IMG/VR virus record: IMGVR_UViG_3300002988_000032
Coordinates: 12,793 to 76,792 of that record
Reading direction: 5' to 3' (one strand)
From: a virus
Length of the DNA stretch: 64,000 nucleotides
Part shown: positions 1-64,000 of the stretch, piece after piece
How positions within the stretch are numbered: the stretch's first letter is position 1
Layout: each line of letters starts with the position of its first letter
The notes under the pieces: model-generated
Told to the model about the DNA's origin: nothing
Seen by the model: the letters and a program-made list of their open reading frames with translations, nothing else
The model's database searches: none
Made by a program: the position numbers and the translations under genes

Positions 1-585
1 TTTGATAGCCGGAGCCGCGCCGCCCTTCGGCGGGGTGATGTCGACGAGGAAGTGTTGGGCCGCGAGGTATGGGGCCAGCCGATGCCATTTGAACCGCGCG
101 GCCACGAGGCGGGCGACGGCGCGAAAACCGCGCGTGGCGTCGCGCATCTCGTCGATTTTCTCACGGGACTCGGTGGACGGCGTTTCGCCGGCGGGCAGGG
201 CGTCGATCTCGTCGATGATCACCTGGACCTCGGGGACGGTGAAATCCGACCACCCGTCCTCGACGGCGGACTTGATCGCCGTCAGCAACTCGCGGTCGCT
301 CGGGAAGACGACGGCGTTCTCGATCAACGCCTCCGTCCACGCCGCCTTGGTCCGGTAATTCGGAACGGCGATCGTATAGACGGGCGGATCGGGCAGCGCC
401 TCGACTTTTTCCAACTCCGCCGTCGCCTCGTCGGCCGCCTTCTCGATCTTGGCGATCTCGTCGGACTTGTCGGCGTCGAGTGCGGAAAGCTCATCGTGTT
501 TCTCGGCGATGAACGTGTTGAGGGTCTTGATCCGTTCGGCCTTCGGGTCGAAGCGGACGGTCGGGGACAGGGGGATGGCGGACAT
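1..585 (-). CDS. Probable tail assembly chaperone (runs off window start)
   Basis: Open frame MSAIPLSPTVRFDPKAERIK... from ATG 585 to the window edge with no stop; lies downstream of the tail tube gene; function from position only. Confidence 0.45.
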   Translation of the reverse strand, partial: MSAIPLSPTVRFDPKAERIKTLNTFIAEKHDELSALDADKSDEIAKIEKAADEATAELEKVEALPDPPVYTIAVPNYRTKAAWTEALIENAVVFPSDRELLTAIKSAVEDGWSDFTVPEVQVIIDEIDALPAGETPSTESREKIDEMRDATRGFRAVARLVAARFKWHRLAPYLAAQHFLVDITPPKGGAAPAIK

Positions 586-602
586 GGGGGGAGCCTTTCG
601 GG

Positions 603-935
603 TCAGGCCGCGTTGGCGGGTTCGGTGAAGAAGGGGGACAGAGCCTCGAATTCGGCGGGGGTGATCTGCGCCGCGCCGATGAATTCCAACGGGACGGGAC
701 GCGCGTTGACCGCGAACGATCGCCCGGAGATATCCGCCAAGACGGTGGAAAGCCGCTCGTCGGACTCCTCGCGGGCGGACGTGACCTCCTCAGCGATGGG
801 GACGACGAGATCGCGGATCGCCCTGGCGACGGCGGCGAAATGACGGGCGGCGCCCGGCGGCATGCGCTGTTGCGACAGGGCCAGAAGCGCTTGATTGACG
901 GCGAGAATGTTCGCGCCGCCGATGGTGACGGACAT
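603..935 (-). CDS. Hypothetical tail-region protein (110 aa)
   Basis: ATG preceded by GAAGGAGG RBS; co-oriented with the tail operon. Confidence 0.6.
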   Translation of the reverse strand: MSVTIGGANILAVNQALLALSQQRMPPGAARHFAAVARAIRDLVVPIAEEVTSAREESDERLSTVLADISGRSFAVNARPVPLEFIGAAQITPAEFEALSPFFTEPANAA

Positions 936-968
936 GTGTCGGGCCTCCTTCGGGAGAGGGTGGGGGAT

Positions 969-1289
969 TCAGGCGGTCAGGCCCTTGACCGTCCACATGA
1001 CGGCGAGTTCGAGCGATTTCATGCCCTCGGTGAAGGGGTCGGCGTCCAAGTTCACCGCGATTCCGACATGGAATTCGCCGAATTCGGCCGGCGGGAGGTG
1101 TTCGATCACCGGAGCGCGCAACGCGCGAGCACGCTCAAACAACGCCTCGAGTTCGCCGGCCTTGGCCTTGATCGCGTCGTGAAGATCCTTCTCCTCAGCG
1201 GACAGCGCGCGATACCCGGGCCGGAAGCGGCTCGGGCGAATGTCGCCGCTCCGACACCCGTCGGGAGCGTCTTGGAAAACGTGTGTCAT
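969..1289 (-). CDS. Acb2/Tad1-like signal-sponge protein
   Basis: GYRALSAEEKDLHDAIK...KSLELAVMWTVKGLT resembles the helical-hairpin pattern of Acb2/T4 Vs.4 (GY-x-x-x-x-E...KxxLxEAxMW), recalled from memory. Confidence 0.65.
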   Translation of the reverse strand: MTHVFQDAPDGCRSGDIRPSRFRPGYRALSAEEKDLHDAIKAKAGELEALFERARALRAPVIEHLPPAEFGEFHVGIAVNLDADPFTEGMKSLELAVMWTVKGLTA

Positions 1290-1405
1290 TTGATCGCCTC
1301 ATTCGGGAGGAGGGTGGGCGACGGCCCCGAAACCGTCGCCCGGGCGCATGCGCTCCCCATCGGCTTTGGGCCGATAGGTTCCGCTATCGGGATCGCGGGT
1401 TCGGA

Positions 1406-2590
1406 TCAGAAGACGGTGAACTGAACGGCGGCGTCGTCCGCGCCGGTGCATTCGAACGTCGTGCTCGCGGTGCGGGCCTTTTCGTCGACGGCTTGGCCGT
1501 AGGTGACGTATTTCGCGTTCGGGACGGTGAAGGCGAAGCGATTGCCCGGCGTCTCGCCGTAACGGGCGTGGATCAAGCGCTTCGCCCCCCCGCGGAAATC
1601 GCCGAGGATGTCGCGCGTCGCCGCCAGCGTCTCGTTGGGGTCGATCTGGCCTTCCCAACGCCGTTCGGTCGGGAACGGCGAGCCGAAGCCCTCAGCCGCG
1701 TTGGGATCGCCGGGCTGGGCCAACTGGGTGTTGGTGTTGAAGGTGAGATTTTTGAGGGACGCGGGGCGCCGGTCGATGGTGAACGCGCCGGCGCGGAAGC
1801 GGGGCGGATCGAACGACACGCCGAAGTCGATGGACGGCAAGGCGGCATCGGCGCGAACCGGGCTTCCGGCGATGCCGGAAAACTTGAAGTTGATCTTTCC
1901 GATGCCGCCGGTCGGGATGGCGAAATCCACCGTGCCGCGGGCGCCGACGATCTTGTAAAGCGTGCCGTCCTCGTACCAGTACAAGGTCAGCGTCTTGATC
2001 TTGCTCTTGTCGGACGTGCCCACATAACGGACGTTCGGAAGGATTCGGTAATCGAACGTGGGGTCGAGAACCGAGGCGAACGTGTCGGTCAGCGTCGCCG
2101 CCTTGGCGGCGGTGTAGCCGGAGATGAACGACAACCGGTCGGGGTCTCCGCTCTTGGCGAACGAGATCGGCATGCCGCGGTACAGATTGGCGGTCGCGGC
2201 GGCTCCGGCCCCGAGCGTCGCCGACGTGGCGGATCCCGCCGTCAGCAACTCGGCGGCGGCGGGAACGCCGGTCGCGGTGACGAGTTCATCGAAGCCGCAC
2301 GCCTTCAGCAACGTTCCCCAAGCCGGGGCGACGCCGGGGGTGTCGGTCCCGCGCAGGAGCACGGAGCACGTCAGCGACACCTTCATGCCGCCGACGATGC
2401 TTTCCGAACGATCCAGCGACGCCTGGGCCTCGTTCGGCTGGATGCGTTCCGCATCGATCGAGATCGGGGAATCCGCGACCTCGACCAAGACGGCGTCGGT
2501 CGCGGCGGGGGACGCGTCCACGCCCTCGGTCGTCTCGATCTTGGCGAGAAGGGCGGCGCGGTTGATGAGAATGGTATCGGTGAACGCCAT
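1406..2590 (-). CDS. Major tail tube protein
   Basis: 394 aa, N-terminal LLAKIETTEGVD and AWGTLLKACG motifs typical of siphophage tube proteins; follows the tail terminator. Confidence 0.75.
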   Translation of the reverse strand: MAFTDTILINRAALLAKIETTEGVDASPAATDAVLVEVADSPISIDAERIQPNEAQASLDRSESIVGGMKVSLTCSVLLRGTDTPGVAPAWGTLLKACGFDELVTATGVPAAAELLTAGSATSATLGAGAAATANLYRGMPISFAKSGDPDRLSFISGYTAAKAATLTDTFASVLDPTFDYRILPNVRYVGTSDKSKIKTLTLYWYEDGTLYKIVGARGTVDFAIPTGGIGKINFKFSGIAGSPVRADAALPSIDFGVSFDPPRFRAGAFTIDRRPASLKNLTFNTNTQLAQPGDPNAAEGFGSPFPTERRWEGQIDPNETLAATRDILGDFRGGAKRLIHARYGETPGNRFAFTVPNAKYVTYGQAVDEKARTASTTFECTGADDAAVQFTVF

Positions 2591-2608
2591 GGCGGCTTTC
2601 TCCCAACG

Positions 2609-2638
2609 AAAAAAGCCGCCTCGGCTTCACCGGGCGGC
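2609..2638 (-). terminator. Intrinsic terminator inside the late operon
   Basis: GCCGCC-CGG/CCG-A-GGCGGC stem followed by T6 on the minus strand. Confidence 0.6.
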
Positions 2639-2656
2639 GGGGTTGACGGGAATCGT

Positions 2657-3088
2657 TTAGCCGAGTTGGTCGACCTGATAATCGACCTGCACGGGGACGG
2701 AGAACCACTCGGAAGCCTCGTCCCCATCTTCCGTCGTCGCGCGACCGGCGGACAGAACCGCCGCGTCGACGACGAGAACCAATCCGTTCAGTCGGGCGTC
2801 GATCGGATACAGCGGCTTGATGAGGCCCGCCACCGCCTCCGCGCGACCGACGCCGTTCGCGTCGCGGTCCCAAATCTCGATGTTCAGGAATCCCGTCGCC
2901 ACGGTGCGGGCGTTGGTGATCTTGCGTTCTCCGCCGCGAAACAGGCGGGCGCGGAGGTGAATGTCGGAGGCGGACAAATCATATGGGGTCCGCTCCACGA
3001 CCAATGGAATCCCGACGAGATCGCCCGCTTCCACCGCGTCCCGGATCGGCTTTTCGAGGGCGGCGCGGACGGCGGAATCGTCGATCAT
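2657..3088 (-). CDS. Tail terminator / tail completion protein
   Basis: 143 aa from ATG 3088 (MIDDSAVRAALEK); GFLNIEIW and WFSVPVQVDY pattern; directly upstream of the tube gene. Confidence 0.6.
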   Translation of the reverse strand: MIDDSAVRAALEKPIRDAVEAGDLVGIPLVVERTPYDLSASDIHLRARLFRGGERKITNARTVATGFLNIEIWDRDANGVGRAEAVAGLIKPLYPIDARLNGLVLVVDAAVLSAGRATTEDGDEASEWFSVPVQVDYQVDQLG

Positions 3089-3927
3089 CAGGACTTGACC
3101 CTCACATCCCAGGCGATCGGGGACGAACCCTGATAAATCGCGGAATACGCGGAAATCCCCTTCGCCGAACCGCCGAACACGATGAAATGAGACGTGGACG
3201 GCTCGGACAGGAAGGGGGCGAGAGCCGCGTGCGGGATGATGAGGCGGCGATCGGACATGTTCGCGCCCGCCGCGAGTTCGACTTGGGTCCAGCCCGCCGG
3301 GGTGACGGGGATGATGTGATCGCATGCGAAAGATGGGATCACGGCGTCGTCGACGGCGACGGCGGCGACCAGAGCCGGAGAGATCGGAACGGCGGTGAAT
3401 TTGCCCGACGCCGCCGATACGGGGGCGGTCACGACATAAACGTTCCCGCCGACGGCCAGCGCGTCGCCCGCCAGGAACCGCCCGGTCGGAACGGTTCCGG
3501 CGATCGTCAACGCGGTCGCGCCGGCGGGCGCGTTCGCCGCGATCTTGAACGGGGAACCCGCGGGCGGGTTGAGCGTCGCCCCGGCCCCGGTCGCGATCCG
3601 GTAGTTCGCGTTCACGGCGCCGGTGCAATCGCACGTCCAAACGAGACGCCGGGAGTCCATCCGCGCCGGGGGGGCCGTGACGGTGTAGGCCGAGCCGTCG
3701 ACAACGAAAACGCCGCCGACGGTCGGGGCCGAAACCTCACTCGCCCGCACGTCGAACAGAACGCGTTCGCGCATCACCTCCGCGTCGCCGACCGACACGC
3801 GGGCGTCGCGGCCTTGGTGTTGCCGGACCATACAGGCGGTCGATTCCCCGGTTGGGGAGGCGTAAGTCGCTCCCGCCCCCACCAAGGCCATGATCGTCGG
3901 CCCGCAAACGGCGTCAAAATCAATCAT
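3088..3927 (-). CDS. Extended head-tail joining (head closure) protein, 279 aa
   Basis: ATG 3927 overlaps the upstream stop (ATGA); N-terminal gpFII-like beta domain plus extra modules; lies between capsid and tail terminator. Confidence 0.55.
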   Translation of the reverse strand: MIDFDAVCGPTIMALVGAGATYASPTGESTACMVRQHQGRDARVSVGDAEVMRERVLFDVRASEVSAPTVGGVFVVDGSAYTVTAPPARMDSRRLVWTCDCTGAVNANYRIATGAGATLNPPAGSPFKIAANAPAGATALTIAGTVPTGRFLAGDALAVGGNVYVVTAPVSAASGKFTAVPISPALVAAVAVDDAVIPSFACDHIIPVTPAGWTQVELAAGANMSDRRLIIPHAALAPFLSEPSTSHFIVFGGSAKGISAYSAIYQGSSPIAWDVRVKS

Positions 3928-4100
3928 GGCTTGCGACCGGGGCGGCGGGAAGACGGCCCGGTCGCCGAAACGGTCGCGCCGGACTCCGGGGCCGGGAGGG
4001 CCGTCCAAACGGCGTGTCGGCGCGGGTCGAAATCGTTCGCGTTGATGACGAGGGGGTGATCCGGGCGCGTCGGATCGGAAATTTCGACGGTTTGAAGCAT
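3924..4100 (-). CDS. Small post-capsid protein (58 aa, MLQTVEISDPTRPDHPLVINANDFDPRRH...)
   Basis: Read by hand (below the ORF-track cutoff); GAGG RBS; VINxxDFDP motif often seen in small genes after capsid genes. Confidence 0.55.
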   Translation of the reverse strand: MLQTVEISDPTRPDHPLVINANDFDPRRHAVWTALPAPESGATVSATGPSSRRPGRKP

Positions 4101-4157
4101 GTCCGCCTCATCGCGAGGGAAGTGAGGGCGGCGCGTCGACGGCGCCGCCCATCGACA

Positions 4158-5297
4158 TCAATTGCGGGCGCGAACCGCGAGGTTCGGATCCAGCGTCTTC
4201 ACGCCGAACAGCGCGTCGACGCGAACGTTGACCGCCGACGTGTCTCCGTCCCACCACAGCGACGAGCGCAGCGACAGACCGGTGACGGGATCCGTGACCG
4301 ACTGCACGCGGGCGCCGACCTGTTGCGCGGCGTCCGACAACGGGGCCATCGCCAAGGCGAAGGCGTTGCGATGAAACGCGAGGCACTCGCTGTGATCGTC
4401 CAGCGAAACCGTGACGTTCGCGTTGTCCGCGTAATCCTGGATCAACGCCGGGAAAATCTGGACGGCGGGGAACGCGTTGCCGGCCGCCGTCGCCGGCGCG
4501 GTGACGACATACCGCTGCGTGTTCCCGGCGATCACGAAACTTTCGCCCCTCACCAGCGTCCCGGTGACGGTGGCGGCGTCGATCGAGATCGTGGTCGCCC
4601 CCTTCGCGTGGGCGCCGTTCAGAGCCAAGGCGGAAACGGAAGCCGTCCCCTTGGTGTGGCCGACGACATTCTGATTCGCGAAGAGGTTGAAGCCGAACCG
4701 GCGACCGAGCGTCGCGTCGGTCTGCGAGGATACGCCGTTCTGCCCGGCCCCCTGCCACTGGGTGAACGCCGACTGGCCGAGAAGGTCGGCCTCGAAGTCG
4801 CCGTCCAGCATCAGATGGATGTTGTCGGCGTCCGTCAACGGGACTTTGTTGTCGAACATCAGTTTGCGGATGCCGACGAGATCGGGGATCCCGGCGGTGC
4901 CGCCGACATCGTAATACCACGGGATGCAGTTCGCCTGATCGGCCAGAGCCTGATCGATGGCGTCGGCGATGGCGTAAGCCGCCGGGCGGATATGCTCTTC
5001 GATGATGGTCTGGCCGGTGGAACTCAGATCCTTGTCGGTGATGGTGAACCGGACGCCCTTCCACTGATCGAGCGTGATGTTCACCTCCTCGGCGTTGACG
5101 TCCTGGGAATCCGACGACCCGACGTCCCGCGCGATGAACGTTCCGGGTTTGCGGATGGCGATGGTGGACCCCTTCTGTTGGGGAGCCTTGTCGTAACCGC
5201 GATAAACGCGGCTCGCGAGACCAAGGGACTTCTGAAGCTGGATCAGAGCCTCGTTGGCGTACCAGATCGGATCATAGGCGCTGTAGACGTTCGCCAT
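4158..5297 (-). CDS. Major capsid protein, P22 coat (gp5)-like
   Basis: 379 aa; KGSTIAIRKP, AYAIADAIDQ, LAFHRNAFALA, RVDALFGVKTLDP motifs; follows the protease gene. Confidence 0.85.
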   Translation of the reverse strand: MANVYSAYDPIWYANEALIQLQKSLGLASRVYRGYDKAPQQKGSTIAIRKPGTFIARDVGSSDSQDVNAEEVNITLDQWKGVRFTITDKDLSSTGQTIIEEHIRPAAYAIADAIDQALADQANCIPWYYDVGGTAGIPDLVGIRKLMFDNKVPLTDADNIHLMLDGDFEADLLGQSAFTQWQGAGQNGVSSQTDATLGRRFGFNLFANQNVVGHTKGTASVSALALNGAHAKGATTISIDAATVTGTLVRGESFVIAGNTQRYVVTAPATAAGNAFPAVQIFPALIQDYADNANVTVSLDDHSECLAFHRNAFALAMAPLSDAAQQVGARVQSVTDPVTGLSLRSSLWWDGDTSAVNVRVDALFGVKTLDPNLAVRARN

Positions 5298-5311
5298 GAC
5301 TTTTCACTCCG

Positions 5312-6787
5312 TTATTCGACGATGATGGGGGACTGACCGTGCGCCATGGCGGCGTCGCGGACCCTGCGATACTTCGCGAAGTCTTTCGCGTCCTCGCGAG
5401 AGATGGTGAACGAACCGGAATCGGCCGCGTGGGATGTGGAGACGTCGCTCGCCCGCGCATTCTTCACCAACGCGGCGTTGACGGCCTCCTCGGCGGCGGA
5501 GATATCGGTCCCGGACTTCAACAGATCCAAGGCCATCTCCGGCATTCCGGCGGCGGCGGCCTTGGCGACGATCTCGCGGGCCGACGCCAGCGCCTCGGCG
5601 GCGCCCTTTTCGGCCCCCTCCCTCAAGCCCTCGACTTTTCCGGCGGCGAACGCCGACGCCTTGGCGTTGTCGAGTTCGGCGGCGAACTTCGCGGTCGCCT
5701 CGGCGACCGCCGCGTGGATGGACGCGCCGACGGGAGGGTGTTCGACGACCGCCTCACGCGCTCCACTCTTGTTCCCGCAAGCCCCCATCTCGGCGCATTC
5801 GTCGGGGTTGGGGCAATCCGGGCACGGAACGGCGTCGGCGGCGGGATCGCTTTGGTCCGCCGCGTTCACGATTGCCATCTTGGTCTCCTTGGGCATGGCG
5901 TTGCGGGAAAACGCGACGGACGGGCCGCGCGCGGGGGGGCCGACCAGGGCGGCCAACTCCGAAAGGGTGTCGGAAATCGTTGCGACCGCGTCGGCCAAGC
6001 CGAGTTTCACGGCGTCCGAGCCGTAACAGCACCCGGCTTCCGTCGCGCGGGCGGCGGCCTCGGTGAGGCGGGATCCCCGGTTCCGCGCGACCGTGCTCAC
6101 GAACAGGTCGTAATCCTTGTCGATGGCGGCTTGAAATTCCGTTTTGACCTCTTCCGAGAGAGGCGCGTGCGACCATCCGTCGACCTTTTTCGACCCGGCG
6201 AAGATCGGGGTGTACACGACCCCATCCTCCGCGTCGGCTTGGGAAACATCCATGTGGATGCAGATGACGCCGATCGAGCCGACGCCCGCCGTGCGGGGCA
6301 AAACGACGCGCTCGCACGCGCTGGCGAGCGCATATCCGGCCGAATACGCCGCTTCGTTGGCGACGGCCCAAATCGGCTTGACCGCGCGGGCGGCGTGGAT
6401 CGCATCGACGAGATCAAAGCATCCGGCGACTTCGCCGCCGCCCGTGTCGAAGTCGAACAGAACCGCCGACACGTTGTCGTCGGTCAGGGCGTCGTTGAGA
6501 TTCGCGGCCAGTTCCTCATAGGACACGAGGCCGGACAAAGCCGACATCCACGACGAACGGTGAACCAACGTGCCGTGAACCGGGATGATCGCGATGGAAC
6601 CGGGCGTCGCGGGGGGCTTTGTCCGAGCCGCGGCCTCATAAGTCCCGTCCATCACGACCGCGGGCAGTCCCATGCGGGCCGCCAGGACGTTGCCGATGAT
6701 CTTCGCCCGACCGGGATGGATCATCAAAGGCGTGTTGAACATCCGTTCCGCCACCCGATGGTACGGAAACTCCCGCGGGACGGACAT
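5312..6787 (-). CDS. S49 prohead protease with scaffold-like C-terminus (lambda gpC/Nu3-like)
   Basis: FDFDTGGGEVAG, AYSAGYALAS, GVGSIGV S49 motifs; Ala-rich helical C-terminus. Confidence 0.9.
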   Translation of the reverse strand: MSVPREFPYHRVAERMFNTPLMIHPGRAKIIGNVLAARMGLPAVVMDGTYEAAARTKPPATPGSIAIIPVHGTLVHRSSWMSALSGLVSYEELAANLNDALTDDNVSAVLFDFDTGGGEVAGCFDLVDAIHAARAVKPIWAVANEAAYSAGYALASACERVVLPRTAGVGSIGVICIHMDVSQADAEDGVVYTPIFAGSKKVDGWSHAPLSEEVKTEFQAAIDKDYDLFVSTVARNRGSRLTEAAARATEAGCCYGSDAVKLGLADAVATISDTLSELAALVGPPARGPSVAFSRNAMPKETKMAIVNAADQSDPAADAVPCPDCPNPDECAEMGACGNKSGAREAVVEHPPVGASIHAAVAEATAKFAAELDNAKASAFAAGKVEGLREGAEKGAAEALASAREIVAKAAAAGMPEMALDLLKSGTDISAAEEAVNAALVKNARASDVSTSHAADSGSFTISREDAKDFAKYRRVRDAAMAHGQSPIIVE

Positions 6788-6803
6788 GCCGACCTCCTTC
6801 AGA

Positions 6804-8360
6804 TTATGCGTTTTGATTCCCGGCGGCGGCGAACACGCCGTCTTCCGCCTTTTGCGCCGCGCCGCCGCGCGCCGTCCTTCGGGGGTCCGCGTCGGACACC
6901 AACCCGAGTTCGTCGAGAAGCGCGAAGTCCGCCGCCGAACGGCGGAGGGATTCGTGAGCCGAATACCCCTCCTGTTCGATCACCGCGGACAGCGGCTTGA
7001 CGCCCATGCGCACGGCCAGTTGCTCCGCGAGGCGATCCTTCATCGGGTCGACCCACGGCCACGGCTGCGGGATCCAGCGCCCCCTGTTCCAAGATCTCGG
7101 CGACGCGAGATAGTCGACGGCGGAGACCGGGACTTTCCCGTAGATCACCGCGTCGCGAACGAAGCGGGTCCACACCGGCCGACAAAGCTGGAAAACGAGG
7201 ACGTTGTGTTGGATCGGCTCCAGCCGACGGCGGATCTCCAAGCATCCGGCCCGGATGCTTGAGTAGGTGACACCCTCGTAATCGTTCGCCATCCACTCAT
7301 ACATCACGTCCAGGGCGGCGGACGCGGAGCGGAGATAGGTCTTCACGTAGGTTTCGAACTGGGTCGAGATATCCGGGGCCTCCGCGAACTGAACGGTGAA
7401 CCCCGGCGGGAGCCTCTGAAACGTTCCGGGTTCAATCGCGGAAAACCCGACCGTTTGGTCCGCGGCTCCGTTCGGGCGAGCCGGGTTCATCGCGTTCTGA
7501 GCGGGGTCGCTCGGATCCCCGGTCGACGTGAAAAAACCCGTGAGACCGGCGCCGATCTTCTGTTTCACCAAGGCGGCGTCCAGAAATTGATCGAGTTCGT
7601 AAAGCGTCAGAAGCCCGACCGACAGCCGCGGGACGCCGCGCACCTGTCCCTTGCGGATGGGGTCGAAGATATGGAGAACTTCCGTCGCGGGGACGCGGAC
7701 GACATCGTTGTCCCTTCCCGTCGTCGCGTAGTCGCCGGGATGAGTCCGGTACATCCAATAGGCGACCCGTCGGTCTGGGACATTCGCGTCGAATTCCACA
7801 CCCATCCGAACGGTGTTTCCGCTCGGCAGCGTCTCGTTTTTCCACAACGGGACTTGTTCGGACTCGATCAGTTGAAGCTGGACCGGAACCGCGAACCCGT
7901 CGTCCAAGACGCGGGGGCGGAAACGGACGAAGATCTCGCCCGCCTCGAACAGCGCCCGCGCGGCGGTGCTTTGAAGTCCGTAGAAATCGGACTGGCCCTC
8001 AACATCCGCCTCGTCCACCCACCGATCCCACAAATCCAGGAACGCCTCGCGTTGCGACCGGTCCTCGATCGCCGGAGATGGAGAAATCCCCGTCCCGACG
8101 ACGTTCGCCACCCAACTGTTGCACGCCGCCGCCGCGTAGGTTGAGCGCCGGACGGCGTCCCGAGACCGATCACGAAGTATCTGCGCGTCGGAATTGGCGA
8201 TGCTCGCCATCGACGCGCCCATCGGGGGGAGCCAGGACGCGAGACGCCGCCCCGAACCGGCGGCGTCGAACGCCACCATTCCCGGAGTCATGGGCGCGGT
8301 TCGGCGCACCACATTCCCATCCGGGCCATAGATCACGGGGGGACGCGGAATGCCGGACAC
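6804..8360 (-). CDS. Portal protein, lambda family
   Basis: LRDRSRDAVRR, VVGTGI, GQVRGVP, TYSSIRAG, PWPWVDPMKD motifs. Confidence 0.92.
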   Translation of the reverse strand: MSGIPRPPVIYGPDGNVVRRTAPMTPGMVAFDAAGSGRRLASWLPPMGASMASIANSDAQILRDRSRDAVRRSTYAAAACNSWVANVVGTGISPSPAIEDRSQREAFLDLWDRWVDEADVEGQSDFYGLQSTAARALFEAGEIFVRFRPRVLDDGFAVPVQLQLIESEQVPLWKNETLPSGNTVRMGVEFDANVPDRRVAYWMYRTHPGDYATTGRDNDVVRVPATEVLHIFDPIRKGQVRGVPRLSVGLLTLYELDQFLDAALVKQKIGAGLTGFFTSTGDPSDPAQNAMNPARPNGAADQTVGFSAIEPGTFQRLPPGFTVQFAEAPDISTQFETYVKTYLRSASAALDVMYEWMANDYEGVTYSSIRAGCLEIRRRLEPIQHNVLVFQLCRPVWTRFVRDAVIYGKVPVSAVDYLASPRSWNRGRWIPQPWPWVDPMKDRLAEQLAVRMGVKPLSAVIEQEGYSAHESLRRSAADFALLDELGLVSDADPRRTARGGAAQKAEDGVFAAAGNQNA

Positions 8361-8361
8361 G

Positions 8362-8586
8362 TTACCACGTCCCCTTCGTCATCGTCACGACGATGCGGTT
8401 GATCGGAGGCGGTTGGGCGGAAGACGCGGCGTGGATTTGGGCGTTCAAGTCCGATAGAGCCGCGAGCATTTCGTCATCGCTTCGGTATACGATTCTCTGG
8501 TTGTCGTAATAGACTTCCTTGGCGCCGGAAAAACGCGCCGCCTCAAGCGCCGACTTCCATGCCGTGAGCTGCACGAGAGTTGCCAC
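8362..8586 (-). CDS. Head-tail joining protein gpW-like
   Basis: 74 aa between terminase and portal; GAKEVYYDNQRIVYRSDDEM resembles gpW. Confidence 0.75.
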   Translation of the reverse strand: MATLVQLTAWKSALEAARFSGAKEVYYDNQRIVYRSDDEMLAALSDLNAQIHAASSAQPPPINRIVVTMTKGTW

Positions 8587-8632
8587 GATTTCACCCTTCT
8601 TTCGTCTTCGTCGGCGGATCGCCGTCTGGTTT

Positions 8633-10669
8633 TCAAAGGCCGGGGATCCGCCCCATCCTCGCCGCGACGGGGGCGAAGGGCTGAATTTTCAACGGGGGCG
8701 CGGCGGTCGGCACGACACGGACGCCCTGATCGTCATCGTCTCGCTCTTCCGACGGCTCATCTCGCGGCGGCGGCGGATGCAACCGCACCACCTGCATGAG
8801 TTCCGCCGCCGCCTCCTGCATCATTTCGCAGTCGAGATAGTGATTGGCGCCGGTTTCCTGCCAGTACGGCTTGCCGTTCTTGAGGATGCGAGTCTCCGAC
8901 GCGACCTGTTTCGCGTAGCTTTCATCCACATCCTCGGGCAGATGCCATCCGCCCAGGATTTCCTTCCGGCGGCTGATCCGCTCGTAGACCTGCGTCTTGA
9001 AGTAATCGGTGTTGAGGCGGTGCAGAATCAAACCGCCGTATTTCCTCGGCTTTCCCCGGTAATCCACGTCGCCGTCTTGAGACGCCAAGCGGCGCCCCCC
9101 GGCCAAGGTCGGTTCGCCTTTGATCGGTTGGGCGAACATCTTGTTGAAGCGGCGACAGAAGTCGTAAACGATGTTTTCCGGGAGCACCGACGGGCGTCCG
9201 GGCCGATAGCCGGAGTCGATCAACAGGCGATTGACGGTCATCCCGCCGGGAAGGCTTCCCCGGACGATCTCCTCCAGATTATCCCACACCTCGATCTGGT
9301 CGGTGTCGCCGGCGACATAACCATAATCGATCAACCAAGACTCGCGGCGCGCGCCCCAGCCCCGCATGACCCAATAGACGCCGCGCTTCTGAACGTCCGC
9401 CGTGACCGCGATGCGCTGAACGCCGTATGGGATCTGTCCGCGCTTGTAGGGCAGTTTACATTCCGCCACGTCGGCGTGTTTCGGGGCGTCCGCGGCCGGG
9501 GCGTAAAGTTCGCCGTATCCGGTGTTGAAGACGACCTTCACTTCCTTGGGGTCGCCGGACTGATGCGCCTCGACGTCGTCCTTCGCCCTGTCTCCCCACG
9601 ACACGAACGGGGACGCGAGGCCCGACACCCAAAACGACACCGTTTCTCCCGCCGGGATGTCGCCGACCAACTCGCCGGTCCAGGGAACAATCCTTTGACC
9701 GGGGGCGACGAACACGCCGCGTTCGTTCATCCACGCCTTATGTTCGCCGTCCTCGATGTCGCATCCGCATTTCGGGCAGGAGATATGCGCCGTCGCCTTG
9801 GCCCGCATCGGGTCGGCGGTCGCGATATCGTCCTTGCCGTCGTACTTCAGAATCGATCGGCGCGGGATGAAGAACTCGCCGCAATGCGGGCACGGCCACG
9901 CCCATTCGTGCCGCGTCCCCTGTTGCCACATGCGCCACGTCGGCGACGCCAGTTTCTTCGGATCGGCGTGAACCCACCGCTCCAGCCCCGTGTCGGGGTC
10001 GTACTCGGAGAACACCCGTCCCTCCAACGGGGTGCAGATGATGCCGGCCTTCCCGTTCGGATAGGTGAACAACCGAGCGCGCGCGAGGCGAACCGGGTCG
10101 CCCTCGTCCGACACCTTGCCGGTCATCCGGTCGCGTTCATCCACGAGAAGGAGAGCGACGGAATCCGACGCCAGTTGCGACGACGACGCGGCGGAAATCA
10201 GCCGGAGTTTCGCGCCGTTCACCACCTTGCGGCGTTTTTTCTGCGCTTTGCCCCACACCGTTTTCCGCCGAAGAGACGGGGTTGAACGAAGCATCGACAC
10301 GATGTCGGGTTCGAGTTTGTCCTCCAAAAAGTCGCGGTCCGGGCCGACGTAGAAGATGGGGGCCGGGTCGTCGTCCAGGCGATGCCCGATGATCGCCATG
10401 AACGACAGGGTTTTCCCCATCTGGGAACCCATGACGGTCACGATCACCTTGTAGCGCGGGTCCGAGAAGGCCCGCATGATCGGCACGACATACGGGGTCC
10501 GCGTCGGGTCGTACCGACCGGGAACCGGACTGGTCGGCGGAAGGTCCATGCACTGGGCCGCCCATTGATCCGCCGTCCTGGCGGGAGGCGGTTGGATGAT
10601 GCCGGCGCAAAACCGAAGGAGGGCGGACCGGTTACTCGTCCTCGTCGCCATCGCCGGACTCGTCATCAC
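8633..10669 (-). CDS. Terminase large subunit, lambda gpA family
   Basis: GSQMGKT Walker A, LLLVDERDRM Walker B, EGDPVRLARAR, CPHCGE and CPKCG Zn motifs, NHYLDCE nuclease motif. Confidence 0.93.
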   Translation of the reverse strand: MMTSPAMATRTSNRSALLRFCAGIIQPPPARTADQWAAQCMDLPPTSPVPGRYDPTRTPYVVPIMRAFSDPRYKVIVTVMGSQMGKTLSFMAIIGHRLDDDPAPIFYVGPDRDFLEDKLEPDIVSMLRSTPSLRRKTVWGKAQKKRRKVVNGAKLRLISAASSSQLASDSVALLLVDERDRMTGKVSDEGDPVRLARARLFTYPNGKAGIICTPLEGRVFSEYDPDTGLERWVHADPKKLASPTWRMWQQGTRHEWAWPCPHCGEFFIPRRSILKYDGKDDIATADPMRAKATAHISCPKCGCDIEDGEHKAWMNERGVFVAPGQRIVPWTGELVGDIPAGETVSFWVSGLASPFVSWGDRAKDDVEAHQSGDPKEVKVVFNTGYGELYAPAADAPKHADVAECKLPYKRGQIPYGVQRIAVTADVQKRGVYWVMRGWGARRESWLIDYGYVAGDTDQIEVWDNLEEIVRGSLPGGMTVNRLLIDSGYRPGRPSVLPENIVYDFCRRFNKMFAQPIKGEPTLAGGRRLASQDGDVDYRGKPRKYGGLILHRLNTDYFKTQVYERISRRKEILGGWHLPEDVDESYAKQVASETRILKNGKPYWQETGANHYLDCEMMQEAAAELMQVVRLHPPPPRDEPSEERDDDDQGVRVVPTAAPPLKIQPFAPVAARMGRIPGL

Positions 10670-11276
10670 GGCCCGCGTCCGTGTCGCGGTACGCGGTGTC
10701 TTCGGCGTCCTTGATCCGCCGCGCCGTCTCCTCCAATACGGCGCGACATTCGTCTTGAATCATCCGATGCCGCTCGGCCGCCGTCTTCCCTTCCAGGGGA
10801 TTCGCCAAACGACCGGCGAGACCCAACACGCTCGCGCGAAAATGGGACATGATCTCGCCGTTCGCCGCGTGGACGTCCTCCTTGGGGTAATGGTCGCGAT
10901 CGTGCGCCTTGACCTCCCGCATTTTCATCTCGGCGTCCCAATACATCTTGGCGGCTTGAGACACGCCGAACGCCGGGATCAGGTCCATCGGGACAACCGT
11001 TCCGTCCGGGAACTGAACGGCCACGTCGGGGTTCGCCCGGATCACGTCGATCGGGGGGACCGACGCCGAACTCGCGGACGGGGGCAAGGACTCCTTCATT
11101 TTCGGCTTGGTCCGATCGCCGTTGGCGTCCCACCACGCGTCGGCCTCGGCCGGGTCGATTTCCTTGTTCGGGCCGTGCGTCGGCATCCCCTTTCGAACGC
11201 GGCGCATGACGGTGGAGGGAACCACCCCCTTCATCCGCGCGTATTCGGCCTGGATGACGAGTTTGCGGCGAGCCAT
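10632..11276 (-). CDS. Terminase small subunit (Nu1-like)
   Basis: N-terminal wHTH (AEYARMKGVVPSTVMRRVRKGMP...AEADAWW) and coiled-coil C-terminus; overlaps the large subunit start. Confidence 0.85.
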   Translation of the reverse strand: MARRKLVIQAEYARMKGVVPSTVMRRVRKGMPTHGPNKEIDPAEADAWWDANGDRTKPKMKESLPPSASSASVPPIDVIRANPDVAVQFPDGTVVPMDLIPAFGVSQAAKMYWDAEMKMREVKAHDRDHYPKEDVHAANGEIMSHFRASVLGLAGRLANPLEGKTAAERHRMIQDECRAVLEETARRIKDAEDTAYRDTDAGRDDESGDGDEDE

Positions 11277-11278
11277 GG

Positions 11279-12058
11279 TCAGGTGTTGCCGGGCTTCCCG
11301 GTCCCGCCTTCGATCGACCGTTTGACGGATGGGAACGCGTCAAGGCTGATCGTATGGCCGCCGACCGCGACCATGACGTCGCCGCTCGGATGTCGCGACG
11401 CCTCACCCGGAGCGATGATCGCGGAGGCGGGGGATGCCGTCGCGGCCCTCTCCTTCGCCTTGTGAAGAAGGTTGAGGATCACGTCGGCTCGCGAGGGGCG
11501 GGGGACCGCGACGATCCACTCGCGCGGGTTCGTCACGTCCACCGTGCGAACCGCCGTCACGCGGCCGCCGTGGTTCGCCGTCACGACAACGGCATCGGGC
11601 GAGTGGACGTGACGAATGATGTCGCCGGGAACGAGCTTCCTGAATCGCTCGGGCGTCATGCCCATATCGTCGTCGGGGTTCCCCTTCGCGCCGCCGGCGC
11701 TTCCCAAAACCATCTCGCGGACGCGATCGGCGAATTCGTCGGTCGTCACCCATAAGATTGTGGCGTGAGGGGATGTTTCGGCCCGCCGCTTGATGAGCGG
11801 CACCAACCAAGGCTCTATCCGGTCGGCGTCATCGACCACGATGCGCCGCGCCACCCAACCCAGCAGCCCGAGTTCCGTCGCTTGGGCGATTGCACACCGC
11901 AGCCCGAATTTGCGGCGAAGAACGAGCGCCCGCTCACCGCTTGAACACACGAACCGCGTCGGCTCCCCCGCGTCGCGCATGGCGTTGGCGTAGGTCGCGG
12001 CGAGCGCCGTCTTGCCCGACAGCTCGGGGCCGGTGATGAAGATGTGGTTGGTGGTCAT
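11279..12058 (-). CDS. P-loop NTPase-like hypothetical protein (259 aa)
   Basis: GPELSGKT Walker A and IVVDD Walker B; start moved to ATG 12058. Confidence 0.55.
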   Translation of the reverse strand: MTTNHIFITGPELSGKTALAATYANAMRDAGEPTRFVCSSGERALVLRRKFGLRCAIAQATELGLLGWVARRIVVDDADRIEPWLVPLIKRRAETSPHATILWVTTDEFADRVREMVLGSAGGAKGNPDDDMGMTPERFRKLVPGDIIRHVHSPDAVVVTANHGGRVTAVRTVDVTNPREWIVAVPRPSRADVILNLLHKAKERAATASPASAIIAPGEASRHPSGDVMVAVGGHTISLDAFPSVKRSIEGGTGKPGNT

Positions 12059-12223
12059 CCCGGCTCCTGATTGTCGGTCTTCAGCGTTTCCCATCAGGGT
12101 ATCTCTCCCGACGCCAAGGCGCCCTTGACCCAATCCGGCGCGTCCGACGCGGCCTCGATCGTGATCGGGCCGTTGACGACGAGCCAACGGCCCGATCTCG
12201 GTACCGGCCTCGATCCGCATGAT

Positions 12224-12532
12224 TCACCCGTCGATTCCCGAGATACTCAACCCGAACGCGCCGGAATCGACCGCCCGCGAAATGGCGGCGTCGAACGCGC
12301 GATGTAAAAGCGTCGTTCCATCCTCCTCTTCCCGCCTCAATTCGCGGATAAATTCATCGACCCAAACCAGTCGGTCCGTCACGTTCACACGGGTCGACTC
12401 ATTCCCGCCGCGGCCATGAATCAGATCATCCAACGCGGGACCACGCTCGGTGGCGGACACGAGCGCGTCCACGGTCAATCGGACAACAACCTCATTCCCC
12501 TCGATCTCAACCCTCATCATGGAATCTCCCAT
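12224..12532 (-). CDS. Hypothetical protein (102 aa)
   Basis: Co-oriented ORF with balanced amino-acid composition and GGAGA RBS. Confidence 0.55.
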   Translation of the reverse strand: MGDSMMRVEIEGNEVVVRLTVDALVSATERGPALDDLIHGRGGNESTRVNVTDRLVWVDEFIRELRREEEDGTTLLHRAFDAAISRAVDSGAFGLSISGIDG

Positions 12533-12711
12533 GTCTCAATCGGAGACGGACGCGCATCACCCGACGCTCCCGGCTTTCGGCGTTTCGGCACCGTCCCGTT
12601 CGCTCGCCGCGCGAGCCTCGCGGCGGATGTCGTAGTCCTCGAAACCGGCGCGCTTCAGCGCTTCCGCGATCTTCAACGGATCGCGGGGCGGACGGCGGGA
12701 GAGATCCGGAA

Positions 12712-12957
12712 TCACGCTTCGCTCCGGTTCATGGGATGGATCAATCCCGCGGCTTGGCCGGCGGGGAGCCGAGATCGATCATGATCGAGGTTCCATGCGG
12801 CGGACGGGGAGGGCGCGCGGCACACCGCGTGAAGGACGGCGAAGCCAAAGGCGGCGCCGAGGAGGAAACACAGCGCGCCGACGGCGCCGAAGGCGAGAAT
12901 CGCCGTCGTCGTTCCGCCGCCCGAGGAGAAGCCGGCGCGCGGAGGAGGGGAGGGCAT
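12712..12957 (-). CDS. Small membrane protein
   Basis: One hydrophobic segment (AILAFGAVGALCFLLGAAFGFAVL); start overlaps the upstream stop. Confidence 0.4.
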   Translation of the reverse strand: MPSPPPRAGFSSGGGTTTAILAFGAVGALCFLLGAAFGFAVLHAVCRAPSPSAAWNLDHDRSRLPAGQAAGLIHPMNRSEA

Positions 12958-13108
12958 CAGGAGGGCGCTCCCTCGAAAATCAGGACCAGGGGGCCGAGGC
13001 GGTACCAGAGCGTTCCGTCGGCGGGGCCGGACCAGGATCGACCGTTTCGCGTGGGAACGGACGGGCCGAGGCCCCAGGTTCGGGGGTCGAGGGAGAGGGC
13101 GAGGGCGA

Positions 13109-13441
13109 TCACGGGAGCGGAGTCCGATCGACGGCGGAGGCGCCCAGCAAACGGGGCAGCCAGCGCGAGACCAGCAGATTCAGCGCCGCCGGACCGGCGT
13201 AACCGATCGTGACGCAGATCACCCCCGTGGTGTTCTCGTCCGCGCGCAGAATGTTCGCCACATAAAGACCGAGCACCGTGAGGGCGCCCAGGGACGGGAT
13301 GTCGTAGACGATCCGCCGCAACGTTCCCTTTCGACCGCTCCGCAGTTCCGCCGACCAGCGGGCGAGCGCGCCCACGGTGACGGTCGCGCCCGCGAACAGC
13401 CACGGCTTCAACGCCGCGAACAGATCGGAATGTTCGGACAT
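13109..13441 (-). CDS. Probable holin (110 aa)
   Basis: Three hydrophobic segments, IGYAG motif, basic C-terminus; first gene after the late promoter/terminator. Confidence 0.55.
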   Translation of the reverse strand: MSEHSDLFAALKPWLFAGATVTVGALARWSAELRSGRKGTLRRIVYDIPSLGALTVLGLYVANILRADENTTGVICVTIGYAGPAALNLLVSRWLPRLLGASAVDRTPLP

Positions 13442-13475
13442 CGGCGCCTCGGTTCTGGGTCGGTCGCGGGCAGAC

Positions 13476-13513
13476 AAAAGAAAACGGCCCACCCGGGGGT
13501 TCCGGGTGGACCG
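13476..13513 (-). terminator. tR'-like terminator ahead of the late genes
   Basis: CCACCCGG/CCGGGTGG stem followed by TTTTCTTTT on the minus strand. Confidence 0.6.
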
Positions 13514-13621
13514 CGACGCGATCTTGACCGTATTGATAGGTCGAAGCGCGGGAAGTTGTAACGTTCCATTATTGACGGACTGATTTCAGCCCATCAATAG
13601 TGTCGGGCCTGAATTGATCCG

Positions 13622-14449
13622 TCAATGTCGGACGGCTCCGCGTTCCCGCCGCCCGTTCAGTGCCGCGGTGATCCGTTTCACGCCGTCGGCTTCCCAGCGT
13701 TCGACGGCCGGATGACTGACGCCTTTCGCGGCGCCCCGGCGTTTCATCTCCTCCGAGACGAGGACCGCCGTTTTGCGAAGCGAAAACCCCGCGAGCCGCA
13801 GTTGGAGCGCCAAACGCCGGGGAACGTCGTCGATCAAGAACAGCCACGGCAGAACCTCGTCCAGGCGACGAAGCGCGTCGGGCGCCGGCGCGGCGCGGAT
13901 CAGGCGCGGGCGATCGAGGCCGTTCAGCGCCGCCTCCCAAATCTCGGCCGCGGTGCGGGCGACCTCGAGGCGCGCGCAGACGCGACCCGACGGGATTTCC
14001 CCCGCCGGGAAGCGGTCGCGCCACAGCGTTTCCATCGCGTCTTGAAGCCGGGCGCGGACGTCGCCCTCGCTCCAACGACCGTCGGGGGAGGGCGCCGGGA
14101 TCGGTCGGAACTCCGTGCGGCGGGGGTTGAAGTAATCGGAACCGGGGGCCGTCAGGCGATCGGACTTTCGCGCGCGGCCCGCGGAAAATCTTCCATCGTC
14201 GAAGCCGTGACTGTCGCGCCATTCGGCGGGCGTCAGCGCCTCCGACGCCTGGATCCGAACCTCATCCGTCAAATTCGGCGGATCGGAGGGCGTCGTCAAT
14301 CGCGCCGTCAACGCGGCGCCGGCCGCCGCGACCGCCCCCCGGGAGGAACGACGCGCCTCCTCCAGTTTCCGCGCGAGGGCGGATGTCGACAGCTGCCCGG
14401 ACTCCGCTCGAATCCGATCGCGGCGGCGGCGCGAGCGGGCGCCCGTCAC
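13622..14449 (-). CDS. DUF6362-like late transcription regulator (Q-equivalent position)
   Basis: WSEGDVRARLQDAMETL...LRRLDEVLPWLFLI pattern; GTG 14449 overlaps the upstream stop. Confidence 0.55.
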   Translation of the reverse strand: MTGARSRRRRDRIRAESGQLSTSALARKLEEARRSSRGAVAAAGAALTARLTTPSDPPNLTDEVRIQASEALTPAEWRDSHGFDDGRFSAGRARKSDRLTAPGSDYFNPRRTEFRPIPAPSPDGRWSEGDVRARLQDAMETLWRDRFPAGEIPSGRVCARLEVARTAAEIWEAALNGLDRPRLIRAAPAPDALRRLDEVLPWLFLIDDVPRRLALQLRLAGFSLRKTAVLVSEEMKRRGAAKGVSHPAVERWEADGVKRITAALNGRRERGAVRH

Positions 14450-14664
14450 GCCGCCTTCTCCATGGCGCGGGCCGCCTGCCACCACACGGCGAGCGCGGTG
14501 CGGCTGGTCGCGCCCGTCGACCTTCTCATGTCCCGGATGCGGTTCGACACCGTGTGAGGCGAAATTCCCAGTCGGGCGGCGATCGCCTTGTTCGTCGACT
14601 CCCTGCCGGAACACAGGGCTTCGAGAACGGCGAGTTCGGAGGGGGTCGGAGAATATCGCGGCAT
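14446..14664 (-). CDS. LuxR-type HTH protein (72 aa)
   Basis: TPSELAVL...TNKAIAARLGISPHTVSNRIRDM is a LuxR/GerE HTH pattern. Confidence 0.8.
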   Translation of the reverse strand: MPRYSPTPSELAVLEALCSGRESTNKAIAARLGISPHTVSNRIRDMRRSTGATSRTALAVWWQAARAMEKAA

Positions 14665-15513
14665 CGGCGCCTCGCGCGAAGGGGGGATCTCGGGGACAAG
14701 TATAGCCGGGGGACGAGCCTCGAAAAAGGCACAGGCGATGAGGGGGGGGGCGGGGAAGGAGGGGAAGGGCGCGCACAGCCGCGGTGCGCACCAAACACGC
14801 CCTCAAATCGTCTGATTTATTCGCATTATCAATGCGTTGAACGGCGCGGACGGGGAGGGTCGGTGCGCACCCCGATCCCTAACGCCGAATAAAATCTCCA
14901 CATGACCCCTGACCGGTGGGGAACCCCAAATTGCCGCGGAGATTTGATCCCCCTACCCCTCATCCAGTCGGGCCGACCGCGCGTTGCGGGGCGTTGCGGC
15001 AACTCCCGCCACGCGCAATGACCGCCGCAACGGGAACGCCCCGTCGCAAACGGCCATTGGTTAACGTTTTCAGATCGTTGCGGGATTTTGTTAATGCGCC
15101 GGCCGGAAGGCGAAACGACGAGTTGCGTTGGTTTTGAACCCGAAAAATACTCGCGCATAGCCAGCGGCCACGCCCGCGGGTCATTGGGGCTGGGAAGAAC
15201 CTACACTCGCGGGCTGCCCGTGGGTTGGCCCGTAGACGCGAGGCGTATAGAGTTGGATATCTCTCATGCGGCGAACTTACACCGCACTCACGAGCCAATC
15301 CACGGGCTTGTAGGCGATGCGCGAAAAATCGCCCGATCGCGGCCACTCCGGCCCATGCCGCGCGACTCTCCGCCGGGCGGACACGCGAAAGCGCCCGGCG
15401 CCGCTCTACGAGGCGTCGGGTTGCGGTTGGCGTTGCATGAGGGCGGGACACGCTTCACCCCGCTCCGCTGGTGTGCGGGCGGGGCGTGGCGTGATGCTAT
15501 GCTTGATCGGGAG

Positions 15514-15741
15514 CTAGTCGGCGGAGTATCGAGCCGACGGCGTGGGGCGTAGCTCGGGCGGACACCTAGGGTCAGTCCATAGGGTCACTAGGACCGTCGC
15601 CGGGCCGGGGATGTCGTTCTCGCCGGCTTCCCAGCGCCGGACTGTCCGCCCACCGTTGCCGCCCAGTTTGAGCGCGTCCGCCATGCCTTGAGCCGAGAGG
15701 CATAGCTTGCGCCGCGCCTCCCGGAAGTCGTCCGGTGTCAT
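15514..15741 (-). CDS. XRE/KorC-like HTH protein (75 aa)
   Basis: MTPDDFREARRKLCLSAQGMADAL...GRTVRRWEAGENDIP. Confidence 0.8.
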   Translation of the reverse strand: MTPDDFREARRKLCLSAQGMADALKLGGNGGRTVRRWEAGENDIPGPATVLVTLWTDPRCPPELRPTPSARYSAD

Positions 15742-15929
15742 CCCACAGCGGCGAGTTTGTCGGGGATGAGGCGAATCGCGATGCGGCTCAGATCGTCAAT
15801 CCGCTTGGATTGTTCCTCGGTCCGAGCGTTGGTCGCGACGATGAGGGGGTACATCGCCTTGAGGAGGCTCTTGATTTCGGCGATGTCGGACTCGATCCTT
15901 GACAAACGCTCGTCGGCAGCTTGGGCCAT
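15738..15929 (-). CDS. Small coiled-coil protein (63 aa)
   Basis: LSRIESDIAEIKSLL heptads; GGAGA RBS; stop overlaps the HTH start. Confidence 0.6.
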   Translation of the reverse strand: MAQAADERLSRIESDIAEIKSLLKAMYPLIVATNARTEEQSKRIDDLSRIAIRLIPDKLAAVG

Positions 15930-15975
15930 GTAAATCTCCATTGATTGGCGGGCACGATCGCCCTTGCACAAGTGT

Positions 15976-16004
15976 AATATAGGTCATGGCGCCCTATATG
16001 GCAA
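15976..16004 (-). promoter_or_regulatory. Sigma70-type promoter with inverted repeat
   Basis: TTGCCA-N17-TATATT; IR ATATAGG (15977-83) / CCTATAT (15993-99). Confidence 0.6.
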
Positions 16005-16335
16005 GCTCAATCGGCGATCCATTTGTCACCCGCGATCGGTCGCACCCTAGCAGTGGGGAGACGGTCCGCCCATGCGGGGTGACGAGGGCGTATGTGTGAC
16101 GCTCCGACTTGGGAGCGTGGTCCGGCACCGTCTCGGCGATATTGTATTCAAATCGATACATTTGGGTCCAGTCCGCGACACACTCGGCTTTCGAATCCCC
16201 CCAGCCGAGGATCCCGCGGTAATCGATTCCCCAGCAATAAATCGCCCCCCTTGGGGCGTCGCGAATCAGCAACTCCGGTTCCGGTATCTCGCGCGGCATC
16301 CTCTTGTATATTTTTGTCATGACATTAATCCTCAA
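15994..16335 (-). CDS. Hypothetical protein (AT-richer)
   Basis: 113-aa ORF in a visibly lower-GC stretch. Confidence 0.45.
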   Translation of the reverse strand: MRINVMTKIYKRMPREIPEPELLIRDAPRGAIYCWGIDYRGILGWGDSKAECVADWTQMYRFEYNIAETVPDHAPKSERHTYALVTPHGRTVSPLLGCDRSRVTNGSPIELAI

Positions 16336-16353
16336 TTATATGGTTTTGTGTTG

Positions 16354-16626
16354 TCAGTTGCGAACGACATCAAAGTAAATCTCACGCTCTCCGTCGTCGT
16401 CCACTCTCTCAACCTCTATCGCCGTGCCTGTTTTTGCCACACATGCCATGGCGGTATCGGCGGCGCTCGGAGTGCCGACGATCACCCACTTTCGCGGCGC
16501 GAGGAGGCGTAGGGACACGGAGACGCCCGTCTCCTCCGCTATCTCAGCGACCATTTGCGCCGTGACGACCGCAAGCGCGACACGCCGCTCGTCTCTCGTG
16601 AGTCCCCGGTGGAAATTGATACCCAT
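16354..16626 (-). CDS. Hypothetical protein (90 aa)
   Basis: ATG with GAGG RBS; co-oriented. Confidence 0.55.
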   Translation of the reverse strand: MGINFHRGLTRDERRVALAVVTAQMVAEIAEETGVSVSLRLLAPRKWVIVGTPSAADTAMACVAKTGTAIEVERVDDDGEREIYFDVVRN

Positions 16627-16698
16627 GGCGGAATCCTCAGTCGGGATTTATGGGGTATCGGCGCCCCTCACAGCGGGAGAGGCGCCGCGTGGGATTGG

Positions 16699-16845
16699 TC
16701 AGGGGCGCCCGCGTAGCCACGCCAGGACATCATCAGCGTCGTAGCGGTAGCGGCGGCCGAAGGCCGCGTCGAACGCCGCGATACTGCGGTCGTGGCCGCG
16801 CACCATGTCGTGAGCTTGGAAAAGGGTCAGATCGAGGCGGTCCAT
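16699..16845 (-). CDS. Hypothetical protein (48 aa, MDRLDLTLFQAHDMVRG...)
   Basis: Read by hand; AGGAGA RBS. Confidence 0.45.
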   Translation of the reverse strand: MDRLDLTLFQAHDMVRGHDRSIAAFDAAFGRRYRYDADDVLAWLRGRP

Positions 16846-16891
16846 TTCGGGGGTCTCCTGTCGGCGCCACGGAACGGGCGATGAGGATTGG

Positions 16892-17125
16892 TCAGACAGC
16901 GCGTGCGGAGTTGATCCGGCGCCAGTTTCGCGCGTCGCACTCGGCGACGATGTGCGGGGTGCCGATCGACGCCGCCGCGGCCCGCATCATTTTCCGGGCG
17001 GTCGCACCCGGATTCCGGCACGCCAGTGTCGCATGGGTGCTGGTGGGGTAGGCGTACCCCGTGCGCCCGGTTGCCGTGTCGCCGGCTGTGAACCCGCCGT
17101 CGTCGTCCATAAGCCAAACGACCAT
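16892..17125 (-). CDS. Hypothetical protein (77 aa)
   Basis: MVVWLMDDDGGFTAGD...YAYPTSTHA; first gene of a leftward mini-operon. Confidence 0.55.
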   Translation of the reverse strand: MVVWLMDDDGGFTAGDTATGRTGYAYPTSTHATLACRNPGATARKMMRAAAASIGTPHIVAECDARNWRRINSARAV

Positions 17126-17244
17126 TTTTGATCCCCATGTTGGCGCCTGGTGGCGCGTTGTGCATGGGTTATGTATGCCATGATGTATGGCACTGCGCAA
17201 GGGGGAAATTCACTGTCCATATCAAAAATGTATGTCATAATGCG

Positions 17245-17273
17245 TTGACAATCCCACAAAAACGCCATACATA
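17245..17273 (+). promoter_or_regulatory. Sigma70-type promoter
   Basis: TTGACA-N17-TACATA upstream of ORF 17300, embedded in CATACAT repeats. Confidence 0.5.
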
Positions 17274-17299
17274 TAGGCCATACAAGTTGGAGAGGCGAA

Positions 17300-17515
17300 A
17301 TGTATGGAATGTCGCGAATTGAAGCCGAATCGTTCGCGATCGCCCTGCGCGACCGCGTCGGTAGCACTCACGACGAGGATCCGGGGAAGATGATCGTCGG
17401 ATATGTCGTCTCCCCATATCCGGGGACGCGCCTTTTTGGCGTCGTCGAAAGGTGGGTCTATGCCGGGAATCCTGAGATGGGCGAATTTGGTGGTGGATTC
17501 GCCTGGAAAGACTGA
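17300..17515 (+). CDS. Hypothetical protein (71 aa)
   Basis: GGAGAGG RBS, downstream of the promoter. Confidence 0.55.
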   Translation: MYGMSRIEAESFAIALRDRVGSTHDEDPGKMIVGYVVSPYPGTRLFGVVERWVYAGNPEMGEFGGGFAWKD

Positions 17516-17554
17516 CGGCCTTGTCTGCCATACGAAAATGCCATACCATGAGGC

Positions 17555-17881
17555 ATGATCATGAGCTTGACCGAGATAGAGGCGCGCGCCCGCGATGCGG
17601 GCTTACCGCCTCCCGTAATCGTCGGAGACCGATTCGTCATTGTCGGCGAATTTCGGCATGACCCGCCCGACGCGCGCGGCCCCGATCCGCGGCGCCATGT
17701 GATGACGCCCGATGATTTTAAAACATGGGCCGAATCCGCCGGCGGGTGGCAGGCGGCGGCCGACTATCTCAATGGTCGGCTCGGGACGCGCTATACGCGC
17801 GCGGATGTATGGCGCTGGGGTAGCGGCGACAAATCCTCGCGCCCGGTCCCGACGAAAATAGCGCGCTTGCTCGGAGAATAA
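17555..17881 (+). CDS. HTH-containing protein (108 aa)
   Basis: C-terminal half MTPDDFKTW...AADYLNGRLGTRYTRADVWRWGSG is an HTH pattern; true start could be the internal MTPDDF. Confidence 0.55.
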   Translation: MIMSLTEIEARARDAGLPPPVIVGDRFVIVGEFRHDPPDARGPDPRRHVMTPDDFKTWAESAGGWQAAADYLNGRLGTRYTRADVWRWGSGDKSSRPVPTKIARLLGE

Positions 17882-17905
17882 TTATATGATGTATGGCGTT
17901 TTCCG

Positions 17906-17934
17906 TTGACGCCAGACGCCATACGACATACATT
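17906..17934 (+). promoter_or_regulatory. Sigma70-type promoter
   Basis: TTGACG-N17-TACATT with CATAC motifs. Confidence 0.55.
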
Positions 17935-17988
17935 ATCTCCATACACAGAGCGGCGAACGCCGCCGCCAAGCCAACCAGGAGACAGTCA

Positions 17989-18240
17989 ATGACGCCGGAA
18001 CGCGAAGCCGAACTGTTCGCCAAGCTCGACCTGATGCTCGAGCTGCATCGGAGGACGGAAGCCGATATCCGAGAGATGCGAGCGGACATTCGCGAAATGC
18101 GAGCCGACGTCGGCGGCATGCGGGCGGAGGCGGCGGAGACGAATAGCCGCCTCTCGAGAGTCGAAGGCCGGATCGAGGAACAGTCCAAATTCTTGCAACT
18201 CACTCTCGCGAGCCGGCAGAGCCGCAAGCCCGCCGCGTGA
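17989..18240 (+). CDS. Small coiled-coil protein (83 aa)
   Basis: ADIREMR-ADIREMR-ADVGGMR heptad repeat; AGGAGA RBS. Confidence 0.65.
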   Translation: MTPEREAELFAKLDLMLELHRRTEADIREMRADIREMRADVGGMRAEAAETNSRLSRVEGRIEEQSKFLQLTLASRQSRKPAA

Positions 18241-18284
18241 CCGGCTTTGCGTCACCCCCCACCGGAGTTTTTTGAGATCGACGT

Positions 18285-18344
18285 GACCCGCTTCAACAAT
18301 CGCCCGTTCCCGTGGGAGTGGGCGACTTTGAAACGAGACACCCC
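18285..18344 (+). repeat. 60-bp hairpin repeat, copy A
   Basis: 58/60 identical to 19005-19064; long imperfect palindrome ending TTTGAAAC. Confidence 0.95.
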
Positions 18345-18413
18345 ACACAAGGGTTTTTTGAAACAGCGCGGCGGGCCGCGGGAGCGGCGACCGGCGTCAA
18401 TAGGGGGTATGAA

Positions 18414-18902
18414 ATGAAATTCCGACTGCACAATGAACAGAGGTCGTCGCCGCTCGAGTATGAATTTCACGCGAGTTGTCAGGACGAACTAGCTGCTGGC
18501 CTCTATAGGGCGTGGATCTCAATTTACTCACAAGAAAAGAATCTCCTAAAATCTGATGAGTGGCTCTTGGCGCACAAAGCTAGGACAGTGGAGTTTTCTG
18601 GGCGGGATCAGCAACTGTACGTCGCTGAAAGGCAGCGTGAATATGCAAGAATTAGAGCGTTTCAGACAGCTAGATATTTTCTTCACGTTGGTTTGTCGGA
18701 AAGCCATCCGTTGGCGCCATGGACTCACGCTGTTGAATACTACGACGTTAGCGGCTTCCGCCATAATCTTATCGTCAACGGCGCCCCAAATGAGCAAATT
18801 TGCGCCCAAAAAAGCAAATCGTTCTTTCAAATTGAGGCGGCGGTCGATGCGCTGGAGATGTGGACCGGGTTTTCCGCCGCCCTTCTCGGCCCCAAGATAT
18901 AA
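18414..18902 (+). CDS. Hypothetical protein (162 aa, lower GC), flanked by direct repeats
   Basis: ATG 18414 after GGGGG RBS; no recognisable family. Confidence 0.6.
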   Translation: MKFRLHNEQRSSPLEYEFHASCQDELAAGLYRAWISIYSQEKNLLKSDEWLLAHKARTVEFSGRDQQLYVAERQREYARIRAFQTARYFLHVGLSESHPLAPWTHAVEYYDVSGFRHNLIVNGAPNEQICAQKSKSFFQIEAAVDALEMWTGFSAALLGPKI

Positions 18903-19004
18903 ACACCAACACAACATATAAAAGCGGGCGGGCCGACGCCCCGGCCCGTGCCGCACGGCACCCCCACCGGAGTTTTTTGAGAAACAGAGCGGACTTCCCC
19001 GCGC

Positions 19005-19064
19005 GACCCGCTTCAACAATCGCCCGTTCCCACGGGAGTGGGCGACTTTGAAACGAGACACCCC
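19005..19064 (+). repeat. 60-bp hairpin repeat, copy B
   Basis: Direct repeat of 18285-18344, exactly 720 bp downstream. Confidence 0.95.
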
Positions 19065-19149
19065 CCCCCGAAGGGTTTTTTGAACAGATCCCCGATTTTT
19101 GAACACCTGGCGCCGCGACGCGGCCGCCACAACACTCGGAGTCCGTCCG

Positions 19150-19722
19150 ATGCCGAACGCCGTGAAATTTTCAGATCTCGTCGCACTCTCGAAAGACGAG
19201 CGACGCGCCGTTCTCTCGTCCCTCTTCCCCTTCGGCGGTCTCATGACCGACGACAATTGTATCATGCACGACGCCGACCGAAACAAACTCATTCGGACCG
19301 CGATCAAGAACGCGGAGACGATTGGTTTGATCCCGGCGGGACTCCGCGTATCGGTGCGGTCGCCGCATTACGGTTCGGTGAAGGTCGAGGTCCGGGTGAC
19401 GAAGTTTCTCATATTGAACCCCGAGCATGTTCGTTACGGTAACGACAATCCCAGTCACACATATTACGACATGCCATGGGAAGCGAGGGAGCGCTTGACG
19501 CCCGCCGGCGAGGCCCTTATGAGCGCGCTCAAGGCTATCGCGTCCCAGTGGCGATATGATCGGTCCGACGCCATGTCGGATCACTTTGATACAAATTACT
19601 ATCTTGACGTTTCGTTCAATTACGAACTTGAACGCACGCAGCGCGCTTGGATCCTGTCCTTCCCGCGGTCGGTCCGCATCAGACCGAAAGTGACGGTTGG
19701 CGTTCAGTCCCGCGCCGCGTGA
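19150..19722 (+). CDS. LPD29-like (large polyvalent protein-associated domain) protein
   Basis: IRTAIK...RVSVRSPHYGSV and YDRSDAMSDHFDTNYYLDV patterns, recalled from memory. Confidence 0.5.
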   Translation: MPNAVKFSDLVALSKDERRAVLSSLFPFGGLMTDDNCIMHDADRNKLIRTAIKNAETIGLIPAGLRVSVRSPHYGSVKVEVRVTKFLILNPEHVRYGNDNPSHTYYDMPWEARERLTPAGEALMSALKAIASQWRYDRSDAMSDHFDTNYYLDVSFNYELERTQRAWILSFPRSVRIRPKVTVGVQSRAA

Positions 19723-19806
19723 CACCCCCCCACAGAGGTTTTTTGAAACGCCGCGCCCGCGCCGGTGATCGCCACCCCCACACCCGCAAGTCGGAAGATA
19801 CCCACC

Positions 19807-22800
19807 ATGTCCGTCACCATCGAATCCGCCGCGCTCAAGTCCGCTCTCGCCCGCGTCAAATGGGCGTGCGATCTCAAGTCGCGCATCCCCATCCTCGCAT
19901 GCGCTCGCATCGAGGCGCGTGGAGGGGAGGTCGTCATGACGACGACGGACATGGACGCGCTCGCGACGATCGTGGTTCCGGCGGACTCGTCGGAGGCGTG
20001 GACGGTCGCGGTCCCGTTCAAAGCTCTCGAAGCCGCGGCCAAGACAACAAAAGGATCGATCGAGCTTTCCACCGCGGCCGGCGGGTTGCTGATCCGCGCT
20101 GGCGCCGGACAATCGACCATCAAGGCTCTCGACCACTCCGATTTTCCGAGCTGCGTCAATCTCGGCGATCTCGGCGGATCGATCGTCATCCCCGCGTCGA
20201 CGCTCCGCGACATCTCCCGCAAGGTCGGATTCGCGATGTCGACGGACGACCGGCGCTATTACCTCCGCGGCATCCACATCCACCGCGACGAGACGGGATT
20301 CCACGCGGTCGCGACGGATGGTCACCGCATGGCGGTCATGGACGTCGCGGCGCGCTCCAGCGCCGGAACGTGGGATCCGGTGATCGTCGCTCACGGCTCG
20401 ATCAATGGATTGGGCAGGGCGCTCCCCGGAAGATACGCCGGAGATGTTGAAATCGAGCGGTTCGAACGGGGGGTCATCATCCGATTGCCGGACATGACAA
20501 TCGTATCCAAGGCGATCGACGGAACTTTCCCCGACTACAAACGCGTCGTCCCGTCTTTCCATCTTCGCCCGCCCGCTTCCGCCACGGTCGACCGCGCCGC
20601 GCTTCTGTCCGCTCTCTCCTCCGTCGGTTCCGCGGAACAGGCCGGATTCTACAGCGACGGTCGAGAACTGGTCATTCAAACCGACGACGCCGACGGCGGA
20701 GAGGCGGAGTCCGCCCTTCCCGCGGACTTTTCGGGCGATTTCCGGCGCTTCGGCGCGAACCGAAAGTATATGCTCGACGCCGCGACGGCGTTCGACGGAG
20801 ATAACGTCACCATCGCCCACGACGGGCCGGACTCCCCGATGGTGATCCGCGACGGCGACGCCGGATATTATCAAGTTCTCATGCCGTGCGGGCTTTTTGA
20901 AAAAATGCGCCCGCGCTCGAGCCTGGCGGACCCCGTCGTCGCGGACGCGCCCACCCCGGCGGAGGTTTTCGAAGTCGCGGAGGAAGCGCCGTCGGATCCG
21001 TCCACCGTCGAAATCATCGAAGCCGAAAGCGACGCGAGAGACACGCCCCCGGCGGAGGTTTTCGGAGAGCCGCGCCCCGCGGAAGCCGCGGGGGATGCGC
21101 CCGCGTCCGAAACGATCGAATGCGCCGTTCCCGACACCGACGATTCACCCCGCGACACGACCGGCGCTCGCGACGAAATCGCGGCCCGCTATGCCGCCGA
21201 ACTGGGGGCGAACGAGGTCAGCGACTTTCACCGCGCGTTCGCCGACGGGATTCTTCAACGGGACGCGGAATCCCTGATGTGGATTGTCAACGGCGTCAAC
21301 AAAGTCGCGCCGCGCCTCTTCCAGGCCGTGACCGGCTATCGGCTCCCTCGCGGGATCGCGGCGGGCCGAGCCGCGCTCGAGGCGTGGGGCGGACGCGCGG
21401 GCGTTCTTGTCGACATGGCGTGGAAAGAGGACTCCGCGGCGCTATGGCGAAGGGTCAAGTCCAGGAGAGTCGCGGCCGAGCGCATCATCATGGGCGAACG
21501 AACGGCGGCGGAGGTTGTCGACGACTTTATCGCCGACGGGTTCCGAGAACTCGTCTCCGCGACGACCGACGGCGGCCGGCGAGTTTTCCACTTGGTCAGG
21601 CCGACCGACGGCTTCCGGGTGAACCTGTCCGTTCATCGTGGAGCGGCCGTCTCCGCCTACGCCCGCGCGGTCATCGCCGCGATGGATCACGACGCCGCGA
21701 ACTCCGCCCCCCCGGCGGAGTTTTTGGAAGATCCCGCCCCGATCGACGACGCGTCTTCCGCCTCCGCCTTCGCCACGCTCGAACGCGCCGTCGTCGCGGA
21801 GTCAGACGAACCGCTCGGCCCGTTGGTCGTCGCCTATGAACAAGCGGTCGCGCGGGAGCGGGGGGAGGAGTGGAAAGCGCCGAAGCCGAGAGCGGAACGA
21901 AGCGCCGGGCGCGGCAAGCCTCCGGCGCGCGAACTTCCGGCGGACAAAAAAGCGGAAATGGTCGAAATCGTCGGCGTCGACTGGCGCGGAATTCCCGCGG
22001 CGATGATCGCCGTCGCGGAATACCTCGTCGCGCGCGATGCGCTGGAAGATTTCCCCTGGGCGATCTCCCACCACCTCTTCCGCCTCCCCAACGGACAAGT
22101 CCGCAACGCGTCCTCCGACGACACGGCGGAGTATCGCGCGGCGTTGGGGCGTGTCCGGGACGCCCTGGCCGCGTTCGAAGCCGCGGTCGGCTCTCCTCAC
22201 GCCCGTCTCGCTCTCGGATTGGAGGTGGACGCGAGAGACGCGGCCCCGGCGGAGGTTTTTGGAGACGCGGCGGGCACGCCGGAAGCGCCGTCCCCCGTCG
22301 AAATCGCCGAAGTGAAGGAGCGCGCGCGAGATGTTCCCCCGGCGGGGGAAGGCGAGAAGCTCGCACCGGCTCCGCGGTGGAGAGGGGGAAAGTTCCGCCT
22401 CCACGAAACACCGGCGGTGAGAATCGGAAAGCACGAATGGCGCGTTGCCGTCGTCATCGATCCGTATTTGGGGCGGACGCGATTTTCCGAATGGCGTCAC
22501 CTTGAATCCGTGGGCGAGTGGAATCATTACAGAGACTGGCCGTCGTATGATTTCAACGGACATCGCTCCGGTCTTCCGGCTTCCATCGGGAAAAAAGTTT
22601 ACGACAAGTTTGAAGCTGAAATCGACGCGGCGATGAATCGGAAATTCGATGAGGCGACCGCACGCACGATCCTTGACGACGCGCGCGCGTATTTTGAAAA
22701 ACGCACCGACCTCGCGACGGTCGCCGCGGAACTTGGGGTATCGCTTGAAGGCGCCGCCGCGGCGGTCGCGGGCGCCCCGCCGGAGGTTTTTGAAGCGCGC

Positions 22801-22866
22801 CATCTTTCGACCGCGCCGTTTTTCGCTTGCCCCATACATACGATGTATGTATCTTTCTCTTTGTGA
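19807..22866 (+). CDS. dnaN: DNA polymerase III beta clamp fused to a ~660-aa multi-module extension
   Basis: N-terminal ~360 aa has TTDMD, FAMSTDDRRYYLRGI, VATDGHRMA, IDGTFPDYKRVVP, VLMP clamp motifs; frame stays open to 22866. Confidence 0.8.
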   Translation: MSVTIESAALKSALARVKWACDLKSRIPILACARIEARGGEVVMTTTDMDALATIVVPADSSEAWTVAVPFKALEAAAKTTKGSIELSTAAGGLLIRAGAGQSTIKALDHSDFPSCVNLGDLGGSIVIPASTLRDISRKVGFAMSTDDRRYYLRGIHIHRDETGFHAVATDGHRMAVMDVAARSSAGTWDPVIVAHGSINGLGRALPGRYAGDVEIERFERGVIIRLPDMTIVSKAIDGTFPDYKRVVPSFHLRPPASATVDRAALLSALSSVGSAEQAGFYSDGRELVIQTDDADGGEAESALPADFSGDFRRFGANRKYMLDAATAFDGDNVTIAHDGPDSPMVIRDGDAGYYQVLMPCGLFEKMRPRSSLADPVVADAPTPAEVFEVAEEAPSDPSTVEIIEAESDARDTPPAEVFGEPRPAEAAGDAPASETIECAVPDTDDSPRDTTGARDEIAARYAAELGANEVSDFHRAFADGILQRDAESLMWIVNGVNKVAPRLFQAVTGYRLPRGIAAGRAALEAWGGRAGVLVDMAWKEDSAALWRRVKSRRVAAERIIMGERTAAEVVDDFIADGFRELVSATTDGGRRVFHLVRPTDGFRVNLSVHRGAAVSAYARAVIAAMDHDAANSAPPAEFLEDPAPIDDASSASAFATLERAVVAESDEPLGPLVVAYEQAVARERGEEWKAPKPRAERSAGRGKPPARELPADKKAEMVEIVGVDWRGIPAAMIAVAEYLVARDALEDFPWAISHHLFRLPNGQVRNASSDDTAEYRAALGRVRDALAAFEAAVGSPHARLALGLEVDARDAAPAEVFGDAAGTPEAPSPVEIAEVKERARDVPPAGEGEKLAPAPRWRGGKFRLHETPAVRIGKHEWRVAVVIDPYLGRTRFSEWRHLESVGEWNHYRDWPSYDFNGHRSGLPASIGKKVYDKFEAEIDAAMNRKFDEATARTILDDARAYFEKRTDLATVAAELGVSLEGAAAAVAGAPPEVFEARHLSTAPFFACPIHTMYVSFSL
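22827..22855 (+). promoter_or_regulatory. Sigma70-type promoter with palindromic operator
   Basis: TTGCCC-N17-TATCTT; IR ATACATAC-gat-GTATGTAT (22834-22852). Confidence 0.7.
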
Positions 22867-22910
22867 GGCGGACGGATCGACCGATCGCCCCGAACCGGGA
22901 GACCGAAGAA

Positions 22911-23411
22911 ATGGGCACCGAAATGGGTTTGGACAAAGCCGCGCATCTGCGCGCCCGTAAAATTCTGGATTTTACGCCGGACCGCGCTCCATCAGTCAAA
23001 GCCGCATGCGCGTGCGCCCGGACGGCGCTCCGCTTTGTGCCGGAAGGCGAGGAGCGCCCGCGCCTCGCGATCGTGGCGGCGGAAGCGTGGGCCGAAAATC
23101 CGACGAGTGACGATCTACTTGATGCCGCCCTCGCCGCGTCCCATGCCGCTGGGGTGTTTGCGTGCGGTGTCCCCCAAGGCGTGGGCGAGGACGCCGCCGC
23201 CTACGCCGCCTACGCCACCAACTTGATAATGTTTGATCCGACGGAAGCCCCGACACTGACCATAAACGCGATCGTCGAAGCTCGCGCGCACGCTGCCGAC
23301 CTTGTGCGGCACGCCCATGACTCCGGAGTACGCGCAGCGTACGAGGCCCTTCGCTACGACACCAAGCGCGAAATGGACGAAATTGTCAGACGATACACCA
23401 TCAACGCGTGA
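22911..23411 (+). CDS. Hypothetical helical protein (166 aa)
   Basis: AACACARTALRFVPEGEERPRLAIVAAEAW, an Imm5-like helical pattern; GGGAGA RBS. Confidence 0.6.
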   Translation: MGTEMGLDKAAHLRARKILDFTPDRAPSVKAACACARTALRFVPEGEERPRLAIVAAEAWAENPTSDDLLDAALAASHAAGVFACGVPQGVGEDAAAYAAYATNLIMFDPTEAPTLTINAIVEARAHAADLVRHAHDSGVRAAYEALRYDTKREMDEIVRRYTINA

Positions 23412-23424
23412 GGGGAGGGCAAAA

Positions 23425-24006
23425 ATGACGATAAGCCTATACGTCGGACTGACGAACGGAAAATTTCGGGAGGAGCTGACGGTTGACGGTGGCCACATCG
23501 ACGCGACGCCGCTCGAGGGGGGCTGCCATCGCGGTGGCGAACTTGTCATTGCGCACTGGATCGGTCCGGGCAGAGTCAGCCGCTTATGGGTGCGGCCTGG
23601 ATACGAGGCTAGGGGACGCGTGCTCGCCGACCAGTTCGACGCCTATGCCAAAAGAGAGCAAGACGAGTGGATGAGCAATGATGACGATCGGGATCGCAGA
23701 AATTGGGCAAAGCGGAACGCTATCCCCGAAGATAATGTAAAGATTTATAACGTCTATTCCCGAAAGATCAAAAAATTTGTCAACCACTTAAAGATAGACG
23801 AAAAAGACGCCGAGTGGGACTGCGAACAGGTATTTGCGACGAGTGGCGCCGGCGCGATTTATATGTTCCGCGAAGAATATCGCCTATGGGAATGGGACTA
23901 CGAGGTGAAAGCCTTCGAAAAGATCACCACGCACCAAAAAGACCCCGACGACGGCTGGGAAGAGCGCTGGGAAGCCGCCGTGAAGGCCGATGGAGCGGCC
24001 ACATGA
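23425..24006 (+). CDS. Hypothetical acidic protein (193 aa)
   Basis: GGGGAGG RBS; Trp/Asp/Glu-rich; lower GC. Confidence 0.65.
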   Translation: MTISLYVGLTNGKFREELTVDGGHIDATPLEGGCHRGGELVIAHWIGPGRVSRLWVRPGYEARGRVLADQFDAYAKREQDEWMSNDDDRDRRNWAKRNAIPEDNVKIYNVYSRKIKKFVNHLKIDEKDAEWDCEQVFATSGAGAIYMFREEYRLWEWDYEVKAFEKITTHQKDPDDGWEERWEAAVKADGAAT

Positions 24007-24518
24007 TCCGTGTCTTTATCCGCGACGAGGCGGGATCCCTGTCCGACTACATCGCGACCGACGATCCGGTCGAGGCGGAGGCGCACTACCTTCGCCTTAT
24101 CCAGATCCGCACGGTCACCCCCACGACGGCGATCATCGATCCAGGTCGCCCGACCGGGGCGCTGCTCCCGGCGCGCTACCGCCTTGACAAGACTTGCTCA
24201 CCCCCGGAAAGGGAGCAGGAAATCGAAAGGGGGGCGGTCCAGTGGCTGCCGTCCGGATCCCCGACCGTCGCGATGGTGAGAGGCCTCGCTTTGAGGCTAC
24301 GCGAAGATCATGGGGCGACGCGCGACGCTCTCGCGGCGTCGGTCGGCTACACAAAGGCCGCATGGGACGCGTGGGCAATGCCGGAGGCGGCGAAGGGGCA
24401 CCGAAGGATCCCGTGGGGGATCTACACGCTCGCCCTCATCAGGTGGGGGCTTCACCCCGACCATGCCCTGCGTAGAGGATCCCGGTCAGCCGCTCCGCGC
24501 CGCGTCGGGCGAGGTTGA
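24003..24518 (+). CDS. Protein with C-terminal KorC/Aca1-like HTH (171 aa)
   Basis: PTVAMVRGL...GATRDALAASVGYTKAAWDAW...GHRRIPWGIYTLAL; ATGA overlap with the upstream gene. Confidence 0.55.
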   Translation: MIRVFIRDEAGSLSDYIATDDPVEAEAHYLRLIQIRTVTPTTAIIDPGRPTGALLPARYRLDKTCSPPEREQEIERGAVQWLPSGSPTVAMVRGLALRLREDHGATRDALAASVGYTKAAWDAWAMPEAAKGHRRIPWGIYTLALIRWGLHPDHALRRGSRSAAPRRVGRG

Positions 24519-24728
24519 CGACGGCGGTGTGTGACACCCCCAGCGTCCGGGCGATCTGGCGGGTCGGCACGCCCGCCGCCGTCCCGGTCATGGCCAGGCA
24601 CCAGGCCCGCGTCCGCGCCGCGTCGCCCCCCGGTGGAGGTTTTTGAAGCGGCGAACGACTCCGCTCGGACCGGACCAACCCAAACGACCGCCGCCGACCC
24701 CCGGAATGGGTTTTTGGAGAGCCGCCCC

Positions 24729-25559
24729 ATGAAACCGATGCTCGCCGCCCCGTTCGAAGGGCCGATCACCTATCCCCGTATCGCCGAACCGAAGGCCAAC
24801 GGCATCCGCGGAATGGTCCGCGTTGAAAACGGGCGCGTCGTCTCCGCCGTCTCCCGTGAAGGCCGCGACCTTCCGGCGCTCGCCGGCGCGGTCGTGAAAC
24901 TCGCGCGCTCCGCCGGCGGGCCGTGTTGGCTCGACATGGAACTCCTCGCCGACACGGGCTTCGCGGGGACGCTTTCAGCCGCGAGGGGGCAGACCCAAGC
25001 CCGGCTGGCGCTCCACCCGCTCGACCTCGTGCGCGACGGGGAGTCCAAGAATCTCGTCGACAGGTTGGCGGACGTGGATGCGGTCGTCGCGGCGTGCGGG
25101 GATCCCCGCGTCATCCGCCTGGAGAGGCGCGTCGTCCACAACGAGGCGGAGGCGAGGGAAGCCTATGCCGAGTACCGGGCGAAAGGTTGGGAAGGCGCGA
25201 TGCTGAAGTCCCCCCGCTCCCTCTACGAGCCGGGGAAGCGCGGGGACGCGTGGGTGAAGTTGAAGCCCGCCCTTGACATGGACTGCGAAATCGTCGACGC
25301 ATACGAGGGAAAGGGAAAACACGCCGGGTCGCTCGGCGGGTTCGTCGTCCGCACGCCGTTCGGCGTTTTATGCCGCGTCTTCCCCGGCAAGGACGTCTCC
25401 AACGCCGATCGCGCGCGCCTCTGGACGATACGCGGCTCACTACGCGGGACGACCTGCGAGGTGTCATACCAAGAGGTTCTGGCGTCCGGGCAACTCCGTC
25501 ATGGCCGCTTCGAGAGGGTCCGCACCGATCGGGGCGCGTTCGCCTATCGCGCCGCGTGA
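24729..25559 (+). CDS. Minimal ATP-dependent DNA ligase (276 aa)
   Basis: EPKANGIR (motif I), LDMEL (III), WEGAMLK (IV), WVKLK (V), OB fold ending LRHGRFERVRTD. Confidence 0.85.
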   Translation: MKPMLAAPFEGPITYPRIAEPKANGIRGMVRVENGRVVSAVSREGRDLPALAGAVVKLARSAGGPCWLDMELLADTGFAGTLSAARGQTQARLALHPLDLVRDGESKNLVDRLADVDAVVAACGDPRVIRLERRVVHNEAEAREAYAEYRAKGWEGAMLKSPRSLYEPGKRGDAWVKLKPALDMDCEIVDAYEGKGKHAGSLGGFVVRTPFGVLCRVFPGKDVSNADRARLWTIRGSLRGTTCEVSYQEVLASGQLRHGRFERVRTDRGAFAYRAA

Positions 25560-25944
25560 TCCCCCATCGCGGTTTTTTGGAGGCCCCCCGATCGCGGCTT
25601 TTCGGACTCCCGAATGGTTTTCGGACTCCCGAATGGCGTATCATCCGCGATTGTCGCGTCCCATGCGGGCGCGGATGACCCGTACCCACCGGCACCGGGT
25701 GGAAACAGCACGATGTCGCGCCCTTATGGGCGCGGATGATTCCGTTATGCTTCGGCGGGAGCAAACCAAAGAACATTGGATGTCACGCTTTGAATTTCCA
25801 TAACGTATCTTATTGGTCGAATTCATGTGTAGCCGCGAAGATGGGCCGTCAGGACGGGGTCGACGCGGCGCGGTGTTGGATCGCATCCATGCGGGAGGCG
25901 CGGCGCTTTGAGGCCGCGCCGCGAGATAATGAGGGAGAGGACCA

Positions 25945-26283
25945 TTGAACACGATCATTCTCGATGTCGTCACCTTCGAACTGGACCGGCGCGGGATCCC
26001 TCACACGATCACGCACGGGGGAAAACATGCCAAGGTGAGTTTCGTCGTTGACGGCCGCCCCCGGCACCAAGCGGTGTCCCTATCGCCGTCCGATCATCGG
26101 GCGCCGCGAAACGCCCTATCGGAATTGCGCCGCAAACTGCCGACGGAGCCGCGCGAGGATAAGGCCGGTGAGCGCGCGAGGAAGAGGCCCCGAGGACGAT
26201 CGGCCCCCGTCTCTCGGACGCCCACGTTCGAGTGGACCAACAAGTCGGACCCGTTCGCGGTATTGGCGAATTTTGGGAGGTAG
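25945..26283 (+). CDS. HicA-like small RNase/toxin-fold protein
   Basis: GGKHAKV...SLSPSDHRAPRNALSELRR pattern; TTG start with GGAGAGG RBS. Confidence 0.55.
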   Translation: MNTIILDVVTFELDRRGIPHTITHGGKHAKVSFVVDGRPRHQAVSLSPSDHRAPRNALSELRRKLPTEPREDKAGERARKRPRGRSAPVSRTPTFEWTNKSDPFAVLANFGR

Positions 26284-26395
26284 GGGGGACGACCGCTGGG
26301 TCTAGGCCGACATGGGTATGGCGGCCCGACGGAACCGCGAACTGAATCCAAAAAGGGGATTTTCGGCGACCGCACGTTCCTGTTATGTTCCAGCC

Positions 26396-26671
26396 ATGGA
26401 ACCGACCCACGGAGATACCGCTCTCGAGACCTTGAGGCGTCGCGGGGCGACGACGCTGGAGATTTGGTGCGTCTCGGGATGGGTGGACGGAAAGCGATGC
26501 CGAAACCATGGTTCCGTCAAGATCGACGAGGCTGTCCGGCGATGGGGGCCGGGGACACCGTTGGTGATGATCGCCCGTCGAGCGCGCTGTCGACTATGCG
26601 GCGCGCGAGGCGCCCATGTTCAGGCGACAACACCCTATTCCACACCCCACCCCACACCGGCGAATTGGTGA
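26396..26671 (+). CDS. Zn-binding hypothetical protein (91 aa)
   Basis: WC...C and RCRLCGARGA cysteine pairs. Confidence 0.55.
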   Translation: MEPTHGDTALETLRRRGATTLEIWCVSGWVDGKRCRNHGSVKIDEAVRRWGPGTPLVMIARRARCRLCGARGAHVQATTPYSTPHPTPANW

Positions 26672-26815
26672 TCTCGACCCGGCCTCGCCCTTATGAAGGC
26701 GTTTCAACCTTCTCAACGCGCAGTCGATCCACGTCGATATTCAAACACCGCGACGCCCAGCGCGCGAAGTGAAGACGCGTCCACGAGAGCGAGGGGACCG
26801 GCGGCGGTTTTCGTC

Positions 26816-27229
26816 TCAGAACGGAATATCGTCGTCGAGATCGTCGTGGCGCGGCGCGGTTTCCGTCGGTCGGGGGCGCGCCGGAGCGCTTGCCTTCTCG
26901 TCGTGATCGCCTTGCCCTTCGGGTTTCCCGCCGACGAGCGTCACATCGTTGACCCGGACCCGAAGGCCGGACGCCTTCGATCCGTCTCGACGCTCAAACT
27001 CATGGATCGTCAACTCTCCCGAGACGACGACCTGCTGTCCCTTTTTGAGGTGCGGCGCGACGGCTTCCGCCCGCTTTCCCCACATCGAGCACTCGACCCA
27101 TTGCGTGGTCTTGCGGTCGCCGAAGCCCACGTCGTTCGCGGCGCGGAAGCTCAGCACGCGCTCGCCGCTCTGCGTCGTCCGCAACTCGCCGTCGGCGCCG
27201 AGGCGCCCGGTGAAGGTCCATACGTTCAC
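26816..27229 (-). CDS. ssb: Single-stranded DNA-binding protein
   Basis: GRLGADGELR OB fold, TQWVECSMWG, acidic tail DDDIPF. Confidence 0.95.
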   Translation of the reverse strand: MNVWTFTGRLGADGELRTTQSGERVLSFRAANDVGFGDRKTTQWVECSMWGKRAEAVAPHLKKGQQVVVSGELTIHEFERRDGSKASGLRVRVNDVTLVGGKPEGQGDHDEKASAPARPRPTETAPRHDDLDDDIPF

Positions 27230-29259
27230 GCGGCTTCTCCATCCTGTTCGGTGTTGGTGTTCGCCCCGCCTTGGGGCGTGGCGTCCTCATCCGGCACACC
27301 TTCCCAGGCGGATTCAGGAATGACGATCTTCGTGTTGTCGCGGACCCATTGCTCGGCGCCCGCTTCGTTCATTCTCGGGTCCGGCATCCCCCGCTTTCTC
27401 AGGTTATAGACGGTCGCCTCGCTCACATTGAGTCTCCGCGCAAAGCTGCACAGCGTTTTCTGTGTTTTTTTGCTGATATCAAGGGCGGACGACAGGAGGT
27501 ATACTCGCTCAACGCTGATGTTCTCTATGATCCATTTGCCTGATCCGGCATCATCAATTCTCGGATCTGGCATCCCACGCGCCATCCAACCGCAAATTGT
27601 TGAAGTGGATACATGGTTTTTTTTCGCGAATTCTGTGAGCGACGTAGAAAACTTATTTGCATCACGTTTTGCGCGAGACCGCTTTCTCAGAGAATCTCTA
27701 TCGACGTTATTTTTGATCCACGCGTCCGCCTCGGCATGATCGCGCGTAGGATCCGGCATGCCGCACTTTCTCCATCTTATAATTGACCCTATCCCAATAC
27801 CTCTACTATTGGAAAACCGAGTTAAAGTCTCACCGGTTTCCTTGCTGTTTTTCAGTGTAGCATTAAGCTGCCTTATTCTATCCGCATCGACATTTCGTTC
27901 AATCCAGTCTATAGCCGCCCCAGCCCCGGCATTAGGGTGTGGCATCCCACGGCTAATCCAGTTGTGAATGGTCGCCTTCACGACCCCGCATTCTTTTGCG
28001 AAACCACTCACCGTCATCGGTTTCGCTGCGCCGCACCTTATTTCGTGGAGCGCCCCATCAAACCGCCCCGGCTCCCGCCCCGCCGGATACTCGTACCCGC
28101 ACTCCGGGCAGATTGCGGAGATCGGATGGGCGCATCCGCACTTCGGGCAACGGCGGATCACCTCTCCCGCCTTCCGGGCGTTCTCGATCCGGCGCGTTCG
28201 CGCTCCACCCTCAAGAGACCATTCAAACGTCGCGTCCGGGAACCCGTGCTCCATGCACATTCCGGCGTGGTCGAGAACCGTCACGATGGTTTTCCCGGCA
28301 TCCAACCGAAGCCCGCGCCCAACCATTTGCAGGAAGACGCGGAGCGACCTCGTGGGGCGCAACAGGATCACGGTTTCGATGCCGGGAACGTCGAAGCCCT
28401 CGATAAACAGGTCGACGTTGACCAAAACTTTGATCCGCCCGGCGGCGAAATCCGCGACGAGGAGATCTCGTTCGGCATCCGGGGAGTTGCCGGAGACGTG
28501 AGCGGCGGATATCCCCGCCTCTTGGAACCGCGCGGCGACATTCTCGCTCATGGCGACGGACGGGCAAAAGACGATTGCCCGCGTCCCCGGCGCGATGCGC
28601 TGGTAATGCTCGATCGCGTCGCCAATCAGGACCGGGCGGTTCATGGCCTTGTCCAGATCGTCGGCGCGGTAGTCGCCCTTGCTCATGCGCGCGGCAGTCA
28701 AGTCCGGCTCGGTCGGGGCGAACCAGCGAAAGCGCGATAGATGCCCGGCGTCGATCAGATCCGCGACCGACGGCCCGACAACCAGCGCCTCGAACAGGTC
28801 GTCCAGCCCCTTCCCGTCCAGCCGTTCCGGTGTCGCGGTCAGTCCGACATGGGCGGCTTGCGGGTGACGCCGCATCAACGCGGCCCACGTCTTCGCCGCC
28901 GCGCGGTGGCATTCATCCCACATGACCGTTTTCGGCTTTGGGAACTCCGCGTCGTGGTTCCGCAGGGTATCGACGGAACCGATTTGCATGAGCTTGCCCG
29001 GCTCTCGCTTCGCCCACGGGGCGATGACGCCAAAATCGATCCCGGCGCGTTTGAACGTCCGCATCGCTTGTTTGATCAGTTCCTTTCGGTGGCACAGGAA
29101 CCACACGGGACCGACCCCAAGCCGTTCCCGCGCGATCTCCACCCCCGTGAAGGTCTTTCCCGATCCGGTCGGCATTTGCAAGACGACGGAGTGATGGGTT
29201 TCGAGCGCCGCCCGCACATCGGTGACGGCCTTGAATTGGTATGGTCGAAGCGCGCTCAC
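27226..29259 (-). CDS. SF2 (DEAD/DEAH-like) helicase with Zn ribbon and four C-terminal wHTH repeats
   Basis: LRPYQ, MPTGSGKT, DECH, LTATP, EGFD, QMVGRGLR; CPKC/CPEC; four GMPxP repeats. Confidence 0.9.
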   Translation of the reverse strand: MSALRPYQFKAVTDVRAALETHHSVVLQMPTGSGKTFTGVEIARERLGVGPVWFLCHRKELIKQAMRTFKRAGIDFGVIAPWAKREPGKLMQIGSVDTLRNHDAEFPKPKTVMWDECHRAAAKTWAALMRRHPQAAHVGLTATPERLDGKGLDDLFEALVVGPSVADLIDAGHLSRFRWFAPTEPDLTAARMSKGDYRADDLDKAMNRPVLIGDAIEHYQRIAPGTRAIVFCPSVAMSENVAARFQEAGISAAHVSGNSPDAERDLLVADFAAGRIKVLVNVDLFIEGFDVPGIETVILLRPTRSLRVFLQMVGRGLRLDAGKTIVTVLDHAGMCMEHGFPDATFEWSLEGGARTRRIENARKAGEVIRRCPKCGCAHPISAICPECGYEYPAGREPGRFDGALHEIRCGAAKPMTVSGFAKECGVVKATIHNWISRGMPHPNAGAGAAIDWIERNVDADRIRQLNATLKNSKETGETLTRFSNSRGIGIGSIIRWRKCGMPDPTRDHAEADAWIKNNVDRDSLRKRSRAKRDANKFSTSLTEFAKKNHVSTSTICGWMARGMPDPRIDDAGSGKWIIENISVERVYLLSSALDISKKTQKTLCSFARRLNVSEATVYNLRKRGMPDPRMNEAGAEQWVRDNTKIVIPESAWEGVPDEDATPQGGANTNTEQDGEAA

Positions 29260-29417
29260 TCCTCACCCTCCCCGCTCAAGTCCGGCTCACGGAACGGCGT
29301 GCGGTCGCGGAATTCGGATCGCTTGCCCTTGTTGAACGACGTGACCGGGCGGTGATAGCCCATCACCCGCGTCCAGATTTCGCAGCGTTGGCGTTCGGAA
29401 TCTTGGAGATCGGTCAT
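29256..29417 (-). CDS. Stand-alone NrdD C-terminal (glycyl-radical motif) peptide, 53 aa
   Basis: Read by hand: RCEIWTRVMGYHRPVTSFNKGKRSEFRDR; overlaps neighbours at both ends. Confidence 0.7.
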   Translation of the reverse strand: MTDLQDSERQRCEIWTRVMGYHRPVTSFNKGKRSEFRDRTPFREPDLSGEGEE

Positions 29418-30661
29418 CACGCGGCCCTCTTGTCGGAGACGACGACCACGACCTCGTCCACGCCCAGGCAGTGGCGGATATCGGCTTCAAGACGCCCGAC
29501 GAGCCAATCGCGGTGCATCACGTTCGGGGCGACAATCCGGGCCGAACCGGAGGAGATGACGATCCCGTTGGCGATGGGAGCGATCCAGCGCTGGTACGTC
29601 GTCGGATCGAAGCGCTCGGACCATGGCGGCGGAACGACGGCGGGAGGGACCGAAGGCCTCGCCGATCGCGTCGCGGCGGCTTGGGCGACGGCTCGGCGAA
29701 CGTCGTGGTCGAGAACGGCGGCGAGGCTGCGCGGCGGGTCGTCGGGCTTGCGTTCGGCGAGACGACGGAACTGCCGGCTAACCTCCTCGGCCACGGCTTC
29801 GGCGGTTCGATCCGGCGTCAAGCCGCGATCGAACCCATCCCCGATCCAGGCCGCGAAAAGCTCCTCGTCGCGGGGGCCGAAGGGGCGGTCCGGCAGGTCG
29901 AATATATCCTCGAACGCCTTGGAAACCGCGGATTTCACGGCTTGTACCGCCGCGACGGTTCCGGCGCCGAAATCCCCCGATCCCGGATCATCGGGCGGCG
30001 GCGGGCCTTCGCGCGTGGGGGTGCGCTCGCGCGTGAAAGCCGCCGCCGTTCCAATTTCAGATCTCTCTTCCCTCTTCCCTCCTCCCTCCTCCCTCAGCGC
30101 GGCCGTTTCCGAACTTTTCGGAACCGACGGGCGTTGATCGGTGTCCGGTTCGGAACTCGACCCGCGTTGGTGGCGCTTGCGTTCTGAACTCGCCCCCCGT
30201 TCACGCGCGGCGAGTTCCGAACACACCCCCACATCATCATCATCCGGTTCCGAACCGTCGTCGCGTTGATCGGTGTCCGGTTCGGAACCGGATCTTTTCT
30301 TCGCGCCCCCCCAAAGGTCCATTCTGACCCATTCATGCAGTTCGGGCGGCAGAGGGTGGACCTTCGTCGGCTTCTTGGGCTTCTGGTAACGGACGAAGTT
30401 GCGGATCGCGCCGTAAACCTTCCCGTGCACCGTGAAGCGCACTATCTGCCGGCGCTCCTCCAGTTCCGACAAGAGGGCGGACATATCGATATTGTCGGCG
30501 GGCATCAGCCGCATCTTCAGTCCGACCGGTTTCCATTCAAAAACCCCTTGGTCGTCGGCCTCGTTACGAAGGGCGAGGACGAGGAGCCGGGCGAGCGCGG
30601 AGCACTCGACGAAATCCTCGTCTGTCCATTGTCCCGGAAAGGTGGAGCGAATGCGCGCCAT
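29417..30661 (-). CDS. Phage replication initiator (O/DnaT-like) with C-terminal DnaA N-terminal-like domain
   Basis: MARIRSTFPGQWTDE...ADDQG N-terminus; TYQRWIAP...APNVMHRDWL C-terminus. Confidence 0.75.
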   Translation of the reverse strand: MARIRSTFPGQWTDEDFVECSALARLLVLALRNEADDQGVFEWKPVGLKMRLMPADNIDMSALLSELEERRQIVRFTVHGKVYGAIRNFVRYQKPKKPTKVHPLPPELHEWVRMDLWGGAKKRSGSEPDTDQRDDGSEPDDDDVGVCSELAARERGASSERKRHQRGSSSEPDTDQRPSVPKSSETAALREEGGGKREERSEIGTAAAFTRERTPTREGPPPPDDPGSGDFGAGTVAAVQAVKSAVSKAFEDIFDLPDRPFGPRDEELFAAWIGDGFDRGLTPDRTAEAVAEEVSRQFRRLAERKPDDPPRSLAAVLDHDVRRAVAQAAATRSARPSVPPAVVPPPWSERFDPTTYQRWIAPIANGIVISSGSARIVAPNVMHRDWLVGRLEADIRHCLGVDEVVVVVSDKRAA

Positions 30662-30679
30662 ATCATGATTCCTTGATTA

Positions 30680-30877
30680 TCAGCGCAAATTTGCCTTGTT
30701 GAGGGATCGCCCCCCGATGGTCAGCAACGCGAAGGCGGCGGCGAAGATGATCTCTCCCCACGAATACGCGACGCGTGGAAGCCGCAACGCGGCGGAGGCG
30801 TCGACCGGGCTGAACCCGTTCTCGATCCACCAGCACACCTGTTCGGTGGCGGCGTCCAGGGCGTCGCTCGCGCTCAC
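30680..30877 (-). CDS. Hypothetical protein (65 aa), paralogue of 31379-31558
   Basis: WWIENGF..DA motif shared. Confidence 0.5.
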   Translation of the reverse strand: MSASDALDAATEQVCWWIENGFSPVDASAALRLPRVAYSWGEIIFAAAFALLTIGGRSLNKANLR

Positions 30878-31092
30878 GCCGCGCCTCCACCAAACGACAA
30901 AATCTCCTGAACCCCCGCGGGCGGCTCGGCTCCGCGCGCGGCCTTGCGAATCTCTTCCGCCGCGTGCGTGAGGCGATAAAACCGCCCGAGATCGGTTTCG
31001 TGTCCGACCTCTCGGCGCGAAGCCTCGGCCATCTCGACGAGGATGCCGGCGGCATGTTGAATCCCGGCGCGGAAGGAGGAGGTCGCCGTCAT
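30874..31092 (-). CDS. Hypothetical protein (72 aa)
   Basis: Overlapping start/stop with both neighbours. Confidence 0.5.
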   Translation of the reverse strand: MTATSSFRAGIQHAAGILVEMAEASRREVGHETDLGRFYRLTHAAEEIRKAARGAEPPAGVQEILSFGGGAA

Positions 31093-31382
31093 GTCACGAC
31101 CTTCGACGCCGGCGATATCCCGCGAATGACGATAAGCCCGCGCGCGGTGCCGGTGCGACCGACGCGACCGCGCTCCTCCAGCCCCCGGATCAGACGCGCG
31201 ACGCCGGACTTCGACTTCAGCCCCAGATGGTCGGCCATTTCCGCGTACGACGGCATCACGTCATCTTCGCGGCCCGACAGAAAGGAGAGAAGGTCGCGCT
31301 GACGCCGCGTCAGTCCGGGCAATGCCGTCAACCGGCTCAATTCCGACGGGCGTCCGCAATACGGACATTTTTCGATCGTCAT
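31089..31382 (-). CDS. LexA-like DNA-binding domain protein (97 aa)
   Basis: LTRRQRDLLSFL...PSYAEMADHLGLKSKSGVARLIRGLEERG; no peptidase domain. Confidence 0.8.
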   Translation of the reverse strand: MTIEKCPYCGRPSELSRLTALPGLTRRQRDLLSFLSGREDDVMPSYAEMADHLGLKSKSGVARLIRGLEERGRVGRTGTARGLIVIRGISPASKVVT

Positions 31383-31558
31383 GATCCACCTCTTCGGCGC
31401 GTGCGCGCGGCGATGCGATTGACGGCCCGGCGCACCTCCGTCCACGTCGGGGCGTGAGCGGTCGCGGCGTCGATCGCCGCGAATCCCTCGTTGATCCACC
31501 AGACCATCATCTCGATCACAACATGTTCGAATGAGGACAGGCGCGGAGCGTCGATCAC
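31379..31558 (-). CDS. Hypothetical protein (59 aa)
   Basis: GTG overlap with the upstream stop; WWINEGF motif. Confidence 0.45.
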   Translation of the reverse strand: MIDAPRLSSFEHVVIEMMVWWINEGFAAIDAATAHAPTWTEVRRAVNRIAARTRRRGGS

Positions 31559-32133
31559 GCCGCCTCCGCCAACTCGGCCAGCCGCGCCTTGATGCCGCTC
31601 AGCATGCCTTCGACCGCCTCGACATCCGAACGCAACGCCGTGATCGCCGGATCCTCCTTGATGGGACCGATGAACATCTCTCGGGCCTTGCTCACCTTGG
31701 CGGGAGCGACGTCCAAGGCGGTCGCGATTTTGCGATCGGACCAACCGTCGAGATATCGACCGTCGGCGAAGACCTCGTTGATCTTGCGGACGATCCGCGC
31801 GGCTTCCTCGACGGTCGTCTCGGCGGTCGGCTCGACGACGGCGGCGCGCGGTTCGGACTTGGCGGGCATGAGCGGTTTCCTTTCTTTTTTGGGGGGACGT
31901 TGCCGGGCTTTCTCGGCGCACGCGGGACAACGGATCGGCCCGTCGCCGAGGATCCATCCCTTGCCGGCGTAATTGTTTTTGATCAGCGAGAGATCGGCCG
32001 TGTTGGCGCGGAGCCGCGCGGATGCCCCGCAATCGACGCACCACGCCTCGTGGACGCTGCGCGTCCGCCCGCCCTCGATGACCGTTTTGGGCACGGCCCA
32101 CCTCGGGAAATCGGGGCCGTCGACGCGGGTCAT
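31555..32133 (-). CDS. Zn-finger/HTH hypothetical protein (192 aa)
   Basis: CVDC and CPAC; WSDRKIATALDV; coiled-coil end. Confidence 0.6.
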   Translation of the reverse strand: MTRVDGPDFPRWAVPKTVIEGGRTRSVHEAWCVDCGASARLRANTADLSLIKNNYAGKGWILGDGPIRCPACAEKARQRPPKKERKPLMPAKSEPRAAVVEPTAETTVEEAARIVRKINEVFADGRYLDGWSDRKIATALDVAPAKVSKAREMFIGPIKEDPAITALRSDVEAVEGMLSGIKARLAELAEAA

Positions 32134-32720
32134 GACCTCTCCTCGCGAATCCAGGGAACCGGGGTCGTCTCGGCGGGGATGTACAAGGGGTGTTCCGGGC
32201 GTCCGCCCTTGGTCAGGCGGAGGACCAGCGGGGTGACGCCCCGGGAACGGATGTGGTTTTCGACGGCCGCCGCGCGATCGTCGACCATCGCCCTGCCCCA
32301 TTTATCGCGACCGGCGGCGCCCCAGGCGCAAACGAGCGTTCCACGCCCGCCCGCCACGCGGTCGACGGCGGCGGCGATGAACGCGTCGTTGTCCGGGCCG
32401 ACCGGATCCGGCGCCGCGAAGATCGCGGCGGGGTTCGTCGATCGCAGCGCGAACAGATTAACGACGATCAGTTCCGAACACGCCCAGCGCGCCGCGAAGC
32501 CGCGAAGCCGGCGGATCGTTGGATCGTCGCGCGCGGCGGCGGCGGTCGACGGATTGAGCATGACGAACACCGCCGCCGGACCGTCGAACGGGTCGATCGT
32601 TCGGCGGAGTTGATACCGATATCGACCATCGGGAGTTTCAATCCACGCCTCCGCGCGGGAGGCGACGAGGCGCGTCGTCCACAACAAGGCGGAGGCGATG
32701 TCGTTGGATCGGTCGATCAT
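32130..32720 (-). CDS. DUF1643-family protein
   Basis: YRYQLRR, FVMLNPSTA, DDPTIRR, VNLFALRSTNP, PEHPLY. Confidence 0.85.
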   Translation of the reverse strand: MIDRSNDIASALLWTTRLVASRAEAWIETPDGRYRYQLRRTIDPFDGPAAVFVMLNPSTAAAARDDPTIRRLRGFAARWACSELIVVNLFALRSTNPAAIFAAPDPVGPDNDAFIAAAVDRVAGGRGTLVCAWGAAGRDKWGRAMVDDRAAAVENHIRSRGVTPLVLRLTKGGRPEHPLYIPAETTPVPWIREERS

Positions 32721-32914
32721 GGCGCCGCGCCCTCCCCCGCCGATCGCGCGCCGCGCCCAGGCTCCCACCCCTCGCCCGGACGAATCTCGCGACACGCGCG
32801 GCATGGCCCGTCGGCGAAATCCCCGACGTGGTGGGCGCACGTTCCGCATCGGGCGACGCCCGGCGTCGTCTCGAGGCGGGAGTTTCCGATCTTGTCGGCG
32901 CGAACGTGTCTCAT
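32717..32914 (-). CDS. Small Cys-containing protein (65 aa)
   Basis: CGTC and CRAC pairs; overlaps neighbours. Confidence 0.45.
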   Translation of the reverse strand: MRHVRADKIGNSRLETTPGVARCGTCAHHVGDFADGPCRACREIRPGEGWEPGRGARSAGEGAAP

Positions 32915-33501
32915 GCCGCCACCTCGTTATCGAAGAGATCAACCTGATTTCCCCAGCAATCCCAGCCGGCGACGGTGGAACGGGCGAAAAGCTCCGCCTT
33001 CTCGACCCCCGGATAAGCGCGGTCCAAATCGGAATAGAGGCGGTCCGGCTTGCGCGAGTGCTCGCGCCGGCGGGCGGAGATGATGTTGGGCACGGCCATG
33101 TTGCGCCAACGTCCGGGGGAGCCGCGCGTCCCCACAATCCACGGCTCCGCCGACGACCGCCAATAGTAGCCGGTGCCGATCGCCGGATCGCCGTCGACGG
33201 TCAGTTTTTCCCAACAGCCCATGGTCGCGTACTTGAAACCCCACGCATCCATCACGGTCAACGCGGCGGGGAGAAACGGCGCGGTCGTCCACATCACCAA
33301 CATACAGTTACGATTTGACAGCGACCCGACCGGCAACGCGGCGATCTCATCGAGCGTCATCGTGGGGTAAGGGCACGGTTTGCCGTTGCCCTTCTCCGAC
33401 CACGTTTTGAACTTCCATGGGGGGTCGGCGAGGATCACGCCGTACCGACGCGGCGTGAGGTTCCCGAACGGCCAGTCGCGGGGGCGGGGGTCGAGCATCA
33501 C
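32911..33501 (-). CDS. MT-A70 family adenine methyltransferase
   Basis: VILADPPW, YPTMTLDEI, WGFKY, HSRKPD, ELFAR. Confidence 0.9.
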   Translation of the reverse strand: MMLDPRPRDWPFGNLTPRRYGVILADPPWKFKTWSEKGNGKPCPYPTMTLDEIAALPVGSLSNRNCMLVMWTTAPFLPAALTVMDAWGFKYATMGCWEKLTVDGDPAIGTGYYWRSSAEPWIVGTRGSPGRWRNMAVPNIISARRREHSRKPDRLYSDLDRAYPGVEKAELFARSTVAGWDCWGNQVDLFDNEVAA

Positions 33502-33743
33502 GCGACCTCATCAGTCTTGTCGCGCCCGTCGACGCGGATCACGAGGACATCGCTGAAGGCGAGCAGGATCGCCGCGCCGACGATGTCGGCGGCGATGATG
33601 ACGCACGCTCCGATGAAGACGTGCGGGGGCGCCCGGAACAGCGCGGCCGCGGAGACGACGACGACGAACAGGCATGCGACCATGAAAACAGCCTTCGCCA
33701 AAATCACGGCGGCGCGCCAAACTCGCTCGCATATCTTGATCAT
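33498..33743 (-). CDS. Small two-TM membrane protein
   Basis: Two hydrophobic segments. Confidence 0.45.
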   Translation of the reverse strand: MIKICERVWRAAVILAKAVFMVACLFVVVVSAAALFRAPPHVFIGACVIIAADIVGAAILLAFSDVLVIRVDGRDKTDEVA

Positions 33744-33976
33744 TTCCACGCACCCCTCCCCATCCCCGCCTTCACGACGGCCTTTCGCAGCCAGTCCGGC
33801 CAAACCCCGGATCCCTCCAGCACCTTTTCGGCATAGGGAAGGGGGGTATCGTCAAAACGCTCGTCGCCGACGACCGGCGCGTGGCGATGCGGGCATTAAG
33901 GTCGATGACGGTCATGGTTCCTCCCGTTTGTCCGGCGCCGCGTGATCGTCGGCACCGGACATGGATCGGCCTACGA

Positions 33977-35011
33977 TCAGGAAGGCTTGCCGGAGAAAAC
34001 CGGGAGGCCGGTCTCCTCGCCCACCTTGGCGGCGACGGCATCGACGGCGAGTTTGATGAGACGCGGCGCGTCGATCAGTTCGACGCCCCAAAACGGCGTT
34101 CCGCCCTTCTGGCGATAGAACAGACGCACGGGCAACAGGTGCCTCTCGCCGCGATCGAAGACCGGGATGTTGACGAAGAACATTTCCGGCACGGTGATCT
34201 TTCGACCGGCGCTGTCGCGGGTGTCGTGCTCCTCGCTGAAATGAACGACGCGCTCGCCGGTCTTGGGACTGAACGCCGAGACGACCTTCTGCCCGACCGC
34301 GATCTCGATCCCGCGCGACAGCGCGTTGAGGCGCTGGACGTTGCCGAAGCGGATCTTGCGCAGCTTGTGAACCGCCGACCGCGGGATGTACCGATCCTCG
34401 TCGGGGTCGTCGGCCTCAACGCGCTCCGCGTCCAGCGCCGCGTCGTCGATCTCGCCCTTGTCGTCGTGCAGGTTCAGAAGATCGAGCACGAGGTCGAGAG
34501 AGTCCTTGGGCAACATCATCCAGTCGAGCGGGGGATTCTCGATGTCGTACTGACGATCCTGGAGGAAGACGGCGAAGGTCGCTTGATCCTTCAGCCCCTC
34601 CCGCGTCGCGTTGATCCACGCCGTCATGGGATCGGACAGGGGGAAGGTGTATTTCGCGATGTGCTCGCAGAAGCTGGGATCGGCGTTCGGCCCCACGCCG
34701 TGATAATCGACCATGCCCAGCATCTCGGGCGACTTGACGGTTCCGCCCGCGAACACCGCGCTTTCCGGCTTCTTGAAGCGGTTCATGTAGTCGATGAAGC
34801 TCTCGGCGGTCGTCAACTCCGCCGTGGTTTTCAGCCGCTCGGGCCGCTCGAGATACTCATCGAGCAACGCCTTGACGCTTTTGACCTCCCGTCCGGCCGG
34901 CTCGTCGACGACGACCTTCCCGTTCGGCAAGGTGAGCAGTCTGGCGGGATCGAGCGCCTCCATTTGGGAGATGATCGCGGCGGCGTCGCCGGTGCTTTGG
35001 TCGGTGAACAT
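33977..35011 (-). CDS. DUF2303 (YfdQ-like) protein
   Basis: LDEYLERPER, SFIDYMNRFK, VDYH, FFVNIPVF patterns. Confidence 0.75.
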   Translation of the reverse strand: MFTDQSTGDAAAIISQMEALDPARLLTLPNGKVVVDEPAGREVKSVKALLDEYLERPERLKTTAELTTAESFIDYMNRFKKPESAVFAGGTVKSPEMLGMVDYHGVGPNADPSFCEHIAKYTFPLSDPMTAWINATREGLKDQATFAVFLQDRQYDIENPPLDWMMLPKDSLDLVLDLLNLHDDKGEIDDAALDAERVEADDPDEDRYIPRSAVHKLRKIRFGNVQRLNALSRGIEIAVGQKVVSAFSPKTGERVVHFSEEHDTRDSAGRKITVPEMFFVNIPVFDRGERHLLPVRLFYRQKGGTPFWGVELIDAPRLIKLAVDAVAAKVGEETGLPVFSGKPS

Positions 35012-35048
35012 GTTTCGTCCTCGGTGTGTCGTGGTGGAAAAGGGGTGA

Positions 35049-35414
35049 TCAAGCGCCTTGGCCGCGGCGACGGCCCAAGTCGTCGCCTTCAAAGAGGGTT
35101 CCCCGCGCCGGATCGCGAGCGGTCAAACCGTCGCCCTTCTCGGTCGCGAAGAAGCGTTCCTTCAGAACCGGGCGCTTGGGCGAGGTCGCCTTGGATTCGA
35201 TCGCCACGTCGATACCCTTGGCGTCGGCGGCGAAACTGATGGTCAGGGTCAGCTTGCCCTTGTGGGTGCCGCCGTAATTCTCGACGTAGGAACCCAGGGT
35301 TTCGACGAGGGTCCGGTAATCCCGCGTGGCGTCGGCGCCGTCGTCGCCGTTGTTGAGAACGGCGATCAGTCGATCGACGGTCTGGATTTCATAGGCCCTG
35401 TTGGTCTCGGACAT
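35049..35414 (-). CDS. Hypothetical protein typically paired with DUF2303
   Basis: KGKLTLTISF...FFATEKGDGLTARDP. Confidence 0.6.
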   Translation of the reverse strand: MSETNRAYEIQTVDRLIAVLNNGDDGADATRDYRTLVETLGSYVENYGGTHKGKLTLTISFAADAKGIDVAIESKATSPKRPVLKERFFATEKGDGLTARDPARGTLFEGDDLGRRRGQGA

Positions 35415-35424
35415 ATTCACTCAC

Positions 35425-35607
35425 TCACAGGTTCATGCCGCCGAACGGGCGGCGTCGTTCGACAGGGGACGACCCCGCCGCGATCCTCGCTCTGATGGGG
35501 ATTCCCCAGTTGATGAGAGCCGCCCCGGTCACCGAACGGAGTTGCGCGGCGGCGAGACCGCCCACGTCGTTTCCGCCGATCTCGGCGGGCTTGCTCGTTT
35601 CGGTCAT
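35425..35607 (-). pseudogene. Possible truncated GapR (DUF2312) remnant
   Basis: GGNDVGGLAAAQLRS resembles the GapR N-terminus, but the IERIERLEEE helix is absent. Confidence 0.35.
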
Positions 35608-36002
35608 ATCGTCACCCTTCCCCTCATCGGAATGTTCCAGGACGTCAACGCCCCCAGGATCTCGGGAAGCGAACGGGCGACGGCGACCAGAACCCCGGCC
35701 GCGGCGAACGCCGCGTGAGCCGCCTTTTGTTCGGGAGATGTCCGCCCGGTCGCCGATTTCAGTTCCACGCCGAAACACCGCTCGGCGTGGAGAAACAGGA
35801 GGTCGGGGACGCCCGCGCGAACGCCCATCGCCGACAGCCGCGCCGCCTCCGCCTTTCGACGAAAGCCTCCGTTGGGGACGTGAAAAAACACGACCTCGGG
35901 GGCCAAGATCAGGCCCAGCGCCGTCACGGCCGCGATTTGAAGGGCGTCTTCGGTCCGGGCGCGCTTTCGCGCCGCATGGGGGATATCGGACAGCCGCGTC
36001 AT
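35604..36002 (-). CDS. VRR-NUC nuclease
   Basis: FHVPNGG, GVRAGVPDL, VELKS...SPEQK. Confidence 0.88.
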   Translation of the reverse strand: MTRLSDIPHAARKRARTEDALQIAAVTALGLILAPEVVFFHVPNGGFRRKAEAARLSAMGVRAGVPDLLFLHAERCFGVELKSATGRTSPEQKAAHAAFAAAGVLVAVARSLPEILGALTSWNIPMRGRVTI

Positions 36003-36556
36003 GGCGAGGGCAAATAGAAGAGAGTTTCGTAGTTCGCGCGCAATTCGCTGATATGCTCGGGCATATTCTTTAGATCATCCCCAAATTCCTGAATAAGGCT
36101 GAGGTTGCGGCGCCGCAACCTCAACGCATCGGTCTCGCTCAGGCGCCACGCCGGTTTGGCGACGCGGCGCGGGTTGGGGGTGGTCGTCTCGGGCGGGGGG
36201 TCGTCGGACGGGGCGACATCGGCATGTTTGCGCGCGCCTCCCACGCCGTCGCGCGCGCCCAGCACGCTCCACTCCGTCCAACGGTTTCCAACCGCCGCGC
36301 GCCGAAAACCGCCCGACCGTTCGATCCGCACAAGACCGCGGGCGACGAGTTTGACAAGCGTATCTCTGACCGCCGTTTCGGAAATTCCCAACGCGTCGAC
36401 GAGCGCCGGATTGGTCGGACACGGCGTCCGTTCGCAAACGGCGGCGGTCAACAGGGCGAGGACCGCCGACGCCTTCGCCCGCGCGCTTGGTCGGAGACCG
36501 GACAACGCCGCCGCGATCTCGGCGGCGGGGGGAGAATCCTGGTCGATGGGCTTCAC
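35999..36556 (-). CDS. Winged-HTH protein (185 aa)
   Basis: CPTNPALVDALGISETAVRDTLVKLVARG. Confidence 0.6.
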   Translation of the reverse strand: MKPIDQDSPPAAEIAAALSGLRPSARAKASAVLALLTAAVCERTPCPTNPALVDALGISETAVRDTLVKLVARGLVRIERSGGFRRAAVGNRWTEWSVLGARDGVGGARKHADVAPSDDPPPETTTPNPRRVAKPAWRLSETDALRLRRRNLSLIQEFGDDLKNMPEHISELRANYETLFYLPSP

Positions 36557-37998
36557 GACGCCTCCCTCTCCTCCATGATTTCGGACTCGACGGCGGCGAT
36601 CCGTTCGCCGATCCAGCGCATCACCGCGACGTTCATCGCGTTCCCCAACTGTTTGTAGCGTGGCCCGTCGGGCGCCATGCGAACCCGCGCCGGGCGCTTC
36701 ACGCCGACAGCTTGGAGAACGTGATCGACCACTCGGGACATCGCGCGCGGGGGGATGGGAACGAGCGTCCAGTCGTCGGGGAATCCCTGAAGGCGTTCGC
36801 ACTCGAGCGGAGTGAGGCGACGGACGCCCATCCTCAACGAGGGTTCCAGAACGAGTTGCGCGGCGCGGTCGGTTCCCGTCGTGAGCGGCGCCGTCGCCTC
36901 GCCCTCCTCGTACACACCGCCGTCTCCCGCCGTCCGATAGGCGACGTACTGGGCGTGGTGGCGGGCCTCAAGCGTGTAGGCGATATCACGCTGCCAGCCC
37001 TTGCCTCGCGGGCCGGCCTCGATGTTTTCCGATACCGCGCGCTCCTGGATGGCGTAGACGGGAATTATCGGAGTTCCCCGCCCCGTGCCGTCCTCGCTCG
37101 CGTCGAAACCCTCGGCGCGGAGCGTGTGGGCGACGAGCAGACCATCGCGGGCCTCATGATCGCCGTATGGATTCCCGGTCAGCGGCGGTGAGACCGTCGC
37201 GACGAACGTCTCGGTCTCGAAATCACGCCGCCCCGTGCCGCCCGCGTTGAGGGCGGCGACGTCGATCGGGCCGGACGTGTTGTTCCCCCCGAACGCGATC
37301 AAATGTCCGGCTTGGGCTTGGTTGTCGTCCGCGCCACATGTTCCAACGCCGTTCGAAGTAAGGGCGGCAACTGCCGTCCCCGCGCCGCGGCGCGGCGGAG
37401 GATCCCCGCGCAAGCTCTCGCGCTCAAAAAGTACTTGGGCGGCACGTCTCCAGTCTCCAAGATATCCGACAAGGATGACACGACGGCGTCGCTGGGGAAC
37501 TCCGAGGTATTGAGCGTCCAGAATTCGGTAGGCGAACCCATACCCGAGTTCTTGAAGACCGGAGAGGAAACTCGCGAAGTCGCTCGTCTCGACGATTTCC
37601 CCGTCGTGGTCGTTCGCCGGATCACCCGGCGCGTCGGCGGCGGAGAAAGAGGAAAGGACTCCGGGGACGTTTTCCCAAACCAACCAACGGGGCCGAAGAC
37701 GCTCAGCCAAGCGAAGATACTCGAGGGCCAAGTTTCCCCGCGCGTCGGACAATCCGCCGCGCAATCCCGCGACGGAGAAGGGCTGGCAGGGGGTGCCGCC
37801 AACAAGAAGGTCGATTGGCTCGTAATCGCCGGCCTGGATCGTCGTGAAGTCGCCATGGAGAGGCACCCCCGAAAAGCGGTGTTGGAGAACGGCGCGCGCG
37901 CCCGGGTCGATTTCCGAGAGGAACGCCGGGCGCCAGCCCAGCGGTTTCCACGCGACCGACGCCGCCTCGATCCCGCTGCACACCGATCCGTAAATCAT
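36553..37998 (-). CDS. DNA cytosine-5 methyltransferase
   Basis: SVCSGIEAAS, GGTPCQ, WENVPG, QRRRRV, RRLTPLECERLQGFPD, QLGNA. Confidence 0.93.
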   Translation of the reverse strand: MIYGSVCSGIEAASVAWKPLGWRPAFLSEIDPGARAVLQHRFSGVPLHGDFTTIQAGDYEPIDLLVGGTPCQPFSVAGLRGGLSDARGNLALEYLRLAERLRPRWLVWENVPGVLSSFSAADAPGDPANDHDGEIVETSDFASFLSGLQELGYGFAYRILDAQYLGVPQRRRRVILVGYLGDWRRAAQVLFERESLRGDPPPRRGAGTAVAALTSNGVGTCGADDNQAQAGHLIAFGGNNTSGPIDVAALNAGGTGRRDFETETFVATVSPPLTGNPYGDHEARDGLLVAHTLRAEGFDASEDGTGRGTPIIPVYAIQERAVSENIEAGPRGKGWQRDIAYTLEARHHAQYVAYRTAGDGGVYEEGEATAPLTTGTDRAAQLVLEPSLRMGVRRLTPLECERLQGFPDDWTLVPIPPRAMSRVVDHVLQAVGVKRPARVRMAPDGPRYKQLGNAMNVAVMRWIGERIAAVESEIMEEREAS

Positions 37999-38216
37999 GC
38001 CGCGCCCCCCGGCGCCGAGGCGAACGCGGAGTCGGCGGCGGCGCGATGCCGATTGGAAACCCCCGGCCCCCGGGGGTCGTAGGACCACCAGGCGACGAGC
38101 GGTCCGTCGCCCAGCGCGGTGAACCCGTCGGCGCCGACGGTGACGCGCCGGGCCGCGCGGCCGACCCTCTCCCCGAGAACCGCGACGGGATCGCTCAACA
38201 CGACGTCGGGCATCAC
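37995..38216 (-). CDS. Hypothetical protein (73 aa)
   Basis: Overlaps neighbours in the operon. Confidence 0.45.
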   Translation of the reverse strand: MMPDVVLSDPVAVLGERVGRAARRVTVGADGFTALGDGPLVAWWSYDPRGPGVSNRHRAAADSAFASAPGGAA

Positions 38217-38746
38217 GCGGCCCTCCGTCCGAAAGCGAAGCGGCGCGGAAGACGAACGATCAAGAAACGCCGAGCGTCGACGAGGGGGGGGGCCGCGTCG
38301 CGGGCGGCGCGACGCCGCTCCCGCTCGGCGCGAACCCGGCGCGCGATCTCGCCGAAGAACGAGCGAAGCGGCGGACGCGCGGCGGAGGGATCCATCGCCT
38401 CCAGCTCGGCCAGCGCTCGGGCGTGTTCATGTCGGCGATGCGCGGCGTCGGCGAGATCGAGGACGCGACGCAGCCAACGCCGAAACGGTCGGCTCCGCAG
38501 CGCGATCAACACCGCCGACACCGCGTCGGGCAGATGCTTGCCGGAAATCCAGTCGCTCGCCGTCCGCTCCCCCGCCTCGGCGGCGGCGGTCAGTTCCTTG
38601 CGACCGCCGTAGCGACCGCCCCAAAAGGCGTGAATGGCGCGCGACAGCGCGCGGGAGACGACGTCCCGCGCCCGACCGCGCGACTTCTCGCTTGGTTTCG
38701 GCGGAGTTCCGCCCGGTTCGCCGATGGCCGCCGGCAGTTCGCTCAT
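38213..38746 (-). CDS. HTH protein in CII-equivalent position
   Basis: RKELTAAAEAGERTASDWISGKHLP; downstream of cro. Confidence 0.55.
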   Translation of the reverse strand: MSELPAAIGEPGGTPPKPSEKSRGRARDVVSRALSRAIHAFWGGRYGGRKELTAAAEAGERTASDWISGKHLPDAVSAVLIALRSRPFRRWLRRVLDLADAAHRRHEHARALAELEAMDPSAARPPLRSFFGEIARRVRAERERRRAARDAAPPLVDARRFLIVRLPRRFAFGRRAA

Positions 38747-38815
38747 GGCAAAATCTTCCCGTGATCAAGGGGCGCCCGAGAGAACGGGGCGCCGGGCGCG
38801 AAGGGGGAAAACGAG

Positions 38816-39076
38816 ATGACGGAGGCGCCGAAGCGCGTGATCGGTCGACCACGAACCGGGCGATTGGTCGGCCCGGGGCACCGCGTGATTTGGGAAATCC
38901 TCGTCCCCGCCGGGGAGGAGTGCGCGATGCCGTGTCCCGTCTGTCGACGAAAACGCGGGGAACCGAGAGCGCGGCGAGAGGACGGCGCGGTGTTCGCGCG
39001 GTGTTCGGAGTGCGGCGCGAAATGGATCGCGCCCCCGCGGCGGAACCGGCGCCGACCTTCCGCCGAACCGGCATGA
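38816..39076 (+). CDS. Possible Zn-ribbon protein on the opposite strand
   Basis: CPVC...CSECGAKW. Confidence 0.35.
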   Translation: MTEAPKRVIGRPRTGRLVGPGHRVIWEILVPAGEECAMPCPVCRRKRGEPRARREDGAVFARCSECGAKWIAPPRRNRRRPSAEPA

Positions 39077-39145
39077 CCGTTGTCGAGGTCGAAATGGCGT
39101 CGGACGTCACCAGTTATCTTTCGAAACTGAAACATGTGATGTCCT

Positions 39146-39340
39146 TCAGCGTCGAAAATCGCGGGGAACAACGGACTCCATGGCGCGGATCGTGTCGCGA
39201 GTGGGGTTTCCCCTGCCGCTCAAAAGATCTCGCGCCGTGCTCGCCGGAATTTTCGCCTCCGCCGCGAACTGCGCCGGCGACTTACCGGTTTCGACGGCGA
39301 AGGCCTGAATGCGATGAATGGATTTGTCGATGTCGAGCAT
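39146..39340 (-). CDS. Cro-like HTH regulator (64 aa)
   Basis: SPAQFAAEAKIPASTARDLLSGRGNPT; divergent from the cI-like gene. Confidence 0.7.
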   Translation of the reverse strand: MLDIDKSIHRIQAFAVETGKSPAQFAAEAKIPASTARDLLSGRGNPTRDTIRAMESVVPRDFRR

Positions 39341-39354
39341 GGGCGCGATGGTGC

Positions 39355-39368
39355 CACGGTATATCGTG
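39355..39368. promoter_or_regulatory. Operator CACGGTATATCGTG inside the cro promoter spacer
   Basis: 13/14 match to the palindrome at 42358; minus-strand TTGAAA-N17-CACCAT. Confidence 0.6.
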
Positions 39369-39438
39369 AATTTCAAGGGAGAATCTCCCCGATCACCACC
39401 GGTACGTTTGCGTCGCGAAGGATGGAGGGATCCGCATA

Positions 39439-39759
39439 ATGGGTGACATGAAGCCGCCCACCGCCCTTTCCATCGCCATGAAGCGTTTCATGGCGAATCA
39501 CGGCGAAATCAAGAACCCCAGCCACTGGGCGAAGGGGGCGGGTTTGTCACGTCAAACCGTCGCCGACGCCCTCGCGGGGGGCAACACCACGATCCAAGTC
39601 ATTGAGGATATCGCGAAGGGCGCCGGGTTGGCCGTCGCCGATCTATTGGCCTACGCCGAAGACGACTGGGAGGAGCGCGCCATTGCGCGCTCAATCACAA
39701 AGAACATGACTCCCGACGAGATCAGGGCGTTGTCGTTGATTTTGACTGGGCGCCGCTAA
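39439..39759 (+). CDS. cI-like repressor (HTH, no S24 domain)
   Basis: PSHWAKGAGLSRQTVADALAGGNTT; start may be ATG 39448. Confidence 0.7.
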   Translation: MGDMKPPTALSIAMKRFMANHGEIKNPSHWAKGAGLSRQTVADALAGGNTTIQVIEDIAKGAGLAVADLLAYAEDDWEERAIARSITKNMTPDEIRALSLILTGRR

Positions 39760-40425
39760 TTCGCCATTCATATGACGGCGTAGACTTAGCCACCGCGCGA
39801 TAATTTTACCGCCCCTCTCCGCGCCTTTTTCTTTCAGAAATATCGCCAGTAGCCGTTCAACATCATCATCAACTGCCGACACGTTCGCCTCCGGTCAAGA
39901 ACTGATCATGAACGACGTTGAGATCGAGCGAAGATCCACCGACCGCCGTCGCATGATTGAAGGTTGGGAGCGCCGGCGAGGGGGATCCGTTCGCCGGGAA
40001 GGGGGCCGGACCGGCGGGTGGATTCCCGCCGTCCGGTCATGGGCGCCGATCTCGCGGAGACGACGCCGGCCCGATCAATCCCGCGGTCGGCGTGTGGGCC
40101 GGCCTTGAAGCGGCGGGAGAAAAGCGCGTGATCCGCGCCCGAACGGCGAAAAAGATAACGAGTTCACCCGTCCACGTCCACTCGGAATACGATGGTGCGC
40201 GCTCACGTTCCCGATGCCGTCGGGGTCGAGCGGACACGTGGATGAAGCGCGGATGACCGCAGACATTTCTCGCGTATTCGCGCGATCGCGACGAAATCCA
40301 ACCGCCGGCCAACCCGCGAATCGCGGACATCGACATTCCGTCGATCAACGCGCGCGAGTGAAACCGGAGATTTTCGCTTGAGTATGCCGATTGTGCTACC
40401 CGCCGAGGGGCTGTATTAACCATTG

Positions 40426-40705
40426 CCATGGTGAAACACTGTTCCGTGAGTTACACATTACTGTTCGACCGCGCGGTTGAGCGCGGCGGTCGGCAGCGTT
40501 TAGGGTGAGCGGAGGCCACCGTTCACCCAAGTCGATGCGAGGGGTAACCCCCGCAGTGTACTCACCGAGTCCCAGTCGGCATGAGCACCCCGCCGCGGTC
40601 CGCGTCGAGATACCATCGAAATAATACGACTATCGGACGATAGGGTCAATGATTTGGTGTGTTACGGATCGGTAACACAACATAGCGGCGTATGCGCCGC
40701 TATGC
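40426..40705 (+). ncRNA. Candidate structured ncRNA
   Basis: TTGTGC-N17-TATTAA promoter-like signal (40391-40419) followed by about seven tandem hairpins ending in a 10-bp perfect stem; no credible ORF. Confidence 0.45.
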
Positions 40706-40746
40706 TTCCACGCCCCTCCCCGAATCGGCGGACGTCGATATCCCCC

Positions 40747-42228
40747 TCATCGGTTGTTGAACAGCGCGAAGATACCACCCCATACCGCCGCCCTCACGGC
40801 GGTGCGAGCCACGTCGCGACCGACCTCTCCGGCGAGCGAGCGACCGCCAGCGGACGGAAGCGTCACGCCGAGGCGGGCGGCGACGCCGGCGAGATCGGCA
40901 TTGGTCTCGTCGATGAGTTTTTGGCGTTCGATCACCGCCGCGCGGGCGAACGCGTCGGCTTGGTCCCGCGGCAACGTCGCGCACATTCTTTCGATTTGGT
41001 CGGGGAAGCGATCGACCACCTCCCGCAGCGCCGGCTGGTCGTTCCGGCAACTCAGCACCGCCCGCCAATGGTCCTCAACGAACGCCCGCACCGCCCGCTC
41101 ATCAAGTCGCGGCGGGGATTCGGGCGGGAGCGGTTCCGGCGCCCCGGACGCGGCGGGCGACGACCAACCGTTTTTCGCGGCGAGCGCGGCGAGCGTCGTC
41201 GTCGCGGTTCGCGCCGTCTCCCCGGCGTCGGTGGAGATCAGCGGCACCGTCACACCGACCGGGCCGATGAACACCAGGGCGTGACGGGTCGGGACTTCCC
41301 GGCGCGCGGGGGCCAGCGTCACCACGCCCAGCGCGTCGATCATCGAGAGAAGGTGATATTCGCCGCCGATCCAGACGGACAAGCCGGGCGTCACCTTCGC
41401 CTCGGCGCGCGCGTCCATGGATACCGCCGCGTCTCCGCCCGCGACCGGACGCATCCCGTTTCGCGCGGCGAGGGCGTCGCGGACGGATTCCGCCGCCCAC
41501 GACACCTCCCTCGCGTCGGTTGAGATCAACGCCGCCTCCACCCCCGCCGGACCGGCGAGCATCAGCGACCACCTGGTCGGGATTTCCGGTCGCGCCGGCG
41601 CCAGTTTGACCACACCCAGCGCGTCGATGTCGGAAAGCGCGCGGGGACGCCCGTCGATCTCGACGGAAAGCGCGCTCGGGCGGGCGCTCGTTTCGGCGGG
41701 GTCGCCGCGCCCGGAATCCGACGTCGGCGCCGTCCAGGACCGGGGGCGCGCCGTCGGCAAGCCCGTGAGATCAAAATCGGGTTCGGGCGGGCGGGCGGGC
41801 GCGGCGATGAGGGGGGCGGCGGTTCGAGCCGTCCCGCCGGCGCATCGTGGGCATCTCGGCTCCGAAGCCGGGTAGATGTTCCAACATTTCGGACACGCGG
41901 TCTCGTCGGCGCGCAGACCCGTCGCCGGGTCGACCATCTCGGCGGGCGAGGACGGGCCGGCGAGACACGCGCGGACCACGTCGCGAATCGCGGCGGCGAC
42001 GCGATCGATTTCCGCCAAGTCGGGGGATTTCAAGGCCACCACATCACCCCCCGGGGTGGACAGCACCAAGGCGTACACCGGAGGCGAGGCGGGATCCCCC
42101 CGCGGAGGACGCAGCGCGACCACGCCCAGCGCCGTGATGTCGGTGATCGGATAACCGACGCCTCCGACGGTGACGTGGGCGGCGGTCTCGGTCGGATCGT
42201 CGCGACCTTGGTCTTCCATTCCTTCCAC
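40747..42228 (-). CDS. Protein with three PH-like (DUF6232-like) repeats and a double Zn ribbon (493 aa)
   Basis: Three copies of (V/I)xGxxYxLxDIxALGVVxLxP; CPKC/CPRC. Confidence 0.7.
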   Translation of the reverse strand: MEGMEDQGRDDPTETAAHVTVGGVGYPITDITALGVVALRPPRGDPASPPVYALVLSTPGGDVVALKSPDLAEIDRVAAAIRDVVRACLAGPSSPAEMVDPATGLRADETACPKCWNIYPASEPRCPRCAGGTARTAAPLIAAPARPPEPDFDLTGLPTARPRSWTAPTSDSGRGDPAETSARPSALSVEIDGRPRALSDIDALGVVKLAPARPEIPTRWSLMLAGPAGVEAALISTDAREVSWAAESVRDALAARNGMRPVAGGDAAVSMDARAEAKVTPGLSVWIGGEYHLLSMIDALGVVTLAPARREVPTRHALVFIGPVGVTVPLISTDAGETARTATTTLAALAAKNGWSSPAASGAPEPLPPESPPRLDERAVRAFVEDHWRAVLSCRNDQPALREVVDRFPDQIERMCATLPRDQADAFARAAVIERQKLIDETNADLAGVAARLGVTLPSAGGRSLAGEVGRDVARTAVRAAVWGGIFALFNNR

Positions 42229-42295
42229 CTATCCGAAGTGTATCGTCAGAATTTTCACAACCACGATAATCTCACCCATTCGACAAGGCGTCATC

Positions 42296-42377
42296 GACGG
42301 TATCCCGTGGAAACTTCAACATCCACGAGATACCGTGATTTTCGCCCTTGACCGAGCCACGGTATACCGTGCATAAT
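42296..42377 (+). promoter_or_regulatory. Early promoter with three operators
   Basis: TTGACC-N18-CATAAT; CACGGTATACCGTG (42358-71, perfect palindrome), 42324-37 and 42296-309 (12/14 each). Confidence 0.7.
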
Positions 42378-42430
42378 CTCCCCATCGCGCAACAACAACG
42401 CCGAGAACGACATCAAGGGAGCATCGGGCC

Positions 42431-42826
42431 ATGACCAAAACCGACGAACACGCCCGGATCGACATCGCGATCGGCGCGCGGATCCGGGAGCGACGCGTCA
42501 GCTTGGGAATGTCTCAGTCCAAGCTGGCCGGGGCGATCGATTTGACCTTTCAGCAGGTCCAGAAGTACGAGCGTGGGGCGAATTCGCTTTCCGTCGCCCG
42601 CCTTCTTCAGATCGCCGAGGCGCTGAACAGCCCAGTCAGTTTCTTCCTGCAAGAGTCTCCGGACGCGGAGACGACGGAAGACGACGACGCTTCCGATCGT
42701 GAGCGCCTCAATCTCATGGCCGACTATCGCCGACTTCCGCCCCAAATGCGCGACGTCGCTCGGCGGAGCGTTCGGACGTTGGTCGAGGCGTGGGAAGTTC
42801 CCCGACCGACCGCCGTCGCCGCCTGA
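42431..42826 (+). CDS. XRE-family HTH regulator (alphaproteobacterial type)
   Basis: IGARIRERRVSLGMSQSKLAGAIDLTFQQVQKYERGANSLS. Confidence 0.9.
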   Translation: MTKTDEHARIDIAIGARIRERRVSLGMSQSKLAGAIDLTFQQVQKYERGANSLSVARLLQIAEALNSPVSFFLQESPDAETTEDDDASDRERLNLMADYRRLPPQMRDVARRSVRTLVEAWEVPRPTAVAA

Positions 42827-42888
42827 CGCCTTTCGCGACGACGCGGGGGAGTCGACGGCGTCCTCCCCGCCCGGCCCCGCGTCGACCT

Positions 42889-42929
42889 TCCCCCGCCGGT
42901 ATCGCTTACTCCGCCGGCGGGGGATTTTT
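42889..42929 (+). terminator. Intrinsic terminator
   Basis: TCCCCCGCCGG/CCGGCGGGGGA 11-bp stem followed by T5. Confidence 0.7.
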
Positions 42930-42947
42930 CAGATGAGGGAATTGAAC

Positions 42948-43796
42948 ATGGCGCACAGCGAGAATATTCCGCCCAGACCGATATGGCAGTCGTACGCGGT
43001 CGTCGGCGCCGCCGCCCCCAAAGTCGCCGCCATCATCGGCGCGTGGTCGGGTGAGCCGTTGGGCGGCGAACGCGCGGTCGAGATCATCATGGGCGCGCTG
43101 GCCACGTCCGATCTGGACGGCTATCGATTGGCCCGGAACCTGGAGGACGGGTTGGGGATCAAACCCGACGCCGATCTCGTCGAGAGTTTGGATGAGGCGT
43201 TCGACATTTTGAGTGACGCGGAGGTCGACGCCGTCGCGGCCTGGGTCGCCGAACACGGGGTCTCTTGCCCCGCCGGGGTCGGAGACACGGTTCGGGCGAA
43301 ATGGGGCGGCGAGACCATCGAGGGCGTGATCGTCGAAATCGACACGCGCCTCGGCCTGTGCATGATCCCGACCGGCGGCCCCGACGAACGAAGAGCGGTC
43401 GTGCGCTTCGAGGACGTCGAGCGCGTCCGGCGTGAGGATCAGCCCGCGTCGAGCGGTGGCGAGGGATGGTGGCTTTGCGAAGTCGACGGCGAGCCGGAGT
43501 TGACCGTCGGGCATCCGGTCGAAACCGGGCAATTCGAGCGCGCGGAGAACATCCGCCCGGCGACGGCTGAGACGCTGAAAGAAGCCCTTTTCGCCGCCCG
43601 GGGACGCTACGCCGATTTGGCGAGCAAGCCGATGTACGCGCCCGGGCTTCGCGACAAGATCGCTCTGTTGAGGTCGATCCTCTCCGACGCGAGGGTTTAC
43701 GTCGAAAGCTGCGCCGAGGATCCCGACAGCCCCGAAAACCTCGCCGCTGGCGTGCTCAGGCGATTGGACGCCGCCCTTTCCGGGGAGGGGACGTGA
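42948..43796 (+). CDS. Hypothetical phage protein (282 aa)
   Basis: DGYRLARNLED...AAWVAEHGV pattern; GAGGGA RBS. Confidence 0.6.
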   Translation: MAHSENIPPRPIWQSYAVVGAAAPKVAAIIGAWSGEPLGGERAVEIIMGALATSDLDGYRLARNLEDGLGIKPDADLVESLDEAFDILSDAEVDAVAAWVAEHGVSCPAGVGDTVRAKWGGETIEGVIVEIDTRLGLCMIPTGGPDERRAVVRFEDVERVRREDQPASSGGEGWWLCEVDGEPELTVGHPVETGQFERAENIRPATAETLKEALFAARGRYADLASKPMYAPGLRDKIALLRSILSDARVYVESCAEDPDSPENLAAGVLRRLDAALSGEGT

Positions 43797-43954
43797 TGGC
43801 GGTCGACCCGGAGGTCATGGCGGCGTTCGGCCTTACGACGGGCCAAGCCGTTTCGGACTTTCTCGTCACCAAGATCATGGAGGCCGAAGTCGCGATGTTG
43901 AAGGCCGAGATCCAAGCCGAGAAGGCGATGAGCGGCCCGACGGAAACAATCTGA
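43796..43954 (+). CDS. Hypothetical protein (52 aa)
   Basis: Read by hand; TGATG overlap; GGGGAGGGG RBS. Confidence 0.45.
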   Translation: MAVDPEVMAAFGLTTGQAVSDFLVTKIMEAEVAMLKAEIQAEKAMSGPTETI

Positions 43955-44420
43955 GTTCCCAAGTTCGGTGCGGGATGAGGGTGTGGAGAAAACCACCCTC
44001 CCCACGAAACGCAGCAAGGGACGGCTACGACCGGCAACCGAAAGGTGGCAGTCGGCAACGTTGCAAAGTCGTTTTGGCGGTCCGACCAGTGCACAGCGCA
44101 CCGCCGGCCCGCACCGATCCCCAGCCGGGAGGGGCAAGTCCCGGCACCTATTCGCCCGAGGGGGAACCCGAATTCAAGGCGATCGGCGGGTCAACTGATC
44201 CCCCTCGGCGGAGGGAGCCTCCCTAACCCCGCCGTTGGAATGAGGATGGTCGCCGCCGGGGGCGACAAGTGTCCGGGCGCCTCAATCGAGGCCGCGCCAA
44301 CCGAGCGGATCGGAGGGCCGTGGAAATCGGCCCGCCCCCAACCGCCTTACCCGGCCTGAAAACCGGGTGGCGGTCGAGGCGTCGAGAGGGGGATGGCCCG
44401 CTCTCAGAATCAACAAGGGG
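43955..44420 (+). ncRNA. Candidate large structured RNA or leader (about 460 nt)
   Basis: At least ten stems, a 10-bp long-range helix and several GNRA loops in an intergenic gap. Confidence 0.45.
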
Positions 44421-44427
44421 ACCAACC

Positions 44428-44802
44428 GTGGACGACATGACCCGCTTTGTTCAAGGCATTATCCAAATGGAGAACGATGACGCCGGCGAGGCGACCAAAT
44501 ATGGCGCCGACGACTTGAGGGCGGCTTTCTCCAAGTTCAGCGAAAAGCACAATTTTGAGCCGGGCGATGTCGTCCAGTGGAAGCCGGGAATGAAGATCAA
44601 GAAGACGGACGGTCCGTTCATCATCACAGAGGTGTTGGCGGAACCCATCCTTGATGACTGCGACGATGCCGGCTCCGTGTACTTCCGCGAACGCCTTGAT
44701 GTGAAGGCGGGCAATATCGTCGGCAACGGGGAATTCGTCGAATTTCACTACGACAGTCGGCGCTTCGAGCGATTCCCCGACGAACCCGTCGCTTCAGCCT
44801 AA
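44428..44802 (+). CDS. Hypothetical phage protein (124 aa)
   Basis: FEPGDVVQWKPG...YFRERLD...FHYDSRRFE; GGGGA RBS. Confidence 0.65.
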   Translation: MDDMTRFVQGIIQMENDDAGEATKYGADDLRAAFSKFSEKHNFEPGDVVQWKPGMKIKKTDGPFIITEVLAEPILDDCDDAGSVYFRERLDVKAGNIVGNGEFVEFHYDSRRFERFPDEPVASA

Positions 44803-44904
44803 TCGCCGCCCCCCCCGCGTTTCGACGCGCTCCGGCCCGCATGGATGACCCCAGCGGGCTTGAGGCGTCGGGAACACCCCCACACGACACGGAGACATCA
44901 CAAC

Positions 44905-45342
44905 ATGTTCGGACTGCTTGAACGCGCCAGAGCCGGCTTGGCCGGCGCCGTTTCCCAGGCGAAAAACAAGGAATTCATGGAAGCGGCGATGGCCGGGTGC
45001 GCGCTCGTCGCCGCCGCCGACGGCGAGATCGAGGACGCCGAAAAGGCGAAGATGGCGAAGTTCATCGAACGCTCGCCGGAACTCGCGGCGTTCGACCGCA
45101 CGAGGATGATCGCCGTTTTCAACAAGTTCGCCGATCAGATCGACTTCGACTTCAAGATGGGCAAGGACGCCGTCCTGGGTGAGGTCCGTGAGGTTCCGGG
45201 CGACGAGCAGCGAATTCTACTGATGCGCTTGTTGGTCGCCATCGCCGGCAGCGACGGCGAAATCGAGCCGGCGGAGCGCAAGGTGCTGGTCGAAGTCGCC
45301 CGCGTTCTCGGACTGTCGCCGGGCGAGTTCATCCCGTCGTGA
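44905..45342 (+). CDS. TerB-like protein
   Basis: CALVAAADGEIEDAEK and AIAGSDGEIEPAERK duplicated motifs. Confidence 0.85.
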   Translation: MFGLLERARAGLAGAVSQAKNKEFMEAAMAGCALVAAADGEIEDAEKAKMAKFIERSPELAAFDRTRMIAVFNKFADQIDFDFKMGKDAVLGEVREVPGDEQRILLMRLLVAIAGSDGEIEPAERKVLVEVARVLGLSPGEFIPS

Positions 45343-45506
45343 GCGCGATCGGCGGAAAGCTCCGGTTCTGGGGCGTCGCGGCGATCGGAGCCGCGATCGT
45401 TTTGGTTGATTTCACGAGTTGGATCCTGTCGGCGGCGACGGAACTTGTGATGGTCGCGGCGATCTTGTGGATCCTCTCGCCAATGAGAACGGATCGTTGG
45501 GAGTAG
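45339..45506 (+). CDS. Small two-TM membrane protein (55 aa)
   Basis: Read by hand; GTGA overlap with the TerB-like stop; hydrophobic. Confidence 0.45.
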   Translation: MSAIGGKLRFWGVAAIGAAIVLVDFTSWILSAATELVMVAAILWILSPMRTDRWE

Positions 45507-45967
45507 GCGATCCCCCGACAGCATCACGAAGAGCCTGATGCGGCTTGTGACCATCCTGCCGGCGCTGTTCGAGACGCGGATTTGTCCCCCGCGCGAGACG
45601 GCGAGCCGCCGGCGCTCCTCCAGTCGGGGAACGCGCCCGGGCGACCGCACCGAGAAGGCCGGTGTCCGGCCCCGTGTCCCATGAACAGCGAAGGCTGAGA
45701 AGGCGGAAACGATGACATGGATCAAACCCGCGACGCGCGCCCGGCGGACTGAGGGCGACCGGAACGCCGAATAGGCGCGATGGGGTGGGCGGCGACCGAA
45801 CACTCCCTCGTTCGATGGATCGCCGGGAGCCGCCCGACAGCGCGAGTTCAGAGCACCGGGCGGCGGGTTTGTGTTCCAACCACGGACGCGGACAAATGGG
45901 CCGCCGCCCGTCATCAGCGAAGTGACGCGAACACGGGCGTCATGTCGCCAACCGCGGGAGGGCCGTC

Positions 45968-46099
45968 ATGTTCAGTCGTATCGTCGTCGTCGCGTTCAGC
46001 GCCAGGGACTGGTCGGATCGGATTTCGCCCGTCGCGATGGCCGCGATCATTCTCGTCGGGTTGGCGTTCATCACCGCCGGCGGCGTCGTTTGGCCGTGA
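45968..46099 (+). CDS. Small membrane peptide (43 aa)
   Basis: Read by hand; GGGAGGG RBS; hydrophobic C-terminus. Confidence 0.35.
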   Translation: MFSRIVVVAFSARDWSDRISPVAMAAIILVGLAFITAGGVVWP

Positions 46100-46128
46100 A
46101 ACTGAACACTTGATCGAGGTTGTTGTTC

Positions 46129-46506
46129 ATGAGTTCAGCCGCGCCCAATCCCGTCAATATCCGTCTCGGCGAACGCGCGCGCCTTCGGCGCGATCTCCTC
46201 GGCTTGAGCCGGGAGGCCGTGGGGAAGGCGATCGGCGTCTCCGGGCGCCGGATCGCGGATATCGAACGCGGGGTCGCGCGCGTCGATGTGGCTCTCCTAG
46301 TCGGTTTGGCCGGCGCGCTCGACACGGCGACGACGTATTTTCTCGACGAGAGCGCGGACGGGGACGGGTTGGGGGCGGCATCCGCCGACGCCGAGTTCAC
46401 CGGATATTTCGCGAAACTGACCGGAAAGCAGAGAACCACCCTCCTCCACCTCGCCAAGTCGATGGCGGAGGTGCCGCCGAAACGCGCGGGAGCGCGACAA
46501 CGATGA
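46129..46506 (+). CDS. XRE-family HTH, diverged paralogue of 42431-42826
   Basis: LGERARLRRDLLGLSREAVGKAIGVSGRRIADIERG. Confidence 0.75.
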   Translation: MSSAAPNPVNIRLGERARLRRDLLGLSREAVGKAIGVSGRRIADIERGVARVDVALLVGLAGALDTATTYFLDESADGDGLGAASADAEFTGYFAKLTGKQRTTLLHLAKSMAEVPPKRAGARQR

Positions 46507-47015
46507 TCCGGCGCGGCGGAAAACGGAAGCGGCGCATTCTGCTCGACAAGAGTGAACTTCCGATCGGGCCGAACACGGCGAGAATGGATCGTCCGGAGAC
46601 GCGATTCCGATCAAAACCGCATCGGGATTGGATCGGCGCCCTGCCCTGCCTGATATGCGGGCGGATCGGTCCGGTCGCCGCCGCTCACATCCGACTGGGA
46701 AACGACGGAGCGGCCGGGGTCAAACCGTCGGATTTCTTCACCGTGCCGCTGTGCGATTCCCACCTGGGCGGCTTCGCGTTCGACGGATGCCACGACATCC
46801 AGCACTCGATGGGCGAAGGCCCGTTTTGGGCGCTCTACGGCGGCGTCGACCGGGCGCGGGAAACGGCGCTCGACTTCGCCGCCAAGTCCCCCTGCCCCGA
46901 CGCCCGCGAAGCCGCGCGCCTGTTCCGCGCGACCGGATGTTGGGCGGCGCCGGGCGACGCGCCGGCGATCGATCCCGCCCAGCGCCCGAAACTCGATCAA
47001 AGGAATTTCCGATGA
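46503..47015 (+). CDS. DUF968/Ref-like HNH nuclease
   Basis: RSKPHRDWIGALPCLICG, AHIR, KPSDFFTVPLC...CHDIQH. Confidence 0.75.
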   Translation: MIRRGGKRKRRILLDKSELPIGPNTARMDRPETRFRSKPHRDWIGALPCLICGRIGPVAAAHIRLGNDGAAGVKPSDFFTVPLCDSHLGGFAFDGCHDIQHSMGEGPFWALYGGVDRARETALDFAAKSPCPDAREAARLFRATGCWAAPGDAPAIDPAQRPKLDQRNFR

Positions 47016-47258
47016 TGATCTCCATCCGCACCTTCACCGGGGTCGACTTCAATCTCCAATCGCCCTGCCCCGCCGCCCGCGACGCCGTTCGCCGGTTCGA
47101 CGCCGGTGTCGGTTGGAACGGAGATCTGAACGACGACGGCGGAACCGACGGGATGCGACGCCCGTGAGACGACGACGCGGAGACACACGCTTACCTCTCG
47201 GGGGAAACCAATTCGCCGTTCGCGACGGACGCCGAGAGCGAACGAACGGAGGTCCAAG

Positions 47259-48173
47259 ATGATCGATATCGACGCGCGTGTCGCGACCGAGACGAAAGAA
47301 CTCCTCGCCGGCCACGTCATGCGGCCCGACGACACGCGGTCGTTTCGGTTCCGCCGCGCCGACGGACGGAGCGAATATTGGTTTCAACTGACCTGGAACC
47401 CCGGACACCTGCACCTGTCCGGCGACTGCGGCAACCTCGCCCTCACGCACTACCACGCCCTGGGCAAGTTCGAGGAGGGCATGAACTGGGCCGCCGAGAG
47501 CGGGGCCGACTACCTGCTCGGAAAGTCCGATAAGCAGCGGGAGTACGACAGCGAAGGCACGCTCCGGCACATCGTCGACGATGCCAATCGCCCGGTGATC
47601 GAGGCCATGAACGGCTACGTGACCTATCGTATGGTCAAGCCCGAGGGCTGGGTCGAGGGACAGAGGCTCGTGTCCGTTCGCCATCGCGAAAACGGCTTTC
47701 GGCACGAACTTCAGGACTGGCGCCGCGAGCCGGAGGAGGGTCGGTGGGACCGCGACGACCTGGGCGATCCGCGCGTCATCACCCCGCGCATGCCCGCTCC
47801 CGGTGTGTATTGGAACGACGACACTCCGCTGAGCGACATGTTCGAGTTCGACGAGTGCTGGGGGGGCTGGCTGCGCCTGTGGCGCCTGACCATCGGCGAG
47901 GGATACTTCCACGGCTCAAAGCTTATATCCCCGCGGGACGTTCTTCATCCCGCGAAGCGTCGAGAGATCAAGAGGGAACTCAAAGACCGGCTCGAAGACG
48001 CCCACGCGGCGGGTGAGACGTGCCGCCGCCTCGGGTTCGACGATTGGTACGGCCATTACGAGTATTCGCATCACTCGGCGTTCCAGATCGAGGTGATCCG
48101 TTTCGGCTGCCGGATGATCTTGGACGGCATCCGCGCCGCCCGCGACGCGTTCACGGGCGGCGGAGGCATATGA
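47259..48173 (+). CDS. Hypothetical phage protein (304 aa)
   Basis: YWFQLTWNPGHLHLSGDCG; GGAGG RBS. Confidence 0.7.
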   Translation: MIDIDARVATETKELLAGHVMRPDDTRSFRFRRADGRSEYWFQLTWNPGHLHLSGDCGNLALTHYHALGKFEEGMNWAAESGADYLLGKSDKQREYDSEGTLRHIVDDANRPVIEAMNGYVTYRMVKPEGWVEGQRLVSVRHRENGFRHELQDWRREPEEGRWDRDDLGDPRVITPRMPAPGVYWNDDTPLSDMFEFDECWGGWLRLWRLTIGEGYFHGSKLISPRDVLHPAKRREIKRELKDRLEDAHAAGETCRRLGFDDWYGHYEYSHHSAFQIEVIRFGCRMILDGIRAARDAFTGGGGI

Positions 48174-48276
48174 AGTGGGGATCTCGAAAGTTGGATGGAC
48201 CGACAAAACGCGCGGGAGCGCGGCGCGTCCGCGAACTCCGCCGCGCCGCCAAGGCCAAGGCAACGGGGGAAACGCG

Positions 48277-48573
48277 ATGAATGACAACACCGAACGCCGG
48301 TTTCCCGTGCTTGGCGAAAAAAGCCGAGCCTTTTTCAAGGACGTGCCGTTCGACATCCTCGCCCCGCACGAGAGGCAAGCGCTTGCCAATCATGGACAGA
48401 CGCTAAAGCGTTTGGCGGAACGAGGGGGATTGGACCTCACCGAGATGGTCGCGATCCTTGAAGACCGCAGATGGGAGATGATGCCGCTTCCCGAAGCGGC
48501 GGAACGAGTGCGGAAATTCGTCGATGAGCGCAACCGCGCCGCCATCGCCGGGGCCAAGGGAGAGACACGATGA
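48277..48573 (+). CDS. Hypothetical phage protein (98 aa)
   Basis: APHERQALANHGQTLKRLAERGGL. Confidence 0.65.
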   Translation: MNDNTERRFPVLGEKSRAFFKDVPFDILAPHERQALANHGQTLKRLAERGGLDLTEMVAILEDRRWEMMPLPEAAERVRKFVDERNRAAIAGAKGETR

Positions 48574-49172
48574 TATGGTCTCACGAGGTCGGACGGCTGA
48601 CCCGTCTCCTGAAAGGTGCGCGCGCGGCCAACGCCGATGTCCGACGCGCGCGCAACAAGGCTCTAGCCAGCGTCGAGGAGTTGGAAGCGACCGACTATTT
48701 CGGAACGCTGGTTTCTCGTGCGCGAGCCGTCGCCGCGAAGGCTTCCGTGAGATTCCCCCAGCCGAACTACGTGACGCTGAAGGTGGCTGAAGAGGCCGGC
48801 GAGGTGGTGCGCGGATGCGTCCATTTCGCGGAGCACCGGATGGAGTGGACGGAGGTCGAGGGCGAGATCGTGCAACTGCTCGCGATGCTCATCCGCCTCG
48901 TGACCGAGGGCGACGACGTGAACGGAGTTCACCCGCCGTCCGCTCTCCCCTCCCTTCCCCCGATGCGCGTCCTTCATGTCGATCGCGGAACCGTCTACAC
49001 GGTCGTCGGGGAGGCGGAGTTGCAATCGTCAGGCGGTCCCGTCGCCGAGGGGGCGAAACTCACCGTTTATCGCGGCGCCGATGGAAACCTCTGGGTACGC
49101 CCGTCGGACGAGTTTTCCGACGGTCGGTTCACCGTCACCCCTCCCACCGGGGAGGTGAGCGATGCTGGTTGA
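48570..49172 (+). CDS. MazG-like NTP pyrophosphatase domain fused to a DUF1653-like domain
   Basis: KVAEEAGEV...EGEIVQ motif; C-terminal YTVVGEA...VYRGADGNLWVRPSDEFSDGRF. Confidence 0.55.
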   Translation: MIWSHEVGRLTRLLKGARAANADVRRARNKALASVEELEATDYFGTLVSRARAVAAKASVRFPQPNYVTLKVAEEAGEVVRGCVHFAEHRMEWTEVEGEIVQLLAMLIRLVTEGDDVNGVHPPSALPSLPPMRVLHVDRGTVYTVVGEAELQSSGGPVAEGAKLTVYRGADGNLWVRPSDEFSDGRFTVTPPTGEVSDAG

Positions 49173-49614
49173 GATCGACCCCGCCACAGGTATGACGCCG
49201 GGCGGTCGCCATATCCTCGTCGAGATGGGCATGCTTGGGGCCATGTCCATTCTCCCCATATCCGGGAAGAGATGCGACGCGTGCGTGAACTCACGTGGCG
49301 GGCGACCGCTCTCGCTCACATGCGACGCGTGCGACATTCGGGCGAGCAACTGGCGACCGCGCCAGACTATCCCCGCCTCTCTCGCCTACCGCCCCGACAT
49401 GGAGGCGGTCGCGCGAGCGCTCTGCAAGGCGGCGGGTCAAGACCCCGATGTAAGGGTCGCCTACACGCGCCTTTCGGACGGGACGAGGGTTCGACGCTGC
49501 CAGACACCAGGCGGCGGCTACCCCGAAACACCGTTTTGGGAATGGTATTTCGCGGGAGCCGCGCGTGTGGCTATCCGCGCCATGGGGTTGGAGGTTGAAG
49601 ATGAACATGGTTGA
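49162..49614 (+). CDS. Hypothetical protein (150 aa)
   Basis: Cys pairs; overlapping operon gene. Confidence 0.5.
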   Translation: MLVEIDPATGMTPGGRHILVEMGMLGAMSILPISGKRCDACVNSRGGRPLSLTCDACDIRASNWRPRQTIPASLAYRPDMEAVARALCKAAGQDPDVRVAYTRLSDGTRVRRCQTPGGGYPETPFWEWYFAGAARVAIRAMGLEVEDEHG

Positions 49615-50050
49615 ACTCTTGGCTCTCGCCGATCGCGTCGAACGTGCGGTGAAGGGGGACCGACTCCTTGATACGGAAGTCTGGCTCGCCGTCGGAGGCG
49701 CCGCGGTTGAGACGTACAAGCGTGAGTTCGGGCGCCTACCCACATTGTCGCCGTCCGAACGGGTCAACGGCATAACGGCTTACGAGTGTGCGAAGCGGTT
49801 TCCGAACAACATGGAGCAGATCGCTCATCACTGGGGTATTCCGAAGCTGACCGCCAGCCTGGACGCGGCGCTGACGCTCCTCCCGGACGGAGCGCTTTAT
49901 AGAGTTGGGAACGACGAGGATGATATCGGTTCGTTCAAGGCCGAGATCATCTCCGGCGAGGCGCTTCGTCTTTCCACGGCAGTGGCGATCTCGGCCCCTC
50001 TCGCCCTCTGCGCCGCCGCGCTCAGAGCGCGGGCGGAGGTGGAGGGATGA
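49601..50050 (+). CDS. Hypothetical phage protein (149 aa)
   Basis: LADRVERAVKGDRLLD...TASLDAALTLLP. Confidence 0.6.
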   Translation: MNMVELLALADRVERAVKGDRLLDTEVWLAVGGAAVETYKREFGRLPTLSPSERVNGITAYECAKRFPNNMEQIAHHWGIPKLTASLDAALTLLPDGALYRVGNDEDDIGSFKAEIISGEALRLSTAVAISAPLALCAAALRARAEVEG

Positions 50051-50250
50051 TCAACCCATGCAACTCCTGCCACCGCGGTTCCTACTACGGCGGTGGATGT
50101 GTCGTATCCGTCTGGGATGGTGGACCGTGTCTCAATTGCATACATGGCCACCGGCAGAAACCCGTGAAATGCAACTACAGCGCACGGGATATGCCGGTCG
50201 ACGGCTCCCGCCCGCCATGCCCGACATGCGATGGGGGGAGGACAGAATGA
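50047..50250 (+). CDS. Cys-rich small protein
   Basis: Several CxxC motifs; ATGA overlaps. Confidence 0.45.
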   Translation: MINPCNSCHRGSYYGGGCVVSVWDGGPCLNCIHGHRQKPVKCNYSARDMPVDGSRPPCPTCDGGRTE

Positions 50251-50606
50251 CCGACCTGAAACCATGCCCATTCTGCGGCGGCGAAGCCCGGCATGATCGG
50301 ACGCATCAACCCCAAGGTCTGGCCCGCGTTTATTGCACCGTTTGCGGAGCGGGAGCGGACTTCCGCCCATCCGAGATCGCCGCCGCGAGCCTATGGAACG
50401 ACCGATCGCGTGCAAATGCTGACGCCCTCCGCCGTGGAGCGGAGGAGATGCGGGAGGCGGCGGTTCGCATGGTCGAGACCACGCAAGAGACCTTTTCCGG
50501 GGGAGAGCGTGGCCTTGATCCACGCGATGACGGCAACAGGATCGGACTCGCCTACGCGACCGGGATCCGTTTCCTCCCCATCCCCACCGAGGGAGGCGCC
50601 TCGTGA
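50247..50606 (+). CDS. Lar-family restriction alleviation protein
   Basis: LKPCPFCGG...YCTVCGA...AASLWNDR. Confidence 0.75.
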   Translation: MTDLKPCPFCGGEARHDRTHQPQGLARVYCTVCGAGADFRPSEIAAASLWNDRSRANADALRRGAEEMREAAVRMVETTQETFSGGERGLDPRDDGNRIGLAYATGIRFLPIPTEGGAS

Positions 50607-51295
50607 TCCATTATCACGGCACGCCCATAACGCCACGCACGCATCTATACAATCTAGCCGGGCGACACTTCTGCGTTTCGTTCGCCGAACCGCGCGATGC
50701 CGACGTTTGCATGCAAATTGGGCAGTCCGTTCTTTGGGATAACGGAGCATTCAGCCTCTACACTTCTGGTCGTGAGATCAACGAGCGCGCGCTATACGAG
50801 TGGGTGGGACAACGTCTTGGGAACCCACACCGAGCCGTGGTTCTGGACAAGATCGATGGCGATGTGGATGAACAACGCGCCTACCTCGAGAGGTGGCCGT
50901 ATTCACGTGATGTGTCCTGGCCGGTGTGGCATCTCGATAAGCCGCTCGATTATTTGCTTGAGTTGGCTGACCACTGGTGTGGTCTGTGCCTCGGTTCATC
51001 TGGCGATTATTGGAAAATAGGGACACAAAATTGGGAACGACGCATGGACGAGGCGTTCAACCACTTAAGCCGTCACCGCACTGATCTGCCTTGGGTCCAT
51101 GGACTTCGCATGCTGGGGCAGGCCGGAAATCGCTGGCCTCTATCCTCCGCCGACAGCGCGAACATCGCCCGCAACCACGCCGGCAGTTCGAAGTCCGCCC
51201 CCAAATGTCCGTCGGCGATGGCGCAGGAAATCGACGCGCGGCAATGCCCGATCCGGTGGGAACCCCGTCTTATTCAAGAGGAATTTGCCGCATGA
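50603..51295 (+). CDS. TGT/DpdA-like transglycosylase-fold protein (230 aa)
   Basis: DNGAFS, LDKIDG, PVWH, LCLGS, VHGLRM, SADS motifs in TGT-like order. Confidence 0.55.
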   Translation: MIHYHGTPITPRTHLYNLAGRHFCVSFAEPRDADVCMQIGQSVLWDNGAFSLYTSGREINERALYEWVGQRLGNPHRAVVLDKIDGDVDEQRAYLERWPYSRDVSWPVWHLDKPLDYLLELADHWCGLCLGSSGDYWKIGTQNWERRMDEAFNHLSRHRTDLPWVHGLRMLGQAGNRWPLSSADSANIARNHAGSSKSAPKCPSAMAQEIDARQCPIRWEPRLIQEEFAA

Positions 51296-51834
51296 ACCCC
51301 CTCGGCTTGGCGTCTTTGATAGCTTTCGCGTCGACCATTCCCGCCGCGAACTATCTGATCGGCAACGTCGGAACGGAGTGCCTTCCCAATGGCCCGTGCC
51401 TGATACCCGTTTGGTTCGGTCTGACGGCCCCATCCGGTGTGCTGATGGTCGGAGCGGCGTTGCTCCTTCGTGATTTGGTTCAGCACGAGCTGGGTACGCG
51501 ATGGGCGATATTCGCTGTCGCTTTGGGTGGACTGGCGTCCGGCCTTTGCGCACCTCTCGCGCTGACTGAGGCGTCGGTCGCGGCATTTATGCTGAGCGAG
51601 ATGGTCGACATGGCGGTCTACACCCCGCTTCGACAACGTCGACTCGTCATGGCTATAGCGGCGTCAAACGTCGCTGGGGTCTTCGTCGACAGCGTGATCT
51701 TTCTTTGGCTTGCCTTCGATTCAATCGACATGCTGTCCGGTCAGGTCATCGGGAAGATGCTCATGACTGCGGCGGCAACGCCGATCGTCATGCTGATGCG
51801 ACGCACCCCCACCGAGGGAGGCGGGAATGGGTGA
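51292..51834 (+). CDS. VUT family (queuosine precursor) transporter
   Basis: Six-TM protein; APSGVLMVGAALLLRDLVQ, ASVAAFMLSEMVDMAVY, VDSVIFLWLAF. Confidence 0.8.
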   Translation: MNPLGLASLIAFASTIPAANYLIGNVGTECLPNGPCLIPVWFGLTAPSGVLMVGAALLLRDLVQHELGTRWAIFAVALGGLASGLCAPLALTEASVAAFMLSEMVDMAVYTPLRQRRLVMAIAASNVAGVFVDSVIFLWLAFDSIDMLSGQVIGKMLMTAAATPIVMLMRRTPTEGGGNG

Positions 51835-52912
51835 GACATCCGGTATCGCCTGGACCGACGCGACTTGGAATCCATGGATCGGCTGCACGAAGATCTCGCC
51901 CGCGTGCGCGAACTGCTACGCGGAGCGTGAGCGCGCCGTGAAGGCGCTCGGCGTCGAATGGGGCAAGGGCAAGCCGCGCCACCGCACCAGCGCCGACAAT
52001 TGGCGCGAGCCGTTCCGGTGGGACCGTAAATGCGCCAAGGAAGGGCGGCGCATGCGGGTGTTCTGCGCCTCGCTCGCCGACGTGTTTGACGAGGAGGTTC
52101 CCGACGCATGGCGCGACGAGGTGTTCGCGACCATGGCGTTGACGCCGAATCTGGATTGGCTGGTGCTGACCAAGCGCGCCGCCAAGATGCGGGAGTATAT
52201 CGAATCCCTTGGCCGTGATTGGGTACTGCGACTTTCGAAAGCGATCAACCGATCGGACGCGATGATTCGTGCCTCCGACTCCCCCGGTAGATTGACGCCG
52301 CGATGGCCCCTCCTCAACGTCTGGCTCGGCGTCACCGCTGAGGATCAACCGCGCGCCGACGATCGGATCCCCGATCTGCTCGCCACCCCGGCGGCGAAGC
52401 GGTTCGTGAGTTGCGAGCCGCTGTTGGGGGCGGTAGATCTGAAACACCTTGATCCGAAGCCATTTGGCGCCAAAGCCAACGCGCTTTCTGGAAAGTGGGC
52501 ATGGACCGACGGGCCGATTCGAACGGAGACCCCCGCGCTCGACTGGGTGATCGTCGGCGGAGAGAGCGGCCCAAAGGCCCGTCCGATGCACCCCGACTGG
52601 GTGCGGAGCCTCCGCGATCACTGCGCGGCGGCGAGGGTGCCGTTCTTCTTCAAACAATGGGGAGAGTGGTCGCCGGTCTTCATGGAAGAAGATGAGGAAG
52701 GACGGTTCGGGGCGGCGTACTCGATCGACGGGTGCGGAGCGCCGGACGCCCTGCACAAACCCGACCAAGAGTGCCTGTTCTGGCAAGACGGCGATCTCGT
52801 CCATTGGCCGGAGGTGACCGGGCGGTCGGCGATCGGCGCCAGACGGACGGGAAGGAAGGCGGCGGGGAATCTTCTCGACGGGCGTCAACACCGGGAGGTG
52901 CCGAGTGTCTGA
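51827..52912 (+). CDS. DUF5131 (phage Gp37/Gp68) protein
   Basis: WTDATWNPWIGCTKISPACANCYA, FCASLADVF, LTKR, WVIVGGESG, FFFKQWG. Confidence 0.9.
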   Translation: MGETSGIAWTDATWNPWIGCTKISPACANCYAERERAVKALGVEWGKGKPRHRTSADNWREPFRWDRKCAKEGRRMRVFCASLADVFDEEVPDAWRDEVFATMALTPNLDWLVLTKRAAKMREYIESLGRDWVLRLSKAINRSDAMIRASDSPGRLTPRWPLLNVWLGVTAEDQPRADDRIPDLLATPAAKRFVSCEPLLGAVDLKHLDPKPFGAKANALSGKWAWTDGPIRTETPALDWVIVGGESGPKARPMHPDWVRSLRDHCAAARVPFFFKQWGEWSPVFMEEDEEGRFGAAYSIDGCGAPDALHKPDQECLFWQDGDLVHWPEVTGRSAIGARRTGRKAAGNLLDGRQHREVPSV

Positions 52913-53225
52913 CCTTCCGAACGCCTACGGCCCATGGACGCCGATCGTCGTCACGGGCCACACGGTCACGCGACAAGCGCCCGAGATCGCCCGCCCCGAA
53001 CGAGATGAATACACCTGCCCGGATTGTGGGGACGATACCGACGTGGTCCTGCTCGACCAGCCGGGAGAGTCTCCAACAGCGGCGGATTGGCTGGGGCCTA
53101 GGGACACTCTCAAGCCTGGAGATGTCGCTTTGTGGTTTTGCAACCATTGCGGCGCGGCTTGGCGATCGCGCGTCACGGTCGTTTCCGCCGACGAGAGCGC
53201 GACGGGAGGGAAGCCCCATGGCTGA
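52905..53225 (+). CDS. Zn-ribbon protein (106 aa)
   Basis: CPDC and CNHC. Confidence 0.55.
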   Translation: MSDLPNAYGPWTPIVVTGHTVTRQAPEIARPERDEYTCPDCGDDTDVVLLDQPGESPTAADWLGPRDTLKPGDVALWFCNHCGAAWRSRVTVVSADESATGGKPHG

Positions 53226-53670
53226 TCTCTTCCCCCGCGCGCTCCCCGTCCGCATCCAGCGCCGCCGGACGCCGGGGTTCAATCTCCAAGACGCGTCGCG
53301 GGCGATCAACGGTCTTCCGGCGGTCGTCGTCAGCCGTCCGACCCTCCTCGGGAACCCATTCGTCATCGGAGAACCCAGCGGTTTCGGGTTTGAGGACGGA
53401 GGGGACGAGACCCCGATGGTCGCGGCCCTCACGCCGGAACAATCGGTCGAATACTACAGGCTGATGATCGAGGGCGTCATGATGCCGGAAATGCACCCGC
53501 ACGGCCCGCGCTGGATGAAACGATTCCGCGAGAAGGTTCGCGGCCACGACCACCCGACGGATTGGGTCCGCGCGACCCTGCGGGGCCGCAACCTCGCATG
53601 TTGGTGCGCCGTTGATTTTCCCTTCTGCCATTGCCTACCCTTGCTGGAGATCGCCAATGCCACCCATTGA
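53218..53670 (+). CDS. DUF4326-family protein
   Basis: RIQRRR, VSRPTLLGNPF, LRGRNLACWC. Confidence 0.85.
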   Translation: MADLFPRALPVRIQRRRTPGFNLQDASRAINGLPAVVVSRPTLLGNPFVIGEPSGFGFEDGGDETPMVAALTPEQSVEYYRLMIEGVMMPEMHPHGPRWMKRFREKVRGHDHPTDWVRATLRGRNLACWCAVDFPFCHCLPLLEIANATH

Positions 53671-53869
53671 AACTCTTGGAGACGCGCTCCCCAAGGAAAT
53701 GGCCCGCGTGCGGGACGAGGTTCTGCCTATCTACCTCGTGACGCCGATGGGTCAACTTGCCGCCGCGATGATGCGAGCCGATCTCGACCGAGCCGCGCGG
53801 GCGCTCGCCGAGGGTGACGTCGCCAAGATGATTGAGGTGTTTGAGAGCCTGAAAGGATGGAAGGTTTGA
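53657..53869 (+). CDS. Hypothetical protein (70 aa)
   Basis: LGDALPKEMARVRD; operon overlap. Confidence 0.55.
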   Translation: MPPIETLGDALPKEMARVRDEVLPIYLVTPMGQLAAAMMRADLDRAARALAEGDVAKMIEVFESLKGWKV

Positions 53870-53874
53870 CGCGG

Positions 53875-54666
53875 ATGACTGAGATCACCCCCACTCGCGC
53901 CTTCGCGGGCAAAGTCCACCCCATGCTGTTCAACGGCCCGATGGTCCGCGCCCTGTTGCGCGAGATCTCCGAGCCGGGAACTGGAAAGACGGTGACGAGG
54001 CGAGTTCTCGATGACCCGCCGGTCGCACATCCAACCCTTGGCCCGCCCTGGATGGCGACGCGCGGAATCACCTTCCGCGACGAGGCCGAGGCGCGGCGGT
54101 TGCTTCCAGAAATCGCGCGGTTCCGGCCCGGCGACCTGATCTACGTCCGGGAGACGTGGGCACCAGGATACTACCATGACCCCGATGCGATCGACGGTAT
54201 TCCCAAAGTGTCGGTTATTTACGACGCAGATAAGAGCGAGATCGAAGTCCCTTCGCCGAACTACTCACTCGCGGAAGAGTGGTATGACCGCTTCTCCGAC
54301 GACGGGCCTGACGATCCTATTCTGCGACCTTCCATCCACATGCCCCGTTGGGCATCCCGCATCACCATGCGCGTCACCGAAGTGACGGTCGAGCGGCTGC
54401 AAGACATCACCGAGGAAGACGCGATCAGGGAGGGCCTGAAAGTCTTCAACGAAGACGGAAACCTCTACTACTCGGGAACGTCATGCGACTGGTTCAGCGA
54501 GTCTGATCAATGGCACTGCGATCCGACAGAGGCCTTCGCGCGTCTTTGGGACTCCACCAAGCCGAAGCCCGGCTTCCGGTGGGAGGATAACCCCTGGGTG
54601 TCCGTGATCCGATTCCGACCCGAACTTGCCAATGTCGACCACTTGGGCGCGGAGGTGGAGGGATGA
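53875..54666 (+). CDS. ASCH-like phage protein
   Basis: PMLFNGPMVRALL...KTVTRR, PSIHMPRWASRIT, VERLQDI, NPWVSVI. Confidence 0.75.
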   Translation: MTEITPTRAFAGKVHPMLFNGPMVRALLREISEPGTGKTVTRRVLDDPPVAHPTLGPPWMATRGITFRDEAEARRLLPEIARFRPGDLIYVRETWAPGYYHDPDAIDGIPKVSVIYDADKSEIEVPSPNYSLAEEWYDRFSDDGPDDPILRPSIHMPRWASRITMRVTEVTVERLQDITEEDAIREGLKVFNEDGNLYYSGTSCDWFSESDQWHCDPTEAFARLWDSTKPKPGFRWEDNPWVSVIRFRPELANVDHLGAEVEG

Positions 54667-54890
54667 AACCCAACGACTGGCAAGCGGACGAGATCCGTCA
54701 AGCGCTTAAGGAGATGCGGGCGTCCAACGTCCTCATCTGGAACCGAATGGATATTCCGCCGCCGGGAACTCCCAATCGAAAGCGAGTGGTTGCGGCGTGG
54801 TTCGGTGTCACAGAAGCGATCAAGGCGTTGAGGCGAGAGTTTGAGGCGACGCTGACCACCGATGATGCGAGCGCGGAGCCGGAGAGATGA
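54663..54890 (+). CDS. Hypothetical protein, paralogue of 55790-55996
   Basis: DEIRQALKEM...WNRMDIPPP. Confidence 0.55.
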   Translation: MKPNDWQADEIRQALKEMRASNVLIWNRMDIPPPGTPNRKRVVAAWFGVTEAIKALRREFEATLTTDDASAEPER

Positions 54891-55237
54891 CCGAATATTA
54901 CATCGTCGATCTCCGTCCCGAATTCAGTGGACGCTACATCACATTTTGGAGGCCGGACAACGCCGGTTACGCATATCCCCTGCCGTGGGCGGGGCGATAT
55001 TCACAAGCGACCGTCGATGAAGCCGGGAGTTATTACCACGGGTCGAAGGACCATCGGACCCGCGTCGATCGCTTCCCGGTCCCGTGCGAGATCGTCGAGC
55101 GGTTCGGCGTCGCTCCCGCTCCCGGGGCGATCGATGGGGACGTCGGTCCGGTCGTACCAAGGACGGAGGAGATCCGCAAGGCGTTGAAGGCGGCGAAATA
55201 CAGGCCGGCGAGCCTCCGCGCGAAGGAGGCGGCATGA
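54887..55237 (+). CDS. Hypothetical phage protein (116 aa)
   Basis: ITFWRPDNAGYAYPLPWAGRY. Confidence 0.6.
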   Translation: MTEYYIVDLRPEFSGRYITFWRPDNAGYAYPLPWAGRYSQATVDEAGSYYHGSKDHRTRVDRFPVPCEIVERFGVAPAPGAIDGDVGPVVPRTEEIRKALKAAKYRPASLRAKEAA

Positions 55238-55443
55238 AGATCAACTTGATCGGAATGATTATCGCCCACGCCGGGAGGGAGCCGTTCGAAGGAATCGTCA
55301 TCGACGATGACGGAAATGAACTCGACGCCGCGCATGTCCTCGACACGCTGATCTTGGAATACGCCAAGGTCCGAAACGGCGGATCTTCCGATCTTGTCGT
55401 CGTCCCCGCGTCTCTATCAGCCGGCGTCAAGGAGGCGGCATGA
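55234..55443 (+). CDS. Hypothetical protein (69 aa)
   Basis: AAGGAGG RBS; ATGA overlaps. Confidence 0.5.
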   Translation: MKINLIGMIIAHAGREPFEGIVIDDDGNELDAAHVLDTLILEYAKVRNGGSSDLVVVPASLSAGVKEAA

Positions 55444-55793
55444 AGCCACGCCCCTGCATTCCAGGCTGCACCGCCTGTTGCGGAGTCATCCCGTGGTCGA
55501 TCGACGAATGGAAAGCGGTCGAGAACCATCCCGGCCTCTTCGGCGTCGAGACGATCGCGTTGATACCCGGCAAGAGCGTCATCCCCGCGAGAGACGGAAA
55601 GCCGCTGACGAAATGTCCGTTCGCCACATCCGCCGGATGCTCGGTCCACGACAAGCGCCCCGCGATCTGCCGCCTGTACGGCAACGTCGACAGGATGCGG
55701 TGCCCAAAGGACGGCGGATACAGACCGGAACGAATGATGAGCGACCGCGAGGCGCGGGAAGCCCTCGGGATTACCGGAAGGGAGTTGGCATGA
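55440..55793 (+). CDS. YkgJ-like CxxCxxCC metal-cluster protein
   Basis: CIPGCTACCG...CPF...CSVHDKRPAICRLYG. Confidence 0.75.
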   Translation: MKPRPCIPGCTACCGVIPWSIDEWKAVENHPGLFGVETIALIPGKSVIPARDGKPLTKCPFATSAGCSVHDKRPAICRLYGNVDRMRCPKDGGYRPERMMSDREAREALGITGRELA

Positions 55794-55996
55794 CCGCCGA
55801 TGAGGCCGACAAATCCGTCCGAAAGGACGAGATCGACCAAGCCATAGCCGAGATGAAACTCAATCTCGTCAAGGTGTGGAACCGCCTCGACATGCCACCA
55901 CCGTGCACGAACGAACGCCGCCTTCTCGTCGACGCGCTGTTCAGGGTACGCGACGCGATCGAGCACCTGGACCGGGAGCGGGAGGCTTCAGCATGA
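55790..55996 (+). CDS. Hypothetical protein, paralogue of 54663-54890
   Basis: DEIDQAIAEM...WNRLDMPPP. Confidence 0.55.
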   Translation: MTADEADKSVRKDEIDQAIAEMKLNLVKVWNRLDMPPPCTNERRLLVDALFRVRDAIEHLDREREASA

Positions 55997-56355
55997 CCAC
56001 GTGGACGATCGGTATGCGCGTCGCGGTGTCGGCCGGCGTGCATCTGCCCCCGACGATTCTCACCATCTCCGCGATTTCGGCGGGTGGGAAGATCATCACC
56101 ACCGACGACGGGAGGAAGTGGAATCCCGGCGGATATCTTCGCGGGCAGTCGCGGGACAGGTGGACCCGGACCCGTATTGTTCCGGCGACGCCGGATCTCG
56201 AGGAGGAGGCGGAACGGGCCGCGTTCGTATCTCGCCTATCGCGGGTGAAATGGTCCGCGCTCCCGCTCGACGACCTTCGAAAAATAGCCGGGGTACTTGA
56301 TGGGCGAAGGGGAAATCATGACGACGACCCCACGCCGACCGCCCAGCGCGGGTAA
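55993..56355 (+). CDS. Hypothetical protein (120 aa)
   Basis: GGAGG RBS; last gene before the origin. Confidence 0.5.
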   Translation: MTTWTIGMRVAVSAGVHLPPTILTISAISAGGKIITTDDGRKWNPGGYLRGQSRDRWTRTRIVPATPDLEEEAERAAFVSRLSRVKWSALPLDDLRKIAGVLDGRRGNHDDDPTPTAQRG

Positions 56356-56409
56356 GCCCACCCTCTCCAAACGGGGCGCATCGCGAAGATGTCTCGCACC
56401 GTCGGGGGC

Positions 56410-56788
56410 GCAGGGAAATGCCAAATTGGATCACGAGCGAAGTGCAGGGAAATGCCAAACTCCCGCCAAACACGGCGGAAAAGCGCGGGTCGGCGGGGGG
56501 GGGATTGGAGCGTTCAACCGTCCGCGGGATCGAAAGAAGCGCCATCGCGTGGGGCGCGGCGTCCGGGGCGGCTTGGCATTTCCCTGCACCCACGTTTCGC
56601 GTCGATTCGGCTTGGCATTTCCCTGCACTCCCGCGGAGATTTCAGTTATCCACAGCGTCGCGTTTGGCATTTCCCCGCGGATTTTTGGCATCTCCCTGCG
56701 CGACTCGGCTTATCCACCGGCATTTCCCTGCACATACAAGTAGTTAATACAATACGTTCTCAAATAGCTTGCGCAGGGAAATGCCAAA
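56410..56788. repeat. Plasmid-type replication origin: eight iterons, DnaA boxes, AT-rich tract
   Basis: GCAGGGAAATGCCAAA at 56410, 56444, 56773 (+) and 56573, 56612, 56663, 56684, 56719 (-); TTATCCACA at 56646, TTATCCACC at 56710; AT-rich 56734-56766. Confidence 0.85.
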
Positions 56789-56826
56789 TTGCCGCGTGAG
56801 GGCTTTTACCTTATCGTTACCAAGCG

Positions 56827-57780
56827 TTGTCGATGGGGATACAAATGGCTGAAATTCATTCCTTGGTGCGCCGCGTCGGACGCGACGAAGCGAAACGAAT
56901 TGTTCCCGCCGAACAAGCGGCGCTCGTCGATATCGCATCCCGCATCATGTCCGAGCAAGAACACGACGCGATCCAGTTTTCATACTCCGGCTTCTGCTTA
57001 ACGGCGCTCCCACATCGAGACATCACATCGCCGTACTGGGAAAAAGACAGCGGCCTCGTCAGACTGATCGTGGAACCCGGCGCCCTCCCGGTAAACGGAA
57101 AAATGAAGCCGTTCGGCATTCCCTTCGGCGCTCGCGCCCGACTGATTCTTCTCTATCTGCAAACACGCGCGCTGCAAACCGGGTGCCCGGACGTCGAAAT
57201 CGGAGCCAACATGAACGAATGGCTCGCTCGACTGAACATCTCCTGTGGAGGGTCGTCCTACAAAGGCGTGCGCGAACAAGCGCATCGATTGTCGGCATGC
57301 CGAATGACCTTCACCTGGAAGCAAGACGGTGGAGAACGCTTCGAGCGAGCGAACATCGTCGACGGTGGATTTGTATTCGCCGATGAGGCCGATTCTCGAC
57401 AGAATTCTCTGTGGCTGGATACGGTTCGGCTGTCGCCGGTCTTTTTCAGGGAACTGCAAACCCACCCCGTGCCGATTTGGGAGCCGGCAATTCGGGAGCT
57501 TTCCAACAACTCCATGGGGTTGGATATTTACACTTGGTTGTCTTATCGACTTCGCAGTTTGGGGAGGCCGACGACGATCGGCTGGACCACATTACAGGCG
57601 CAGTTTGGATCATCCTATAACGCGACGCGGAGCTTTCGCACCGATTTTCGCCGATCGATGGCGCTCGCGTTGACAGTCTACCCCGACGCCAGGGTCACGG
57701 ACGAGGGGCTGGACGGCATCATGCTTTACCCATCCCCGTCACCAGTCCCCGAAAAGGCGCCGGTGCGCGCGGCGGTTTGA
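56827..57780 (+). CDS. repA: Plasmid-type replication initiator RepA
   Basis: FCLTALPH, GIPFGARARLILLYLQT, LDIYTWLSYRL, LQAQFGSSY, ALTVYPDA; adjacent iterons. Confidence 0.85.
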   Translation: MSMGIQMAEIHSLVRRVGRDEAKRIVPAEQAALVDIASRIMSEQEHDAIQFSYSGFCLTALPHRDITSPYWEKDSGLVRLIVEPGALPVNGKMKPFGIPFGARARLILLYLQTRALQTGCPDVEIGANMNEWLARLNISCGGSSYKGVREQAHRLSACRMTFTWKQDGGERFERANIVDGGFVFADEADSRQNSLWLDTVRLSPVFFRELQTHPVPIWEPAIRELSNNSMGLDIYTWLSYRLRSLGRPTTIGWTTLQAQFGSSYNATRSFRTDFRRSMALALTVYPDARVTDEGLDGIMLYPSPSPVPEKAPVRAAV

Positions 57781-57942
57781 TCACATCGGGGCGACCGTCG
57801 CCCCGTCCATGAGGCGTGCTCTCGCCGAGCCGACCTGATTGGCGATGGTTGCGGGATTTGTTGCGACATGCCCCTATTTCCATGGAAAAGTTGCCGCAAC
57901 CGGTTTATCCTCCGCTCGTGAACAACATTGGGGCGGACGGGC

Positions 57943-58914
57943 ATGAACGGTATGGATCTGCGCGCCATTCGCGGAGAACGGACGCAAGACAAACTCGCGG
58001 CGTGGCTGAACGACCAACTTGATCGCCATTACACCCGCGCGCAAATCAGCCGCTGGGAAACAGGGGCCGAACAAATACCCCCGCGGGTCGTCGATCTTCT
58101 CGACCGCGATACGCGACCGATCGCGCGGCGTACCGTCGTCGCGGTCGCCAATCAAAAGGGCGGCGTGGGAAAAACCACCATCGCTGTGAATCTCGCGGCG
58201 AAACTGGCCAATCGAGGATACAAGGTTCTCGTCGTCGACGCGGACCCGCAAGCGAACGCGACCATCCACATGGGGGTGAACCCGGTCGACGCGCAGAAAC
58301 GCGGGGCGACCCTCTACGAGGCGATGCGCGAGGAACGACGACTGTCGGATATCATCACTCCCGTGTTCGACGGCCGCGTCTCACTCGTTCCATCCGGAAA
58401 CAGACTCTCGCGAATCGACGCGGAACTCGCGGGGGACGGGTTCGCGGCCTTCGTTCTCAAACGATCGCTCGACGCGTTCGACGGTCAGATCGATTTCGTG
58501 ATCATCGATTGCTCCCCCGCCCTTTCCCTGTTGACCGTCAACGCGTTGACGGCGGCCGACTTGGTGTTGATCCCGGTGCAAACCGAGCCGTTCGCGGTGA
58601 CGGGCGTGCCCTTGCTGTTGGAGACCATTTCGAACGTTCGCCGTCGCGGGAATCCGAACTTGGGACTTCTCGGCATTGTCCCGACCCTGTTCGACTCTCG
58701 AAACTCTCAGGATCGCGAGACGTTGGACGACATCAAAGCGCAATACGGCGCGGCGACGCGGGTCTTTTCCCCCATCAAACGCGCCACGGATTACGCGAAG
58801 GCGATTCGGGCGGCGCTTCCGCTTGTCGATTTCGACGATCGCGCCGAGATAACCGGAGTCTTCGATGATTTGGCGACCGCCCTGACCGAGCGGCGAACCG
58901 GAGGGCAAGCGTGA
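57943..58914 (+). CDS. parA: ParA ATPase with N-terminal HTH
   Basis: [30 protein letters not shown]. Confidence 0.92.
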
Positions 58915-59774
58915 TGGCGCGATCGAAGTTCCCCGGCGGCAACACCGCCTTGACCGCCGCCGGTCAAAGACCGTCCGGCGCCGCCGGCGATGTCTTGTTC
59001 GGGACGAGCGCGGACTTTCCCCGTTTGATTGAGGTCGATGTCGACCATATCGAACCAAACCCCAATCAGCCCCGGCGGAACTTCAACGACGCCGAGTTGG
59101 AGGCTCTGGCGCGATCGATCGAGCGATATGGTTTGAAGCAGCCGATTCTGGTTCGAGAAATCGAAGGGAGGTCGGGGGCCTATCTTTTGGTCGCGGGAGA
59201 ACGACGGTGGCGCGCGCACCGGCTCCTTGGCCGCGCGACGATCTTCGCGGTGATCACGACCGGGAACGTCGATGAACTGTCTCTCGTCGAGAACATGCAG
59301 CGCGCCGACTTGAATGTGGTTGAACAAGCGCGCGGCATGGTCGGGTTGATCGAGGTTCACGGCTATACGCAGGAGGAGGTCGGGAAAATCGTCGGGCTTA
59401 GTCGCGCCGACGTCGCCGGAACCTTATCCGTCTCGCGGTTGCCGGACGACATCATCAGGGAATACGAGGCGAACCCGAAGATCGTCACGAGGTCCGCGTT
59501 GATAGCGGTGGCGGCCGCCCCGGAGAGCGCGCGAGCGGAATTATGGAGGCGGGCGGCGGCGGGGGCGACGGTCGCCGAACTGCGCGACATCAAGCGCGAC
59601 GCGAAGGCCCCCATCGACGCCGGAGGACGCGAACTCAGAACCCTCGGGCAGGGGTTGATACAAATCGGCAAGGGCATCGAGAGAGTGGTCGTGGTGAAGG
59701 AGCATATCACCCCCGAACACCGAGAAGCCCTCATCACCCTTCGCCGACGAATTTCCGCGCTGCTTGGGGACTAG
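58911..59774 (+). CDS. parB: ParB partition protein
   Basis: [38 protein letters not shown]. Confidence 0.92.
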
Positions 59775-59787
59775 GTCGACGCTCGGC

Positions 59788-59862
59788 GTCGGACGTCCGA
59801 CACAACCAAACGAGGTGTTGTATCGTGAGTACAAATCGCCGCGTTGTGTCGGACGTCCGACA
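59788..59862. promoter_or_regulatory. Candidate parS: two GTCGGACGTCCGAC palindromes
   Basis: Perfect 14-bp palindrome at 59788-59801 and 16-bp version at 59847-59862, right after parB. Confidence 0.6.
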
Positions 59863-59899
59863 GATCAAGCCCCTCCCCTCCCCTCGTCGAAGCCGACCG

Positions 59900-60382
59900 A
59901 TGTGGCTCATACTCTCAAGCGTCGCGGCGCTCGTCACGGTCTGCGTCCCCGTTCCCATCGGGTTGGATGGGAAAGCCGCCCGCGCGATCGACGGCGACAC
60001 CCTGTCTTTCGTAGATCGCGACGAACCCCATGTTCGGTTGAGCGGAATCGACGCGCCGGAAGCGCGCCAATCCTGCCGCGACGCGCGGGGTGGGAATTGG
60101 GCGTGCGGGGTGGACGCGACGGTCCATCTCGCCCGGTTGATCGAGGGGCGGGGCGTGCTGTGCGACGAGGTCGATCGGGACCGATACGGGCGCGTCGTCG
60201 CCGTTTGCCGGGCGGAGGGGGTCGATCTCGGGCGACGGATGGTCCAAGACGGATGGGCCGTCGCCTACACCCGGTACGACGCGCGATACGCCGCCGATCA
60301 AAACCGCGCCCAGCGTGACAGGGCGGGGATGTGGGCGGGATCGTTCGAGAACCCCGAGACGTGGCGACACCGGAAGAAGTGA
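59900..60382 (+). CDS. Thermonuclease (SNase) family protein with N-terminal signal
   Basis: IDGDTL, VRLSGIDAPE, DRDRYGRVVA, MVQDGWA. Confidence 0.9.
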   Translation: MWLILSSVAALVTVCVPVPIGLDGKAARAIDGDTLSFVDRDEPHVRLSGIDAPEARQSCRDARGGNWACGVDATVHLARLIEGRGVLCDEVDRDRYGRVVAVCRAEGVDLGRRMVQDGWAVAYTRYDARYAADQNRAQRDRAGMWAGSFENPETWRHRKK

Positions 60383-60516
60383 ACGCCCGACGCTCGCTCC
60401 CCGCCGGCGGATCGCGCGTGGACGCTTGGCAAGGTCCGATGGTTCCGCCATTTTGGGAGAGGAAAACTGGGTCCGCCCATCAAGGCGAGACGAGTGTCCG
60501 CCGAAGAGGAGACGAC

Positions 60517-60702
60517 ATGGCGACCGAAGATCAGGCATCCGCCGTCGCGGCTGTGTGGAACGCGGTAGGATTTCTCAATCGAGCGGTGTCGGACGCGACC
60601 GACGTCGGCGTCCACGTTGAGATTCATTTGAATACGCTTCACAATGTCGGTATACCGTTCACGGAGTCGTTTGTTACCGTGACGTTCGAGATTCCCGTCT
60701 GA
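60517..60702 (+). CDS. Hypothetical protein (61 aa)
   Basis: GAGGAGA RBS. Confidence 0.5.
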   Translation: MATEDQASAVAAVWNAVGFLNRAVSDATDVGVHVEIHLNTLHNVGIPFTESFVTVTFEIPV

Positions 60703-60883
60703 CCGGACCGACGGCAACGAGTTCGGCGCGGCGGCCCGGAAGGACGGGCGACGCTGTGGGGGAGCGGATAGGCTCTTGGGGGCCGAACGAAGCGCCCCGG
60801 CCGGTATCGAGCCGGCACGCGCCGATCATGTACCGGTCCGTTCCACACGACGGGGAATCTGGATTCTCATCTCTGGCCAAATC

Positions 60884-61384
60884 ATGACCGATACCATCGA
60901 GCGCGCCGCCGACTTCGCGACCCGCGCGCACACCGGACAAGTCCGCAAATACACCGGCGATCCCTACATCGTCCATCCGCGGGCCGTCGCCGAGCGGGTC
61001 GCGGGTGCCGGGGGCGACCCGGCGATGATCGCGGCGGCTTGGCTTCACGACACGGTGGAGGACACCGGCACCACGCTCGACGACATCCGGCGTGAGTTCG
61101 GCGACGACATCGCCGAGTTGCTCGACGCGTTGACCGACAAGACGACACTCGCCGACGGCAACCGGGCGACGCGCAAGGCGATGGAGCGAGAGCGCCTGTC
61201 CGGCGTCTCCGATCGAGCGAAGACGATCAAACTCGCGGACTTGATCGACAACGCGGAGAGCATCATCGCGCATGATCCTGGATTCGCGCGGGTGTTTGTC
61301 GCGGAAGCGCGCGCGTTGCTGGCGGTTCTTCGTGGCGGAGACGCCGGGCTTTGGAATGAGCTGTCAAAGGTCGTGAACCTGTAA
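60884..61384 (+). CDS. Stand-alone HD hydrolase, RelA/SpoT-hydrolase (Mesh1-like) family
   Basis: AHTGQVRK, PYIVHP, WLHDTVED, IKLADLIDN. Confidence 0.85.
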   Translation: MTDTIERAADFATRAHTGQVRKYTGDPYIVHPRAVAERVAGAGGDPAMIAAAWLHDTVEDTGTTLDDIRREFGDDIAELLDALTDKTTLADGNRATRKAMERERLSGVSDRAKTIKLADLIDNAESIIAHDPGFARVFVAEARALLAVLRGGDAGLWNELSKVVNL

Positions 61385-61509
61385 GGATCACTTACAGGTT
61401 GCCCAAAAACGAAAAGGCCTCGGTTCCCCGAAGCCCCTCGCCCGCCGACCACGCCGACGCCCGGCCCCTCTCGGCCACACCGGCATTCTCGCCCTTGTCG
61501 CGGAGAGGG

Positions 61510-61794
61510 TCAAGGGGTCGCCCACGCATTCCACGCCCGCAGTCGCGTTTCCCGCGCCTCCGCCCAATACACGAAATCCGCCACGCCGGACTTGTCGAGC
61601 GCGACGACGGCGTTCGGATCGGACGGGGCGATAAAACGGAATCCCGGCGCCGGGAGGGGCGAGGTCAGTTCCACCGGTGGAACGGCCCGCATGACGACCG
61701 GCATGTCCACCTCTTGGATGTCCAAAACCTTCTCGATCGGCGTTCCGCACCCGGCCAAGCCGAGCGCGAGCGCGATGACGGACCACCTCACCAT
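61510..61794 (-). CDS. Probable o-spanin (Rz1-like lipoprotein)
   Basis: Lipobox LAGC after a hydrophobic signal; Pro-rich; overlaps the i-spanin end. Confidence 0.65.
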   Translation of the reverse strand: MVRWSVIALALGLAGCGTPIEKVLDIQEVDMPVVMRAVPPVELTSPLPAPGFRFIAPSDPNAVVALDKSGVADFVYWAEARETRLRAWNAWATP

Positions 61795-62144
61795 TCCTTG
61801 ACCCTCTCGTTCAATTGATCGACGGTGGCCGGCGGCGGACCGGAGCGTTTCGGCTTGGCGAGGGCGGCGCGGGCGCGATCGGCGGCGGAGGACTCGTCCA
61901 TCTTCGCTTGGAACTGCATTTTCCCAATGGCCGCATTCTGCCTCGCCAGCGCCGCCTCAAGCGTCTTCACATCCCCCAGGGCCTTCTCCTTGTCCGCCCT
62001 CGCCGTTTCGGCGGCGGCGCGGAGATCCGCCTTACCCCACTCCTCCCACCCGTAGCCGAGGCCGAGGGCGAGGAGGAGGACGGCGGACACAAGCCGCGGG
62101 GCCGCGGCGGATGCGGCCTTCTCGACGATCCACGTCCACATCAT
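61788..62144 (-). CDS. Probable i-spanin (Rz-like)
   Basis: N-terminal TM plus Ala-rich coiled coil. Confidence 0.6.
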   Translation of the reverse strand: MMWTWIVEKAASAAAPRLVSAVLLLALGLGYGWEEWGKADLRAAAETARADKEKALGDVKTLEAALARQNAAIGKMQFQAKMDESSAADRARAALAKPKRSGPPPATVDQLNERVKEW

Positions 62145-62359
62145 CCCCTCCCCCGCTTCTCCGGCCACAAGAACATCGCCGCCGCGATGATGGGCGGAGC
62201 GATGGTCAACACCGAGTCCAGCCATTCCGCGTCGATCTCGACGAACGGCTTCAACGCCGTGACGACGACGGGGACGACGGCGGCGCGCGTGCTCGTCTCT
62301 CCCAAACGGGCGCGGAGATAGGCGAGCGCCGCGCGGACCCTCGATCGCGAGACGGTCAT
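62141..62359 (-). CDS. Small holin-like membrane protein (72 aa)
   Basis: ARLGETSTRAA, two hydrophobic segments, basic tail; precedes the spanins. Confidence 0.5.
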   Translation of the reverse strand: MTVSRSRVRAALAYLRARLGETSTRAAVVPVVVTALKPFVEIDAEWLDSVLTIAPPIIAAAMFLWPEKRGRG

Positions 62360-62382
62360 TGATCGGCCCTCCTTCCGGGCAC

Positions 62383-62414
62383 AAAAAAGCCGCCGCGTCG
62401 GGTGACGGGCGGGC
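62383..62414 (-). terminator. Intrinsic terminator
   Basis: GC-rich stem ending GGCGGC followed by T6 on the minus strand, similar to 2609-2638. Confidence 0.5.
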
Positions 62415-62466
62415 GGGAAGTCGATTTTTAGACACCGCGTTCGTGGTCTGGAAAATCGACTTTTGG

Positions 62467-62658
62467 TCAGTTCGCGTAGTCGACCGGGTGATCCATTTTC
62501 CACTTCGTCACCTGATGCGCCGCGAGACATACCGGGGCGACCACTGCGACCATGCCGACGACGAACGCCGGCGCTTCGCCCAGCCGACAGGCGAACGCGA
62601 GCGCGGCCCCGGACGCGAGGTCCAGGACGGCGAGAAGGGCTATGCGGCGCATCGGCAT
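62467..62658 (-). CDS. Small membrane protein (63 aa)
   Basis: Two hydrophobic segments. Confidence 0.4.
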   Translation of the reverse strand: MPMRRIALLAVLDLASGAALAFACRLGEAPAFVVGMVAVVAPVCLAAHQVTKWKMDHPVDYAN

Positions 62659-63554
62659 GGGGATATCTCCCGCACCACACCGTCGAGCGCGCGACGCAGA
62701 TAATCAAGCGCGCCGTCGTTGACTATCACGCGATCGGGAACGATCTCCGCCATTTCCGTTTCGGACTTGTGATTCGCGACCGCGAGTCCGGCCCTCTCGA
62801 TACGAACGATCAGCCCGCCGAGCGCGCGAACGGCACCGGCTTCATTCACAAAGCGGCAGTCGTCGACGACGACCACCCCGCCGCGCGCCGATACCCGTCT
62901 TGTCCACGCGGAAACCCACAGGTCGGGGTGAATCATCTCCCGGCCCCACTCGGTTCCGATGGTTCGCATCGCGTGGCGCGGCGTGGCGCCGAGAAGCAGA
63001 TCGCACGGATTTTCCTTGGCGTCGCCCTCGATTTCCCGCTCCGTCAGGCCCAAGGCCCGCATCATGTCCTTCAGCGGGCCGGCGAATTTCTCGACACGGG
63101 CGTCGTATCTGTCCACAAGGTGAGCGGCGGCGACGCTTTTGCCCGAGCCGGCCAACCCCACCAGCGCGATGATGATCGTCGGGATCGCGGCGCGATCAAT
63201 CAGCGCCGCCGGCACCTCACCGGGCGTCATGTGGACGATCGGCTTCCCGGCGGCGCGGAACGCCTCGATCTCGCACGCCATGCCGTAGCTTTCGCGCCAA
63301 CCGTCAGCCTCAAGCACGATCAGGCCGGACGCGGCGTCCATCATCGGCTTGTCGGCGGGAAGCCAAACGGAATGATCGAGCGGATCCATGTCGCCCGCGA
63401 CGGCGACGGGGTGGGAATGGGCGATCGGCGAATAGACGGGGACGTCGGCCTTGATCAGCCGCGCCGTCTCCTCGCACGCCAGTCGAAAGGCGGCATCCAA
63501 TCCGCCGGGGTATTTTGAATACGGGGTTGCGAGATACCAGAATGAGTTGGTCAT
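62640..63554 (-). CDS. Fusion of DUF1937 (nucleoside deoxyribosyltransferase-like) and dNMP kinase, 304 aa
   Basis: YLATPYS...VYSPIAHSH...GWRESYG; then LVGLAGSGKS, KFAGPLK, TPRHAMRTIGTEWGR, DDCRFVNE, HKSE. Confidence 0.8.
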   Translation of the reverse strand: MTNSFWYLATPYSKYPGGLDAAFRLACEETARLIKADVPVYSPIAHSHPVAVAGDMDPLDHSVWLPADKPMMDAASGLIVLEADGWRESYGMACEIEAFRAAGKPIVHMTPGEVPAALIDRAAIPTIIIALVGLAGSGKSVAAAHLVDRYDARVEKFAGPLKDMMRALGLTEREIEGDAKENPCDLLLGATPRHAMRTIGTEWGREMIHPDLWVSAWTRRVSARGGVVVVDDCRFVNEAGAVRALGGLIVRIERAGLAVANHKSETEMAEIVPDRVIVNDGALDYLRRALDGVVREISPCRCAA

Positions 63555-64000
63555 GCGGCGGTGCTCCATTCGACGAATTCGGGTTTCGACCGCGCGGGCT
63601 TGTCCTCCAAGATCACGGGGATCTGATAGGTGACGCCGCGCTTCGGGTTGACGAAGAACAACGCTTGAATCGGCTCTTGAAAACGGGCGCGCAGGAAGAG
63701 GCGGGCGAACTCGTCGTAGCCCTTCAACGTCCCGTTCACGATGCAGCCGGGGAGCGTGAGGTATTGGTGCCAATGGCCCATGAGCAGGGTGTCGAAATCA
63801 CGCCCGATCTGGGCCTCGCTGGTGCGGGTTTTGATCGTCCCTCGCGCGACGGGGCCGAGAAGCCCGATGATGCCGTCCCCGCCCCTCACACCGAGCGCGT
63901 CGCCGTGGGTCAGCATGAAACGATGCCCGGCGACGGAGAAATGCGCGTCGGACTCTCCGGGGATGAGGAACCGAACGCGAGCGTCACCCGCGAAATGACG
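63551..64000 (-). CDS. Metallophosphoesterase (start outside window)
   Basis: LTHGD and MGHWHQ motifs, VNGTLKGYDEF; frame open to the window end. Confidence 0.75.
   Translation of the reverse strand, partial: RHFAGDARVRFLIPGESDAHFSVAGHRFMLTHGDALGVRGGDGIIGLLGPVARGTIKTRTSEAQIGRDFDTLLMGHWHQYLTLPGCIVNGTLKGYDEFARLFLRARFQEPIQALFFVNPKRGVTYQIPVILEDKPARSKPEFVEWSTAA

What the first reader, a model, noticed from the sequence alone, without database searches (positions are those of the whole stretch)
18255..25626. Strand-specific C-run/GGAGG/T-run motif repeated at least 12 times, only in the accessory island, at gene and domain junctions
Seen: a CCCCC-N4-6-GG(A/G)GGTTTTT(T/C)G(A/G)A motif recurs on the plus strand from 18255 to 25626, and I did not notice it elsewhere in the 64 kb. 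Several copies follow stop codons (18255, 19725, 25561). Others sit in frame inside the DnaN fusion, encoding PPAEVF(E/G), and separate its modules. Many copies end TTTGAAAC or TTTGAAGC, like CRISPR handles. Inference: a shared junction sequence that lets modules be swapped, fused or split by recombination or homopolymer slippage, or a reiterated RNA processing/pausing or protein-binding signal. I cannot match it to a described element.
Basis: partly seen in the sequence, partly recalled or inferred. Interest (0 to 1): 0.8.

Follow-up and report, generated by a model that had tools for sequence, protein, structure and literature searches.

The report
Phage gene-junction repeat motif
A short one-directional DNA motif marks the ends of genes and protein modules in one accessory operon of a temperate phage and two relatives, and gene blocks have been inserted, duplicated, reordered and fused at these sites.

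Summary
Thirteen plus-strand copies of a 22-nt core (CAC-C4-9, 7-9 nt G-rich spacer, T4-6, G-R-R) lie between 18255 and 25582. No copy occurs elsewhere in the 78.5-kb phage genome on either strand. Five copies are in frame in the 1019-aa DnaN fusion, read PPAEVF(E/G), and sit between modules that have free-standing homologues.

A profile built from these copies found the same one-strand cluster in the matching operon of two related proviruses (TerL 53% identical). There it lies next to or over stop codons, in tandem pairs, and once in frame in another fusion protein. Blocks of homology between the three phages begin and end at motif copies. In this phage a 125-nt unit with two copies flanks a low-GC inserted gene.

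Hairpin potential is no better than in shuffled sequence, so these are not classical terminators. The resemblance to CRISPR handles is weak. The clamp-binding-peptide reading is not excluded but is poorly supported.

Best reading: a conserved gene-boundary element of an early accessory operon. It probably acts as a T-tract pause or weak-termination signal. Comparison shows that it also serves as a recombination joint, much like the PeSL cassettes of T4-type phages. The biochemical function is unproven.

The parts
18255..18277 (+). copy 1, 15 nt after the TGA of ORF 17893-18240 (C6, T6)
18341..18362 (+). copy 2, directly after the 63-nt hairpin repeat and 54 nt before ATG 18414
18961..18982 (+). 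copy 3, paralogue of copy 1 in the right arm of the 125-nt duplication. It is 87% identical over 31 nt to the in-frame copy of relative G001.
19061..19085 (+). copy 4 (C9), paralogue of copy 2. The left homology boundary of gene X lies just downstream.
19725..19747 (+). copy 5, 2 nt after the TGA of gene X. Homology with the relatives' gene X ends here.
20954..20973 (+). copy 6, in frame (PTPAEVFE), in the disordered linker after DnaN
21046..21066 (+). copy 7, in frame (PPAEVFG), before module A
21709..21730 (+). copy 8, in frame (PPAEFLE), between modules A and B. It is the only copy with a strong hairpin (9 bp, -22 kcal/mol).
22244..22264 (+). copy 9, in frame (APAEVFG), between modules B and C. 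It shares a 57-nt similarity with copy 7.
22775..22794 (+). copy 10, in frame (PPEVFE), after module C and near the end of the ORF
24626..24647 (+). copy 11, non-coding on the plus strand, upstream of the ligase gene. It overlaps the possible minus-strand HTH ORF 24439-24678.
24698..24719 (+). copy 12, 10 nt before the ligase ATG. Its GGAGAG tail serves as the ribosome-binding site. Similar to copy 7 beyond the core.
25561..25582 (+). copy 13, 1 nt after the ligase TGA
25583..25636 (+). degenerate tandem copies, including a perfect 19-nt x2 duplication
20881..20911 (+). motif-like GGGCTTTTTGAAAAA at the natural C-terminus of DnaN (..MPCGL), where the fusion begins
   Evidence: (D8)
22323..22347 (+). 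decayed in-frame copy without a T-run (PPAGEGE), the end of the duplicated 93-nt linker unit
   Evidence: (D7, D10)
18282..18344 (+). 63-nt hairpin repeat, left copy (a separate element that travels with the motif)
   Evidence: (D9)
19002..19064 (+). 63-nt hairpin repeat, right copy
   Evidence: (D9)
18414..18902 (+). low-GC ORF (about 48% GC) bracketed by the 125-nt duplicated unit: an inserted cassette
19150..19722 (+). gene X, 59% identical to the N-terminal module of a 686-aa fusion ORF in relatives G001 and L035. Bounded by motif copies in all three phages.
19807..22866 (+). 1019-aa DnaN fusion: DnaN, linker, module A, module B, linker, module C
24726..25559 (+). ATP-dependent DNA ligase, flanked by copies 12 and 13

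Best explanation
The motif is a conserved, oriented gene-boundary element of one early accessory (anti-defence-type) operon in a small clade of temperate siphophages. Its core is CAC-C4-9, a 7-9 nt G-rich spacer ending in GG, T4-6, then G. Similarity often extends to about 50 nt.

Shown by comparison: its copies are the places where gene cassettes are inserted, duplicated, reordered and fused. When a stop codon is absent, the element is read through in frame as a Pro-rich linker, PP(A/P)E(V/F)F(E/G).

Inferred: selection keeps the sequence at the nucleotide level because it punctuates transcription of the operon. It would be a T-tract signal with little hairpin that makes the host RNA polymerase pause or terminate weakly, possibly with NusG or NusA help, or that marks an RNA-processing site. 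The repeated similarity then gives recombination a foothold, as in the PeSL cassettes of T4-type phages.

My confidence that it is a junction and breakpoint element is about 0.8. My confidence in the pause or weak-termination mechanism is about 0.35.
For: 1. Thirteen copies lie on one strand only, confined to 7.4 kb of a 78.5-kb genome.

2. An HMM built only from these copies finds one-strand clusters in the orthologous operon of two proviruses with TerL about 53% and gene X 57-59% identical. G001 has 8 hits, all on one strand within 3.8 kb of 88 kb. L035 has 7 hits.

3. In the relatives the copies sit 0-6 nt after a stop codon or over it, in tandem pairs upstream of gene X, and once in frame (APPPEVFG) between modules of a 686-aa fusion that ends in a methyltransferase.

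4. Breakpoints coincide with copies. Homology of gene X between this phage and G001 starts about 25 nt after copy 4 (and after G001's tandem pair) and stops at the codon before TGA plus copy 5. The G001/L035 block is about 85% identical. Identity falls to 55% or less at the tandem copies on its left and at copy e on its right, and to 13-30% beyond. The homologue of ORF 17555-17881 occupies a different position in the gene order and is flanked by motif copies in G001.

5. A 125-nt unit (motif, hairpin, motif) is duplicated on both sides of a low-GC ORF. This is the product expected from insertion of a circle by one crossover.

6. There are signs of nucleotide-level constraint. The in-frame core is 25/25 identical between G001 and L035 while the flanks are 73-78% identical and third codon positions 73%. 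Our non-coding copy 3 is 87% identical over 31 nt to their coding copy, although gene X is only 66% identical in DNA. The in-frame copies use the rare codons GTT (13% of Val) and TTT (18% of Phe).

7. T5-6 runs are rare in this 65% GC genome. All 29 copies have G, or CG, after the T-run and G-rich sequence before it. These features match the described pause determinants G-10, Y-1, G+1 and the NusG-type TTNTTT motif, which is reported as widespread outside gamma-proteobacteria (PMC12288461).
Against: 1. No transcript data exist, so neither pausing, termination nor processing has been shown.

2. Hairpins next to the T-run are no better than in composition-matched shuffles: mean score 8.5 against 7.4. 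Most 50-nt windows fold no better than shuffles. The terminator scan flags only 2-3 copies.

3. Five copies lie inside a continuous ORF, where termination would truncate the message.

4. T5 copies match TTNTTT only partly.

5. The motif is confined to one operon. A general host-read signal would be expected in other operons too.

6. Only three genomes carry it, and two of them are close relatives. Part of the conservation could therefore reflect exchange rather than selection.
Confidence: 0.45

Rival explanations
1. The copies are binding sites on DNA, or on the transcript, for a sequence-specific protein. This would resemble the stoperators of Cluster A mycobacteriophages: asymmetric sites within a transcribed region where a bound regulator blocks elongation and keeps the accessory operon silent in the lysogen.
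For: The 22-nt core aligns without gaps and has conserved sequence rather than conserved structure. All copies share one orientation. Many lie at stop codons, as stoperators do (PMC9283540, PMC6550527). Tandem arrays have 19-23-nt spacing. HTH genes lie in and beside the operon.
Against: The middle of the motif is variable and C-run length varies from 4 to 9, which is unusual for an operator set. The motif is restricted to one operon rather than spread over the genome. The operon's promoters carry a different short repeat (GCCATAC) that looks more like the operator. No binding protein has been identified.
Confidence: 0.2
2. The motif is primarily coding. It would be the 3' tail of clamp-client gene cassettes, a Pro-rich spacer followed by a variant beta-clamp-binding peptide (P-A-E-V-F compared with Q-L-D-L-F). 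This peptide would tether modules to the fused or host clamp. The non-coding copies would be relics, or be reached by reading through TGA.
For: Module C belongs to a family in which 24 of 27 aligned members end in Q-x-x-[LM]-F at the position where the fusion has PPEVFE. Some homologues of module A end in Q-x-G-F-x-F. The partner is a beta clamp, and a ligase, a classical clamp client, is followed by a copy. All seven in-ORF copies (five here, one in each relative, the latter two orthologous) give P-P-x-E-(V/F)-(F/L). The linker is disordered.
Against: A C-run gives Pro and a T-run gives Phe in any frame, so the likeness is largely automatic. The canonical Gln is missing. The same DNA element is non-coding in one phage and coding in another. 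Copies after stop codons show no consistent frame (frames A 4, C 4, B 1-2). There are tandem non-coding copies. Synonymous sites are frozen. No other protein of the phage carries the peptide. The DnaN fusion of G001 lacks the motif.
Confidence: 0.1
3. The motif is the recognition site of a dedicated cassette recombination system, analogous to an integron attC site. It would have no role in gene expression.
For: Breakpoints, duplication, reordering, apparently empty tandem sites and single orientation all fit this.
Against: No recombinase gene was recognised in or beside the operon in any of the three phages. The motif has no inverted-repeat core of the kind used by tyrosine or serine recombinases. 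Similarity extends variably into the flanks, as expected for homologous rather than site-specific exchange.
Confidence: 0.1
4. The copies are functionless leftovers of serial segmental duplication within one island.
For: Copies 1 with 3 and 2 with 4, the two 93-nt linkers, and the tandem copies are plainly duplications.
Against: The motif persists at corresponding and at new positions in phages whose proteins are only 53-59% identical. The core stays intact while the flanks diverge.
Confidence: 0.08

Closest known systems
PeSL (promoter-early stem-loop) regulatory cassettes of T4-type phages (PMC2839356, PMC4122927)
   Same: Short conserved motifs repeated between small accessory genes in plastic regions. 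Insertions, deletions and replacements between related phages have their end points in the motif. Recombination between copies shuffles modules.
   Different: A PeSL is a strong sigma-70 promoter plus an effective stem-loop terminator. Here no -10 element accompanies the TTGxxx part (and inspection), and no hairpin exceeds chance. Copies also occur in frame inside ORFs and are translated. The host phages are temperate siphophages, not T4-like myoviruses.
Stoperators of Cluster A mycobacteriophages (PMC9283540, PMC6550527)
   Same: Asymmetric sites in one orientation relative to transcription, many at stop codons, some inside genes.
   Different: Stoperators are tightly conserved 13-14-bp sites spread over the whole genome and bound by the immunity repressor. 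This motif is looser, 22 nt long, and confined to one operon. No binding protein is known.
Suboptimal intrinsic terminators and NusG-dependent (TTNTTT) or elemental (G-10, Y-1, G+1) pause signals (PMC12288461)
   Same: A T-tract on the non-template strand, G-rich sequence upstream, G immediately downstream, and a weak or absent hairpin.
   Different: No experimental evidence here. T5 copies match TTNTTT only partly. A conserved CAC-Cn arm is not part of those signals.
Gene-boundary (linker) sequences of lambdoid phages (from my own knowledge of the HK97/HK022/lambda comparisons, not checked here)
   Same: Short conserved sequences at gene boundaries that coincide with mosaic joints.
   Different: Those sequences differ at each boundary. 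They are not one motif repeated 13 times on one strand.
Beta-clamp-binding motif QL[SD]LF
   Same: The in-frame translation x-A-E-V-F lies in disordered linkers after modules whose homologues carry canonical motifs.
   Different: It lacks Gln. The composition follows from the C-run and the T-run. Binding has not been shown.

Membership tests
Intrinsic (Rho-independent) terminator | G+C-rich hairpin of 5 bp or more ending just before the U-tract | tested here: not met
   Only copy 8 (9 bp) and copy 13 (5-6 bp) qualify. The scan flags 2-3 of 13. Window folds have z-scores near or above zero. Over 29 copies, stems next to the T-run score 8.5 against 7.4 in shuffles.
Intrinsic (Rho-independent) terminator | U-tract on the transcribed strand downstream of a gene | tested here: met
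   T4-6 in every copy, on the coding strand. Three of the 13 follow a stop codon within 15 nt, and copy 3 follows the TAA of ORF 18414-18902 by 58 nt. Five copies are inside an ORF.
PeSL-type regulatory cassette | Sigma-70 promoter within the cassette | tested here: not met
   Only copy 1 has a -10-like hexamer at 17 nt (TTGAGA-17-AACAAT, 9/12). No consistent -10 follows the other copies (inspection).
PeSL-type regulatory cassette | Clustered in a plastic accessory region, with rearrangement end points between relatives in the motif | tested here: met
PeSL-type regulatory cassette | Mini-circles formed by recombination between copies | not testable with these tools
   No sequencing run could be listed. 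The duplication flanking ORF 18414-18902 is the expected integration product.
Stoperator | Asymmetric conserved site in one orientation with respect to transcription | tested here: met
   All 13 copies here, 8 in G001 and 7 in L035 lie on the coding strand of the operon.
Stoperator | Distributed over the whole genome in both arms | tested here: not met
   Confined to 7.4 kb of 78.5 kb here and to 3.8 kb of 88 kb in G001.
Stoperator | Bound by the phage immunity repressor | not testable with these tools
Beta-clamp-binding motif | Consensus Q-L-[SD]-L-F or Q-x-x-hydrophobic-x-hydrophobic | tested here: not met
   The peptides are P-A-E-V-F, P-A-E-F-L and P-P-E-V-F. The acidic, aliphatic and Phe positions fit, but Gln is absent. 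Homologues carry true Q-x-x-L-F tails.
Beta-clamp-binding motif | Peptide occupies the hydrophobic pocket of the clamp | not testable with these tools
   In the AF2 model of DnaN plus linker, the linker stays below pLDDT 50. That is not decisive either way.
CRISPR repeat or 5'-handle mimic | Repeat-length hairpin followed by (A/T)TTGAAAC | tested here: not met
   Two of 13 copies end in TTTGAAAC and two in TTTGAAGC. There is no repeat-type hairpin and no Rfam match at E of 1 or less. The adjacent 63-nt hairpins are a different element.
Integron attC | Imperfect inverted repeats with RYYYAAC and GTTRRRY core sites, and an adjacent integrase | tested here: not met
   No such cores appear in the alignment. 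No integrase or recombinase hit among the operon ORFs scanned. The scan was not exhaustive.

The most novel reading that the evidence does not exclude
The motif is the joint of a phage-borne gene-cassette system. It would be a stop-free, frame-tolerant site at which accessory and anti-defence cassettes are captured, reordered and, by losing one stop codon, welded into polyvalent fusion proteins such as the DnaN fusion. A dedicated but still unrecognised factor would read it, so this would be functionally an integron-like array in a temperate phage.
Probability: 0.12. Interest if true: 0.85.

Novelty: new variant of a known kind. Interest (0 to 1): 0.55.

Why it matters
Phage accessory and anti-defence regions evolve by swapping small cassettes. 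Outside T4-type phages (PeSLs) and integrons, the sequences that guide this swapping are hardly known. This case offers a compact, conserved joint in temperate phages that appear to be of alphaproteobacteria (nearest prophage relative in an Azospirillum genome). It marks gene ends, coincides with mosaic breakpoints, and survives in frame as the linker of multi-module fusion proteins. It therefore links operon punctuation, modular exchange and the origin of polyvalent proteins in one testable element. If it proves to be a hairpin-poor pause or termination signal, it would also be a natural example of such a signal used repeatedly within one operon.

Tried and rejected
- Complex prediction of DnaN with the 64-aa linker carrying two copies: no verdict. 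It is not evidence either way.
- AF2 model of DnaN plus linker: the linker is disordered and no docking signal is visible in pLDDT.
- Sequencing runs holding the stretch: none was listed, so homopolymer heterogeneity and RNA ends could not be examined.
- Rfam on 15000-28000: no match at E of 1 or less.
- DNA similarity to phage records: none.
- Close homologues of the fusion's C-terminal part, the ligase and gene X in the word-indexed protein database: only the phage's own proteins.
- Exact-pattern scans. CCCCGGCGGAGGTTTT in viral contigs gave 7 single, unclustered hits. CACCCCCNNNGGAGGTTTTTG gave only the two relatives in viral contigs and four single hits in metagenomes. The hairpin 21-mer gave nothing in prokaryote genomes. 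Gene X gave nothing in metagenomes.
- Phage-encoded RNA polymerase as reader of a promoter-like motif: none found. The 2593-aa ORF is a tape-measure protein.
- Suppressor tRNA for TGA read-through: no tRNA genes in the window.
- Frame bias of post-stop copies relative to the upstream ORF: not significant once the frame is defined by the T-run.
- Slippage of T6 to T5 as the general way fusions arose: rejected. In the ungapped alignment T6 and T5 differ by a G/T substitution.
- Frameshift onto a TGA: works for only 2-3 copies.
- A Q-like antiterminator downstream of the island (a lambda nin-region analogy): no family hit for 26693-27409.
- Clamp-binding tails among neighbours of dnaN in other phages: no pattern.
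- Global MAFFT alignment of the whole fusion with module homologues was unusable for folding.

Full report
CONTEXT. The window is part of a 78,487-bp virus record with 65% G+C. It is a temperate-type siphophage. It has a lambda-like large terminase, portal, S49-type protease and major head protein on the minus strand, and a 2593-aa tape-measure protein. A helicase and a replication initiator lie at 27226-30661. No RNA polymerase gene was recognised among the ORFs scanned, and the window holds no tRNA genes. The capsid protein is about 38% identical to those of Dinoroseobacter and Pseudanabaena phages of similar size. The nearest prophage TerL found in a named genome (53% identity) lies in an Azospirillum genome. 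The finding lies in a plus-strand operon that starts at sigma-70-like promoters near 17230 and 17906 and runs to the ligase gene.

Thirteen plus-strand copies lie between 18255 and 25582, with degenerate tandem copies up to 25636. A loose expression matches 10 times on the plus strand and never on the minus strand in the whole genome, always inside the stretch. A profile of the 13 copies finds nothing else better than E 0.5. Windows around the copies align to each other with scores of 30-82, against a background maximum of 24, and the similarity often extends from about -35 to +25 around the T-run.

The copies align almost without gaps to a 22-nt core, CCCCC-(G/A)(G/C)N-GG(A/G)G-(G/T)TTTT(T/C)-G(A/G)(A/G), usually preceded by CA. 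Copies 1 with 3 and 2 with 4 are the two arms of a 125-nt duplication. Only four copies end in TTTGAAAC or TTTGAAGC.

THE FUSION ORF IS REAL AND THE COPIES SEPARATE ITS MODULES. GC3 and GC2 periodicity stays in one frame from 19750 to 22800. Residues 1-363 form a confident beta-clamp fold, and the following 68 residues, which carry copies 6 and 7, are disordered. An exhaustive search shows that module A (about 21175-21624) has free-standing homologues of 180-270 aa. It also occurs inside giant proteins, one of which carries a DarA_N domain. Module C (about 22399-22644) belongs to a large family of proteins of 90-120 aa. Module B is an orphan. The five in-frame copies lie in the linkers and read PP(A)E(V/F)(F/L)(E/G).

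A PROTEIN-LEVEL LEAD THAT WEAKENED. Of 27 aligned members of the module C family, 24 end in a canonical beta-clamp-binding tail, Q-x-x-[LM]-F. Some module A homologues end in Q-x-G-F-x-F. These modules are therefore clamp clients, and their fusion to a clamp makes functional sense. PAEVF shares the acidic, aliphatic and Phe positions of QLDLF.

Several points count against this reading. A C-run encodes Pro and a T-run encodes Phe in every frame. The Gln is missing. No other protein of the phage carries the peptide. The in-frame copies use the rare codons GTT (13% of Val) and TTT (18% of Phe) without synonymous variation. As shown below, the same element is non-coding in one phage and coding in another. 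The post-stop copies show no consistent frame.

RELATIVES CARRY THE MOTIF IN THE SAME OPERON. The fusion, the ligase and gene X have no close homologues in the large protein sets. However, the HMM built from this phage's copies hit a one-strand cluster in L013, a provirus found through TerL.

That provirus (G001, 88,101 bp) has eight hits, all on one strand within 3.8 kb and none elsewhere. A third phage (L035), found with an alignment of gene X, has seven. No further carriers turned up in viral, metagenome or prokaryote collections.

In the relatives the copies occupy these positions:
- a tandem pair upstream of gene X;
- one in-frame copy (APPPEVFG) between the N-terminal modules and the C-terminal N6-methyltransferase module of a 686-aa ORF;
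- two copies directly after that ORF's TGA;
- one copy with the TGA inside its spacer;
- one copy directly after the next gene's stop.

BREAKPOINTS MAP TO THE MOTIF. Gene X of this phage is 59% identical in protein and 66% in DNA to the first module of the relatives' 686-aa ORF. The similarity begins about 25 nt after copy 4 (and after their tandem pair). It ends at the last codon before TGA plus copy 5, where the relatives continue with other modules.

G001 and L035 are 85% identical across the operon block. Identity falls to 55% or less at the tandem copies on the left and at copy e on the right, and to 13-30% beyond. The homologue of ORF 17555-17881 sits upstream of gene X here but downstream of it in G001, where motif copies flank it.

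L035 has a 21-nt tandem duplication of one copy. This phage has a perfect 19-nt x2 duplication at 25599-25636. The low-GC ORF 18414-18902 is bracketed by the duplicated motif-hairpin-motif unit, which is the structure left by a single crossover with a circular cassette. C-run length differs between paralogous and orthologous copies, while the T-run is stable.

WHAT KEEPS THE SEQUENCE. The in-frame core is 25/25 identical between G001 and L035. Its 60-nt flanks are 73-78% identical and third codon positions 73%. Our non-coding copy 3 matches their coding copy at 87% over 31 nt. This points to constraint on the nucleotides.

Structure is not what is conserved. Only copy 8 has a strong hairpin. 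Stems next to the T-run are no better than in shuffled sequence across all 29 copies.

What is conserved is the CAC-Cn arm, a G-rich spacer of 7-9 nt ending in GG, the T-run, and a following G. These features overlap with described determinants of polymerase pausing: G at -10, a pyrimidine at -1 and G at +1, and the T-rich TTNTTT motif read by NusG on the non-template strand in most bacteria other than gamma-proteobacteria (PMC12288461).

I therefore favour a pause or weak-termination (attenuation) signal, with RNA processing at GG|UUUUU as a close variant. Both are inferences. A sequence-specific binding protein, in the manner of a stoperator, is the main rival.

COMPARISON WITH KNOWN ELEMENTS. 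The closest analogue is the PeSL cassette of T4-type phages: repeated regulatory motifs between accessory genes whose copies are the end points of indels and replacements and which form mini-circles (PMC2839356, PMC4122927). The present motif shares the genomic behaviour but not the anatomy. It has no promoter and no reliable stem-loop. It is also tolerated in frame, where it becomes a linker of fusion proteins. It is not a stoperator by distribution, not a classical terminator, not an attC site and not a CRISPR repeat or handle (see the membership tests).

VERDICT. This is a real, conserved gene-junction element that has no name yet: a new variant of the regulatory-cassette kind of recombination joint. 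Its association with mosaic breakpoints and gene fusion is shown by comparison. Its molecular reader is unknown.

Noticed in passing
window 22399-22644 (module C) and proteins P0002-P0113: Module C belongs to a family of small (90-120 aa) phage and MGE proteins with a conserved IGKHEWR...WP.YD.ND..GLP core. Of 27 aligned members, 24 end in a canonical beta-clamp-binding tail (Q-x-x-L/M-F). This appears to be an unnamed family of clamp clients; Pfam found nothing for the two module C members scanned (P0002, P0005) or for the fusion ORF itself.
   Followed up: partly
window 21175-21624 (module A): Module A has free-standing homologues. It also occurs inside giant polyvalent-type proteins, one of which carries DarA_N. 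The polyvalent-protein survey (PMC5512222) does not mention sliding clamps, so a clamp fused to such modules seems undescribed.
   Followed up: partly
G001 33473-35713 (loci L038/L032): The relative also encodes a DnaN fusion (open frame of 746 codons) but with a different, unrelated C-terminal partner. It lies on the other strand and has no motif. Clamp fusions recur in this clade.
   Followed up: partly
L032 8165-8192 (minus strand); window 18300-18340 and 19020-19060: Upstream of gene X, G001 has a solitary sequence that looks like a type I-C CRISPR repeat (GTCGCCCCTTCAGGGGCGTGGATTGAAAG). Its Rfam CRISPR-DR9 hit is weak (E 3.4). It sits where this phage has its two 63-nt hairpin repeats, and L035 lacks it. 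These are candidate repeat-mimic (RNA anti-CRISPR-like) units.
   Followed up: partly
window about 17140-17300, 17520-17560, 17885-17935; L032 reverse complement about 6675-6700: Short GCCATAC/GTATGGC repeats surround the operon's sigma-70-like promoters and recur in the relative. They are probably operator sites of the operon's regulator.
   Followed up: no
window 24439-24678 (minus strand): A 79-aa ORF antisense to the operon has weak HTH hits of the kind seen in transposase or terminase N-termini (HTH_50, HTH_38, HTH_23, all below the Pfam cut-offs). It overlaps the 3' end of ORF 24003-24518 and copy 11.
   Followed up: partly
window 25640-25830: After the tandem motif copies come two similar hairpins (GTCGCG(T/C)CC..GGGCGCGGATGA, about 25652-25680 and 25714-25740) and an AT-richer stretch. 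The architecture is reminiscent of an origin or a regulatory region.
   Followed up: no
window 18076-18137: A 21-nt x3 in-frame tandem repeat (IREMRAD heptads) lies in the coiled-coil ORF 17893-18240.
   Followed up: no
window 24516-24726 and 19720-19807; L032 reverse complement 6032-6150: Neighbouring genes lie in the same frame, separated only by one or two TGA codons with an open frame between them (ORF 24003-24518 to the ligase; gene X to DnaN; the 686-aa ORF to the next ORF in G001 and L035). Between G001 and L035, three 1-nt indels in this spacer add up to 3. This may be chance, or recent splitting and fusing of ORFs.
   Followed up: partly

Follow-up and report, generated by a model that had tools for sequence, protein, structure and literature searches.

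Two nearly identical palindromes of 60 nt stand on either side of a single gene in a phage genome, and the question raised by this locus is what such a pair does there and how it came to enclose the gene. The window, i.e., the whole stretch of 64,000 nt that was analysed, comprises the bases 12793-76792 of a 78,487-bp IMG/VR virus record with a GC content of 0.646 and an estimated completeness of 84%. The original prediction compared the hairpins with CRISPR repeats and proposed that they are decoys of the RNA anti-CRISPR (Racr) type, processing sites of RNase III or Cas6, or cassette recombination sites. The reading preferred here, to which a probability of roughly 45% is given, is that an ORFan cassette entered a shared intergenic module by homologous recombination and that the palindromes are the joints of this insertion.

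Sequence, copy number and folding of the palindromes

A direct repeat of 63 nt was found on the plus strand at 18282-18344 and 19002-19064, with an offset of 720 bp, in agreement with the pair of 60-nt repeats that had been described at this distance. It contains the following two palindromes:

18283 to 18342, plus strand: palindrome copy A, consisting of a 29-nt arm, a central GT and a 29-nt arm
19003 to 19062, plus strand: palindrome copy B, with the arms as in copy A, apart from the second base (T>C), and a central AC

Over the 60 nt quoted in the original prediction, the copies indeed differ only at the centre, where the GT of one is the reverse complement of the AC of the other, and the T/C difference at 18284/19004 lies just outside of this quotation. 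Both copies are intergenic and in direct orientation, with one gene between them. There are exactly two of them in the whole 78,487-bp record, as determined by BLAST and by a covariance model with the filters off, and the 36-nt core pattern gave 2 matches versus 0 in 100 shuffles. The partial third copy reported at 16867-16882 dissolved into a chance exact match of 12 nt (BLAST E 0.2-0.6), which is no better than an unrelated 12-mer at 9141-9152 and to which the covariance model was blind at E<=10. The best account of the flipped centre is that the replicating strand switched template once at the hairpin, with two loop transitions as the other possible origin; template-switch loop inversions are a documented class of mutations (PMC8794818).

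The arms of the palindrome match at 22 of 29 positions, the rest being five transitions, one transversion and one indel. The RNA of the plus strand folds into a core stem of 11 bp with two G-U pairs, a loop of 4 nt and outer pairs, 22 pairs in total, with the energies of -24.4 and -22.5 kcal/mol (z about -2.6); thus, of the plus-strand stem originally described, the two G-U pairs were confirmed, and the length of about 19 bp gave way to the 11-bp core plus outer pairs. The minus strand folds better than the plus strand (-35.6 and -34.3 kcal/mol; z -4.5 and -3.2). Three of the arm mismatches favour G-U pairing on the minus strand and two on the plus strand, and the wobble positions of the core favour the plus strand, while those of the outer stem favour the minus strand; because the wobbles are split in this way, neither strand is singled out. 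The identity between the copies reaches the unpaired bases and the mismatches, which fits a recent copying and fits equally a small mobile palindrome. Neither in the palindrome nor in the 80-nt unit described below is there a U-tract directly 3' of the stem-loop, and a terminator scan makes no call.

The gene string and a possible role in RNA

The repeats sit in a rightward string of small genes, 5' of a replication block that encodes a 1033-aa DnaN fusion, an ATP-dependent ligase, an SSB and a helicase. Residues 14-374 of the 1033-aa ORF (19765-22866 of the window) make up a DnaN sliding clamp with all three of its domains, and beyond residue 374 there are about 660 aa of modules joined by PPAEVF linkers. 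The genes next to the repeats and the promoters upstream of them are as follows:

about 17246: sigma-70-like promoter (TTGACA, 17 nt, TACATA) with operator-like repeats
17906 to 17934, plus strand: sigma-70-like promoter (TTGACG, 17 nt, TACATT) with GCCATAC operator-like repeats
17989 to 18240, plus strand: P0006, the upstream gene, encoding an 83-aa coiled coil
18414 to 18902, plus strand: P0005, the enclosed gene, encoding 162 aa, with a GGGGG ribosome-binding site 7 nt upstream
19150 to 19722, plus strand: P0007, encoding 190 aa, with a weak match to the polyvalent-protein domain (phrog_1926), otherwise an orphan

The promoter at 17906-17934 is the likely start of a rightward transcript that would carry both palindromes. 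The words ATGTATGGC/GCCATAC are repeated at 17140-17300 and 17880-17940, overlapping both sigma-70-like promoters, and are probably the operators of a phage repressor. Besides, there is a promoter-like site (TTGAGA, 17 nt, AACAAT) at copy A only; the spacing at copy B is 32 nt.

With both copies lying between genes of one co-oriented string downstream of the promoter at 17906, the palindromes might act mainly as RNA, as intercistronic hairpins, RNase III-type processing sites or 5'/3' stability elements, which would make P0005 a separate message within the rightward early transcript. Long irregular intergenic hairpins serve as RNase III sites in the early RNA of T7, and the plus-strand folds given above, with two G-U pairs in the 11-bp core, speak for such a role. 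However, the minus strand folds better, and the mismatches, three versus two, select no strand; the two copies are too nearly identical for covariation to be assessed, and the other intergenic regions of the same operon carry no hairpin. As the main explanation, both the action as RNA and the setting apart of P0005 are considered unlikely, although with some weight left to them. A role in processing or stability is compatible with the recombination joints preferred here, as the function of the module in place.

Likeness to CRISPR repeats

The repeats were first likened to CRISPR repeats by their 3' end, where the stem is followed by TTTGAAAC, resembling the ATTGAAAC in which type I/III CRISPR repeats end. 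Together with the intergenic position in a phage, it led to the proposal that they are Racrs or solitary CRISPR-repeat mimics. However, TTTGAAAC, taken as the handle, pairs with the upstream CTTCAAC of the 5' arm in the folds of both strands, and the conserved unit has a length of 60-63 nt. No match to a CRISPR-DR family of Rfam was found at E<=10: for the region 18100-19200, this threshold returned two sub-threshold unrelated matches only, and the whole window gave no match at the gathering score. The 18-nt 3' half had 11 scattered single matches in 185,579 GTDB species genomes, with random flanks and no array. By exact scan, the stem core was absent from the viral contigs of IMG/VR and from 241 million JGI metagenome records, and both half-sites of the palindrome were absent from IMG/VR. 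Four words of the repeat, of 11-13 nt, do not occur in the part of the text of the Racr paper's supplements that was accessible. According to the SRUFinder rule, which draws on a set of 17,823 repeats, a solitary repeat unit has to match a known CRISPR repeat with an identity and a coverage of 90% or more (PMC10651486); the likeness was judged here by Rfam and by exact words, the latter of which can miss 1-3 mismatches. By these two measures, the alignment check that had been suggested revealed no similarity to CRISPR repeats. With no CRISPR-DR match, no array, a long block and a paired handle, the decoy proposal was not sustained and can be given hardly any probability, and the finding does not bear on CRISPR evasion.

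A duplication built from blocks

The duplication is broader than the hairpin and is built from blocks, namely, a motif identical at 22 of 22 positions, then unalignable spacers, and then a unit of 80 nt, which consists of the palindrome and a second junction motif and is 92.5% identical between the copies. The spacers between the upstream motif and the 80-nt unit have the lengths of 7 nt (A) and 22 nt (B). The junction motifs at the two copies are the following:

18256 to 18277, plus strand: upstream junction motif A, composed of C-run, GGAG, T6 and GAGA; palindrome A lies 7 nt further on
18340 to 18365, plus strand: downstream junction motif A, composed of ACCCC..GGG, T6 and GAAAC; it directly adjoins palindrome A and is part of the 80-nt unit
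18961 to 18982, plus strand: upstream junction motif B, the same as A at 22/22 positions; palindrome B lies 22 nt further on
19060 to 19085, plus strand: downstream junction motif B, abutting palindrome B

The upstream junction motif A starts 16 nt past the stop of the preceding gene. In its general form (C-run/GGAG(G)/T-run/GAA), the junction motif has 14 plus-strand copies in the window, all within 18268-25618, and elsewhere in the window there is one weak minus-strand look-alike at about 30543. It is found 3' of the ...GCCGCGTGA stops at 18240, 19722 and about 25557, and others of its copies are read in frame as the PPAEVFE linkers inside the DnaN fusion, i.e., the motif marks the borders of genes and domains, and it does so in this island only. 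No match to its exact degenerate pattern was found in IMG/VR. The motif has no stable hairpin, and its T-run copies were rejected as intrinsic terminators on account of their weak stems (-4 to -7.6 kcal/mol); the T6 runs near the palindromes are likewise preceded only by weak 4-bp stems (-7 kcal/mol). A sequence that joins protein domains in frame as well as genes is a more unusual feature than the palindromes themselves.

This in-frame reading raises the question of whether the blocks are, or recently were, coding, since frame 1 would give the linker PPPEFFE, similar to PPAEVFE in the DnaN fusion. No stop interrupts frame 1 in either copy (18241-18417 and 18922-19083), its GC3 of 0.70-0.80 is the highest, and the DnaN fusion contains the junction motif as an in-frame sequence. 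Against this, copy B has no start codon, its frame differs from that of P0005, the rest of the genome encodes no homologue of the frame-1 peptide apart from the motif, and short open frames are common at 65% GC, so that a coding origin is barely credible. In copy A, frame 1 is the frame of P0006 continued past its TGA, and in this frame the change of the loop amounts to one synonymous change and one W to R replacement.

A plain tandem or target-site duplication was rejected, since it would have copied the spacers too, yet the spacers beside the repeats differ. The sharp borders of the identity block at the palindrome ends, with identical unpaired positions, and the junction motif that directly adjoins each copy on the same side, might be expected of a small non-autonomous mobile element (REP- or MITE-like) that was inserted twice beside the motif, P0005 being incidental. 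Such an element is clearly unlikely, however, for the 78 kb hold no more than two copies, and no further copy was found in IMG/VR, in the JGI metagenome contigs or in the two relatives by terminase described below; the record has no transposase of the Y1, serine or tyrosine class, and a clean target duplication is not seen.

The enclosed gene

As had been predicted, the repeats bracket one ORF of lower GC content, P0005 (18414-18902), with 0.499 versus 0.646 for the genome; its GC3 is 0.54 versus 0.71-0.77 in the neighbours. Neither Pfam nor PHROGs gave a match to P0005, even at E 10, and no homologue was found by a word-based search of 5.8 billion proteins. An exhaustive HMMER search of 1.84 billion representative proteins gave one marginal match and no credible homologue; this sole match outside the window (E 4.6e-5, 24% identity, residues 62-115) is to a repeated winged-helix protein. 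The models of its structure are unreliable (Atlas pLDDT 0.39; AlphaFold2 pLDDT 42), and the HxH motif is absent. By its composition and searches, P0005 is a foreign-looking ORFan, most likely acquired horizontally.

The low-GC segment was also considered as a replication origin, and this was rejected because a single long ORF makes up the segment, preceded by a good ribosome-binding site, and internal repeats are lacking. Another hairpin lies inside of the presumed imported segment:

18924 to 18954, plus strand: strong hairpin, rich in GC, of -25 kcal/mol, 3' of the P0005 stop codon

As it is preceded by an A-rich run, this hairpin is like an intrinsic terminator on the minus strand only, and it may be a relic of the earlier context of the cassette.

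The weak match of P0005 to a winged-helix repeat protein, together with the identity of the non-pairing positions, which is expected of a sequence-specific recognition, might suggest that the repeats are the DNA-binding sites of a phage regulator, possibly P0005 itself, flanking the gene. However, arms of 29 nt are far longer than the usual half-sites, the evident operators of this phage are a different repeat (GCCATAC at the promoters), and the fold of P0005 is unreliable, with a pLDDT of about 40; a regulator site is therefore regarded as quite improbable.

Neighbouring genes, relatives and the phage lineage

The upstream gene P0006 has many homologues, most of which adjoin miaB in chromosomes that also carry a gene of the Ros/MucR family and that we take to be alphaproteobacterial. 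It is 66% identical to a small chromosomal protein encoded between an acyltransferase gene and miaB-phoH-ybeY-corC-lnt; more distant copies occur in Rhodospirillales MAGs, and there was no match at 1e-8 in a sample of 401 genomes of the class of one Magnetovibrio genome. Judged from these homologues, P0006 is a host-derived gene, and they suggest an alphaproteobacterial host of the phage.

The similarity of the relatives of this region stops at the stop codon of P0006 or just past it. Thus, a relative of about 92% identity, represented by the contigs of one sequencing run, is collinear with the window from 17145 to 18260, and in its last collinear contig the next 136 nt are unlike the window, the divergence beginning inside the first junction motif; the cover by the contigs of this run is patchy, and the lack of any cover over 18340-19041 carries no evidential weight. 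A Logan contig of 1.2 kb (L017; 270-1047) has in common with the window only P0006, from ATG to stop, at about 88% nucleotide identity. 3' of P0006 it carries a promoter (TTGACA, 17 nt, TATACA) with ATGGCATATAC repeats, which drives an 83-aa gene and a PIN-domain gene (vapBC-like), and the slot after P0006 is therefore variable. Taken together, the break at 18260 and the content of this contig indicate that the genes of the region are exchanged as single modules, with the joints at the gene borders.

No match was obtained by blastn of 17000-21000 against INPHARED. The large terminase (TerL) is of the lambda type, with at most 40% identity to any INPHARED phage; the nearest named relatives are those of VP882 and phiHAP-1 (39%), which are linear plasmid prophages. 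For P0007, the DnaN domain and TerL, no relatives were found in viral and metagenome contigs besides two IMG/VR records with TerL identities of 53-54%, and the module is absent from both of them. From these TerL identities it follows that the phage lineage is poorly sampled, and the setting is that of a high-GC lineage, probably of Alphaproteobacteria. The integrase of the phage may sit in the missing 16% of the record, or the phage may be non-integrating.

Site-specific recombination as a possible reading

Imperfect palindromes of 60 nt on both sides of one gene may be also the sites of a site-specific recombinase, either as an integron-like attC pair or as an inversion switch. The central dinucleotides GT and AC, being mutual reverse complements on identical arms in direct repeat, are the product to be expected if two perfect palindromes were cut with a 2-bp stagger and the segment between them inverted once. 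When an inversion between the centres was simulated, site 2 became a perfect palindrome and site 1 a perfect one bar one base, and the centres are compatible with inversion at sites of the serine-invertase (hix/gix) type. However, no match to the serine recombinase (PF00239) was found in the 78-kb record, complete to 84%, and the same record gave no match to the tyrosine recombinase (PF00589) or to the Y1 transposase (PF01797). In addition, all 14 junction motifs, including those inside of the segment, point the same way, so that the present orientation looks like the resting one. With regard to attC, the R''/R' boxes are matched at 5-6 of 7 positions only: on the plus strand, CTTCAAC agrees with RYYYAAC at 6/7 and the right end, TTTGAAA, lacks the conserved GTT, which is thus missing on the strand of the gene; on the minus strand, the agreement with RYYYAAC/GTTRRRY is 5/7 and 6/7.

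Sites of a site-specific recombinase are therefore held to be improbable, and the narrower version, a recombinase-operated switch or cassette site whose enzyme is encoded in the missing 16% of the phage or in the host, very improbable; with the motifs co-oriented and the enzyme lacking, inversion is kept at the same very low level. If such a switch were real, the 720-bp segment with P0005 would be invertible or excisable. Among the proposals of the original prediction, cassette recombination sites with no recombinase came closest: the cassette and the lack of a recombinase agree with the present findings, and the agent of recombination would be general homologous recombination and not a site-specific enzyme.

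Proposed recombination joints of an ORFan cassette

In the preferred explanation, i.e., the insertion of an ORFan cassette by homologous recombination, the two hairpins would be copies of a phage-private intergenic module composed of a junction motif, a spacer, the 60-nt imperfect palindrome and another junction motif. A recipient module would have lain between P0006 and P0007, and a donor module would have travelled with P0005. The donor DNA, consisting of P0005 and one module copy, would have then recombined with the resident module by ordinary homologous recombination, in a Campbell-type or unequal crossover inside the 60-nt palindrome, leaving flanking direct repeats that share the crossover block and have unlike sequences next to it. 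A later recombination between the repeats could delete P0005 or release it as a circle.

This explanation is favoured because the spacers are unalignable while the motif and the 80-nt unit match, and the pattern of blocks would fit an exchange between two unlike modules of a single family. Against it, there is no relative with the palindrome, and hence gain or loss at the repeats was never observed; the module is present in two copies only, compared with the usually many copies of the modules of the PeSL type (promoter-early stem-loop), and it is without a conserved promoter or a U-tract terminator. The anatomy and number of the copies, the foreign composition and orphan status of P0005, and the lack of CRISPR likeness and of a recombinase are direct results; the course of the recombination, and whatever the hairpin may do as RNA in the rightward transcript, are inferred. 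An acquired gene flanked by palindromes is in itself a fairly ordinary pattern in phages. If the explanation is true, the locus is one more case of orphan genes moved at conserved intergenic modules by general recombination, with modules whose parts differ from those of the promoter-terminator cassettes in T4-type phages.

Comparison with known systems

The REP/RAYT and IS200/IS605 systems likewise have a gene for about 150-160 aa between similar one-strand imperfect hairpins, in a unit of about 700 bp. In contrast to them, P0005 has neither an HUH (HxH) motif nor a Y1_Tnp match, and the record is without Y1_Tnp. The early RNase III hairpins of T7, as generally known, are similarly irregular, of about 60 nt with internal loops, and are located between the genes of one transcript, whereas here only two intergenic regions carry a hairpin and the wobble pairs favour no strand. 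The clusters of integron attC sites, including those without an integrase, resemble the repeats by the imperfect palindromes of about 60 nt that bound a single-gene cassette with no integrase nearby. However, the RYYYAAC/GTTRRRY boxes are not matched in full here and GTT is absent on the strand of the gene, there is no tyrosine recombinase of the IntI type in the record, and only one cassette is present. The Racr units (Camara-Wilpert et al. 2023, PMC10651486) share with these repeats the short intergenic hairpin-forming structure in a phage, and the 3' end resembles the ...TTGAAAC of Racrs and solitary CRISPR repeats, but the unit here is of 60 nt and not of 28-37 nt, its tail is paired within the palindrome, and two copies flank a gene.

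The closest likeness is to the PeSL cassettes of T4-type phages, whose conserved intergenic modules measure about 100 bp and include a stem-loop (PMC2839356; see also PMC4122927). PeSLs flank ORFans, and recombination deletes or circularises these without a dedicated recombinase (Arbiol et al. 2010, PMC2839356); PeSL crossovers were mapped in the stem-loop or near it, one of them within the loop (PMC2839356). In the same way, the modules described here are intergenic, of about 100 bp, with a stem-loop, and they enclose an ORFan within a variable region, P0005 being without a credible homologue and the relatives diverging at the gene borders, and again there is no dedicated recombinase in the record. 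Unlike PeSLs, which have a strong sigma-70-type promoter per module, there is none at copy B and a spacing-dependent one (9/12) at copy A; the stem-loop is stable, but without a directly following U-tract, and it is a 60-nt imperfect palindrome in two copies only, with an extra junction motif that is also read in frame inside a protein. The loss of genes between the copies is known for PeSLs, whereas here neither gain nor loss was seen at the repeats, the palindrome being absent from the relatives. By analogy, the module would thus work like a PeSL without being one.

What the first reader, a model, noticed from the sequence alone, without database searches (positions are those of the whole stretch)
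19807..22866. 1019-aa beta-clamp fusion built from repeat-delimited modules
Seen: a complete DnaN (~360 aa) ends at VLMP exactly where a partial motif copy (GGGCTTTTTGAAA, 20890) begins. The frame then continues ~660 aa through at least three globular-looking segments separated by acidic/Pro linkers carrying PPAEVF repeats; 21031-21068 and 22228-22265 are near-identical 38-mers. The last codons run through the next promoter, suggesting stop-codon loss. Known: phage DnaN genes exist, and large polyvalent proteins of mobile elements concatenate counter-defence domains. Inference: a polyvalent protein that uses a sliding clamp to carry effectors on DNA, or a clamp decoy against clamp-sensing defences.
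Basis: partly seen in the sequence, partly recalled or inferred. Interest (0 to 1): 0.7.

Follow-up and report, generated by a model that had tools for sequence, protein, structure and literature searches.

The report
Phage sliding clamp fused to clients
An uncultured phage encodes one 1019-residue protein in which a complete DNA sliding clamp is joined to three extra modules, two of them from new protein families that elsewhere are separate genes carrying the standard clamp-docking peptide, so the phage appears to have welded clamp passengers onto the clamp itself.

Summary
Window 19807-22866 (+) is one open 1019-codon frame with a coding signature throughout. Residues 1-363 are a full beta clamp (DnaN), above the NCBIfam equivalog cut-off. 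The remaining 656 residues form three globular modules (A, B, C) on acidic, proline-rich linkers that carry five in-frame PPAEVF-type repeats.

An exhaustive search shows that A and C belong to two undescribed mobile-element families. C relatives are about 100-aa stand-alone proteins. Of 77, 27 end in a canonical clamp-binding motif (QLDLF, QLSLF, QADLF), against 1.3 expected. A relatives are stand-alone proteins or domains inside giant polyvalent proteins (with DarA_N, KfrB, LPD3), three of which start MQLDMFG.

So this is a Rosetta-stone fusion of a clamp with likely clamp clients. The linkers are copies of a strand-specific DNA repeat that also fills the island's intergenic spacers. The fusion was therefore probably built by joining neighbouring cassettes through their spacers.

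Whether PPAEVF still docks in the clamp cleft is unproven (about 35%). I found no support for the clamp-decoy idea. No relative with the same architecture and no reads were found. Other notes of this scan had already recorded the repeat on this same stretch.

The parts
19807..22866 (+). Whole 1019-codon ORF (P0001), stop TGA at 22864-22866
   Evidence: The coding GC3 pattern runs throughout. DnaN, A and C homologies all lie in this one frame.
19807..20895 (+). Beta sliding clamp (DnaN) domain, aa 1-363, ending VLMPCGL
   Evidence: PF00712, PF02767 and PF02768. phrog_947 6e-61. TIGR00663 150.3 bits, above the cut-off. PDB 6deg 4e-39 over residues 1-361, with RYYL, TDGHR, PDYKRV, N..Y and VLMP conserved.
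20890..20902 (+). Partial repeat copy GGGCTTTTTGAAA at the clamp's natural C-terminus (T5 run). The -1 frame reads TGA here.
   Evidence: Free-standing relatives stop 3 residues after MP.
20899..21153 (+). Linker 1 (aa 365-449), acidic and Pro-rich, with PAEVF at 20956-20970 and 21049-21063
   Evidence: Homologous to linker 3.
21154..21696 (+). Module A (aa 450-630): two-subdomain helical/alpha-beta domain of an undescribed family found free-standing and in polyvalent proteins
   Evidence: Exhaustive phmmer hits at 1e-11 and weaker. Alignment A1. AF2 model pLDDT 83.
21697..21954 (+). Linker 2 (aa 631-716), with PAEFL at 21712-21726 directly after module A
21955..22230 (+). Module B (aa 717-808): globular-looking, with no homologue found
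   Evidence: Composition. No hit, Pfam or PHROG.
22231..22389 (+). Linker 3 (aa 809-861), with PAEVF at 22246-22260 and a decayed second copy PPAGEGE at 22336-22356
22390..22758 (+). Module C (aa 862-984): core IGKHEWR...WR...DWPSYDFN..GLP of an undescribed small-protein family, plus a helical extension
   Evidence: phmmer hits at 1e-12 and weaker. Alignments A2 and A4. AF2 model pLDDT 77.
22759..22866 (+). Tail: PPEVF at 22777-22791 (repeat copy with T5), then 24 run-on codons in AT-richer DNA with palindrome 22833-22849
18250..19750 (+). Context: five intergenic copies of the same repeat (T6 form, core starts 18265, 18351, 18970, 19073, 19735), arranged as two composite units plus the copy upstream of dnaN
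24620..24722 (+). Context: two further repeat copies (core starts 24636, 24708) upstream of the ATP-dependent DNA ligase gene

Best explanation
SHOWN. One real gene of an uncultured, high-GC phage encodes a complete beta sliding clamp. Its nearest clamps are in phages of Alphaproteobacteria. The clamp's C-terminus lies beside the client-binding cleft and continues into a 656-residue tail of three globular modules on flexible acidic/proline linkers. Modules A and C belong to two undescribed families. In other phages, plasmids and polyvalent proteins, members of these families are separate genes or domains. Many C-family members, and a minority of A-family members, carry a canonical beta-clamp-binding motif at a terminus.

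INFERRED. The gene is a Rosetta-stone fusion. Proteins that normally dock on the clamp through a short peptide have here been made permanent passengers of a phage-encoded clamp. The record holds no polymerase or clamp loader, so the host clamp loader would load the dimer on phage DNA. The ring would then drag two copies of A-B-C along nascent phage DNA. What A, B and C do is unknown; their company elsewhere suggests establishment or DNA-protection roles.

ORIGIN (inferred from the sequence). The linkers are in-frame copies of the island's strand-specific C-run/GGAGG/T-run repeat, which otherwise sits in the spacers between cassettes. Neighbouring cassettes were therefore probably joined through their spacers, with loss of stops and starts.

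OPEN. In the reading frame the repeat spells PPAEVF. It sits where free-standing relatives have QLxLF, so it may act as a weak clamp-binding peptide that docks in cis. I put that at about 35%.
For: Single gene. The frame is open and has a coding signature over 3 kb. The DnaN, A and C homologies all lie in that same frame, and no in-frame start precedes A or C.

Full clamp. Three Pfam domains, TIGR00663 above the cut-off, and cleft residues conserved against PDB clamps.

Family C. There are 77 cluster representatives, mostly 85-130 aa. Of these, 27 have Q-x-x-hydrophobic-[FLIW] in the last 15 residues, against 1.26 expected (maximum 6 in 500 shuffles). Fourteen fit a strict QL[SD]LF-like pattern against 0.06 expected. 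IMG/VR examples end QPSLF and QLDLF.

Family A. It occurs as 180-275-aa proteins and inside 900-4900-aa proteins that carry DarA_N, KfrB, LPD3, InPase or Eco57I/SNF2 domains. Three of the giants start MQ[LF][DN]MFG, four stand-alone members end QxGFxF, and P0058 has QDFDLFGEP twice.

Placement of PPAEVF. It follows the clamp, A, B and C at the positions where relatives carry their motifs.

Independent cases. The clamp fusion P0002 (810 aa, next to a ligase, as here) has AADLFG 26-30 residues after its clamp end. The same phage has a DNA methyltransferase ending NQVDLFDNE.

Feasibility. Engineered C-terminal clamp-MutL fusions form rings with the motif docked in the cleft (PMC6511837; PDB 6e8e).

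Origin. There are twelve repeat copies, all within the island. Linkers 1 and 3 are homologous units of about 135 nt, with two motif copies 93 nt apart; the intergenic composite units have theirs 72-103 nt apart.
Against: No relative with the same architecture was found, and the sequence is known from a single metagenomic contig.

A, B and C have no known fold or function.

PPAEVF lacks the motif's Gln. Its Val is always the rare codon GTT (4 of 4, against 16% genome-wide), so the T-run is conserved or recent at the DNA level, and the likeness to a clamp-binding peptide could be a by-product of translating a DNA repeat.

Only about a third of C relatives, and a minority of A relatives, show a motif.

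Expression of the full-length product is untested.
Confidence: 0.58

Rival explanations
1. Accidental chimera. Recombination between the island's spacer repeats (PeSL-like cassette shuffling) happened to leave four cassettes in one frame. The modules have nothing to do with the clamp. PPAEVF is only the translation of a DNA-level regulatory or recombination repeat. The fusion is neutral or on its way to decay.
For: The linkers are DNA-level copies of the intergenic repeat, with the same architecture. The rare GTT codon is kept in all copies. The ORF runs on into non-coding-like DNA at its end. Gene 18414-18902 is bracketed by duplicated composite units, as a shuffled cassette would be. PeSL precedent: PMC2839356.
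Against: All five copies are in the same reading frame, which has a chance of about 1-6% if frames were random. The coding signature holds across the linkers. Two of the three modules come from families independently tied to clamp-binding motifs, which an arbitrary set of neighbours would not predict. A second phage also extends its clamp and places an xDLFG peptide after it.
Confidence: 0.25
2. Sequence or assembly artefact. Indel errors at the T-runs, or misjoining at repeats, merged separate genes. The true products are a roughly 40-kDa DnaN and several small proteins.
For: The junctions are homopolymer-bearing repeats. With one more T at 20890-20902 the clamp would end MPCGLF-TGA, and ATG 20906 could start the next gene. 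There is only one contig, and no reads could be examined.
Against: A and C lack their own in-frame start codons. Adding a T at the other junctions does not give clean gene ends (reading). Three homologous domains stay in one frame over 3 kb without a stop. The shared exact words are at most 16 nt and the 38-mers differ at 3 positions, which is too short to misassemble with usual k-mers.
Confidence: 0.06
3. Clamp decoy. The clamp part is bait for host defences that sense clamps or clamp loading, and the tail carries inhibitors.
For: None specific. Module A occurs in polyvalent proteins that are thought to act in conflicts (PMC5512222).
Against: The clamp keeps the cleft and core motifs of working clamps and passes the equivalog threshold. 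It lies in a replication neighbourhood with ligase, SSB, helicase and initiator. No module resembles a known anti-defence protein.
Confidence: 0.04
4. Two products from one gene. A -1 slip at the T-run that ends the clamp (GGG CTT TTT GAA, where the -1 frame reads GCT TTT TGA) yields a free clamp besides the fusion, as dnaX yields gamma and tau.
For: A -1-frame TGA directly follows the T5 run at the exact end of the clamp domain.
Against: There is no canonical X XXY YYZ heptamer in register, no stimulatory structure was tested, and this is a single sequence.
Confidence: 0.07

Closest known systems
Phage-encoded beta sliding clamps (DnaN), e.g. Rhizobium phage 16-3 p081, Aurantimonas phage AmM-1, Caulobacter phage Sansa
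   Same: The N-terminal 363 residues are a full three-domain clamp, 29-32% identical to these. Like them, the phage has a lone clamp gene; this record holds no polymerase or clamp loader.
   Different: Those are about 350-370 aa and stop 3 residues after the MP motif. This one continues for 656 residues.
Polyvalent proteins of phages and conjugative elements (Iyer et al. 2017, PMC5512222)
   Same: Several unrelated modules are strung in one polypeptide of a mobile element. Module A is shared with proteins carrying DarA_N, KfrB, LPD3 and InPase.
   Different: P0001 has no hallmark Pfam domain of that class, no processing peptidase and no sign of virion packaging. It is headed by a replication clamp. 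The paper's text does not contain the words clamp, DnaN or processivity.
Engineered beta clamp-MutL C-terminal fusions (Almawi et al. 2019, PMC6511837; PDB 6E8E, 6E8D)
   Same: A client is joined to the clamp's C-terminus by a flexible linker. The ring still forms and the client's motif docks in the adjacent cleft.
   Different: Those fusions are artificial, with a 3-5-residue linker and one small domain. Here the fusion is natural, with three modules and linkers of about 53 to 86 residues.
Clamp-binding-motif clients (QL[SD]LF class: Pol II/III/IV/V, MutS/L, Hda; phage Mu MuC, PMC12867686)
   Same: Families C and A carry such motifs at their termini, as does this phage's own methyltransferase (QVDLF).
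   Different: In P0001 the client modules are covalently attached. The local peptide is PPAEVF, which has no Gln.
PeSL regulatory cassettes of T4-type phages (Arbiol et al. 2010, PMC2839356)
   Same: Short repeated intergenic elements confined to a plastic accessory region bracket cassettes and could mediate shuffling.
   Different: Neither promoter nor terminator activity is shown here. The repeat is also translated inside a gene, which is not a known PeSL feature.
Other natural DnaN fusions: P0002 (810 aa, metagenomic phage contig L015) and P0003 (676 aa, DnaN + DUF7007)
   Same: Each is a clamp with a long C-terminal extension. The P0002 gene also lies next to an ATP-dependent ligase gene and has AADLFG shortly after its clamp domain.
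   Different: Their extensions are unrelated to A, B and C.

Membership tests
Beta sliding clamp DnaN (TIGR00663; PF00712/PF02767/PF02768) | Three tandem clamp domains covering the whole profile | tested here: met
   Pfam domains at residues 1-115, 128-243 and 262-360. TIGR00663 covers 1-361 of a 367-position profile at 150.3 bits, cut-off 137.65.
Beta sliding clamp DnaN (TIGR00663; PF00712/PF02767/PF02768) | Conserved client-binding cleft residues (E. coli R152-L155, T172-L177, P242-V247, N320/Y323, V360-M362) | tested here: met
   RYYL, TDGHRM, PDYKRV, N..Y and VLMP align with solved clamps. The last rim residues differ (CGL instead of MRL/MRV). The E. coli residue numbers are given from memory.
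Beta sliding clamp DnaN (TIGR00663; PF00712/PF02767/PF02768) | Head-to-tail dimer ring loaded on DNA by a clamp loader | not testable with these tools
   Needs SEC-MALS and a loading assay.
Polyvalent proteins (Iyer et al. 2017) | Two or more unrelated domains in one polypeptide of a phage or plasmid | tested here: met
   Clamp plus A, B and C.
Polyvalent proteins (Iyer et al. 2017) | Hallmark domains (DarA-N, ArdC-N, MuF, LPD families, processing metallopeptidase) | tested here: not met
   No such Pfam hit in P0001 at E<=1. Only module A's relatives co-occur with them.
Polyvalent proteins (Iyer et al. 2017) | Delivered with the DNA (virion-packaged or conjugatively transferred) | not testable with these tools
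   The gene lies among early and replication genes, not structural ones.
Beta-clamp-binding motif (QL[SD]LF / QxxLxL) | Gln at position 1 | tested here: not met
   The P0001 repeats read P-A-E-V-F.
Beta-clamp-binding motif (QL[SD]LF / QxxLxL) | Hydrophobic residue at position 4 and Phe or Leu at position 5, in a flexible region or at a terminus | tested here: met
   V-F (or F-L) in Pro- and acid-rich linkers, 21 residues after the clamp end and directly after A, B and C.
Beta-clamp-binding motif (QL[SD]LF / QxxLxL) | Binding to the clamp cleft | not testable with these tools
   Needs peptide-binding measurements or a co-crystal structure.
Module C family (undescribed; IGKHEWR...DWPSYDFND..GLP) | Invariant I, G, H, W, R...R...W...W, P...G, P columns | tested here: met
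   All eleven invariant columns of A4 are kept in P0001 862-960.
Module A family (undescribed; IAxxYA...FHxxFA...LANGLN..GK.VF..VTG..LP) | Conserved N-terminal helical subdomain plus the C-terminal GF...NLS subdomain | tested here: met
   Invariant A, N, N, L, P, W and G columns are kept, with 24-32% identity over both subdomains.
PeSL-type regulatory cassettes | Sigma-70 promoter plus stem-loop terminator in each repeat | tested here: inconclusive
   The consensus scan gives one weak promoter-like site in one copy and no consistent terminator.

The most novel reading that the evidence does not exclude
The island's C-run/GGAGG/T-run repeat is a dual-use element. In its T6 form it ends a gene with a clamp-docking tail (...PP.EVF-TGA). 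In its T5 or T4 form it reads through into the next cassette. Homopolymer length would thus toggle neighbouring genes between free clamp clients and a clamp-fused polyprotein. The result is a self-loaded tool belt whose own tail peptides occupy or gate the clamp cleft. By extension, many giant polyvalent proteins (those starting MQLDMFG) and two new small-protein families would be clamp-docked effectors of mobile elements.
Probability: 0.1. Interest if true: 0.85.

Novelty: new variant of a known kind. Interest (0 to 1): 0.6.

Why it matters
Sliding clamps are the hub on which replication and repair proteins take turns through one short peptide. A natural clamp that carries passengers covalently would be a new way for a phage to bias that competition on its own DNA.

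The fusion also works as a Rosetta stone. It points to two undescribed and fairly widespread families of mobile-element proteins, and to some giant polyvalent proteins with N-terminal QLDMFG tags, as clamp-docked factors. The 2017 polyvalent-protein survey does not make that link; its text does not contain the words clamp, DnaN or processivity.

The locus also shows how spacer repeats in a phage accessory island can be turned into protein linkers. All of this can be tested with simple peptide-binding and expression experiments.

Tried and rejected
Relatives of the fusion. IMG/VR scans with the extension and with the clamp found none. The near-length search found only the query itself. tblastn of the extension against cultured phages gave no match. 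On plasmids only the N-terminal half of module A matched, on Pseudomonas megaplasmid hypothetical proteins.

Repeat elsewhere. A DNA pattern scan for the repeat in IMG/VR gave nine single, probably chance, hits. The 21-nt core of the 63-nt spacer repeat gave none.

Genomic context of relatives. The contigs of the closest A and C relatives were too short to show context. Typical A and C members have no match in cultured phages.

Fold searches. Models of A and C gave nothing convincing. Foldseek against PDB found no match at E<=0.001. VIA-align wide gave a best Z of 3.5 for C and 5.7 for A, the latter to generic helical hairpins. BFVD gave a best E of 0.01. Atlas gave TM<=0.32. The Atlas feature search gave no usable hit. 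PDB profile searches found nothing.

Complex prediction. A run of the clamp domain with linker residues 372-432 returned 'no answer'. It is neither support nor evidence against.

Reads. No public sequencing run was listed for the stretch, and no RNA holder was listed, so read support and expression could not be examined.

TGA recoding or readthrough was considered because repeat copies read EVF-TGA in frame behind upstream stops. I dropped it. The ligase and other well-supported genes end in TGA, and the duplicated composite units place the same DNA in different frames.

Intrinsic terminator or sigma-70 promoter readings of the repeat have no consistent support.
Full report
WHERE IT IS. The window is part of a 78.5-kb IMG/VR virus record, linear and estimated 84% complete. 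The finding lies in an early, accessory stretch. Upstream are small genes of unknown function. One of them, 19150-19719, resembles part of phrog_1926. Downstream are an ATP-dependent DNA ligase, and on the other strand an SSB, an SF2 helicase, a replication initiator and DNA methyltransferases. The record holds no Pol III alpha, family-A polymerase or clamp-loader gene.

Positions 19807-22866 (+) form an uninterrupted 1019-codon frame. In a 65% GC genome long spurious frames are common; a 567-codon antisense frame overlaps the clamp. I therefore checked codon-position GC. The coding pattern holds in this frame from the start to about 22800 and then fades.

Residues 1-360 match all three Pfam clamp domains, phrog_947 (6e-61) and the NCBIfam dnaN equivalog above its cut-off. 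They align end to end with solved clamps, keeping the RYYL, TDGHR, PDYKRV, N..Y and VLMP motifs that line the client cleft. Free-standing relatives stop three residues after the MP motif. Here the frame continues at exactly that point, through GGGCTTTTTGAAA (20890-20902).

ANATOMY OF THE EXTENSION. There are three segments of globular composition: A (aa 450-630), B (717-808) and C (862-984). They alternate with linkers that are 13-15% proline and 19-26% acidic.

Five in-frame copies of a PPAEVF-type peptide lie at aa 384, 415, 636, 814 and 991. That is two after the clamp and one directly after each module. They belong to homologous linker units of about 135 nt, each with two motif copies 93 nt apart; the second copy in linker 3 has decayed to PPAGEGE.

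WHAT THE MODULES ARE. Pfam, PHROGs and NCBIfam find nothing in the extension. An exhaustive phmmer search of 1.84 billion cluster representatives gave 112 hits besides the query itself, in two groups.

Module C matches 77 proteins, mostly 85-130 aa and stand-alone, with an invariant IGKHEWR...WR...W...WP.YD.ND...GLP core that P0001 keeps. Many of them end in QLDLF, QLSLF, QADLF, QFDLF or QPSLF, the canonical beta-clamp-binding motif (consensus known from Dalrymple et al. 2001; my knowledge). Counted formally, 27 of 77 have Q-x-x-hydrophobic-[FLIW] in the last 15 residues, against 1.26 expected and a maximum of 6 in 500 shuffles. Fourteen fit a strict pattern against 0.06 expected. Two of three IMG/VR examples also end this way, and one has a neighbouring gene ending QGSLFDLVA. 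A plasmid example sits beside DUF4942 and DUF2958 genes.

Module A matches 35 proteins. About two thirds (22) are proteins of 179-440 aa, mostly 180-275 aa; one is 622 aa, and 12 are embedded in proteins of 900-4900 aa. Those larger proteins carry DarA_N, KfrB, LPD3, InPase or Eco57I/SNF2 domains, which marks them as polyvalent proteins in the sense of Iyer et al. 2017. Three of these giants begin MQLDMFG, MQFDMFGE or MQLNMFGE. Four stand-alone members end QxGFxF, and one (P0058) has QDFDLFGEP twice.

Module B has no detectable relative.

AlphaFold models of A (pLDDT 83, two subdomains) and C (pLDDT 77, a four-stranded sheet plus helices) match no solved or predicted fold convincingly.

INTERPRETATION. 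The robust inference is a Rosetta-stone one. Two of the three passengers come from families repeatedly equipped with the clamp-docking peptide, and here they are fused to a clamp. This is sterically reasonable, because the clamp's C-terminus borders the cleft. Engineered C-terminal clamp-MutL fusions form normal rings with the motif docked (PMC6511837).

Two further observations fit a phage that uses the clamp as a platform. Its own methyltransferase (32914-33501, minus strand) ends NQVDLFDNE. An unrelated metagenomic phage has an 810-aa clamp fusion, again next to a ligase, with AADLFG 26-30 residues after the clamp domain.

ORIGIN OF THE LINKERS, AND THE MAIN CAVEAT. The peptide repeat is also a DNA repeat: a C-run, then GGAGG or GGG, then a T-run, then GA. 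It occurs 12 times in the record, always on the + strand and only between 18265 and 24708. Seven copies are intergenic. Other notes of this scan recorded the same thing.

The intergenic copies form composite units with two motifs 72-103 nt apart, the architecture of linkers 1 and 3. Intergenic copies mostly have T6, which in one frame reads EVF-TGA. The in-ORF copies have T4-5 and read through.

Within the ORF the motif's valine is always the rare codon GTT (4 of 4, against 16% genome-wide). So the T-run is conserved, or recent, at the DNA level. The linkers are therefore best seen as spacer repeats captured in frame when neighbouring cassettes were joined, comparable to PeSL-mediated shuffling in T4-type phages (PMC2839356).

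This weakens, but does not remove, the idea that PPAEVF is a working clamp-binding peptide. All five copies share one frame, which has a chance of about 1-6%. They sit where relatives carry QLxLF. A-E-V-F resembles the A-D-M-F of the Pol III alpha motif QADMF (my knowledge). I put a functional peptide at about 35%.

RIVALS.
- An accidental, functionless chimera: 25%.
- A sequencing or assembly artefact: 6%. It could not be tested, because no reads were listed.
- A dnaX-like -1 frameshift giving a free clamp as well: 7%. The basis is that the -1 frame reads TGA right after the T-run at the clamp's end.
It has no specific support.

VERDICT. This is a real and unusual gene: a phage sliding clamp fused to modules from two new, probably clamp-docking, protein families, assembled through the island's spacer repeats. 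It is a new variant of a known kind. Its main value is as a pointer to untested clamp clients among mobile-element proteins.

Noticed in passing
window 32914-33501 (-): A DNA methyltransferase (phrog_359, 7.8e-68) ends NQVDLFDNE, a canonical beta-clamp-binding motif 6 residues from its C-terminus.
   Followed up: partly
window 19720-19746 and 18238-18279: Behind the TGA stops of genes 19150-19722 and 17989-18240, the repeat is in frame with the upstream gene. It reads ...RAA*HPPTEVF* and ...PAA*PALRHPPPEFFE. Both stops sit in the same context, GCCGCGTGAC. This could be a lost tail, readthrough or chance (1 in 9); it is unresolved.
   Followed up: partly
window 20887-20908: At the end of the clamp domain the -1 frame reads GCT TTT TGA, and an in-frame ATG follows at 20906. 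A frameshift or a one-T longer allele would give a free 364-aa clamp plus a separate 653-aa protein.
   Followed up: no
proteins P0018, P0023, P0031 (2813, 3487 and 999 aa): Giant polyvalent proteins carrying module A begin MQLDMFG, MQFDMFGE or MQLNMFGE, a clamp-binding-type motif at the extreme N-terminus. The 2017 polyvalent-protein paper does not contain the words clamp, DnaN or processivity.
   Followed up: partly
L015:2938-6050: A second natural clamp fusion (P0002, 810 aa; its extension is rich in R/A/E and looks like coiled coil) is followed directly by an ATP-dependent ligase gene on a phage-like contig with lysozyme and tail genes.
   Followed up: partly
window 24519-24728: The ligase frame is open upstream of its ATG and reads PPVEVFEAAN and PRNGFLES through two repeat copies. 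A 79-codon HTH ORF lies on the opposite strand over the same DNA (24439-24678). Which strand is coding here was not settled.
   Followed up: no
window 22833-22849: A perfect palindrome, CATACAT-ACG-ATGTATG, lies inside the last codons of the ORF, in AT-richer DNA just upstream of gene 22911-23411. It looks like an operator.
   Followed up: no
window 19150-19719 (+): The gene just upstream of dnaN matches positions 998-1137 of the 1410-position phrog_1926 ('released from the phage upon host infection') and phrog_10415. It may be another free-standing piece of a polyvalent-type protein.
   Followed up: no
L016:4995-6166: In an IMG/VR contig a module-C homologue ending QPSLF is followed by a 278-aa gene ending QGSLFDLVA, so two adjacent early genes both carry clamp-type tails.
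   Followed up: no
window 18282-18344 and 19002-19064: Two 63-nt spacer segments, 95% identical, bracket the lower-GC gene 18414-18902. Each is flanked by two copies of the repeat, as if the gene were a cassette inserted by duplication of the composite unit.
   Followed up: partly
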